Source: Bacillota bacterium (GTDB lineage: Bacteria; Bacillota; Clostridia; Peptostreptococcales; Anaerovoracaceae). From it: a stretch of DNA of 26,009 nt. Numbering within the stretch: position 1 is the stretch's first letter; each line of letters opens with the position of its first letter. This document shows positions 1-26,009 of the stretch, piece after piece. Position numbers and translations under genes: made by a program. The stretch lies in the NCBI GenBank assembly GCA_017543805.1, contig JAFYFK010000204.1, positions 1 through 26,009 of the forward strand. Direction: 5' to 3'. The notes beneath the pieces are model-generated. The model searched no databases. It was given only the letters and a program-made list of their open reading frames with translations, and was not told the origin of the DNA.

Positions 1-17
1 CCGGGAGGTGAAAGACC

Positions 18-1292
18 GTGGGAGATCTGACAGGCTCCATCAACTATTCGATCAGCGTCGCCGCCCTGACCCTGATGGTCATGAGCGTCATCATAACCAA
101 CGTAAGCACCAGCCTCGAGAAAAGCACAAGGCGGTTTTTCTATACGTTTTTCCTTACGATGCTGCTGTACGTGATCTCCAATCTGCTTTCGCAGTTTGCG
201 GAGAACATGGGGACGCCGGCCTTTACGCAGATAGCGATCTTTTCGGAGTCGCTCTTCTCGTCGCTGCTGATGCCGATGCTGACGCTGTTCATACTTGACT
301 GCACCGGAGAAAAATGGCGCGAATCCATGCTGTTTTTCGTGACCTGCGGCATATGGCTGATATATATACTGATACTGCTGATGACGCAGATCACCACATT
401 CATCTATTACATCAGCCCGGACAATGTTTATCACCGCGGCCCGCTGTACCCTGTCCTGCTTGTTCCTCCCGTACTGATAATGGGAGCGAACCTCATCGGG
501 GTCATTCTGAGGCGCAAAATGCTTTCGCAGAAGCAGTTCCTGTCGATCATCACGTTTATAATGCTGCCGATGTTCGCGATGATAATCCAGATGATCTTCT
601 TCGGGCTGTATCTGATAGTTTTCGCTACCGCTGTTTCAGGCATACTCCTCCTGCTGTTTATACTTACGGATCAGATGGAGAACTACGCCAAGCAGCAGAA
701 AGAGATCGCCCAGCAGAGGGCAAGCATCATGGTGCTCCAGATGAGGCCGCACTTCATCTACAATACCATGATGAGCATCTACTATCTTGTGCAGCAGGAT
801 TCCGAGCGCGCCCAGAAAGTCATTCTGGACTTTACAAGCTACCTGAGAAAGAACTTTACCGCCATCGCAAAGGAAGACACGATCCCGTTTACCGAAGAGC
901 TGGAACATACAAGAGCTTACCTTGCTGTCGAACAGGTCCGTTTCGAGGACAAGCTGTTTGTCGAATACGTCACGCCGGAAACGGACTTCAGGCTGCCTCC
1001 GCTCACGCTTCAGCCGATAGTTGAGAACGCGGTAAAGCACGGTATCGACCCGGAGCTTGGATCCCTGTATATCTCGATCTACACGGAAAAAACGCCTTCG
1101 GGCATCAACATAAGCGTCGAGGATTCGGGGCCGGGCTTTGAGGCCTCCGACAACAACGAACCGCATGTCGCCCTGGCGAATATACGGGAAAGATTAAAGA
1201 TAATGTGCGACGGAGAGTTGGAGATCAAATCGCGCAAATCCGGCGGGACCGCTGTCACGATAAAGATCCCGTACCCCAAAGAATCTAAATAA
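18..1292 (+). CDS. LytS/YehU-type sensor histidine kinase with ~7-TM N-terminal domain
   Basis: 424 aa; SD GGAGGTG at 4-10; ~7 hydrophobic segments; H-box LQMRPHFIYNTM, LTLQPIVENAVKHG N-box, EDSGPG G1 box. Confidence 0.9.
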   Translation: MGDLTGSINYSISVAALTLMVMSVIITNVSTSLEKSTRRFFYTFFLTMLLYVISNLLSQFAENMGTPAFTQIAIFSESLFSSLLMPMLTLFILDCTGEKWRESMLFFVTCGIWLIYILILLMTQITTFIYYISPDNVYHRGPLYPVLLVPPVLIMGANLIGVILRRKMLSQKQFLSIITFIMLPMFAMIIQMIFFGLYLIVFATAVSGILLLLFILTDQMENYAKQQKEIAQQRASIMVLQMRPHFIYNTMMSIYYLVQQDSERAQKVILDFTSYLRKNFTAIAKEDTIPFTEELEHTRAYLAVEQVRFEDKLFVEYVTPETDFRLPPLTLQPIVENAVKHGIDPELGSLYISIYTEKTPSGINISVEDSGPGFEASDNNEPHVALANIRERLKIMCDGELEIKSRKSGGTAVTIKIPYPKESK

Positions 1293-2898
1293 CACTGTTT
1301 TCCGCAAGGTGAATGCCGTCCGCGGCGGCTGACATGATGCCGCCCGCGTAGCCCGCGCCCTCACCGCCCGGATAAAGACCTTTAATGACGGAGCCGTCGC
1401 AAAGCACGGCTTCGCCTTTTTCATTTCTGACAAAGCGCAGCGGGGATGAGCTTCTGGATTCTATGGCGGTCATTACAGCCGAGGGATCGGCAAAACCGCG
1501 CAGCTTTCTGTCCAGCATGGGAAGCGCTTCTTCTATGGAGTCCGAGACAAAGTCCGGAAGGCATTTGCGGATATCCGTAAACCTGACGCCTGGGCGGTAT
1601 GTGGGAACAGGTCCTGCTGCAGATGCTTCGCTGTCAGCGGTATGGCCGAGGAAGCTGCCCACAGTCTGGGCGGGCGCTGTATAAGTTCCTCCGCCGAGCT
1701 CAAAGGCCAGCTTTTCGTATTTTTCCTGAAAATCGAGGCCGGCGAGAGGATCTTCCGACCCGAAATCCGAAGTGCGCACGTCGACAAGAAGAGCGCTGTT
1801 GGCGTTTTCGCCGGAGCGGTCCGAATTGCTCATGCCGTTCGTAACGAGCAGTCCTGGATGCGAAGCGGACGCGACGACCTGCCCTCCGGGGCACATGCAG
1901 AAGGTATAAACGCCTCTTCCCGCGCCTGTTTTTACGTTGAGCTTATATTCTGCCGCAGGCAGGCCGAGCGCCCCGTGTTCGGCCGAAAATTGGGCTCTGT
2001 CGACGAGTTTCTGCGTATGCTCCACCCTGACCCCCATGGAAAACGGTTTCTGCTCCGCCAGCAGGCCTTTTTCCGAGAAATATCTGACGGTATCCCTTGC
2101 GCTGTGGCCGGTCCCGAAAACGAGAACGTCGCATTCTATGCGTTCTCCGCTGCCGGTCACGGCGGCTTTAAGCTGACCGTTTTCTGTCTCTATCGCGCTG
2201 AGCATGGTGCCGAAACGGACTTCCCCGCCGAGGGACTCTATCTTTCTCCGTATATTGACGACCACATTCCGCAGAACGTCTGTGCCTATATGGGGCTTCT
2301 GCCTGTACAGTATGGCCGGATCCGCACCGGCCTCGACCAGCGTTTCAAGGATAAAGCGCTGTGCCGGATCCCTTGTCCCGGTAGTAAGCTTGCCGTCGGA
2401 AAACGTGCCTGCCCCGCCCTCGCCGAACTGCACGTTGGCCTCCGGGTCGAGCTCGCCTGTGCTCCAGAAATGTTCGACCGCCTTTACGCGGTCTTCCATG
2501 GCAGGTCCGCGTTCCAGAACTATAGGCTTTAGGCCGTAAAGAGCAAAAGTAAGAGCGGCAAACATGCCGCAGGGACCAAATCCGCAGACCACCGGCCTGT
2601 GTTTGGGAATGTGTTTTGCCTCTGGAAAGTGATAATGCAGGTCGTCAGGAGCTTTCACGGCTTTTACGCCGGCCTTTTTAGCTGCAGAGAGCAGTTTTTC
2701 ATCAGAAATCTTATCCGAAGCAATATCCAGACTGTAGACCCTGTAGATGACAGGCTTTTCCCTCGCGTCAACGGATTCCTTAACTATCCGCATATCAGAA
2801 ATGCTGCCGGAAGCAAGCCTGAGTTTCTTCTCAGCCTTCGCCTTCAGCAGCTCTTCAGATTCGCCTGTCTTCAGTTTTATTTCATGTACGCGGATCAT
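1285..2898 (-). CDS. FAD-dependent oxidoreductase (uncharacterised flavoprotein family)
   Basis: 537 aa; dinucleotide-binding VVCGFGPCGMFAA, conserved QFGEGGAGTFSDGKL, FCMCPGG, C-terminal GEGAGYAGGIMSAA. Confidence 0.85.
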   Translation of the reverse strand: MIRVHEIKLKTGESEELLKAKAEKKLRLASGSISDMRIVKESVDAREKPVIYRVYSLDIASDKISDEKLLSAAKKAGVKAVKAPDDLHYHFPEAKHIPKHRPVVCGFGPCGMFAALTFALYGLKPIVLERGPAMEDRVKAVEHFWSTGELDPEANVQFGEGGAGTFSDGKLTTGTRDPAQRFILETLVEAGADPAILYRQKPHIGTDVLRNVVVNIRRKIESLGGEVRFGTMLSAIETENGQLKAAVTGSGERIECDVLVFGTGHSARDTVRYFSEKGLLAEQKPFSMGVRVEHTQKLVDRAQFSAEHGALGLPAAEYKLNVKTGAGRGVYTFCMCPGGQVVASASHPGLLVTNGMSNSDRSGENANSALLVDVRTSDFGSEDPLAGLDFQEKYEKLAFELGGGTYTAPAQTVGSFLGHTADSEASAAGPVPTYRPGVRFTDIRKCLPDFVSDSIEEALPMLDRKLRGFADPSAVMTAIESRSSSPLRFVRNEKGEAVLCDGSVIKGLYPGGEGAGYAGGIMSAAADGIHLAENSVI

Positions 2899-2932
2899 TG
2901 TGAATAATGACTGTTTGTTTAAGTAAGTTCAT

Positions 2933-3134
2933 TGACAGCGGGCAGCTCTGACGCGTCCCATGACAGAACCGTGATGTTTCCGGCAGATGAGTGTAGGCGC
3001 GCAGGCGCCGTCGATTTCGAAGGGGAAGGACGGCCCCGTAAGGCCCGGCCGTTCTGAGCCCGAAATCCACACGAAAGATGCCGTTGAAACATCCGGTGAA
3101 GGAATCAGGACGCGGAACGGGCTGCCCGCTGTCA
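2933..3134 (+). ncRNA. Candidate ~200-nt structured RNA (rod-like fold); family not identified
   Basis: Perfect 14-bp terminal stem TGACAGCGGGCAGC/GCTGCCCGCTGTCA plus nested helices (2952-58/3108-14, 2973-80/3086-93, 2981-85/3079-83, 2991-94/3069-72, 3013-19/3061-67, 3028-35/3047-54); CC-GTAA-GG tetraloop; trailing GCTTTTATTT. Confidence 0.5.
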
Positions 3135-3173
3135 GCTTTTATTTGATGCAATCAAACGATCGCTGTTTTAGCT

Positions 3174-4472
3174 TTATATCTTTTCCCCTGCCAGAAGACC
3201 GCTGGCAAAGGCGAATGCCAGATTGTATCCACCGCAGACCGCGTCAGCGTCGAGGACCTCCCCGCAGAAAGCAAGGCCCGGCACGAGCCGCGACTGCAGC
3301 GTTTCCGGATCCACCTCAGAAAGCGCGACGCCTCCGGAAGTCACCTGAGCGTCGTTCCAGGAACGGGTCCCGTCTATACTGAAAACGAGGTCTCTGCACT
3401 TTGCTGCAAGAGCCTCCGGACTGCCGTCAAAACCTTCGAGCAGCCAACTGCAGAGCTTGTCCGGAAGAAGTCCGAAGAGCACGCCGGAAAGCGTTCCGAA
3501 TTCCTTAAAGCGCGCGGAAAACAGATCTTTAAGCGCTTCTTCGGAATATTCCTCAAATAGGTCCACATGAGCCTCATATTCGCAGCCGGGGACGCGCCTC
3601 AGAAATCTGCTCACATTAAATGTGCATATCCCCGACAGCGTCTCCTTTGTAAACTGGAGCTCGCCGGAATCCTCAGCAAGAGCACGCAGCGTTCTCTCCT
3701 CATACGTTTTCGGCGCCTGCATTTTTATCTTTTCCGGAGCTGCGTAGGGCGTGAAATCGTCCGGGACGCGGTAAGTCTGAACAGACTGCTCATAAAGACC
3801 GATGCGTGCCTTTGCGCGGACTCCTGCCAGAGCGGAGATATCCTCCCTGACCGTGAGCTGCGTAAGCGCTGGGATCGGCTTAATGACAGTATGCCCGAAC
3901 GCCTTGGCAAAGCGGTATCCGTCACCGAAACAGCCGTACTGCATTCCGGCTTTTCCGCCTGTCGCGATAATAAGCTTTCCGCATTCGATTATCTGTGATG
4001 TATCGGAATGAATAACAAAACCGCTGTCCGTCCTGTTGCAAACAGAAGCCGAAAAACCGGTTATGATCTTTACGCCGGCTTCCTCCGCGGCGCGGATGAG
4101 CGCGGCAGAGATGCTTTTTGCCTGGAATGACCTGGGATACAGGCGGCCTTCGTCCTCTTCCGCGGGAATGATACCGAGTTTTTCGAAAAAGTTCAGAAGA
4201 TCCCCGACCGGATGAGCGTTAAAAACAGCCGAAAGAACAGCCGAGGCTGCTTCCGGCCCGGAATTTGAGTAATAAGTATCCGCGGACGCGTTTCTGTTGA
4301 GATAATTGCATCGCCCGTTGCCTGTGGCGTTGATCTTGCGCCCCGCTGACAGATTCCTGTCCAGCAGCGCAACAGATGCCCCGGGATGGGCTCCTGCAGC
4401 GGCGATAGACGCGGCAAGCCCCGACGCTCCGCCTCCGATTATGGCGATATCATAATATCCGAGTTTTGACAT
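3174..4472 (-). CDS. HI0933/YhiN-family NAD(P)/FAD-dependent flavoprotein
   Basis: 432 aa; IAIIGGGASGL Rossmann motif, GRKINATGNGRCN signature, AQVTSGGV, GGYNL; SD GGAGG. Confidence 0.9.
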   Translation of the reverse strand: MSKLGYYDIAIIGGGASGLAASIAAAGAHPGASVALLDRNLSAGRKINATGNGRCNYLNRNASADTYYSNSGPEAASAVLSAVFNAHPVGDLLNFFEKLGIIPAEEDEGRLYPRSFQAKSISAALIRAAEEAGVKIITGFSASVCNRTDSGFVIHSDTSQIIECGKLIIATGGKAGMQYGCFGDGYRFAKAFGHTVIKPIPALTQLTVREDISALAGVRAKARIGLYEQSVQTYRVPDDFTPYAAPEKIKMQAPKTYEERTLRALAEDSGELQFTKETLSGICTFNVSRFLRRVPGCEYEAHVDLFEEYSEEALKDLFSARFKEFGTLSGVLFGLLPDKLCSWLLEGFDGSPEALAAKCRDLVFSIDGTRSWNDAQVTSGGVALSEVDPETLQSRLVPGLAFCGEVLDADAVCGGYNLAFAFASGLLAGEKI

Positions 4473-4489
4473 AAACCCTCCGGAGCCTT

Positions 4490-5707
4490 TTACTTAAGCA
4501 GTTCGACGGCTTTTTCCAGCTGGATATCCTTTACGAGCCAGCCGTCCTCGTCATAGCAGTCGTCAGTAAGTTCGATTATGTAGTCCGGCGTTATGCCGAC
4601 CTTATGTATCACCTTGCCGCTAGGCGTAAAGTACTGAAGTATGGTGAGCTTGACAGCGCTGCCGTCCGACAGTTCGTCTACGGTCTGGATAATGCCCTTT
4701 CCGAAGCTCTGCGTTCCGACGACCTCGCATCTTCCGTTGTCCTGAAGGCCTGCGGTCAAGATCTCGGACGCGGAAGCGGTCCCTCCATTTATAAGCACGA
4801 CCGTCGGGATATCTGTCTTTCCGTCCCTGGTCTTGTAGTAATCGCGGTTGTGGTCCTGGTCCTCGGTGTATACCACAGTGGCCTTGTCCATAAGGATGTC
4901 CGCGATGCCCACAGCCGAGTCAACAAGCCCTCCGCCGTTGTTCCTCAGGTCTATGATAAGCCCCTTTGCGCCCTGGGATAAAAGATTTTCAAGCGCCGCG
5001 GCGAAATCGTTAGCCGTATTGTTAAGGAACGAAGATACCTGTATATATCCGAGCCCGTCATCCCGAAGCTCGCCGGTCACGCTCTGAAGCGTTATGTGCG
5101 TCCTTGTTATGGTGAGCTCGAATTCATCCTTGCCGCGTATGACAGTCAGGGTGACATCGGTGTTCTCCGGTCCTCTGATGGCAGCCGCGCATACGTCGAG
5201 CTGCGTCGCGTTATAGACGACTCCGTCGACCTTATAGATGTAATCGCCGGTCCTCAGGCCTGCCGCCTCCGCAGGAGTTCCGGGAGTCGGAGAGACGACT
5301 ATGACCATATCAGCGTCCGCGTCTGCCGCGACCGTGACGCCAACGCCGGAATAGTCCCCGGTGAGGCTGGCCATCTCGTTGTCGTATTCAGTCTTGGTCA
5401 TGTACATCGAATACGGATCCCCGAGACTTTCGAACATTCCGTAATACATGCCGTTTTCCACGTCCTCGTCCTTTACGCTGACGTAGTAATTATCCTCGAT
5501 ATATTCCCGTATCAGATCGGCTTTTTCGTAAGTTTCCTGGAATCTTGTCAGTTCGCTGTATTTCTTTTCTGAGATCCTGACATAATCTCCGGGGCCTTCG
5601 ACAAGATCCGCGGGAGACACCTGCAGATACACACACATGGCGAAGGCACCTGCCAGCAGGGCAAGCGCTATCAGAAACACGAACAGCCATCGCTTTATAC
5701 GGATCAT
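4490..5707 (-). CDS. ctpA: S41 carboxy-terminal processing protease with PDZ domain
   Basis: N-terminal TM/signal, PDZ (GVGV..PAEAAGLRTGD), IDLRNNGGG, catalytic TASASE and GKG; SD AAGGAG. Confidence 0.92.
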   Translation of the reverse strand: MIRIKRWLFVFLIALALLAGAFAMCVYLQVSPADLVEGPGDYVRISEKKYSELTRFQETYEKADLIREYIEDNYYVSVKDEDVENGMYYGMFESLGDPYSMYMTKTEYDNEMASLTGDYSGVGVTVAADADADMVIVVSPTPGTPAEAAGLRTGDYIYKVDGVVYNATQLDVCAAAIRGPENTDVTLTVIRGKDEFELTITRTHITLQSVTGELRDDGLGYIQVSSFLNNTANDFAAALENLLSQGAKGLIIDLRNNGGGLVDSAVGIADILMDKATVVYTEDQDHNRDYYKTRDGKTDIPTVVLINGGTASASEILTAGLQDNGRCEVVGTQSFGKGIIQTVDELSDGSAVKLTILQYFTPSGKVIHKVGITPDYIIELTDDCYDEDGWLVKDIQLEKAVELLK

Positions 5708-5709
5708 CG

Positions 5710-7419
5710 TTATGCTCCTTTAATGTCGCGGACGACCATCTGAAGCCTCCGCCCGTTGTACTCGTTTACGGTGAGTTCTCCCGCCACGTCGACCGACGCG
5801 CCGCGGTATATGGTGCCGCTGAATTCCGCGGCTCTTCTGAACAGTATGCATTCTACCGGTATGCTGTCCCCGGTCATGACTGTAAAGCGCAGATGCTGCT
5901 GTTCCTGGCCAAGGTAGTATGTGCTTACCACGCCCGCGTTCTTCATGCAGAACAGAGGTTTCTCGTTAGCCTCGCCGAACGGTTCGAGCTTCGCGAGCAT
6001 CTCCGCGAACTCGACGTTCTTTTCCCCGGAACTGAGGACTTTTTCTATATACAGTTTTTCCGTAAGCAGCTCGGGTTCAGCGTCGAGACGCTTACGCATC
6101 TCCTCCTGCATGGCGTTCCTGAAAGCGTCGAGGTTCTCCTCAGGCAGCGTAAAGCCACACGCGCCGGCATGCCCGCCGAAACGCGTGAACAGCTCCGCGC
6201 AGGACGAAAACAGCTCGTGCATGTTGACGCCGGGAACGCTGCGCCCGGTGCCCTTCAGAAGCCCGTCGCCTATAGGCGTGACTATGCAGACCGGCTTGTA
6301 GAGGCTCTCCTTGAGGTTTCCGGCAACTATTCCGGCGACCCCTTCGTGCGCTCCGGGAGCGTAGATGACGGGCATAAGCTCTCCGCATCCGCCCTTTTCT
6401 ATGGCTTCCATGCAGATCTTTCTGGTGTCATCCTGAACGGTCTTGCGCTCCGCGTTGTTCTCGACCATTGACAGCGCCAGCTTTCTGAGATCTTCCTCAG
6501 GCTTGCCGCCCAGCAGAAGATCCACGCCGAGCTCAGCTGAATGCATGCGGCCCAGCGCGTTTATATGCGGCGCGATTATGTACGCGATATCTTCGGAACC
6601 GATCCTGCGGTCGCCCAGCCTGAGCGCGTCAAGGAGAATGTTGAGCCCCGTCCTCCTGTGGTCGTTGATGTACATCAGCCCGTATTTTACGAGCGTGCGG
6701 TTTTCGTCAAGAAGGCTCACCACGTCCGCGACAGTCGCTATCGCGACAAGGTCCAGGAGCTCGTTCATGTCGGCTCTGGTAAAACGCTTGTCACCCTTGG
6801 ACTCAGAGACCCTGACAATGCCCTGCGCCAGCTTAAAGGCAACTCCGCAGCCGCAGAGATCCTTAAACGGATAAGTGCTGTCCGCCCTCTTCGGATTGAC
6901 AAAAAGGCAGCCCGGAGCGGCAGTCCCCGGAGTATGGTGGTCGGTAACGATCACCTCCATGCCGAGTTCTTTGGCGTGTTCGATCTCAGCAAGGGAAGTG
7001 CTTCCGCAGTCCACTGTCACGAGCACCTCGACCCCGTCCTCCGCAAGCTTGTCTATCGCCGCGTTGTTGAGTCCATATCCGTCGACAAAGCGCGACGGAA
7101 TATAATAGCGGACATTGTCGGTAAAATGCCTCAGAACAGTAAGCAGCAGCGTAGTCGAAGTGACGCCGTCGGCGTCGTAGTCGCCGTAGACGCAGATCCT
7201 CCTGCCTTTTACCGCACTGTCAAGAAGCCTGAAGACAGCTTCCTTAAGATCGTTCATCTTGAACGGATCATAGGTGGTCTTAGGCATTTCCGCGAAGAAA
7301 TCGTCCGCCTGTTCCTTTGAGACGCCTCTTCTTTCCAGTATTTTAACAATAGCATCAGGGACCCCTGCGGGGTCCCCTACAGCTGTCTGATCTTTCTGTA
7401 ATATTACCCATTCAGCCAT
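5710..7419 (-). CDS. recJ: Single-stranded DNA exonuclease RecJ
   Basis: YGDYDADG, TVDCG, TDHH (DHH) motifs, DHHA1 region HEGVAGIVAG, GGHAGACG; start placed at ATG 7419 behind AAGGGTG SD (ORF track begins at GTG 7428). Confidence 0.93.
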   Translation of the reverse strand: MAEWVILQKDQTAVGDPAGVPDAIVKILERRGVSKEQADDFFAEMPKTTYDPFKMNDLKEAVFRLLDSAVKGRRICVYGDYDADGVTSTTLLLTVLRHFTDNVRYYIPSRFVDGYGLNNAAIDKLAEDGVEVLVTVDCGSTSLAEIEHAKELGMEVIVTDHHTPGTAAPGCLFVNPKRADSTYPFKDLCGCGVAFKLAQGIVRVSESKGDKRFTRADMNELLDLVAIATVADVVSLLDENRTLVKYGLMYINDHRRTGLNILLDALRLGDRRIGSEDIAYIIAPHINALGRMHSAELGVDLLLGGKPEEDLRKLALSMVENNAERKTVQDDTRKICMEAIEKGGCGELMPVIYAPGAHEGVAGIVAGNLKESLYKPVCIVTPIGDGLLKGTGRSVPGVNMHELFSSCAELFTRFGGHAGACGFTLPEENLDAFRNAMQEEMRKRLDAEPELLTEKLYIEKVLSSGEKNVEFAEMLAKLEPFGEANEKPLFCMKNAGVVSTYYLGQEQQHLRFTVMTGDSIPVECILFRRAAEFSGTIYRGASVDVAGELTVNEYNGRRLQMVVRDIKGA

Positions 7420-7435
7420 GGGCCTCACCCTTTCT

Positions 7436-8593
7436 TTATGGGGAAACGTATTTAAGCGGATTCTGGTATTTGCCGTTTACACGGACTTCAAAATGCAGAT
7501 GCGGGCCGGTCGAAGCTCCGGTAGAGCCAACCTTGGCTATGGTCTGCCCTCTGGCGACCACATCGTCCTTGCTGACGAGCAGCTTGCTCGCGTGCGCGTA
7601 CAGCGTGACAATTCCGCCGCCGTGGTCGAGCATTACATAGTATCCGTAACTGTTGTTCCATCCGGCGACCATGACCGTTCCGGCGTTTGCCGCGACTATG
7701 TTGGTACCGGAGGCTGCAGCGATATCTATACCTGTGTGCAGCTTATACACCTTGAGTATCGGGTGCAGCCTGTTTCCGAACGGAGAAGAGATGTAGCGGC
7801 TGGCGGACGCCGGCCACTGCATGGAACCTCCGATATAGTCCCTTGTGCTCTGCAGCTGGAGGATCTTGGCGGTAAGGGCGTTCGCCTCCTTGTTCATGGC
7901 GTCGACCTGAGCCTCGAGCTCTTTGTTGTCCTTGTCGACCTCGGCCTTCTTTGCCTTTACGCTCTCCTGATCCGCCGCGAGAGCTGCTTTTTTCGCCTCG
8001 ATCTCGTCCTGCTGGATCATAAGGTCGTTCTTCATCTTGACGAGGTCGGTCTTGACCGCTTCGATCTCGTCGTACTGCTCCTCGAGCCTCGACAGCAGCC
8101 TGGCGTCGCTGTCGTATATGCGCTTTACCATCTCGATGTTGGTGAGGAAATCCGAGATACTCCCGGAACCGAGCAGCACCGAAAGCGTTCCCACCTCACC
8201 GTTCTTGTACATGGTGCGCAGGCGCAGATTGAGAGAATTGTTCTGGTCGTCGACCTCGGCGAGCTTCGCGTCGAGTTCGTCGCGCTTTACTACTATCTGC
8301 TGCTTAAGGTCGTTGATGTCCTTTTCAAGATCGTTTATCTCGACCTCGGAAGCGTAGATCTTGTTCTCAAGGCTTTTGATCTCTGACGCCAGCGCGCTGG
8401 ACTGCGCCTTCCCCTGTTTGAGCGCGTCCTGCGTGGATTTGATCTGATTCTGCTTGTCCTTAAGGTTCTTCTTTGCGTCGTCGAGCTCGTCCGCGTAACC
8501 CGGGGTCACGCTCATAAACGCGGCGGACGCGAAGATGGCCAGCGCCATCAGAAATGCCCTTATCCTTTTTCCCCTTTTGGTCGTGTTGTTCAT
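7436..8593 (-). CDS. Coiled-coil + M23 peptidase (EnvC/PcsB-like FtsEX partner)
   Basis: Signal peptide, long heptad coiled coil, M23 motifs HTGIDIA and HLHFEVR; directly downstream of ftsX. Confidence 0.9.
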   Translation of the reverse strand: MNNTTKRGKRIRAFLMALAIFASAAFMSVTPGYADELDDAKKNLKDKQNQIKSTQDALKQGKAQSSALASEIKSLENKIYASEVEINDLEKDINDLKQQIVVKRDELDAKLAEVDDQNNSLNLRLRTMYKNGEVGTLSVLLGSGSISDFLTNIEMVKRIYDSDARLLSRLEEQYDEIEAVKTDLVKMKNDLMIQQDEIEAKKAALAADQESVKAKKAEVDKDNKELEAQVDAMNKEANALTAKILQLQSTRDYIGGSMQWPASASRYISSPFGNRLHPILKVYKLHTGIDIAAASGTNIVAANAGTVMVAGWNNSYGYYVMLDHGGGIVTLYAHASKLLVSKDDVVARGQTIAKVGSTGASTGPHLHFEVRVNGKYQNPLKYVSP

Positions 8594-8596
8594 TCT

Positions 8597-9493
8597 TTAT
8601 GCCTCGTTAAGATAGCGCCTCATGGAGATGATACTGCCGAACGCGCCGATGCTCAGGCCCAGGGCGAGGAATATCCACACCAGGTTGAACATCATGAATT
8701 CGGTCTCCACGAAGGTCGTCGAGAAGAGGACGAACGCCTGGTCTCCCAGCATTTCGACCATCTTCTCGTAAAGCGCCCAGATGATGCCCAGCGATATGAC
8801 CGCTGAGATCATGCCTATCAGCATACCTTCAGCCAGCATGGGACCGCGGATAAACCAGTTTGTGGCGCCGACGTACTTCATTATCATGATCTCGTCGCGC
8901 CGCGCCATAACGGTGAGCTTGACCGTATTGGAAACGACTACGACCGAGACTATTACCAGGAATATTATTATGACCATGGCAGCCTTCTGCAGCGCGTCCG
9001 AGATGGCCAGCACCTTGTTGATCTCCGTCTGGTAGTAGCGTACGTCCTCGACGCCGATAAAGTTCCGGCAGATGGAGGCCGTAAGCTCTCCGCCCTGCAG
9101 GTTGCTGAGCGTGACCCTCAGGGAATTCGGAAGCGGGTTCTCCGACAGCCCGTCGAGCAGGTAGCCGTTTTCACCCCAGCGTTCCTTGAATTCCGCCATA
9201 GCCTGCTTTTTGGAGATGTACTCGACGTTTGACACGTCGTCCAGAGCCATGAGGCTCTCCATCATGGTCTGGGCTTCTTCGTAGGAGGTGGAGTCCTCGA
9301 GGAAGACTTCTATGGTGTCGAACTGCTCCTTTACGCTTTCGGTCATAAAACTTACGTTGACCGTCAGGAAGAAGAACAGGCCGAGTATGAGCAACATTGC
9401 GGTTATCGAGAAGAGCGAAGCGAGGGTCATGCCGCGGTTGCGCCACATCTGGATAAATGCCTGTTTGAGTGAGTAGAAGAGGTTCTTAATCAT
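8597..9493 (-). CDS. ftsX: Cell division ABC transporter permease FtsX
   Basis: 4-TM topology with large first extracellular loop, ENPLPNS, NTVKLTVMARRDEIMIMKYVGAT motif; overlaps ftsE. Confidence 0.95.
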   Translation of the reverse strand: MIKNLFYSLKQAFIQMWRNRGMTLASLFSITAMLLILGLFFFLTVNVSFMTESVKEQFDTIEVFLEDSTSYEEAQTMMESLMALDDVSNVEYISKKQAMAEFKERWGENGYLLDGLSENPLPNSLRVTLSNLQGGELTASICRNFIGVEDVRYYQTEINKVLAISDALQKAAMVIIIFLVIVSVVVVSNTVKLTVMARRDEIMIMKYVGATNWFIRGPMLAEGMLIGMISAVISLGIIWALYEKMVEMLGDQAFVLFSTTFVETEFMMFNLVWIFLALGLSIGAFGSIISMRRYLNEA

Positions 9494-10169
9494 CGTAGCC
9501 GTACTCTCCTCCCACCGAATCGCGGACTATGTGCCCGTGGTCTATCGCGACGACGCGCTTGCCCATGCGGTTTACTATGTCCTTGGCGTGCGTTACCATA
9601 ACGACCGTAGTTCCGCGCCTGTTTATGATGTCGATAAGCTGCATTATCTCCCATGCGGTGTCCGGGTCGAGGTTTCCTGTCGGCTCGTCCGCTATGAGCA
9701 TCTTGGGGTTGTTGATTATAGCCCTCGCTATAGCCACGCGCTGCTGTTCGCCCGCGGAAAGATGGTCCGGGAACTCGTCCGCCTTGTCCTCTATGCCCAT
9801 TACGGAGAGGATCTGCGGCACCTGCCTCTTTATGGTGCGCTGCGTGGCGTGGATGACTTCCATTGCCAGCGCGACGTTTTCGAATACTGTCTTGTGCGGA
9901 AGCAGGCGGAAGTCCTGGAATACCATGCCGATGTCGCGGCGGAGTTTAGGTATCTGCCGGTTGGAGAACCTGGTGATGTCCTGCCCGTCCACTAGTATGC
10001 GGCCGCTGTCCGCGTTGATCTCGCGGAGTATCAGCTTTATGAAGGTCGACTTGCCCGCGCCTGACGGACCGACCAGGAAAACGAAGTCTCCGTCTTCGAT
10101 CAGTATGTTTGCCTCGTGCAGCGCGTCTGTTTCGCCGAACGATTTTGTTACGTTTTCAAATTCTATCAA
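9486..10169 (-). CDS. ftsE: Cell division ATP-binding protein FtsE
   Basis: Walker A GPSGAGKST, VFQDFRLL, LSAGEQQRVAIARA, ADEPTGNLDP; TTG start behind GGAG SD. Confidence 0.95.
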   Translation of the reverse strand: MIEFENVTKSFGETDALHEANILIEDGDFVFLVGPSGAGKSTFIKLILREINADSGRILVDGQDITRFSNRQIPKLRRDIGMVFQDFRLLPHKTVFENVALAMEVIHATQRTIKRQVPQILSVMGIEDKADEFPDHLSAGEQQRVAIARAIINNPKMLIADEPTGNLDPDTAWEIMQLIDIINRRGTTVVMVTHAKDIVNRMGKRVVAIDHGHIVRDSVGGEYGYDD

Positions 10170-10212
10170 GTGAGCACTCCAAATAACGCTATTTTGTAAT
10201 TTGCCACGTTAG

Positions 10213-10241
10213 ATAATACTATATATATGGATTTTTGTTAA
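10213..10241 (-). promoter_or_regulatory. Sigma-A-type promoter of the ftsEX operon
   Basis: Minus strand TTAACA (10241-10236), 17 bp spacer, TATTAT (10218-10213). Confidence 0.6.
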
Positions 10242-10272
10242 TACGGCTATGGCTTTTTTAATAAAAATTTAA

Positions 10273-10284
10273 TATAATCTTCAC
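10273..10284 (+). promoter_or_regulatory. -10 box for a probably leaderless DUF523 transcript
   Basis: TATAAT at 10273-10278, 6 nt before the ATG; no SD; -35 weak. Confidence 0.5.
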
Positions 10285-10713
10285 ATGAAAAGCGTACTTA
10301 TCAGCGCCTGTCTGCTAGGCGAAAACTGCAAATATAACGGCGGGAATAACTATAATGAAGCCGCTGCCGCCCTCGCGGAGCGTTATGAGCTGGTGCCGGT
10401 CTGTCCGGAAGTTCTCGGAGGGCTTTCGGTGCCGCGCCCGCCCTGCGAACGATCTGGAAGCCGAGTGATCTCCAACGACCCTGAAGGCCTTAAGGACGTG
10501 ACAGAAGCCTTTGTATCCGGCGCGAGGCAATGCCTTGAGATCACAAAGGAAAAAGGCATTGAGCTTGCTGTCCTGAAAGCCAAAAGCCCGTCCTGCGGAA
10601 GCTGCAGGATCTACGACGGCACATTCTCACACACCGTCATACCCGGAGACGGCGTTACAGCCGAGATGCTTAAAGCGAACGGCATCCGGGTCATAACGGA
10701 GGAAGATCTGTAA
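10285..10713 (+). CDS. DUF523 / 2-thiouracil desulfurase (TudS-like) protein
   Basis: 142 aa; SACLLG..C.Y.G, CPE..GGL..PR, KSPSCG cysteine motifs typical of DUF523. Confidence 0.88.
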   Translation: MKSVLISACLLGENCKYNGGNNYNEAAAALAERYELVPVCPEVLGGLSVPRPPCERSGSRVISNDPEGLKDVTEAFVSGARQCLEITKEKGIELAVLKAKSPSCGSCRIYDGTFSHTVIPGDGVTAEMLKANGIRVITEEDL

Positions 10714-10721
10714 TAAAAGAC

Positions 10722-10753
10722 AAGATCCGCTGCGCAATATTACGCAGCGGATC
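10722..10753. terminator. Bidirectional intrinsic terminator; left copy of 32-bp direct repeat
   Basis: AA-GATCCGCTGCG-CAATATTA-CGCAGCGGATC, 11-bp stem, between convergent DUF523 and S8 genes; identical to 23859-23890. Confidence 0.85.
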
Positions 10754-10791
10754 ATATTTATTTTGCGGTCATAAAATGTTTATAAACAATT

Positions 10792-12153
10792 TCACGGTCT
10801 TCTCGCTTCGGTCAGCGGCGCATATTTTGCCGCGCCGCAGAAGAACTGCGCCCAGCCGGCAGCTTCATCCGGCGCCTGCAGCGCTGCGCTCTCGCCCGGA
10901 TCGATCGTCAGAGTAAAAGCGCTGACGTTCAGGAAGCGGCCGTCCTCGTCATAGCGCGCAAGATAATATATGCATTCCAGCGTTTCCTCCGTGGCATTGC
11001 GGATACTCTCCGCGGGTCCGGTTTCCGGGGCAAGCAGGTATGGCGGTTTTTCCGCGCGGATGACGCTTGCCGCGATGTCCAGCAGGCCGTAGCCGTATTT
11101 ATCGTCACGCCCTGCATCGCCTTTGTCCACGGCAGTTTCGGCGAGGATCTCCCGTATATCCGCCGGGGTCAGTTCATCGTCGATGCTCAGCAATACTGCC
11201 GCCGCAGCCGCAGCGTACGGCGTTGAGAAGGATGTACCGGTGGAGGTCACATAGCCTCCGAGATTCCCCGCGGTCTTGACGTTCACGCCCGGCGCCGTAA
11301 GGAACACGCTGCTGTTATAGTTGGATCTGTAATACCAGTCTCCGTTCCGGTCCACGCTGCCGACACCGATCACTGTATCGTATGACGCGGGATAATAGAG
11401 AGCGGCAGTTCCGTTGTTGCCTGCCGCCGCGACCACCGTAACGCCTTTCTCCTCGGCGTATCCTATCGCCTCCGCAAGCAGCGTCGAATCGCTGTTTATG
11501 CCGACGCTCAGGTTGATGACATTGCAGCCGTAGTCGTCGACAGCGCCGTATATGGCGCTGCAGACCGTGCTGGTCATTACGGTCTTTCCGTCCGTTATCT
11601 TGAGCGGTACGATCTCCGCCTCCGGCGCCGCGCCTACATATCCGTCGTCTCCGGAACCCGCTATAAGCCCTGCGACGAGTGTGCCGTGGCCGTATTTGTC
11701 CGCGGTGTCGTCTTCGTCCGCGCCTTCCATGTAATTGTGTCCGGCCTGCAGGCAGTGATCAAGGAACGTTCCTGCATTGACTCCGGAGTCGATGACCGCC
11801 ACACGGACTCCCTGCCCCAGATATCCTTTGGCAAAGGCAATATCCGCGCCGATCAGGGCAAGATCCCATTTGTCGGAGGCGTAATACTGCGGCGGATCTT
11901 CATCCAGGATAGTCATGACCGAGTCCTGCTCATACCATTCGAGCTCTCCCGCCGCGTAAAGCCACCGCATCTCCGCCGCGCTGACCACCTCAAAACGGCT
12001 GTTTCCGTCCTTAAGCTTTACGATGTAATCCGGTTCTTCAGCTACTGCGGAGCAGGTCGGCAGAATGATAACAGCAAGCAGGGCTGCGGCCAGAAGCTGT
12101 AACCTGCGCGGAAACTTTTTATTCAGTTTTTCTCCGCTTTTTTTTATTTTCAT
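10792..12153 (-). CDS. Secreted S8 (subtilisin-like) serine protease
   Basis: Signal peptide (..LPTCSAVA), short prodomain, triad VAVIDSG / HGTLVAG / GTSFSTP, oxyanion AAAGN; ~85-aa C-terminal extension. Confidence 0.92.
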   Translation of the reverse strand: MKIKKSGEKLNKKFPRRLQLLAAALLAVIILPTCSAVAEEPDYIVKLKDGNSRFEVVSAAEMRWLYAAGELEWYEQDSVMTILDEDPPQYYASDKWDLALIGADIAFAKGYLGQGVRVAVIDSGVNAGTFLDHCLQAGHNYMEGADEDDTADKYGHGTLVAGLIAGSGDDGYVGAAPEAEIVPLKITDGKTVMTSTVCSAIYGAVDDYGCNVINLSVGINSDSTLLAEAIGYAEEKGVTVVAAAGNNGTAALYYPASYDTVIGVGSVDRNGDWYYRSNYNSSVFLTAPGVNVKTAGNLGGYVTSTGTSFSTPYAAAAAAVLLSIDDELTPADIREILAETAVDKGDAGRDDKYGYGLLDIAASVIRAEKPPYLLAPETGPAESIRNATEETLECIYYLARYDEDGRFLNVSAFTLTIDPGESAALQAPDEAAGWAQFFCGAAKYAPLTEARRP

Positions 12154-12210
12154 TTCCGGCTATATAATACCCTTATTTGGCCGGCAAATATACAACAAAT
12201 AAAAAAATCC

Positions 12211-12258
12211 AACAAATGATCCGCCGCATACAGGACAGTACACGACGGATCGTTTGTT
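12211..12258 (-). terminator. Intrinsic terminator after the giant surface protein gene
   Basis: AACAAATGATCCG/CGGATCGTTTGTT stem with one mismatch; followed on the minus strand by GGATTTTTTTATTT. Confidence 0.65.
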
Positions 12259-12273
12259 ATTTTACTGATATTT

Positions 12274-15200
12274 TTATTTATCCAGTGCGTCGACGAGTCT
12301 GCTGAACATGACAGCTATCTCGGCCCTGGTCGCCCCGTCCTTCGGAGCGAGCCTGCCGTCGGCCTTGCCCTGAACGACCTTGTTCATGGTCATCCAGCAG
12401 AGCGGCTCGTAAGCGTAGCCTGCCACCCGGTCCGCATCCGGATAATCGAGCCGGAAGCTCCACATCCCGCTGAATCCCTTGCCCTTGTACTTGGCGTAGC
12501 GGTACAGGAATGCGGCCAGCTGTTCACGGGTCACCTCTCCGTCCGGGTCGAAGGTGGTTTCGGTAGTGCCCATGACGATGCCGTTTGCGGCAGCCCAGTT
12601 TACAGCGGTCTCGTAGTAGCTGCCGGCCTTGAGGTCTGTAAATCCGTAAGCCTTAGCCTCCGGTCTGTTCTCAAGCCTCCACAGCATCGCGACGACCATC
12701 GCTCTGGTGGTGTGCGCGTTCGGGGCAAATGTCGTCTTCGAGGTACCGGCCATAAGTCCGTTCTCAAGAACGAAATGTAAGCCGTTGTGGTACCAGGCTT
12801 TCGGATCGGCGTCGGTAAAGACGTCTATCGGACAGCTTGCATCCTTCGGGCAGTTTGCGATATCCGCACTCTTATCGTCGTAAGCTATCACGTAGCTTGC
12901 CAGCGAAGACATCTCCCAACTCAGCTTTCCGTTCGTGTAGGTGGCCGGGATCTGAGTCTTCTCTCCGTTCTGGGAGATTCCCCAGACCGTTAAGCCGGAA
13001 GCCTTCTGGCCGTCCTTCAGAGCATAATCGACCGCTACTGTCGCGGTACCTCCTCCGAGGTCCGTAATGCGCTTTCCGCCGCCTGTCATATAGACTTCGT
13101 AGACTTCCTGTACGTCCATATCGCCGAGGGCTTCTGTCTGTTTTACGTTCAGATCCTTCTTTGCTATCGGAGCAACATTGATCTGCAGGTCCATTCCGGC
13201 GGTCTGCCCGGCAGCCGATGCAAGCGCCTTCGGACTTAAGGTCACGGTGCTGTTCGGAAGCTTAACGGTAAGTCCGTCCGCGTCGTCATCAATGGCCTCG
13301 TCGATGGCTTTTACGGTCTCGCCGGGGATGACTACAGAGCTGACGTTCTCAGGCATGCCGCTCAGGTCGACGGTGACGGATCCGGTCTCATTGCCGGCGC
13401 CGGTGATCTCCTTCATCTGGTCTTCGCTCGGTGCGGTAATGGTGGCGGTGCTGCCGTCAACGCTCGCGGTGACGGATGTGCTGCCTTCATCGCCGGACAC
13501 CTCTGCGGTCACAGCAGCGGATCCTGACGAAGATCCGGAGGAAGATGCAGGTTCATCGTCCGAAGTATTGTTTGACGTGCCGCTGACGGTAACGCCGATC
13601 TCTTTGCTTATGCCGGAGGGCATCAGCACCATCGTAAGTCTGGTGCTTCCGCCGTTCACGCCGGTCACGGTGCCGTCCTCATCCACTGTCGCCACGTTCG
13701 GATCAGCAATGCTGTATACCGCTTTCGGTTCCGCCATAAACACAGTGGAGTCATAGCTGACGGTCGTGGAAGCAGTGTTTCCGCTCTTAAGAGACAGGGC
13801 TTTTCCGCCGTTGAAATCGACATTCATCGGGTAGTCCATAGTGAACAGCTTCTGGCTGCTCTGTTTTATTATGCTGCCGTCCTTGTCGATAAGATTTATC
13901 TGGACAGCGTCGTAGCCGCAATATTTGAACAGGCTGGCCGGTATGGTCAGAAGCTGCTCATCCTCAAAGACGGAGCTGTTGATAGTTGAACCGGACGCAG
14001 TCTTGGCCGGGAGTTGAGCAGTAATGTCCTTGCTGTAGAGCAGGCCCGTCTCGATGTTGCCATAGCGGTCGCTGTCCAGATCGTCGTATAGACCGACCAG
14101 ATGGATCTCGACGGTGGTGCCCTCTTCGGCAGGTGCGTTGCCCCTGTTGGCTACTCTGTAGTCAATGCTGAACTGATCGCCGTCCTGCACGAGCTCGTTG
14201 ATCGTAATGTTAAAGTCAGGAGCTATGCTGAAGGTATCGGAATAAGACTTTGTATCAGCATAGTAGCCGCCCTTCGCATCCTTCTCTCTGATGACCGCCT
14301 GGATGCTGTAGCCGTCCGGGCCGTCCGCAGGCACTGTCCAGTTGAAGCAGATCTTCTTAGCGGTGTTGACCGGGATGGTCTCGTCGCTGGTATATGTATC
14401 ACCGATCTTGCGCTTCTGCACGCCGTCCTTGTACTCGTAGAATTCGACCACGCAGCCTTCGGCGTTGATCAGACCGACATTTTCGACAGCGGCGGTGACC
14501 TGAACAGTCTCGTTCGCGACGGGTCTGGTGTCACTGAACTCGAACTGGGTCGCCTCCAGAGAACCTACCTTTTCGCAGCGGGTAACGCTCAGGGTCACGG
14601 GGGAATTGTAGGTCAGGGACGCAGCATAATAGTTACCTTCCCTGTCCTGAGTCAGGCCGATCTTGCCCTGTTCGACAAGGCGTACGGCCTCTGCCTCGCT
14701 CTGTGCCATCAGTTTGGAATAACGGTTGTGGACGATCATAAGATCGCCGTTTTTGTCCAGCGCCAGCGCAAGACCGTCGTTGAACTCATTGCTTCTTGTA
14801 AGCCTGTATGGCTTGGACCAGCGGGCGGTACCGGGATCCATCGCGCCGTTCGGATCCTGCTGGATCATGGCGGAAGCGTAGATCTCCTGCGCTATGCTGG
14901 AACCGGTCTCGTCTGCTCCGCTGTCTGCGGCCACGCTGTCCGTCCAGACAACGTAGAGGTTGTCTGCCTCGTCGGTCATTACCTCATACTCGGTTATCTC
15001 GATGGCGTCAGCGGTCAGCAGAGACCCGAAGTCCACGCCCATAACTCTGGGCTCATACTGTCTTCCTGTCTTTGCGTCAGTGGCGAATGTGCCGTCGGGC
15101 TGCACTGCCCAGGTAACATCGGCTTCGGTGTAATTTGCCGCATCCTCGCCCTTGTCAGCGGTCGGAACCTTTGCCTTGAACATTTCGGAAACGTTCAGAT

Positions 15201-18200
15201 ATTTAAGTGTCTGACCGTCCTGACGCCAGAAGAGGAAGGTATTTCCGCCGTTCCTTATGAGCTTCGGCGTGCCTACCTCCACCTGTCTGGTCCTCTCAGT
15301 CATAACGAAGCTGCGTGTCGCCGGGTCGTAATCCTCGAGCTCTTCGGTGACACTGCCCGCAACGCGGACAGGAACGTAGGTGGTGTGTGTATTGAAATCG
15401 TAAGTCTGGACATAGAGAGCCCTGTCATCCGCGGTGTTCAGATCGAAGTCCGTATCCACCGTGTAGGCGTATACCGCAAGACCGTTGTAGCCGGAAGCTA
15501 CGGTAAGGTCAGTGATCGGCGGGTCGGTATTCTTACCGTTCTTATCGATCAGCACGGACGGCAGGAAACGCTGTCCGCCCCACTCCACCAGACTCTGCCG
15601 CTGATCGGCAACGCTCTCCGAAGTCTCGTTATCGAAGTAGTACGTGCGTGCCCAGCCCTTGCCCGGAGTCTGACCGAAGGTGTTCACCGCATCCTCCTGA
15701 TTGTTGTATAGCATGTATACGATGGCACTGTAGGTCTTGTCGGGATCGGGGCTTACAGCTGCCAGATCGAGGAGCTTCTCGCCTTCCGAGTCGTATTTGG
15801 AGTCATTCTGATCCGTCTTGGTGTAGTAGACGATATAGTCGCCGGTCTCGCCGTCATAGACCGCCTGTGGGAAGTCGTCGTAGTAATCGTCGTCCGTAAG
15901 CTGGACAATAGGTCCTAAGCCCGGTCTGGACTTATTGAACTCAACAGTAAAGATATCGAATATCTTCATTGCGGCTGCCGGATCCTTCTCCAGAGCCTGC
16001 TGAACCAGTTCGGGATCATCCGAGCCGATCTTCTGCGCAAATTCGTCCTTCAGGGCATTGTACTTGGCGTTGGAAGCGGATGCCCAGGAGATTATGACCT
16101 TGTTGCCGGCGTCGACCAGATTTGGCCTGCTGTCGGCGGTCATGTCGTTCTGTACGGTCTGAGGCTCAGTCCATGTATCGTATGTTGCGTCGTAGACTGT
16201 CCACTTGAGCGTTGCGGCCTGCATGGCGTCTCTTTCGGGACTGTCGTCCAGGAAGACCATAAGGAACTTATTATCGCCAATGTTGATTATCTTGCTGGAA
16301 GGCTGAGCAAAAGCATTCTCAACGATATCCTTTGTTACGACCGTACCGTATGCCGCCATCAGCTGGCCGTCATTGGCCACCCACTTTGAATCGACATGCG
16401 GGTTGGTGTGGTAAGCGAGTCCTGTAGGCTCATCGTCCTGCAGCACCGCGTTCATGACGGTACCGACAAGTCCGCCCTGCTTATTCATTTCAATGGCGTT
16501 GGCAGTGGTCCAGGTGATGATGTCGTGGTCGTAAGCCCATTTCTTGAGGTCGTAGGTCTTATCCTTGATGGCTTCGACATCGCCCTGATACTTATCCACG
16601 AAATCGCCAAGCTCCCGGCACTTCTGAAGGGCAGTTGCCCTGTCGGCCGCAGTACCGTGTTCGTCTTCTATGCCTTTTTCGACATAGCTGATGCATTTAT
16701 TGGCCCTGCGGACCTCCTGGAAGTAATACATGAAGCCGTCCGCAAGAGGCAGAGGCCAGGATGCCGAGTATACGTCTATTGATGTTATCACAAGGTCTAT
16801 AGTCCCTGTGAAGCCTGCTTCGGTCACGTAGCCCCAGCCTGTGTCAAACAGATCGGGGAACCAGTCTGTGACATTGTTGCTGTAGCCGGACTCAAATACC
16901 AGTTCTACGGTGATCCTCGCGCCGAGTATCTTGTACCAGCCTACGCCGAAGGTTCCGGATACATAGATGCGGCCCTTGAACTCGAAGTTGAAGCTGTAGT
17001 CCTGCGCGTGGACCTGGCTCTTGTTCTTGAAATCGTCAAGCTTCTCGTACTCGGCCAGCGTCTTGTTCGGATCGGCTGAAGCGCCGAGGAAGAAGGTGAC
17101 GTTCATGCCTGCCTCAACGTTGACATAAGCGGGGATGGGTCCCAACATGAAAGGCCATGTATAGCCCACGCCGCCTGTAAATCCGATGAAGCCGCCCGCG
17201 CCCATGAAGACCGCGTCATGGCTCTTCCCCACTCCGCCGTCCTTAGTCATGGAAAGGTCGATATAACCGAAATCGATATAGATGCCTACATAGACCGCGA
17301 TCTTAAAGTAGGGCCCGCCGAAATTGCTTAAATTCCTGGCGCCATAAGCGGCGGAATGGCCTATTCGGGAAACGTTATAGGCCTGATCCAGGTCAGAGGC
17401 GAGGCCGTAAGCATTCTGGATCGCGTTATAAGTCTGATTTTCCGCATAGGCTGCTTTGAATGAACCGACAGAATGGTAAGGATTCCTCTGACTGCTGTAT
17501 CCGCTGCCGCCGCCGGTGCTGACGACAACGCCCAGCATGAAGCGCACTCCGCCGTAGAATGTCTCTTCGAACTTGACCAGTATGCTGAAGACGAAGCTCT
17601 GCGTATAGCCGCCGCCCTCGCCCCCGGCATTGCCTCCGGCAATTTCGTCGTCGCCGAAGTCCAGGCCGTCTTCATCGTCATCTCCGCCCATGGATTCAAG
17701 ATCGGCCATGAGGGAATCCATCTCAGCGCTTGCCGTGGCGCTGGAGACTACCCTGGATACGACGGTGACCGCTGCGGTTATAGCCCCGATGTAGGGGAAG
17801 GAACCGAAGCTTGCGCGCTTGTCGTCCGCAAGCAGGTTTCCGTCCTCGTCCGTCTTGGGCTCGACGCCCAGAAGGCTTGCAACGTCTTCAATGTCGTAGT
17901 CAAAGACCTGAGTCTTGAAATCCGGATCTGATATTACTGCATAACCTGTAGAGACCGGATCATAAACCATCTGCTTTTCGCCGGTAAAGGCGGTGGTCAC
18001 GGTCTGCTTGTCCGTTGTGAGCCTGCACATCAGCACGTCGCCGTAAGTCCAGGATTCGGGATTCTTCGGAGTGAACTGCGCAATATCAAGAGTAAAGGTC
18101 CCTCCGCCGTTTCCGTCAGGCACCCAGCCCCATTTTGCGGGAGAATCCTTACTAGGCGTGACGTTGGAAGAGAAGTACCCGTGGATCTCTCCGGTATTCT

Positions 18201-21200
18201 GATCCTGGAAGTAGACTGTTACGTCCTTTATGTTCTCAGTAAGGATCTGGCCGTTAAGAACATACTGGCCGCCCACGACCTTGATGTCAGCGAGCAGTCT
18301 GTTGCCGTTCATGGCAAGAGCGTCGACCACACCTGCGATCTTTCCGCCCTGCTGTACAAAGGCGCTCTCGAAATGAGCTCCGGTGGACGAGAAGTTCTCG
18401 ACCGTCACGAGGCCGGCCTTGGCCTTTACAGCCTTGACGCTTTCGCTGTCGACAGTCACAGCGGAATAAGTCCTGGAGGTCGCGGCGGGGACCATGGCCT
18501 CCTTAATGCTGCTGACGCCGTTATAGTTGATCAGGAAGCGTACAAGAGTGCTGGCGCACACGCGCACCGCAGGCATTTCAAATTCGCCCTCTTCGTTCGT
18601 CCAGGCGCCTGTCTTACCGTAGGACACATAGGCGTTCTCAGCCGCGATAATGTCGTTTGCGCTGCGTTCCGTGTTAAGGTTGAATGTAGAGCTCGCCACT
18701 GTGCCGCTTAAGGTCATATAGGTGAGCTTCTGGCCCGTGGGCACAGTCAGTTTGATGACATTGTCCGCAGGCTGGGGATTCGTAAGATGATAGAACGTTT
18801 CGCCGGAATAGGTCTTATTGTCGGACGTTGTCCAGCGCGCGATGCTGCTGCCGTCCTTTGCATAGGCCTCAAGCGCGTAGACGTCGTTGATGAGGACCTT
18901 CCTGGCGACGACGATGTAGTAAATGCCGTTATCGTTTGAAATGCTGACATGATTGCCGTCGGCGAAGATGCCCCTGGTCGTGTCGAGCTTTTCATACTCA
19001 GCGTCAGTGACCGTGACCACCAGATTGTTCGCATTGCTGGTGAAGACCGGCCTGAGCAGATAATGAGGTCTGTCGACGTCCTTGCCGCCGCTGTTCTTTC
19101 CGCTGAGTTCAAAGGGGATCGAACCGTTGACGTAGCCTACCGTGTTCCAGTTGACCAGGTCGCCCGTGCTGCCCTGCGTGCGCAGTTCGTAATACACGCC
19201 TACAGGCTCCATCTCATTCTCTGTTCCGTAAGCGGTGAGGATGGTCGACAGGGTCAGATTGTCACCGAGGTGGTAAGCGACACCGGTGGGAAGATTCAGA
19301 TAGCCGCTGGCATCACTCTGGATCTCCAGTTCGACATCGATATAATCGAACACCGGGCGGAAGACAAGGTCGCCCTTGTAACTCTTTCCGTTGAGATTGC
19401 CGTTTTCGGACCATTTGATCGCTCCCATTTTGTAGAGCTTGTTGATCGTTTCCGCGTCCAGATTTACAACGACGCTCGAAGTCTTGCCGTCGATAGAGGC
19501 AAAGCTCTTCCATTCTCCCGTAGCCGGGATCTGCACATCAAGGCCGACAAGCTGCAGCGGGTTATTGGTCTTGGCTGTAACAGAGAAGCTGTCTTCCGTC
19601 CAATAGCTGGCGCGGGAATTGTCTCTGCTGTCCAGGTATACCGCTTCGTAGTCTGCAAGCACGGTATCGTCGTCAACGCCGATCAGGGGCTTTACCTCCG
19701 GCGCTTCGAGCTTCACGTCAAACTGACGGAGAATATAATGGATATCCTCAACGTAAAGTTCAGGCCAGCTGTCCTGCCATCTGAAGCCCTCCGTCGCGTC
19801 TGTGTTTTCACAGTAGACACCGATGCTGGTGATCTTGGCTGCTTCCGGATCGATGGCGTTCCAGGCGCAGTAGAGCCAGTGGCCATAATACCAGCCGTCG
19901 TCATCGAAGCGGTCGTCCATCGCACTTTCGAAACGGTCCGGGTAATGACGGCCGATCCGCCAGCTGACGTCGCAGTTGTTGGCCTGACCGTAATAGTCCA
20001 GGTAGATGCCGTCGTAAGCGACTCCTTTGAGCATGGATGTCCACATATAGTAAGCAGCCCACTCTTCCACTCGGTTGTGAGTGCTGAGATAGACCTGGGT
20101 GTCGCTCTTGAAGCAGCTTCCGCTGCCGCCGGAAAGTGTGCCGGATTTGACCTGTATGGGGTCCATCGACACGGGTCTGCCGGTCTGAGCGATAGTCTTG
20201 TTGTCGAACATCAGCTCACCGTCGCCGGAAATGTTCTTCGCCGCCGGAATTATGACGTGAGTAGTCGAAAGTGTTATATTTTCATCAGAAAGAGGTGTTA
20301 TGGTCACATAAAAGTCTTTCTGCTCCGTTCCGTGGTATACAGGGATCTGTATTGAACGGGTGGTAAGACCCATGGAGAAATACAGCTTGGCGCCGATGCC
20401 GCTGTATTCATCGCCCTGCTTTGCGCTGCCGTCCCAGGAAGAGACGCGCACTCCCTTAAGCGCATTGATCCTGCCGCTGCGGTTGACGGTAATGACCGCC
20501 ACACCGTCCTCGGCATATACGGTGCTCTGAGCCATGCTTATGGTGACAGGCGAAGGTTCGTCCTCATCCCGGATGATGACAGAAACGGGGTTGACGTCTT
20601 CTCCTATCTCAAAGCCCTCGCCGGGCTTCTTGAGCATCAGCATTATCATGGCGTCGCCTTCGGCGGCGTCGGAATGCATCGGTGTAACGACAAGGAATTT
20701 GACCTTCTCGCCTGCGGAGAAATACAGGCGGTATTCCTTGCCCGGATAGCTCTCCTGTGTGGCGTCGGCCATCTCCTGATCAAACTCGTCCTCAGTCATG
20801 GTGTTGGTTCCGAGGCCGGTAAGGAGATCTCCGCCTTCAAGCTTCTGACGGTCGGATACGGTTCCTGTATATCTGTTGCGCGCGTCGCGCAGCGCTCCCG
20901 CCGAAGAAGCAGGCTTATCCGTATTGCGTTCCGTGAACCACCCAGTCTCTTCGACATCGCCGGGAATGACAGCCTCTTCTGCAGGCATTGCTTCTTCGGG
21001 CTCCCCGGGTCCTTCTTCGAGTACCGGTTCTTCAGGCTCTTCTTCGAGTGCCGGCTCTTCAGGCTCTTCAGCTTCAGGTTCATTCTGAACTGCCGGATCG
21101 CCGTTTTCGTCGAGAGGCGTTACGCTTACGGTACCTACCGTGTTGCCTTCGCCGTCCACTATCTCAGCACCGCCGTACTCGTTTATCGCATCGCCCAGAT

Positions 21201-21636
21201 CGTTTTCGTCACCGACCTCGACTTCCTCTATGCTTTCCGCATTCTGAATAAGGTCGACGATGGCATCGCCGCCGAAGACGGTCTCCGGCTCGACATCCTC
21301 TTTATATATCTCCACGGTATAGTTCTCATCGTGGCGGGCGCTCAGGTCTATGAGCTTAAGCGTTACCTCCGTCTCCACATCCGTATCGCCTGTGCGCTGG
21401 ATGGGGATGTAGAGCTTATCCGTGCTGTTTTCGCTGATAGTATAGCTGGATTCCGGTATGAAGAACCAGTTCCCGCCGTCCCGGAACTTATCCGGTACGG
21501 CCAGCGTTATCTCTTCCGTCGGGTCGATCTTTCTGACGATCTCTTCCGCAGCCCAGACTATAGTATATTGACACAACTGGGTCAGCATGAAAACTGCCAG
21601 AAGAACGGCGATGGATCTTCTGCAATGTCGCTTCAT
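12274..21636 (-). CDS. 3120-aa SLH-anchored surface protein (Calx-beta x2, beta-rich core, propeller-like region, CARDB-like x2, Big_2, 3 SLH)
   Basis: SD AGGAGG; signal peptide ending VWA; Calx-beta-like FFIPESSYTISE..RTG and VITVNRSG..GSAKQGDEY; CARDB-like VTAAVENVG and YRVANRGN; Big_2 PNVATVDEDGTVTGV..G; three SLH repeats (TRAMVV, TREQLA, TRAEIA) at ~12277-12825. Confidence 0.85.
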   Translation of the reverse strand: MKRHCRRSIAVLLAVFMLTQLCQYTIVWAAEEIVRKIDPTEEITLAVPDKFRDGGNWFFIPESSYTISENSTDKLYIPIQRTGDTDVETEVTLKLIDLSARHDENYTVEIYKEDVEPETVFGGDAIVDLIQNAESIEEVEVGDENDLGDAINEYGGAEIVDGEGNTVGTVSVTPLDENGDPAVQNEPEAEEPEEPALEEEPEEPVLEEGPGEPEEAMPAEEAVIPGDVEETGWFTERNTDKPASSAGALRDARNRYTGTVSDRQKLEGGDLLTGLGTNTMTEDEFDQEMADATQESYPGKEYRLYFSAGEKVKFLVVTPMHSDAAEGDAMIMLMLKKPGEGFEIGEDVNPVSVIIRDEDEPSPVTISMAQSTVYAEDGVAVITVNRSGRINALKGVRVSSWDGSAKQGDEYSGIGAKLYFSMGLTTRSIQIPVYHGTEQKDFYVTITPLSDENITLSTTHVIIPAAKNISGDGELMFDNKTIAQTGRPVSMDPIQVKSGTLSGGSGSCFKSDTQVYLSTHNRVEEWAAYYMWTSMLKGVAYDGIYLDYYGQANNCDVSWRIGRHYPDRFESAMDDRFDDDGWYYGHWLYCAWNAIDPEAAKITSIGVYCENTDATEGFRWQDSWPELYVEDIHYILRQFDVKLEAPEVKPLIGVDDDTVLADYEAVYLDSRDNSRASYWTEDSFSVTAKTNNPLQLVGLDVQIPATGEWKSFASIDGKTSSVVVNLDAETINKLYKMGAIKWSENGNLNGKSYKGDLVFRPVFDYIDVELEIQSDASGYLNLPTGVAYHLGDNLTLSTILTAYGTENEMEPVGVYYELRTQGSTGDLVNWNTVGYVNGSIPFELSGKNSGGKDVDRPHYLLRPVFTSNANNLVVTVTDAEYEKLDTTRGIFADGNHVSISNDNGIYYIVVARKVLINDVYALEAYAKDGSSIARWTTSDNKTYSGETFYHLTNPQPADNVIKLTVPTGQKLTYMTLSGTVASSTFNLNTERSANDIIAAENAYVSYGKTGAWTNEEGEFEMPAVRVCASTLVRFLINYNGVSSIKEAMVPAATSRTYSAVTVDSESVKAVKAKAGLVTVENFSSTGAHFESAFVQQGGKIAGVVDALAMNGNRLLADIKVVGGQYVLNGQILTENIKDVTVYFQDQNTGEIHGYFSSNVTPSKDSPAKWGWVPDGNGGGTFTLDIAQFTPKNPESWTYGDVLMCRLTTDKQTVTTAFTGEKQMVYDPVSTGYAVISDPDFKTQVFDYDIEDVASLLGVEPKTDEDGNLLADDKRASFGSFPYIGAITAAVTVVSRVVSSATASAEMDSLMADLESMGGDDDEDGLDFGDDEIAGGNAGGEGGGYTQSFVFSILVKFEETFYGGVRFMLGVVVSTGGGSGYSSQRNPYHSVGSFKAAYAENQTYNAIQNAYGLASDLDQAYNVSRIGHSAAYGARNLSNFGGPYFKIAVYVGIYIDFGYIDLSMTKDGGVGKSHDAVFMGAGGFIGFTGGVGYTWPFMLGPIPAYVNVEAGMNVTFFLGASADPNKTLAEYEKLDDFKNKSQVHAQDYSFNFEFKGRIYVSGTFGVGWYKILGARITVELVFESGYSNNVTDWFPDLFDTGWGYVTEAGFTGTIDLVITSIDVYSASWPLPLADGFMYYFQEVRRANKCISYVEKGIEDEHGTAADRATALQKCRELGDFVDKYQGDVEAIKDKTYDLKKWAYDHDIITWTTANAIEMNKQGGLVGTVMNAVLQDDEPTGLAYHTNPHVDSKWVANDGQLMAAYGTVVTKDIVENAFAQPSSKIINIGDNKFLMVFLDDSPERDAMQAATLKWTVYDATYDTWTEPQTVQNDMTADSRPNLVDAGNKVIISWASASNAKYNALKDEFAQKIGSDDPELVQQALEKDPAAAMKIFDIFTVEFNKSRPGLGPIVQLTDDDYYDDFPQAVYDGETGDYIVYYTKTDQNDSKYDSEGEKLLDLAAVSPDPDKTYSAIVYMLYNNQEDAVNTFGQTPGKGWARTYYFDNETSESVADQRQSLVEWGGQRFLPSVLIDKNGKNTDPPITDLTVASGYNGLAVYAYTVDTDFDLNTADDRALYVQTYDFNTHTTYVPVRVAGSVTEELEDYDPATRSFVMTERTRQVEVGTPKLIRNGGNTFLFWRQDGQTLKYLNVSEMFKAKVPTADKGEDAANYTEADVTWAVQPDGTFATDAKTGRQYEPRVMGVDFGSLLTADAIEITEYEVMTDEADNLYVVWTDSVAADSGADETGSSIAQEIYASAMIQQDPNGAMDPGTARWSKPYRLTRSNEFNDGLALALDKNGDLMIVHNRYSKLMAQSEAEAVRLVEQGKIGLTQDREGNYYAASLTYNSPVTLSVTRCEKVGSLEATQFEFSDTRPVANETVQVTAAVENVGLINAEGCVVEFYEYKDGVQKRKIGDTYTSDETIPVNTAKKICFNWTVPADGPDGYSIQAVIREKDAKGGYYADTKSYSDTFSIAPDFNITINELVQDGDQFSIDYRVANRGNAPAEEGTTVEIHLVGLYDDLDSDRYGNIETGLLYSKDITAQLPAKTASGSTINSSVFEDEQLLTIPASLFKYCGYDAVQINLIDKDGSIIKQSSQKLFTMDYPMNVDFNGGKALSLKSGNTASTTVSYDSTVFMAEPKAVYSIADPNVATVDEDGTVTGVNGGSTRLTMVLMPSGISKEIGVTVSGTSNNTSDDEPASSSGSSSGSAAVTAEVSGDEGSTSVTASVDGSTATITAPSEDQMKEITGAGNETGSVTVDLSGMPENVSSVVIPGETVKAIDEAIDDDADGLTVKLPNSTVTLSPKALASAAGQTAGMDLQINVAPIAKKDLNVKQTEALGDMDVQEVYEVYMTGGGKRITDLGGGTATVAVDYALKDGQKASGLTVWGISQNGEKTQIPATYTNGKLSWEMSSLASYVIAYDDKSADIANCPKDASCPIDVFTDADPKAWYHNGLHFVLENGLMAGTSKTTFAPNAHTTRAMVVAMLWRLENRPEAKAYGFTDLKAGSYYETAVNWAAANGIVMGTTETTFDPDGEVTREQLAAFLYRYAKYKGKGFSGMWSFRLDYPDADRVAGYAYEPLCWMTMNKVVQGKADGRLAPKDGATRAEIAVMFSRLVDALDK
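21014..21067. repeat. 2 x 27-bp tandem repeat encoding EEPEEP(A/V)LE
   Basis: tcttcgagtaccggttcttcaggctct / tcttcgagtgccggctcttcaggctct, 25 of 27 identical. Confidence 0.85.
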
Positions 21637-21669
21637 GAGTGTATTCCTCCTGCTTATATTACAGTCTGT

Positions 21670-21855
21670 TTAGACCTTGTCTCTTAATTCGGCAGTAATA
21701 TCACTGACGGGAACGCGGGGAGCGTTGGCTAAGCCGCGTCCGCCGGCGACATCGTCCATTACCTTGTCTTCCAGTTCCTTCAAATCGGTTTCCGGCATGA
21801 CATCCGGCGTTCCGGCTGCCTTTGCTGCTTTGTGATTCTTTTTTCTGAATAACAT
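21670..21855 (-). CDS. 61-aa peptide precursor with double-glycine-type leader
   Basis: SD AAAGGAG 8 nt before ATG 21855; leader ends ELEDKVMDDVAGG (L-12, M-7, V-4, GG); predicted core RGLANAPRVPVSDITAELRDKV. Confidence 0.75.
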   Translation of the reverse strand: MLFRKKNHKAAKAAGTPDVMPETDLKELEDKVMDDVAGGRGLANAPRVPVSDITAELRDKV

Positions 21856-21909
21856 GACTGTATCTCCTTTATGTGGTAAATAAATTTTCATTAGTATTTT
21901 AGATATTCA

Positions 21910-21984
21910 ATTATATTATATGTTTATAGATTATTACGAATAACAGGATTATATGTAAGTGGATGTTTCAAAATGAATCATTTT
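21910..21984. promoter_or_regulatory. AT-rich divergent control region with palindrome and direct repeats
   Basis: AAAATGA-A-TCATTTT (21970-21984); ATTATATGT at 21915 and 21948; minus-strand TATAAT boxes at 21910-15, 21915-20, 21948-53. Confidence 0.45.
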
Positions 21985-22012
21985 TTGTAACAGTGCTATT
22001 GCGCTTTTTTCC

Positions 22013-22041
22013 GCGACAGTTTATCCTTTGTCCTGTAAAAT
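22013..22041 (+). promoter_or_regulatory. Candidate sigma-A promoter of the regulator-kinase operon
   Basis: GCGACA (22013-18), 17 bp, TAAAAT (22036-41). Confidence 0.5.
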
Positions 22042-22061
22042 GCTGAAAGGTGCGAGATACC

Positions 22062-22652
22062 ATGACCAAGTCCTTCGGCGAGATACTTCGCCGTCTGAGA
22101 ATCGAAAAAGGCCTGTCCCAGCAGCAGCTTGCGGACAGGCTTTACGTACAGCGTCCGAGCCTCACTAACTGGGAGACAGGCCGCCGTATACCTGACGTGG
22201 TCATGATCTCCAGAATTGCAGAAGCTCTGGGCGTGGAAACTTCCGCCCTTCTGGATGCAGCAAAGGAGCCCGGAGAGGCTCCGAACGTTATGCTGGTGGA
22301 CGACGAAGCCATCATACTCGACGGCGGACTGCCTGTTTTGCGGGAAGCTCTGCCGAAAGCGAATATTGTGGGATTTACAAAGCCGCTTGAGGCGGTCGAA
22401 TACATCAGGAATCATCCCGTGGCACTGGCATTTATCGACATCGAACTGGGGCGTGCAAGCGGTCTTGACCTGTGCAGGGAGCTGCTCAGCATAAAGCCCC
22501 GTACTAACGTGGTCTTCCTCACCGCTTTCCGGGAATATTCCTTTGATGCCTGGGGCACAGGCGCCTGCGGTTTTCTGCTGAAACCTCTGGAAGCGGATGC
22601 CGTGCGCGCACAGCTTTCCTGCCTGCGTTTTCCTGTTGAGGGCCTGCTGTAA
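22062..22652 (+). CDS. Response regulator with N-terminal XRE HTH and C-terminal receiver domain
   Basis: XRE HTH LRRLRIEKGLSQQQLA..WETGRRIPD; REC motifs VMLVDDE, AFIDIEL, FLTA, LLKP; SD AAAGGTG 9 nt before ATG 22062 (alternative GTG 22050); TAATG overlap with kinase. Confidence 0.9.
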   Translation: MTKSFGEILRRLRIEKGLSQQQLADRLYVQRPSLTNWETGRRIPDVVMISRIAEALGVETSALLDAAKEPGEAPNVMLVDDEAIILDGGLPVLREALPKANIVGFTKPLEAVEYIRNHPVALAFIDIELGRASGLDLCRELLSIKPRTNVVFLTAFREYSFDAWGTGACGFLLKPLEADAVRAQLSCLRFPVEGLL

Positions 22653-23857
22653 TGGAATTGTATTACTCATCGATCATGGAGGCTGCCGCGATCCCGTTCG
22701 GAATTTCCGGACTGGTGGTTATGTATTTTGCCCGCGGCATCGACAGATGGCCAAGGCGTCTCTGCATCGCCATAATGTGCTCCTCGGTCGCAGCGGCAGT
22801 CTTAAACCTGCTTGGAAACGCCGCTTTTTATTATCACGCGTCCCTTCCTCTATGCTGGGCGGTGATTATCGCAGAAAACCTTATAGTCCCGATCCCGTCA
22901 CTGCTGATAACCGCATATCTTTTGTACTGCTCCGGAGAAGACTGGCGCAGCAGCGCATTGATGCATATTCTGGGGGCACTTACATGCATCCTGATCCTCG
23001 CTGAGATCGTGGGATACTTCACCGGCGAGCACTCCATCACCCCTGAATACAGAGTCAGCTTCGGCAGATTGTCCGTTTACTATTGGGTCCTGATGGCGGC
23101 TATGACGGTCATTTTCCTCATGGCCATCATCAGAAGATGGAAAAAGCTGACCACGCCGCAGCGAATCATTTTTCTTGTAAGCTTCATCTCTCCGTCCTAC
23201 ATACAATGTGTGCTTCTTACTCTTATCATCCTTGCAGATCTTATACACAGCTATACGAAGCAGATGGAAGAAACGGCGCGTCAGAAAACGCAGATCGCAG
23301 TACTGAAGATGCGTCCGCATTTTATCCATAACACACTGATGAGCATCTACTACCTCTGCGCAAAAGATCCCGAGAAGGCGCAGAAAGTCATAAAGGATTT
23401 CTCCCGGTACCTGCAGAACAATTTCACCGCGATCGCAGAGGAATCGACTGTCCCCTTCTCCAAGGAACTGGAGCACACGCAGGCGTATCTTGCGGTGGAA
23501 AAGGCGCGTTATGAAGGCCGGCTGTTCGTGGAATTTGACACCCCCAATACATTTTTCCGCATCCCGCCGCTTACGCTGCAGCCCATCGTGGAAAACGCCA
23601 TAAAGCACGGACTGGACCCCGACCTCGAACCGCTGTATGTTTCCGTGGTTACTGAGGATGCCGACGACGGCGTCCGGATAATCGTGGAAGACACAGGACC
23701 CGGTTATGCCCCGTCGGATGACAGACCGCACTTTGCCCTCGACAATATCCGCGAACGGCTGGAGACCATGTGCGGCGGCACTCTGCAGATCGAAAAGCGC
23801 GACGCCGGCGGCACAAAGGTGACTGTTTTTGTTCCCTGGAAAGACGTGAAAAAATAA
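22652..23857 (+). CDS. LytS/YehU-type multi-TM sensor histidine kinase, paralogue of 18..1292
   Basis: 401 aa; LKMRPHFIHNTL H-box, LQPIVENAIKHG, EDTGPG; hydrophobic N-terminal half with no large extracellular loop. Confidence 0.9.
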   Translation: MELYYSSIMEAAAIPFGISGLVVMYFARGIDRWPRRLCIAIMCSSVAAAVLNLLGNAAFYYHASLPLCWAVIIAENLIVPIPSLLITAYLLYCSGEDWRSSALMHILGALTCILILAEIVGYFTGEHSITPEYRVSFGRLSVYYWVLMAAMTVIFLMAIIRRWKKLTTPQRIIFLVSFISPSYIQCVLLTLIILADLIHSYTKQMEETARQKTQIAVLKMRPHFIHNTLMSIYYLCAKDPEKAQKVIKDFSRYLQNNFTAIAEESTVPFSKELEHTQAYLAVEKARYEGRLFVEFDTPNTFFRIPPLTLQPIVENAIKHGLDPDLEPLYVSVVTEDADDGVRIIVEDTGPGYAPSDDRPHFALDNIRERLETMCGGTLQIEKRDAGGTKVTVFVPWKDVKK

Positions 23858-23858
23858 A

Positions 23859-23898
23859 AAGATCCGCTGCGCAATATTACGCAGCGGATCTCTTTTTT
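23859..23898. terminator. Bidirectional intrinsic terminator; right copy of 32-bp direct repeat
   Basis: Same 11-bp stem hairpin as 10724-10753; followed by TCTTTTTT on + and preceded by an A-run. Confidence 0.88.
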
Positions 23899-23910
23899 CT
23901 CTAAAAAGTT

Positions 23911-24255
23911 TTAGCCTGGCGGCCACTCCATGTAGCGTTTGCCAAGCAGATGGATGTGCAGGTGGTGAACTGTCTGCCCGCCGTCCTCGCCGGTGTTTAT
24001 GACAACGCGGTAGCCGTTCTCGAGGCCGAGTTTTCCGGCTATCTCAGAGGCTTTGAGCAGCATGTGCCCGAGCAGCGCGTGGTCTTCGGCCGTGCATTCG
24101 TCCAGAGAACCCACATGCTTTTTAGGCACAATCAGAACATGGACCGGAGCCTGCGGCGCAGCGTCCTTAAACGAGCAGATCAGGTCGTCCTCGTAAACGA
24201 CGTCGGTCGGGATCTCGCCGTTTGCGAGCTTGCAGAAGATGCAGTCGTCAGCCAT
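23911..24255 (-). CDS. hinT: HIT-family nucleotide-binding protein (HinT-like)
   Basis: MADDCIFCK start behind AAAGGAG SD; HIT motif HLHIHLL. Confidence 0.92.
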
Positions 24256-25606
24256 TTCGTTTCTCCTTTCTTCCAAATACCCCGTCCTTCCAGGGCTTTT
24301 CGATAATTATATCAGCAAATTCGCCCTCCGTGTCAATATCGGATGGGAAATATACAACAGTGTAGTTGGACGCGTGACCTTTCCATACAGGCGTTCCGTC
24401 CGGCATCAGGTCGCTGTCCGGTTCCTCGGCAAGGACGCGCTGGACGGTTCCGGTCAGTCCTTCGCGGAACCTGAGGGAAACGCCGTCCGCGAATTCTATC
24501 AGCCTGCGGTTGCGCTCCTTTTTCTCCTGCATGTCTATCTGCCCGTCCATTTCCGCCGCCGGGGTAAACAGCCGCTTGGAATACGGGAACGCATGCACGT
24601 GAAGGAAGTCTGCCCTGTCCACCAGTTTAAAGCTGTCCTGAAGATCTTCCTCTGTCTCTCCGGGGAAACCGACTATGATATCCGTCGTAATACCGTAATG
24701 AGGATCGAACGCCCTCAGCGCATCCACTATGTTCAGATAATCCGACGATGTGTAGTGACGGTTCATCGAATAAATTACTTTGTCGCTGCCGCTTTGGGCT
24801 GACAGATGCAGATGATGACAGAGCTTATCGTATTTAAAAAGGCGCTTTACGTAATCCGCGTCTACCACGGTAGGCTCCAGTGAACTCAAACGTATGCGGA
24901 AATCCCCGGGGAGCGCATCGATGGCGGCTATAACAGTTTCAACGCCGGAAAGCCCGGAAGACGCCGGTCCGAAGCCGGCCTCAGTGCCGTAGAGGGCTGT
25001 GTTGATGCCTGTCAGGACTATCTCCTTATATCCGAGGCCGATCAGCTGGCGGGCCTCCTCAACGATGCTGTCCAGCGGGCGCGAACGCACAGGCCCTCTG
25101 GCGTAAGGGATTATGCAGTAGGAACAGAAGCGGTTGCAGCCCTCCTCGATCTTGATCATGGCGCGGGTCTTGCTCTCCGGGACCACGGTCACTTCGTGCT
25201 CGGGGTATTTTACAGCGCTGACCCTGGCCTCTGTTACATAATTCTGCTTTCTGTCGACAAGTCCGTTGAAATAGTCTTCGACATGTTTGTAGACCTGATC
25301 CTTGTCCGCAGTGCCCATGACTATGTCGGCTTCTTCAATTCCGGAGACCTCGTCCGGATTGGTCTGCGGATAGCAGCCCATAATAACGACAAGAGCGTCA
25401 GGGTTCTGACGCTTCATCCTCCGTATATACTGCCTGGACTTGCGGTCCGCGAGCCTTGTGACGGAACAGCTGTTTACGATATAGCAATCGGAGGGCTCAT
25501 CCGCGGACACCACTTCGTATCCGCGCTTTCTGAAACCCTCCGCCATTTCCGACGATTCATACTGATTGACCTTGCAGCCAAGTGTATAAAATGCGATCTT
25601 TCTCAT
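24248..25606 (-). CDS. mtaB: tRNA t6A37 methylthiotransferase MtaB
   Basis: UPF0004 [11 protein letters not shown] and NSCSVT, radical-SAM CNRFCSYC, C-terminal TRAM-like region; conserved dnaJ...mtaB-HIT context. Confidence 0.9.
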
Positions 25607-26009
25607 TATTTGAACATATCCTTAAGCGTATCGGAAAAACGCTTGCGCTTGCTGTAACCCTCGAGTCCCTTGTTCTCGCCGAACTTTCTGATCATTTCCT
25701 TCTGTTCGGAATTGAGCTTTGTAGGCACCTCGATATTGACCTCGACGTACATGTCTCCGGGCTTCTTGGTGCGGACGTTCGGCACGCCCTTTCCCTTCAT
25801 GCGGAGCACCGTTCCGGTCTGCGTGCCCGCCGGGACCTTGCAGGAAAGCTTTTCCGTAAGTCCGGGGACTGTGATGGTGTCGCCGAGCGCAGCCTGCGTG
25901 AATGTGATCGGCACCTGAAGCCAGAGATCGTCCCCGTCGCGCTTGAAGACCTCGTGCGGGGCTACGCCGAGCACCAGATACAGGTCTCCTGAGCCTCCGC
26001 CGTTGGAGC
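25606..26009 (-). CDS. dnaJ: Chaperone DnaJ, C-terminal part (5' end outside window)
   Basis: Frame is open to the window edge: [45 protein letters not shown]. Confidence 0.92.

Follow-up and report, generated by a model that had tools for sequence, protein, structure and literature searches.

Two flavoprotein genes in the window (the whole stretch of DNA analyzed, 26,009 nucleotides) are separated by a 202-nt sequence that folds end to end into a rod, raising the question of whether it is an RNA gene lying antisense to the operon or a sequence of another kind that has entered the spacer. The evidence set out below makes an independent regulatory RNA gene improbable. On balance, the element is better regarded as belonging to a small family of palindromic intergenic repeats, non-coding, restricted to one lineage and probably mobile, that would form a very stable hairpin in read-through mRNA.

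Folded as RNA, the + strand of positions 2933–3134 has an MFE of −114.6 kcal/mol (z −8.14, with none of 200 dinucleotide shuffles as good) and the − strand one of −102.4 kcal/mol (z −7.24 against dinucleotide shuffles); single-stranded DNA folding gives −60.9 and −57.6 kcal/mol, nearly equal for the two strands. The end-to-end rod described in the initial annotation is thus borne out, its shape is kept across the copies described below, and the helices, side hairpin and loops listed there were each found at their positions in the sequence and dot-bracket (Table 1). The center consists of a predicted three-way junction and a 5 × 6 internal loop. The side hairpin of the junction is unmatched on the opposite arm, which makes the element something other than a simple palindrome.

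Table 1. Predicted parts of the window copy and the two genes that flank it (window positions).
Feature	Position	Strand	Basis or variation among copies
FAD-dependent protein, downstream operon gene	1285..2898	−	Pfam PF21688, 3.1e-73
Outer (closing) stem P1, 14 bp, perfect	2933-2946 with 3121-3134	+	Predicted fold; unrelated but equally complementary sequence in other copies
Conserved core TGACGCG ... GGAACGG, 172 nt	2949..3120	+	78-87% identical to the C202, C277 and L008 copies
Basal helix, 7 bp	2952-2958 with 3108-3114	+	Two pairs change on both sides: G-C to A-U; U-A to C-G or G-C
Long helix, 13 bp with UU bulge	2973-2985 with 3079-3083 and 3086-3093	+	100% of cells paired; one G-C to A-U double change
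Purine-rich internal loop, k-turn-like	GAUGA 2986-2990 opposite GAAAGA 3073-3078	+	GAUGA identical in 4/4 copies
Helix GUGU/ACAC	2991-2994 with 3069-3072	+	Dot-bracket
Side hairpin GGCGC-loop-GCGCC of three-way junction	2996-3009	+	Stem identical in four copies; loop GCAG, GCAA, GAA or GUUA
Junction helix GAUUUCG/CGAAAUC	3013-3019 with 3061-3067	+	One A-U to G-C double change
Variable apical hairpin	3020..3058	+	Unrelated 7-bp hairpin with 9-nt loop instead in C277; 12-21% identity to C277
Apex CC-GUAA-GG (GNRA)	3036-3043	+	Dot-bracket
T-rich tail GCTTTTATTT	3135-3144	+	Window copy only; terminator-like scan match only here
HI0933-like flavoprotein, upstream operon gene	3174..4472	−	Pfam PF03486, 1.4e-64

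The purine-rich loop had been described as fitting the kink-turn consensus. The motif CGGCA-GAU-GA / GA-UGCCG is present and is identical in all four copies; as in the kink-turns bound by L7Ae/YbxF-type proteins, a helix is followed by a 3-nt bulge (GAU) and then by GA facing GA beside a helix. The GAU-GA bulge and the facing GA are present, but the opposite strand carries six unpaired nucleotides (GAAAGA) and not GA alone, such that four extra nucleotides (GAAA) lie between the G·A pairs and the next helix. The consensus is fitted on the bulged strand only, and the match is thus not canonical. The motif never varies among the copies. A search of the 79%-complete genome found no L7Ae-family gene (PF01248).

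The element matches no Rfam family, and the initial annotation had likewise assigned it to none: a cmscan search of all 4227 Rfam families with permissive filters on both strands produced only chance-level matches. The best match in Rfam 15, to DUF3800-III, scored 18.3 bits against a threshold of 43.8 and covered only the right arm, with broken pairs; the other copies and the comparison loci gave no match at the gathering score. The likeness to 6S RNA (RF00013) suggested from the size and rod shape did not hold, there being no 6S match at E values of up to 10 in the cmscan search. A hammerhead-like reading of CAGAUGAG ... CGAAA was also rejected: the essential U of CUGAUGA is replaced by A and no ribozyme model scores.

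The copy-number search found a multi-copy element with unrelated flanks and not a single-copy RNA gene. Three copies are present in the genome assembly itself (1.76 Mb in 306 contigs, 79% complete), at C147:2933–3134 (+), which is the window copy, C202:~10068–10254 (−) and C277:~3036–3218 (−). A fourth lies at positions 48–233 of L008 (JAEEGH010178243.1), the sole contig matched in a gapped pattern scan of metagenome contigs; the remainder of this contig is 94.5% identical to contig C114 of the same genome. Covariance model R1 gives 192–216 bits on each of the four copies. An nhmmer search of the whole genome identified no diverged or truncated extra copies, the weak matches near contig ends being noise.

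Beyond these four copies, BLAST found no homologs in 60 relatives, model R1 matched nothing in 150 family genomes (121 genera) or 150 order genomes, and a 29-mer with up to three mismatches allowed had no match in 400 family genomes, so that about 550 other genomes of the family and order were without a homolog. Species-representative genomes gave no match in two pattern scans, exact or gapped, nor did viral contigs in one pattern scan or phage and plasmid records in a blastn search. The genomes searched are samples and many are incomplete; as far as they go, the repeat family appears to be confined to one species-level lineage.

Homology among the copies starts at TGAC (window position 2949) and stops at ...GG (window position 3120), and the sequences beyond are unrelated. 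So are the neighbors: two flavoproteins in the window and, elsewhere, a DUF4153 protein and a small ORF, an ABC substrate-binding protein and a membrane protein, and a TRAP transporter. The flanks of each copy are nevertheless complementary to one another: in the window copy they pair over 14 bp, a length that can be extended to 17, in C202 over 13 bp that include a mismatch and a G·U, in C277 over 16 bp and in L008 over 6–7 bp. The C202 and L008 cores are 92% identical, whereas their closing stems are unrelated. The innermost ∼6 bp of the closing stem (GCWGCY / RGCWGC) may be homologous between copies, and the inherited unit is perhaps the 172-nt core plus these ∼6 bp. The sequence GCWGCC beside the core is a weak candidate for a target motif. 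In the four copies the outer stems differ in sequence and no conserved terminal inverted repeats were found; neither was a target-site duplication, as direct repeats are lacking both beyond the stem and where the core ends. The MITE-like alternative offered in the initial annotation is closer than an RNA gene, even though the conserved terminal inverted repeats and target duplication of a classical MITE are absent. The TG...CA ends then taken as a feature of the element fail to generalize: these ends, the T-run and the GNRA apex are each confined to the window copy or to three of the four copies. In L003:1317–1388 (−), equivalent to C277, the ABC substrate-binding protein gene is adjoined by a 23-codon Gly/Tyr/Cys-rich ORF, MRYYVGGYFGYYYGTVDRCCTSRK, which is preceded by AAGGAG and a TTGACA-17-TAAAAT promoter-like site.

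The four copies were aligned to model R1, a procedure that leans towards the model's own structure; in this alignment standard pairs make up 97.3% of pair cells and 18 of the 64 pairs show double-sided changes. None of 500 column shuffles reached any of five measures, and sliding the partners by 1–3 columns lowered pairing to 33–41%. A MAFFT alignment of three copies gave 21 pairs with changes on both sides. The paired changes that had been named as a check on the fold are therefore present across the copies, although the conservation of the fold, as judged from four related sequences, falls short of statistical proof and would be compatible with RNA and single-stranded DNA alike. Pairwise identity is 88–98% in the central domain (the long helix, the GA-rich loop and the three-way junction with its side hairpin), 67–81% in the basal domain and about chance level in the closing stem, with the apex diverging as given in Table 1. 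The retention of both the fold and the central sequence suggests selection on the fold and on the exact central sequence. Coding potential of the short ORFs across the element was considered and rejected, since apex length and sequence differ between copies and the ORFs cannot be conserved. A heptad-repeat build of the arms was likewise rejected, the arms being unique sequence and not tandem 7-mers.

The same operon in related genomes indicates how the element came to its position. The gene for the FAD-dependent protein was found in 16 of 20 relatives and, among 11 loci fetched, seven have the HI0933-like gene directly upstream on the same strand. The spacers between the two genes in these seven relatives are 0, 0, 3, 28, 34, 49 and 55 nt and contain no large hairpin, compared with 275 nt in the window, 202 of them belonging to the element, which identifies the element as an insertion. 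The 34 nt left upstream of the FAD-dependent start codon (window 2899–2932) show no Shine–Dalgarno sequence; the relatives' FAD-dependent gene has GGAG-type sites or overlapping stop and start codons.

One comparison of a filled with an empty site is available. The left flank of the element in L008 (positions 1–55) corresponds to C107:9816–9870 of the genome itself as far as GCTGCC, after which C107 continues without the element and without a hairpin. Following the element, L008 has 22 nt that loosely resemble the C107 continuation and then C114-like sequence. The left arm of the L008 closing stem was thus ordinary flanking DNA and the right arm was absent beforehand, as far as can be judged from a single comparison made imperfect by the rearrangement 22 nt downstream of the element. 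L008 joins sequences that lie on the separate contigs C107 and C114 of the genome, with the hairpin element at the junction; this could reflect a genuine rearrangement or, alternatively, an assembly join mediated by a repeat. A further hint is given by an exact 20-mer, ATCTGTAAATATTGTAAAAT, which belongs to the right flank of C277, where it reaches into the stem arm, and recurs alone at C6:923–942, suggesting that one stem arm is original and the other a copy. The two intergenic regions that share this 20-mer, which contains a TGTAAA direct repeat, are unrelated; the 20-mer could represent an operator or a promoter segment. From the unrelated flanks and this one imperfect filled/empty comparison, across only four copies, we infer that the element has moved.

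As to the orientation in which the element might act, the + strand appears to be the one that matters, being the more RNA-like: its unpaired bases are 64–73% purine and ∼40% A in the four copies, its tetraloops are GUAA and GCAA or GCAG (GNRA-type), and its MFE lies below that of the − strand by 12.4, 0.4, 5.9 and 12.9 kcal/mol. The G·U wobbles also cited as a mark of this strand do not distinguish it, the consensus pairs of the four copies having three G·U cells versus four A·C cells. In the window copy, this strand is antisense to the operon. At both C147 and C202 the element occupies nearly the whole spacer between two same-strand genes, with the + form antisense to both, and at C277 it is situated between two divergent promoters. 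The minus form is in the sense of the next gene in three of the four copies, 22–118 nt upstream of its start.

The most serious rival to a mobile repeat is that the copies encode a family of trans-acting small RNAs, three or four paralogs read from the + strand, in which the stem need only pair while a protein or a target would be bound by the conserved junction and the GA loop (possibly a k-turn). In favor of such RNAs, the structure is conserved with many double changes, and the central domain is more nearly identical than pairing requires; the purine- and A-rich unpaired bases and GUAA/GCAA loops on the + strand, its lower MFE in three of the four copies, the weak promoter-like hexamers 5′ of the + form at C202 and C277 and the T-run after the window copy all point the same way. 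However, a scan of the flanks of the four copies found no promoter or terminator common to them. At C202 and C277 the promoter-like sites just 5′ of the + form match nine of 12 positions, no better than the scan yields by chance, the window copy and L008 have nothing above the shuffle background, and the T-run follows one copy of four. The flanks are not homologous, unlike the outcome of gene duplication, and two copies have just 22–35 nt to the next start codon on the opposite strand (34 nt at C147 and 22 nt at C202). A small-RNA family would also have no Rfam family, no homolog outside the lineage in the sampled genomes and no L7Ae-family gene to go with it. We consider this explanation unlikely. 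The dedicated 6S-like or antisense RNA gene of the initial annotation is likewise disfavored by the multiple copies, their unrelated flanks, the lack of a common promoter or terminator in the flanks and the insertion into a tight operon spacer.

Less probable still is that the hosts have selected the element as a cis-acting RNA on the minus strand of mRNAs, for instance as an RNase III site or a stabilizer, and have kept it for its effect on the neighboring genes and not for its own propagation. The orientation and distance of the minus form relative to the next gene in three of the four copies are those expected, the C147 copy lies inside an operon, and the minus strand folds far better than its shuffles (z −7.2). 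Against this, the neighboring genes have nothing in common, the C277 element lies upstream of both divergent promoters, the minus-strand loops are pyrimidine-rich with a weaker fold in three of the four copies, and the same operon is without the element in all relatives examined. Finally, it is improbable that a mobile element specifically targets the loop of a hairpin already in place, for instance a terminator, the closing stem being the old hairpin as for IS1397 in REP loops: removal of the core does leave a plausible 10–14-bp hairpin with a 4–5-nt loop at three copies, and a T-run follows the stem of the window copy, but the sole available empty site (C107 versus L008) has no hairpin, the same-operon spacers of seven relatives have no comparable one, and the T-run is on a strand without a gene to terminate and is missing from the other copies.

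Taking the element as a member of a mobile repeat family, we propose that the core moves in the form of DNA and is assisted by an enzyme, encoded at another place, that would recognize the folded single strand and not terminal repeats. Such recognition would explain the missing terminal inverted repeats, the missing target duplication and the conserved center. The closing stem would be made or lengthened from local sequence after insertion, whether through template switching when the large hairpin folds back or because closure is selected for. REPINs are hairpin repeats with compensatory changes that are known as mobile DNA (PMC3116915), and template switching at imperfect inverted repeats homogenizes their arms and makes them perfect (PMC7202029, PMC8604942). 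The perfect or near-perfect stems, the C277 20-mer at C6 and the L008/C107 comparison are indirect hints that template switching may be the source of the closing stems. The window element is most likely transcribed within the minus-strand operon mRNA, where a rod of about −100 kcal/mol could serve between the two genes as a site of processing, a barrier to decay or a partial terminator, like REP, ERIC and Correia elements. Searches of the 79%-complete genome found no Y1_Tnp (PF01797) gene and no other transposase candidate, nor any parent element in it with sequence in common with the repeat. It also counts against the repeat reading that the + strand carries GNRA-type tetraloops and conserved, asymmetric loops rich in purines, which look more like functional RNA than junk DNA.

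A more novel outcome can be envisaged, although it seems to us a doubtful one: that the three-way-junction core is a new structured mobile nucleic acid (RNA or single-stranded DNA) that, with every move, gains a closing stem copied from its new surroundings, or that it represents a new class of plus-strand small RNA with a k-turn-like protein-binding site. If the former were true, bacterial repeats would have, in target-templated hairpin closure, a way of inserting or maturing that has not been described for them, and a second family of the same build in this genome would be a further example of the same process.

This second hairpin repeat, unrelated to the first, is represented for example by C107:9697–9815 (C107:9679–9826 corresponds to L009:2680–2827). 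It has 19 matches in the genome itself, five in one other genus and nine partial matches in another, and gives no Rfam match at the gathering score. Its conserved core of ∼95–120 nt is closed by a near-perfect stem of 14–22 bp, which varies by paired changes from copy to copy and from one subfamily to another. The two families are therefore alike in having a conserved structured core and a variable, compensated closing stem, but they share no sequence similarity, and the second is far more numerous and extends to at least two further genera. Related copies of the second family have related closing stems, so that there the stem is clearly inherited. One copy of this family is bracketed by a 109-nt inverted duplication (C107:9560–9668 and 9878–9986, 94.5% identical), which takes in the 3′ end of a gene and whose second arm coincides exactly with the end of the contig.

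The value of these observations lies in repeat biology, and they do not amount to a new regulatory RNA class of broad reach. Two unrelated hairpin repeat families in one Clostridia genome keep their centers while their closing stems vary, the reverse of what is seen in MITEs and REPINs, which points to a mechanism of spreading or maintenance that recognizes the folded middle. Such repeats mimic structured RNA genes in sequence-only scans. The window copy also provides a natural example of a hairpin of ∼−100 kcal/mol in an operon spacer, before a gene without a visible ribosome-binding site.

Among known systems, 6S RNA resembles the element in its length of about 200 nt and its end-to-end rod-like fold, but the element lacks the large central bubble, occurs in several copies at no constant genomic position and is missing from the relatives searched. 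A closer comparison is with ERIC/IRU, Correia (CREE/NEMIS), RUP, BOX and bcr1-type MITEs, which are imperfect palindromes of 100–200 bp scattered between genes. Repeats of the ERIC/Correia type are often co-transcribed, their RNA hairpins altering mRNA processing or stability, and in these families the terminal inverted repeats are conserved and usually accompanied by a short duplication of the target, TA or another. The element shares with them the form of an imperfect palindrome between genes, and it shows the classical MITE traits of dispersed copies (three plus one, in unrelated contexts) and of filled and empty sites (one comparison, with a rearrangement nearby); unlike them, it has neither terminal inverted repeats nor a target duplication and is found in one lineage in very few copies. 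ERIC and NEMIS have been named as MITEs (PMC3116915).

The REPINs, which are hairpin-forming REP doublets moved by RAYT transposases (Bertels and Rainey 2011, PMC3116915), are similar in being intergenic and non-coding, in forming one long imperfect hairpin with compensatory changes, and in lacking classical terminal inverted repeats or target duplications; their spread is thought to proceed via a folded single strand. In REPINs, however, the ends (REP 16-mers) are invariant and the middle is variable, whereas here the middle is 88–98% identical and the ends are unrelated. REPINs also occur in tens to hundreds of copies beside a RAYT gene, compared with three to four copies here and no Y1 transposase gene found in the 79%-complete genome. 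The element is thus best filed as an unusual variant of the bacterial palindromic intergenic repeats, belonging to an undescribed and very narrow family, and not as a new regulatory RNA gene.

Follow-up and report, generated by a model that had tools for sequence, protein, structure and literature searches.

Double-glycine (GG) leader peptides are usually read as bacteriocins or pheromones. The stretch of DNA analyzed here (26,009 nt, referred to below as the window) encodes such a peptide between a two-component system and the genes for a giant surface protein and a protease. This raises the question of whether the peptide is a signal for the neighboring kinase, as the original prediction proposed, or has another job together with the surface protein and protease. 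Every gene that this prediction had named was recovered, at unchanged coordinates, and the features of the block are as follows.

10722..10753, no strand: direct repeat, left copy, 32 nt; G+C-rich hairpin, bidirectional terminator-like site
10792..12153, minus strand: S8 subtilisin-like protease, 453 aa; Peptidase_S8, E = 1.4e-47
12218..12251, minus strand: terminator-like hairpin between the giant and S8 genes, weak T tail
12274..21636, minus strand: giant protein gene, 3120 aa; Calx-beta, CARDB, Big_2 and three SLH repeats by Pfam
21670..21855, minus strand: peptide precursor ORF, 61 aa
21670..21738, minus strand: predicted mature core of the peptide, 22 aa plus stop codon; PRVP and ELR motifs kept
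21739..21855, minus strand: double-glycine leader of the precursor, residues 1-39, Lys-rich start
21930..21959, minus strand: sigma-70 promoter-like site facing the peptide-giant operon; 9/12 matches, consensus match only
21965..21979, no strand: inverted repeat GTTTCA-N3-TGAATC, candidate XRE-REC operator (sequence motif)
22013..22041, plus strand: sigma-70 promoter-like site facing the regulator-kinase operon; consensus match only
22062..22652, plus strand: XRE-REC response regulator, 196 aa; HTH_3 4.7e-15, Response_reg 9.1e-15
22652..23857, plus strand: membrane histidine kinase, 401 aa; PF06580 His_kinase 4.8e-18, HATPase_c 2.5e-09
23859..23890, no strand: direct repeat, right copy, exact 32-nt match to the left copy

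The predicted layout, a divergent block bounded by repeats, was borne out. When the whole 1.76-Mb source assembly (79% complete, fragmented) was searched, the 32-nt direct repeat was present in exactly two copies, in one orientation, both flanking the block. The peptide, giant and S8 genes lie on the minus strand, and the regulator and kinase genes on the plus strand; a conspecific contig (L005) has the same gene arrangement. An empty insertion site for the block was sought in relatives, and could not be demonstrated. As claimed, the peptide gene is followed by a 33-nt gap, which contains AGGAGG and no terminator-like site, and then by the 3120-aa SLH gene. The terminator placed between the giant and S8 genes corresponds to the hairpin at 12218-12251, and the S8 gene behind it may be transcribed separately. 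In the rightward direction, the regulator TAA overlaps the kinase ATG as TAATG, in agreement with the proposed coupling of these two genes.

The peptide ORF starts with an ATG 7 nt past AAAGGAG, and the product has the canonical GG-leader pattern that had been ascribed to it. The leader ends in VAGG followed by R (G-G at −2/−1), with hydrophobic residues V-4, M-7, L-12 and L-15, in keeping with G at −2, G/A/S at −1 and hydrophobic residues at −4/−7/−12/−15, separated by acidic ones, in GG leaders. A profile of 23 locus peptides, searched against 1.84 billion protein representatives, retrieved 216 clusters at E ≤ 1e-3 and 59 at E ≤ 1e-10. By sequence, the 61-aa peptide is a member of a real protein family, for which there is no curated Pfam or NCBIfam model. 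Its matches to known families are sub-threshold and to GG-leader families only, with weak leader-level matches to the plantaricin C, mersacidin/cytolysin and class IIb families.

Position −2 is G in 153 of 162 family members (94%), and −1 is occupied by G or A in 158 (98%), both positions having belonged to the search pattern; not forced by it are L at −12 (78%), a hydrophobic residue at −12 (94%) and E at −13 (64%). Precursors from the different loci are 50-68 aa long with a Pro-rich core of ~22 aa, and the members read share the consensus [ND]PF...PRVP..PID..LR. A strong Shine-Dalgarno sequence precedes all 25 of 25 locus peptides. The cores contain 0.2% Cys, are mostly net-negative (the window core is +1), and lack the cationic, hydrophobic character usual for bacteriocins. 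Mean pairwise identity is 40% in the core and 39% in the leader; the mature parts of ComC/BlpC-type pheromones are hypervariable. The window peptide diverges from the rest of the family, with a core that averages 30% identity to the others.

The giant protein has a signal-peptide-like N-terminus and is presumably exported, with its SLH repeats as the predicted wall anchor, and ~2,400 of its residues match no Pfam family. Searches for homologs recovered proteins of 24-61% identity from 3 genomes of the family and 34 metagenome loci. The product of the S8 gene is the protease that was predicted. Its sequence is that of a secreted subtilisin: a signal peptide and a short I9-like pro-region precede the catalytic domain (~95-363), a C-terminal extension of ~90 aa follows, and there is no C-terminal hydrophobic segment or membrane anchor. 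Among PDB chains it comes closest to subtilisin BL and Savinase (E about 1e-37), and its 60 best matches there include none labelled LicP, CylA or NisP. Assignment as a type VII secretion mycosin was considered and rejected, given a score of 203.7 bits against TIGR03921 (NCBIfam), below the cut-off of 278.75, and the missing C-terminal membrane anchor.

Homologous loci were compared. Of the 36 that were informative, 35 have the peptide gene next to the giant gene, 40-300 nt upstream of it in 33 and immediately downstream in 2, and a secreted S8 protease lies beside the pair in 21 loci. One locus (L184) consists of S8-peptide-giant with no regulator or exporter nearby, and the fullest (L133) reads HK-RR-GG ORF-PCAT_A-PCAT_B-peptide-peptide-S8-giant. 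The records come from rumen and gut Clostridia, both named ones being Oscillospiraceae. No modifying enzyme, LanM-type synthetases included, is present in the window or the cassette loci examined, and no curated family or description covering this peptide-giant-protease cassette was found in the literature searched.

The regulators beside the cassette vary. In 12 loci there is a sigma factor of ECF type together with a small partner ORF (66 aa), in which no hydrophobic stretch was seen and which carries a GG-leader-like motif (LS..EL..VSAAG); no membrane sensor was found beside these loci. Three lineages (L111/L144, L127 and L133) have a PF06580 kinase with an OmpR-type regulator (REC-Trans_reg_C), and the kinases of L111 and L133 share 53% identity in the sensor half and 68% in the catalytic half. 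The XRE-REC regulator with a PF06580 kinase adjoins the cassette in the window species only, and any kinase at all is found in 4 lineages only. The pattern across loci indicates that a conserved peptide-giant-protease cassette has here acquired a local two-component system.

A heterodimeric C39-ABC exporter (PCAT A+B pair) adjoins the cassette in about 10 loci, and every cassette genome (4 of 4) encodes a C39-ABC exporter, compared with 40 of 198 in the family background. The source genome has two full-length C39-peptidase ABC transporters, as pairs on the other contigs C28 and C138 and none in the window, with 62-66% (A subunit) and 52-59% (B subunit) identity to the cassette-linked pairs. 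Cleavage and export of the precursor by a C39 ABC transporter are predicted accordingly from sequence and co-occurrence.

The two-component system matches its earlier description as an XRE-REC regulator with a LytS-type kinase, having an HTH_XRE domain followed by REC, and a PF06580 transmitter. The domain order of the regulator is reversed, with the XRE-type HTH at ~9-65 and the receiver, closest to those of BtsR and LytR, at ~76-185. More than 1,500 homologs were found, nearly all of 196 aa, and for this reason the product is taken to be 196 aa. The kinase has six hydrophobic segments followed by PF06580 and HATPase_c; its N-terminal half matches no Pfam family at E ≤ 0.01, and 5TMR-LYT was undetected. 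Compared with its nearest homologs, it shows 36-47% identity in the sensor half and 77-83% in the catalytic half, by which the sensor domain is hypervariable. No description of a module combining an XRE-HTH-first regulator with a PF06580 sensor was found in the literature searched. The module is widespread, in records labelled Oscillospiraceae, Lachnospiraceae, Ruminococcus, Schwartzia and Coriobacteriaceae/Atopobiaceae, and its neighbors are highly variable, often surface proteins.

The original prediction would be undermined if homologs of the regulator and kinase were not linked to such peptides elsewhere, and this is largely what we found. Members of the present peptide family occur at 0 of 28 other XRE-REC/kinase loci, and a GG-leader peptide of any kind at 1 of 28. 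The exception is the nearest relative of the module (L013), where a gap of 34 nt separates the gene for a different GG-leader peptide from the downstream gene for a large secreted protein, also a different one.

The inverted repeat at 21965-21979 is the single match in the window, with 0.06 expected by chance, and its perfect form, GTTTCA-N3-TGAAAC, lies at an equal distance upstream of the XRE-REC genes in L006, L009, L011 and L013. It lies in the 206-bp intergenic region shared by both operons, at a distance of 5 nt from the −35 box of the leftward promoter-like site. With an operator-like repeat in this position, it is plausible that the adjacent two-component system controls the leftward operon.

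The circuit originally proposed is one in which the PCAT-exported 22-aa peptide activates the PF06580 kinase, XRE-REC is phosphorylated, and the peptide-giant(-S8) operon is switched on with positive feedback. Its parts are present: the GG leader, the kinase, the regulator, the divergent layout with the operator-like repeat, and C39 exporters in the cassette genomes. A short, Cys-free core unlike the usual bacteriocins would suit a signal, the split between sensor and catalytic identities is as expected of ligand-specific sensors, L013 likewise pairs a GG-leader peptide with a large secreted protein, and the cassette at L111/L144, L127 and L133 is accompanied by another type of PF06580 kinase together with its regulator. 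What did not stand is the tie between peptide and sensor. The genes comC, blpC and plnA are located with their own kinase and regulator genes, whereas this peptide gene is fixed to effector genes, the giant and S8, whatever the regulator; GG-leader peptides are missing from 27 of the 28 other XRE-REC/kinase loci; most cassette loci have the sigma factor with its small partner ORF, or no regulator, and no adjacent membrane sensor; and the core is conserved across genera to the same degree as the leader. Autoinduction through the kinase is possible at this locus and is not the general logic of the cassette, and as the main account of the block we regard it as doubtful.

An improbable alternative is that the two-component system is a passenger of the same insertion and acts on itself or on another target only, with control of the cassette coming in trans, for example from the sigma/small-partner pair typical of cassette loci, which is also present on contig C108 of the source genome. 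The variable neighbors of the XRE-REC module fit this reading, as does the distance from the repeat to the XRE-REC start, which is fixed in every locus examined and may mean autoregulation only. However, the repeat also sits beside the leftward −35 in the shared intergenic region, the conspecific L005 retains the arrangement, and the C108 pair is surrounded by unrelated genes. Finally, the peptide could be an antimicrobial or a RiPP-type product, matured in two steps like cytolysin or lichenicidin, first cut by PCAT at GG and then trimmed by S8, with the giant protein as unrelated cargo or a producer-protection factor. PCAT and subtilisin genes do occur in one cluster, the weak leader matches are to the families named above, and the source genome contains at least 12 further GG-leader ORFs, many of them Cys-rich. 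This reading has very little probability, because modifying enzymes are absent from the window and the cassette loci examined, the cores are nearly Cys-free and mainly net-negative, and the near-universal adjacency to the giant gene is left without explanation.

The explanation that we prefer, and to which we give an even chance, is that the cassette is a conserved unit in which the peptide acts as an extracellular partner of the giant protein and/or the subtilisin, while regulators are exchangeable and the local XRE-REC drives the operon. This role is proposed because the peptide gene stays with the giant and S8 genes under any regulator, and it draws on gene linkage and core conservation. 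A heterodimeric ABC transporter, in which one subunit carries the C39 peptidase and the other is a further ABC subunit, would cleave the precursor behind G-G/A and export it. This transporter is encoded within the cassette in about one-third of loci and would act in trans in the source genome. The released Cys-free, Pro-rich peptide of ~22 aa would then meet the giant protein and/or the subtilisin outside the cell, as a ligand, cofactor or substrate. With regulators being swapped, a mobile XRE-HTH-REC with a six-segment PF06580 kinase, divergent from the cassette, would here most likely drive the leftward peptide-giant(-S8) operon via the inverted repeat at 21965-21979. Feedback of the peptide onto the kinase may occur, and the data do not require it.

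Some observations run against this explanation. The recurrence of PF06580 kinases beside the cassette in three lineages, with relatively conserved sensor halves, favors signaling, as does the GG-leader peptide adjoining the nearest XRE-REC relative. The window peptide is itself divergent, the exporter lies outside the window in a fragmented assembly, and the S8 gene is behind a hairpin.

A bolder form, which we put forward tentatively and with more doubt than belief, is that the peptides are a new functional class of PCAT-exported peptides, partners of giant SLH proteins, whose expression is gated by the exporter in the common form of the cassette. The ~22-aa peptide would be a conserved extracellular ligand, cofactor or S8-processed activator, neither bacteriocin nor classical pheromone. 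The gating is proposed because the sigma-factor partner ORF carries a GG-leader-like motif: cleavage of its product by the C39 domain of the transporter could release the sigma factor, and the switch would then be coupled to secretion by a logic like that of FlgM export.

Parts of the locus resemble known systems. ComC/ComAB/ComDE, BlpC/BlpAB/BlpRH and PlnA/PlnGH/PlnBCD likewise have a double-glycine precursor that a C39-peptidase ABC transporter cleaves and exports, together with a polytopic membrane histidine kinase and response regulator encoded nearby. However, those kinases are of AgrC/ComD type, instead of PF06580 (LytS/BtsS-type), and their regulators have a C-terminal LytTR domain, instead of an N-terminal XRE HTH without LytTR. 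The window peptide gene, moreover, is described as co-transcribed with a giant effector and not with the kinase and regulator, its mature part is conserved across genera, and most homologous cassettes are without any kinase.

In the cytolysin (CylB and CylA) and lichenicidin (LicT and LicP) systems, two-peptide lantibiotics whose leaders are removed in two steps, a GG-leader peptide, a PCAT and an extracellular S8 protease are likewise encoded together. In contrast, the cassette is without LanM or any other modifying enzyme, its cores are Cys-free, its S8 protease is nearest to generic subtilisins, and its constant partner is the giant SLH protein. LytSR and BtsSR (YehUT) share PF06580 and HATPase_c on a polytopic sensor, and receivers nearest to that of the window, but the window kinase has no detected 5TMR-LYT and a hypervariable sensor half, and the output is an XRE HTH before the receiver, instead of LytTR after it. 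LapA/LapG/LapD of Pseudomonas offers an analogy only, with no homology claimed, in linking a giant surface protein, a dedicated extracytoplasmic protease and a signaling input; its protease is a BTLCP cysteine protease instead of S8, the cell envelope differs, and, unlike the cassette, it has no peptide partner.

The finding is thus, in uncultured Clostridia of rumen and gut, a peptide family with a conserved, non-bacteriocin core that is genetically fixed to wall-anchored proteins of ~3,000 residues and a subtilisin. The swapping of regulators around it is a natural experiment on the rewiring of surface-protein operons. If the peptide does act with the giant protein, PCAT-exported peptides would have a third kind of function, and there would be a way into the role of giant proteins associated with the S-layer, few of which are annotated.

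ORF listing and family scans of the window bore out the divergent block of the original prediction, in which a double-glycine (GG) leader peptide, a giant SLH protein and an S8 protease are encoded leftward, and a regulator and a kinase rightward, between two copies of a repeat:

10722-10753 and 23859-23890, 32-nt exact direct repeat bounding the block
10792-12153, leftward, gene for the S8 protease
12274-21636, leftward, gene for the giant SLH protein (3120 aa)
21670-21855, leftward, 61-aa ORF of the GG-leader peptide
21965-21979, inverted repeat with one mismatch, 5 nt from the -35 element of a leftward promoter-like site
22062 onward, rightward, gene for the 196-aa XRE-REC regulator (HTH_3 and Response_reg domains; start judged from homologues), followed by the kinase gene (PF06580 and HATPase_c domains)

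The ATG of the peptide gene follows AAAGGAG after 7 nt. The 33-nt gap between the peptide and giant genes contains AGGAGG and no terminator-like site, and at the regulator and kinase genes, for which translational coupling was proposed, stop and start overlap in TAATG. For the intergenic region shared by the leftward and rightward genes (21856-22061), the most economical interpretation is that the neighbouring XRE-REC regulator controls the leftward operon.

The 32-nt repeat occurs only in these two copies in the 1.76-Mb, 79%-complete assembly. A hairpin 3' of the giant gene (12218-12251) has the same GATCCG...CGGATC stem ends, which suggests that hairpin and repeat belong to a family of related terminator hairpins. 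The block is flanked by housekeeping genes, namely RecJ, a CtpB-like S41 protease, FtsEX with an M23 hydrolase, HIT, and a radical-SAM methylthiotransferase-like gene, which we take to be MiaB/MtaB-like. In an empty-site test, HIT and the radical-SAM gene remained neighbours in 25 of 29 relatives; a 2-thiouracil-desulfurase gene was never found within 1.5 kb of HIT, so an insertion could not be demonstrated by this test. A second kinase with PF06580 and HATPase_c domains (18-1292, plus strand, 424 aa) is encoded at the very start of the contig; it shares 40% identity with the kinase of the block, and its regulator, if any, is outside the assembly.

At E <= 1e-5, homologues of the XRE-REC regulator number more than 1,500, with 68-100% identity among the 120 matches listed, and every homologue examined is directly followed by an overlapping gene for a PF06580 kinase. 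The window kinase is 36-47% identical to its five closest relatives in the membrane half and 77-83% in the catalytic half; farther out, identity in the membrane half falls to 31% or less, or no similarity is detected there. Full-length relatives (52-74% identity) carry the record labels Oscillospiraceae, Lachnospiraceae, Ruminococcus, Eubacterium, Schwartzia and Coriobacteriaceae/Atopobiaceae, a spread which suggests that the module has moved by horizontal transfer. The inverted repeat, GTTTCA-N3-TGAAAC in its perfect form, is present about 100 nt upstream of the XRE-REC start in four of the compared loci (L006, L009, L011 and L013). The neighbouring genes are variable; among their products are an SLH-HAD protein, a 1838-aa beta-helix protein, GGDEF/EAL proteins, an LPXTG/SpaA protein of 1792 aa accompanied by a signal peptidase, and a dockerin-S41 protein encoded behind a polytopic protein of 222 aa. 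In one locus from the uncultured Clostridiales RUG103 (L015:504-5196), a PCAT pair, consisting of ABC transporter subunits A (with a C39 peptidase) and B (without), and a REC-type regulator lie 3-7 kb upstream of the XRE-REC gene.

The original prediction tentatively linked the peptide to the regulator and kinase in an autoinduction circuit. This association did not recur elsewhere: the peptide family of the window was present at 0 of 28 other XRE-REC loci. These loci were scanned for GG motifs in frames read from stop to stop, thus including small genes inside long frames, and a different GG-leader peptide was found at one of the 28, the closest relative L013, from an Oscillospiraceae MAG. 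There (8878-10397) a TetR-like gene is followed by the peptide gene and the gene for a large secreted beta-helix protein; the peptide has a 12-aa core, and its gene lies 34 nt upstream of the beta-helix gene, which leaves the contig end. The XRE-REC/kinase pair is a widespread plug-in module, not bound to the cassette peptide. No account of the pair was found in the open-access text searched.

As a single query, the window peptide matched three near-identical proteins and no others, and gave no match in 400 genomes of the family. Its relatives were reached solely through homologues of the giant protein: in three genomes of the family, every such homologue is accompanied by a related small ORF. 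When metagenomes were scanned with the giant N-terminus, 34 loci were obtained. By tblastn and ORF reading, the peptide gene precedes the giant gene by 40-300 nt in 33 of 36 informative loci, and lies just downstream in a further two; a strong Shine-Dalgarno sequence was present at 25 of 25 locus peptides. With a profile built from 23 peptides, 216 clusters reached E <= 1e-3, their proteins being mostly 50-68 aa long, and the same core was present in all 35 profile-matched peptides that were read. No Pfam or NCBIfam model matched the family above threshold, and the weak matches were solely to GG-leader families.

Behind a Lys-rich N-terminus, the leader of these peptides is acidic and carries L at both -12 (78%) and -7, V at -4, and a closing pair of G (-2) and G or A (-1). 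The core (median 23 aa, 12% Pro, 0.2% Cys) has the consensus (G)[ND]P[FW]xxx(P)RVPxxPIDx[DE]LRxx and is usually net-negative; that of the window peptide has a charge of +1. On average, two members are 40% identical across the core, 39% across the 15 leader residues next to it, and 28% across the N-terminal part. The window peptide is divergent, yet keeps PRVP and ELR.

The window S8 protein is a secreted subtilisin, and its identification as a mycosin was rejected. Homologues are encoded directly before the peptide gene or directly after the giant gene in 21 loci. Of the giant protein, the SLH region alone was matched by sequence in the PDB. An AlphaFold2 model of residues 1150-2300, from a 7-row alignment, had a mean pLDDT of 47 and a pTM of 0.38; very long beta-hairpins, 20-30 residues per strand, are hinted at in the Gly/aromatic-rich stretch (residues ~1275-1625, window 16760-17810), at a confidence too low for a fold name.

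Regulators differed among the cassette loci. Only the window species has XRE-REC with a PF06580 kinase at the cassette. In L111/L144, L127 and L133 a PF06580 kinase is paired with a REC-Trans_reg_C regulator, and 12 loci have an ECF-type sigma factor, preceded by an overlapping 61-69-aa ORF with a terminal GG-leader-like motif. In L184, S8, peptide and giant genes lie amid metabolic genes, and neither a regulator nor an exporter is encoded within 10 kb. As the assemblies are fragmented, a gene missing from the surroundings of a locus often says little.

The sigma/small-ORF pair (L125:672-1354, L183:7851-8539, L185:7854-8530) is within many cassette loci, and also occurs alone in the window genome (contig C108, 622-1316, minus strand). 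In the small ORF no hydrophobic stretch was seen, and the C-terminal part, ...LS..EL..VSAAG plus a short tail, resembles a double-glycine leader. Its product is a candidate anti-sigma partner that a C39 peptidase might cleave; the open-access text searched yielded no report of GG-motif anti-sigma partners. Cassette loci having the PF06580/REC-Trans_reg_C system contain a 96-aa ORF after the kinase and regulator genes (L111:13737-14027, minus strand; L133:3009-3293; L144:1693-1980), with a textbook GG leader and a His-rich core of ~73 aa, which could be a signal or product of the adjoining two-component system. STAS (anti-sigma antagonist-like) ORFs directly beside GG-leader peptide genes (L142:2206-2328; window-genome contig C28, ~8055 onward) and a small HATPase_c_2 protein encoded upstream of the PCAT pair in L185 hint at a partner-switching module in such clusters.

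An ABC transporter gene pair, one subunit with a C39 peptidase and the other without, lies inside the cluster in about 10 cassette loci. C39 transporters were present in 4 of 4 cassette genomes (four genera), versus 40 of 198 high-quality genomes of the family, an association that is suggestive and not a formal test, because related genomes are non-independent samples. The two PCAT pairs of the window genome (contigs C28 and C138) are 62-66% identical to the cassette-linked pairs in the A subunit and 52-59% in the B subunit.

Two further Cys-free GG-leader ORFs of the window genome (contig C28, 29-2719, and contig C200, 1477-1632) are each placed directly 5' of a gene that encodes an SLH-domain surface protein; in one case 3 nt separate the two, and in the other they overlap by 8 nt. 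A PCAT pair adjoins the C28 ORF. Judging from these ORFs, the organism may generally pair a GG-leader peptide with an SLH protein encoded after it.

Pheromone-type signalling by the peptide is possible. One kinase type recurs beside the cassette, and its sensor halves are comparatively conserved. The arrangement in L013 offers a parallel. We nevertheless favour an extracellular partnership over a pheromone role, because the peptide gene accompanies the effector genes under any regulator, the core is conserved, and most cassette loci have no membrane sensor alongside. The open-access text searched held no description of this cassette. The conserved unit is the peptide, the giant protein and the S8 protease, served by a PCAT, with interchangeable regulators; within it, the peptide would act as an extracellular partner of the giant protein or of the protease.

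Follow-up and report, generated by a model that had tools for sequence, protein, structure and literature searches.

A conserved double-glycine leader peptide paired with a giant SLH-anchored surface protein in gut Clostridia and probably exported in trans

Peptides with a double-glycine leader are usually interpreted as bacteriocins or as quorum signals. In the quorum systems ComCDE and BlpRHC, the peptide gene is co-transcribed with an HPK10/AgrC-type kinase and a LytTR regulator, while in the enterococcal cytolysin and lichenicidin systems the leader is removed in two steps, by a PCAT (CylB or LicT) and by a secreted subtilisin (CylA or LicP). Giant surface proteins without an assigned function are common in gut Firmicutes. 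The closest described relatives of the system reported here are the peptides exported by AMS/PCAT transporters (ComC/ComAB, BlpC/BlpAB, LahA/LahT and CtA/PCAT1), which lack a Sec region, have leaders that end in GG or GA and are hydrophobic at positions -4, -7 and -12, and are handled by C39-ABC exporters carrying a catalytic Cys and His. For LahT and ComA, the determinants of cleavage are V-4, L-7 and L-12 together with GG, GA or GS at -2/-1, and Glu-8 is dispensable, as mutation at -8 did not abolish cleavage by LahT150 (PMC6363468). A second relevant precedent is the NHLP/Nif11 group, in which scattered substrates are served by one export cassette defined by TIGR03794, TIGR03796 and TIGR03797 (Haft et al. 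2010, PMC2887384).

We analyzed a 26,009-nucleotide contig of a Bacillota bacterium (JAFYFK010000204.1, assembly GCA_017543805.1; hereafter the window), which carries a gene for a 61-aa double-glycine leader peptide, P0001 (21670-21855, minus strand, stop codon included). The stop codon of this gene is separated by 33 nt, with no terminator between, from the start of a second minus-strand gene that has its own AGGAGG and encodes a giant SLH-anchored protein of 3120 aa (12274-21636). Domain searches assigned a Sec signal, Calx-beta, CARDB and Big_2 domains and three SLH repeats to the giant protein, while its unassigned middle had no PDB relative by sequence and matched unnamed Atlas clusters only. 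The same strand encodes a secreted S8 subtilase (10792-12153) with a signal peptide and no C-terminal anchor; the enzyme is mycosin-like, scoring 203.7 bits on the type VII mycosin model TIGR03921 against a cut-off of 278.75, and has the N-terminal signal segment only. Divergent from the peptide gene, on the plus strand, lie a response regulator with an XRE-type HTH domain (HTH_3) followed by a receiver domain (Response_reg; 22050-22652) and a histidine kinase with about six transmembrane segments, PF06580 and HATPase_c (22652-23857). These five genes occupy a 13.1-kb block bounded by two exact copies of a 32-bp hairpin direct repeat (10722-10753 and 23859-23890). At the contig edge (18-1292) lies another PF06580 kinase, which shares 40% identity with that of the block along its whole length; any partner regulator of this kinase would lie beyond the contig.

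The initial annotation had proposed that a strong Shine-Dalgarno sequence defines a frame of 61 aa and not the alternative call of 73 aa. A Shine-Dalgarno sequence, AAGGAG, is indeed located 8 nt before the shorter frame's ATG (21864-21869, minus strand), and it is the same in L024, a metagenomic contig with 96% nucleotide identity over window positions 21609-21983; the ATG of the longer frame, at 21891, has no such sequence. Comparison with L024 further revealed a 1-nt deletion between the two ATGs, which puts the 73-aa ATG out of frame and leaves the 61-aa frame unbroken. Because this indel breaks the longer frame in a contig that is 96% identical, we regard the 73-aa start as ruled out and the 61-aa start as correct. 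Two close homologues carry an in-frame insertion of 12 nt (4 aa), and distant orthologues share the start M-(L/F)-x-(R/K)-K-K. Upstream of the gene we noted a promoter-like site (21930-21959, minus strand; CTTACA, an 18-nt spacer and AATAAT), identified by consensus matches only and flanked by two copies of ATTATATGT (21915-21923 and 21948-21956), which form a 9-bp direct repeat. The sequencing runs found to contain the window were ruminant gut samples, and four ruminant-gut RNA libraries held contigs matching positions 21519-21953 without mismatch, one of which (21527-21793, a perfect match) spans the junction between the peptide gene and the giant gene. Given a depth of about 2x, similar coverage of the regulator and kinase genes and possible DNA carry-over, these contigs are consistent with expression of the peptide gene, short of proof.

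The leader of P0001 comprises residues 1-39 (21739-21855, minus strand) and runs from a basic N-terminus, MLFRKK, through an acidic helix to the terminal VAGG. Residues 27-39, ELEDKVMDDVAGG, place Gly at -1 and -2, Ala at -3, Val at -4, Met at -7 and Leu at -12, with a further Leu at -15, in agreement with the L(-12)/hydrophobic(-7)/V(-4)/GG pattern that had been read in the translation. An AlphaFold model, which we used for the leader helix only, predicted with low confidence (pLDDT 60) a helix at residues 22-38. No hydrophobic segment or Sec-type signal was found anywhere in the 61 residues. In these respects the precursor resembles the AMS/PCAT substrates, but it differs from them in its long leader of 39 aa, its basic N-terminus and the presence of Val, not the Glu of the ComA consensus, at position -8. 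For LahT150, Glu-8 is not strictly required (PMC6363468).

A loose regular expression for such leaders matched 236 of the 47,453 small ORFs of the genome (0.5%), and because of this rate the leader motif carries little weight by itself. Scored with a matrix derived from 13 further double-glycine leaders of this genome, P0001 excluded, the leader reached 22.3 bits, within the range of true leaders (6-28 bits in a leave-one-out test) and above the maximum of 3.4 bits reached by 4,556 GG sites in long ORF translations, a test that is partly circular as both sets had been pre-selected with the same expression. In our reading of the sequences, the deciding evidence for the double-glycine site is its conservation in orthologues. 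The cleavage junction V-x-G-[G/A] is present in all of the approximately 25 relatives, with the first Gly invariant and the second position Gly or Ala (VxGG in the window, G041 and L057, and VxGA in the majority), and hydrophobic residues are always present at -4, -7 and -12. The homologues thus all keep the site, be it G-G or G-A, with its hydrophobic register unchanged; lack of such conservation would have counted against the initial annotation.

The relatives themselves were reached in several ways. Single-sequence searches, one of them against 1.8 billion representatives, returned three near-identical proteins only; the single-sequence matches in 200 family genomes proved to be chance, one of them lying inside a large ORF resembling a helicase/methylase. 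Distant relatives were found through orthologues of the giant protein, whose flanks were read for small ORFs. A search of family genomes for the 3120-aa protein yielded two orthologues, in G262 and G041, and just upstream of the G262 giant gene was a 57-aa ORF with its own GGAGG that aligns to P0001 along the motif M-F-x-K-K-K, the junction V-N-G-A-G and a PRVP...I...LR core. A profile then retrieved 16 protein clusters, and further members came from genome and metagenome scans, giving a family of about 25 relatives of 52-65 aa. We discarded as false positives an ORF antisense to a Chitinophaga SusD-like gene, L061 and L062 (a protein with FG-GAP repeats and an ORF outside the family), and a weak match in G211 to the acidic tail of RpoC. 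Relatives were found in rumen and gut Oscillospiraceae (Faecousia and a goat abomasum MAG), and at order level the peptide was present in 2 of 401 genomes. Searches of Pfam and NCBIfam at permissive E-values gave no match for P0001 or for other family members. P0001 belongs to a small, undescribed peptide family.

Family members share a layout of a variable, charged, helical leader followed by a strongly conserved, Cys-free core with the consensus (G)NPF(E/D)xIPRVPTQPIDDELR(D/E)x(A/G). The predicted mature core of P0001, the 22-residue RGLANAPRVPVSDITAELRDKV (21673-21738, minus strand), aligns to this consensus, and its residues P46, R47, P49, I53, L57 and R58 are invariant or nearly so in the core alignment. 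When distant members are compared, non-synonymous differences amount to 0.09-0.26 in the core, against 0.5-0.9 for synonymous ones, and in the leader to about 0.45-0.5 against 0.6-0.8. The core of P0001 is the most divergent of the family: it has lost the NPF motif and reads PRVPVSDITAELR, and its non-synonymous difference from the others is about 0.4. Because non-synonymous differences in the core are far below synonymous ones, a sign that its amino acids are kept by selection, we conclude from these comparisons that P0001 is a real, translated gene under purifying selection. The P0001 core is hydrophilic, contains no Cys and no hydrophobic segment and carries a net charge of +1, as opposed to about -3 in the family consensus. 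These properties agree with the earlier description of the 22-aa core as Cys-free and unlike typical class II bacteriocins or lanthipeptides. Readings of the peptide as a lasso peptide, sactipeptide or lanthipeptide were rejected, there being no Cys, no suitable spacing for a macrolactam acceptor and no enzymes.

Family searches of the window agreed with the initial annotation that it holds no gene for a C39 transporter, immunity protein or RiPP enzyme; its sole ABC ATPase is FtsE-like and its sole radical-SAM protein is of the MiaB/RimO type. Outside the window, an exporter is encoded in cis at four loci of the family (L034, L043, L045 and L048), where an accessory protein, a C39-ABC transporter and a second ABC protein are encoded next to the peptide gene. 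The order in L034 is peptide, accessory protein, C39-ABC, second ABC, small ORF, ECF sigma factor, S8 protease, second peptide and giant protein; L045 has the same order, preceded by a kinase and a SpoIIE-type phosphatase, and in L043 and L048 the order is C39-ABC, second ABC, S8, peptide and giant protein. The L034 C39-ABC passes TIGR03796, and its second ABC, with 685 bits, falls just below the TIGR03797 cut-off of 709; the pumps of L043, L045 and L048 were typed through 62-72% identity to the pumps of L034 and of contig C28 of this genome, which were typed with the curated models. The accessory protein is a stub of 78-141 aa that matches the N-terminal part only of the HlyD-like TIGR03794.

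The genome that contains the window, whose assembly is 79% complete in 306 contigs, encodes two such pairs of C39-ABC and second ABC, one on contig C28 and the other on C138, and a small accessory gene accompanies each pair. C39 transporters of NHLP type thus exist elsewhere in the genome, as the initial annotation required of its proposal that the transporter is encoded at a distance. The C28 pair lies above both curated cut-offs, its C39-ABC reaching 932 bits where TIGR03796 asks for 853, and the C138 pair is typed by homology only (57-59% identity to NHLP-type pumps) and by the same gene order. Both C39-ABC proteins (C28:2997-5180 and C138:8004-10505) retain the catalytic Cys and His within QxxxxxCG and NHFVV motifs. 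The cluster-linked pumps are 70-72% identical to one another, 62-64% to that of C28 and 57-59% to that of C138; on these identities the C28 pump, the nearer relative of the linked pumps, appears the better candidate, and neither is a clear orthologue. A third pump could sit in the missing fifth of the genome. In G262 and G041, an NHLP-type pump is likewise unlinked from the peptide. We consider it probable, from the conserved site, the exporters in cis and the two intact pumps, that the P0001 precursor is cut after Gly39 and exported in trans by the C28 or C138 pump. This arrangement shares with the NHLP/Nif11 systems the type of exporter pair, substrates far from the pump and many paralogues per genome (PMC2887384), but differs from them in that the P0001 leader is not homologous to the nitrile hydratase alpha subunit or Nif11 (TIGR03793 and TIGR03798), the accessory protein is a stub and the peptide loci contain no cyclodehydratase, LanM or radical-SAM enzyme.

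P0001 is not the only peptide of its kind in the genome. A filter for a Shine-Dalgarno sequence and an acidic leader gave 17 candidates, and at least 15 clear double-glycine peptides are present besides P0001, many without Cys and some Cys-rich and bacteriocin-like. Their leaders, of the type ..L.D..LD.V(A/S)GG, closely resemble that of P0001. At three further loci, a double-glycine peptide is encoded directly upstream of an SLH protein (C28:47-343, C155:2772-3194 and C200:2662-2799); since only about ten contigs of the genome carry SLH-domain matches, this pairing is far above chance. The order on C28 is peptide, a 790-aa SLH protein, accessory protein, C39-ABC and second ABC, and after the exporter two more double-glycine peptides lie around a STAS-domain gene. 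On C138 (3928-10609; L040), the exporter pair is located beside a 464-aa protein that looks radical-SAM/SPASM-like by eye and a long-leader precursor that ends in AVAGG and has a Cys-containing core; this locus has the appearance of a RiPP-like cluster of its own.

Wherever the neighbor of a family peptide gene could be read, it encoded, on the strand of the peptide gene, an orthologue of the giant protein; this holds for this genome (G000), L024, G262/L030, L034, L043, L044/L056, L045, L049, L052, L055, L057, G041 and L058. As a rule the peptide gene precedes the giant gene by 30-90 nt; in G041 and L058 it follows immediately downstream. Among 301 family genomes sampled, the N-terminus of the giant protein and the peptide profile matched the same three genomes. 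The type of core also tracks the type of giant protein, in that RIK(I/T)H-type cores are found downstream of the more divergent giants. An S8 gene was present in six of about nine loci with long flanks, and the L034 S8 is 49% identical over its full length to that of the window. No modifying enzyme was found in any peptide locus examined.

Conservation of a C39 exporter and a secreted S8 protease beside a double-glycine peptide is also a feature of CylB/CylA and LicT/LicP, and by analogy with these a second, extracellular trimming of the peptide by the S8 protease is conceivable. Unlike those systems, the present loci have no lanthipeptide synthetase, and the core is neither Cys-containing nor rich in Ser/Thr. 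From the AMS/PCAT systems, with which it shares the C39-ABC exporters, in cis at related loci, the family further differs in a core that is neither a known pheromone nor a known bacteriocin and in a gene that is fixed beside an SLH protein of about 3000 aa.

The regulatory genes were far less constant. Full-length alignment of the window kinase with the one next to the G262 orthologue gave 30% identity, and with the L045 kinase it shares 41%, but no such kinase and regulator accompany the orthologues of G041, L034, L043, L044/L056 and L058, and L024 lacks them as well. The type of regulator differs by locus, being XRE-REC, REC-Trans_reg_C or an ECF sigma factor with a small upstream ORF. From these comparisons, the giant SLH protein emerges as the constant partner of the peptide, with kinase and regulator as variable neighbors. 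In L024, a coiled-coil gene of more than 466 aa stands in place of the regulator and kinase, and its first seven codons (MFQNESF; L024:1380-1400) are kept in the window at 21963-21983; the two-component genes therefore seem to have arrived by replacement or insertion, with the breakpoint close to 21983. No homologue of the coiled-coil gene was found in this genome (the 79% complete assembly).

Several small observations concern these variable regions. In G262/L030, the kinase, regulator, a 96-aa double-glycine peptide, the family peptide and the giant gene lie on one strand. The additional peptide of this lineage (94-96 aa, with the leader LSLDQLESVSGG and a His-rich cargo; L042:13737-14027 in G262 and L030:8906-9190) sits between the regulator and the family peptide and is likely a second exporter substrate in the same operon. 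Parts of partner-switching systems were also seen, a membrane SpoIIE-type PP2C phosphatase (L045:1228-2847) and an HATPase_c_2 kinase (L030:3767-4651), which hints at layered regulation of these loci. An ORF of 60-68 aa overlaps the start of the ECF sigma gene (L034:8151-8345 and L045:7831-8037); its end is formed by a leader-like L..EL..(L/V)SAAG and a short tail (DPF or DPY in the clusters). This genome holds an unlinked copy of the ORF and the sigma gene (contig C108, about 1120-1300, minus strand). The ORF matched no Pfam or NCBIfam family, and its product could be an exported anti-sigma-like protein.

We tentatively propose, as the best explanation of the whole and one to which we give somewhat less than an even chance, that the product acts as an extracellular partner of the module of giant protein and S8 protease and not as a population pheromone. 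The 61-aa precursor would release an unmodified, hydrophilic 22-mer, which may serve as a dedicated extracellular companion (a ligand, subunit or processing partner) of the giant SLH protein and the secreted S8 protease; through co-transcription with the giant gene, the peptide would be made whenever the giant protein is made. The basis of this partner model is linkage only, because no shared motif, tag or docking site was found between the peptide cores and the giant proteins, S8 proteases or kinases, and adjacency would equally fit co-regulation. We know of no precedent for such a partnership between a peptide and a giant surface protein, and no description of the pairing was found in the literature searched. 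The earlier reading of P0001 as an unmodified signaling peptide exported by a distant transporter is upheld for export in trans, by the conserved site, the exporters in cis and the pumps on C28 and C138, and for the lack of modification, as no cluster has a modifying enzyme. Its signaling part is not borne out as stated, since the two-component genes are missing beside most orthologues, regulator types vary and the core is conserved across genera.

A pheromone role is nevertheless a possibility, somewhat weaker than the partner model. Here the exported 22-mer would be sensed by the adjacent six-TM kinase, and the XRE-REC regulator would activate the divergent promoter, producing positive feedback on the peptide-giant operon in a three-component logic like that of ComC/BlpC, assembled from different parts. 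To our knowledge, all well-studied unmodified, non-bactericidal double-glycine peptides are pheromones, which gives this reading its precedent, and in ComCDE, BlpRHC and PlnABCD such a peptide, a multi-TM kinase and a regulator occur together with an exporter that may be elsewhere. In the window, the membrane-embedded kinase adjoins the peptide, and homologous kinases occur in the G262/L030 lineage and at the L045 edge; the operon that the peptide would induce begins with the peptide's own gene; and the 9-bp direct repeat surrounds the promoter-like site. However, the kinase and regulator are lacking at the loci given above, including L024, which is 96% identical up to 21983, and regulators are interchangeable between loci. 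The kinase is of the PF06580 type, not HPK10/AgrC, and the regulator combines XRE-HTH and REC and is not LytTR; the peptide is divergent from the two-component genes and co-transcribed instead with a giant surface protein. The core, moreover, is nearly invariant across genera, unlike those of pherotype-diversified pheromones. Because only the giant protein is constant and the core type follows the giant type, we rank the partner model first and the pheromone reading second, and the two are not mutually exclusive.

Other functions appear considerably less probable. That P0001 is not exported at all, acting as a small cytoplasmic protein or as an upstream ORF through whose translation the giant gene's expression is tuned, with an incidental GG motif, would fit a gene that precedes the giant gene by 33 nt on a shared transcript and a window without an exporter. 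We regard this as improbable, given the family-wide conservation of the G-G/G-A site and the -4/-7/-12 register, the four clusters with the gene beside a C39 exporter pair and the purifying selection on the amino-acid sequence of the core; an upstream regulatory ORF is impossible in G041 and L058, where the peptide gene follows the giant gene. A class II (unmodified) bacteriocin that kills competitors once exported seems very improbable. The double-glycine leader, the PCAT-type exporter and the many such peptides of the genome, some of them Cys-rich and bacteriocin-like, speak for it, but the Pro-containing core is hydrophilic and has neither an amphipathic nor a cationic character (net charge +1 in P0001 and about -3 for the consensus), none of the loci has a gene for a small membrane immunity protein next to the peptide, and both the strong core conservation and the fixed pairing with a giant surface protein are untypical of bacteriocins.

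Returning to the partner model, we may extend it, more speculatively, to a two-part surface system in which a PCAT-exported, unmodified peptide of about 22 residues is the obligatory extracellular partner of an SLH giant of about 3000 aa, acting as its ligand, subunit or protease-dependent activator or inhibitor, with the S8 protease as a third component. The same pump may in addition export the ECF-linked leader-like protein, coupling secretion to transcription like FlgM. We regard this extended scheme, which would put the export route of bacteriocins and pheromones to a new use in gut Clostridia, as possible but doubtful.

In summary, the export mechanism is a known one, and what is new is the P0001 family and its genomic pairing: a hydrophilic peptide, conserved and unmodified, is linked gene by gene to a giant cell-wall-anchored protein and a secreted protease in uncultured rumen and gut Oscillospiraceae. 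Should the peptide work on the surface protein or together with it, C39 exporters would gain a new role, and the peptide would offer an experimental handle on giant surface proteins. If it is instead a pheromone, the locus would represent quorum sensing through a non-canonical kinase and regulator, in control of an adhesin-like surface protein.
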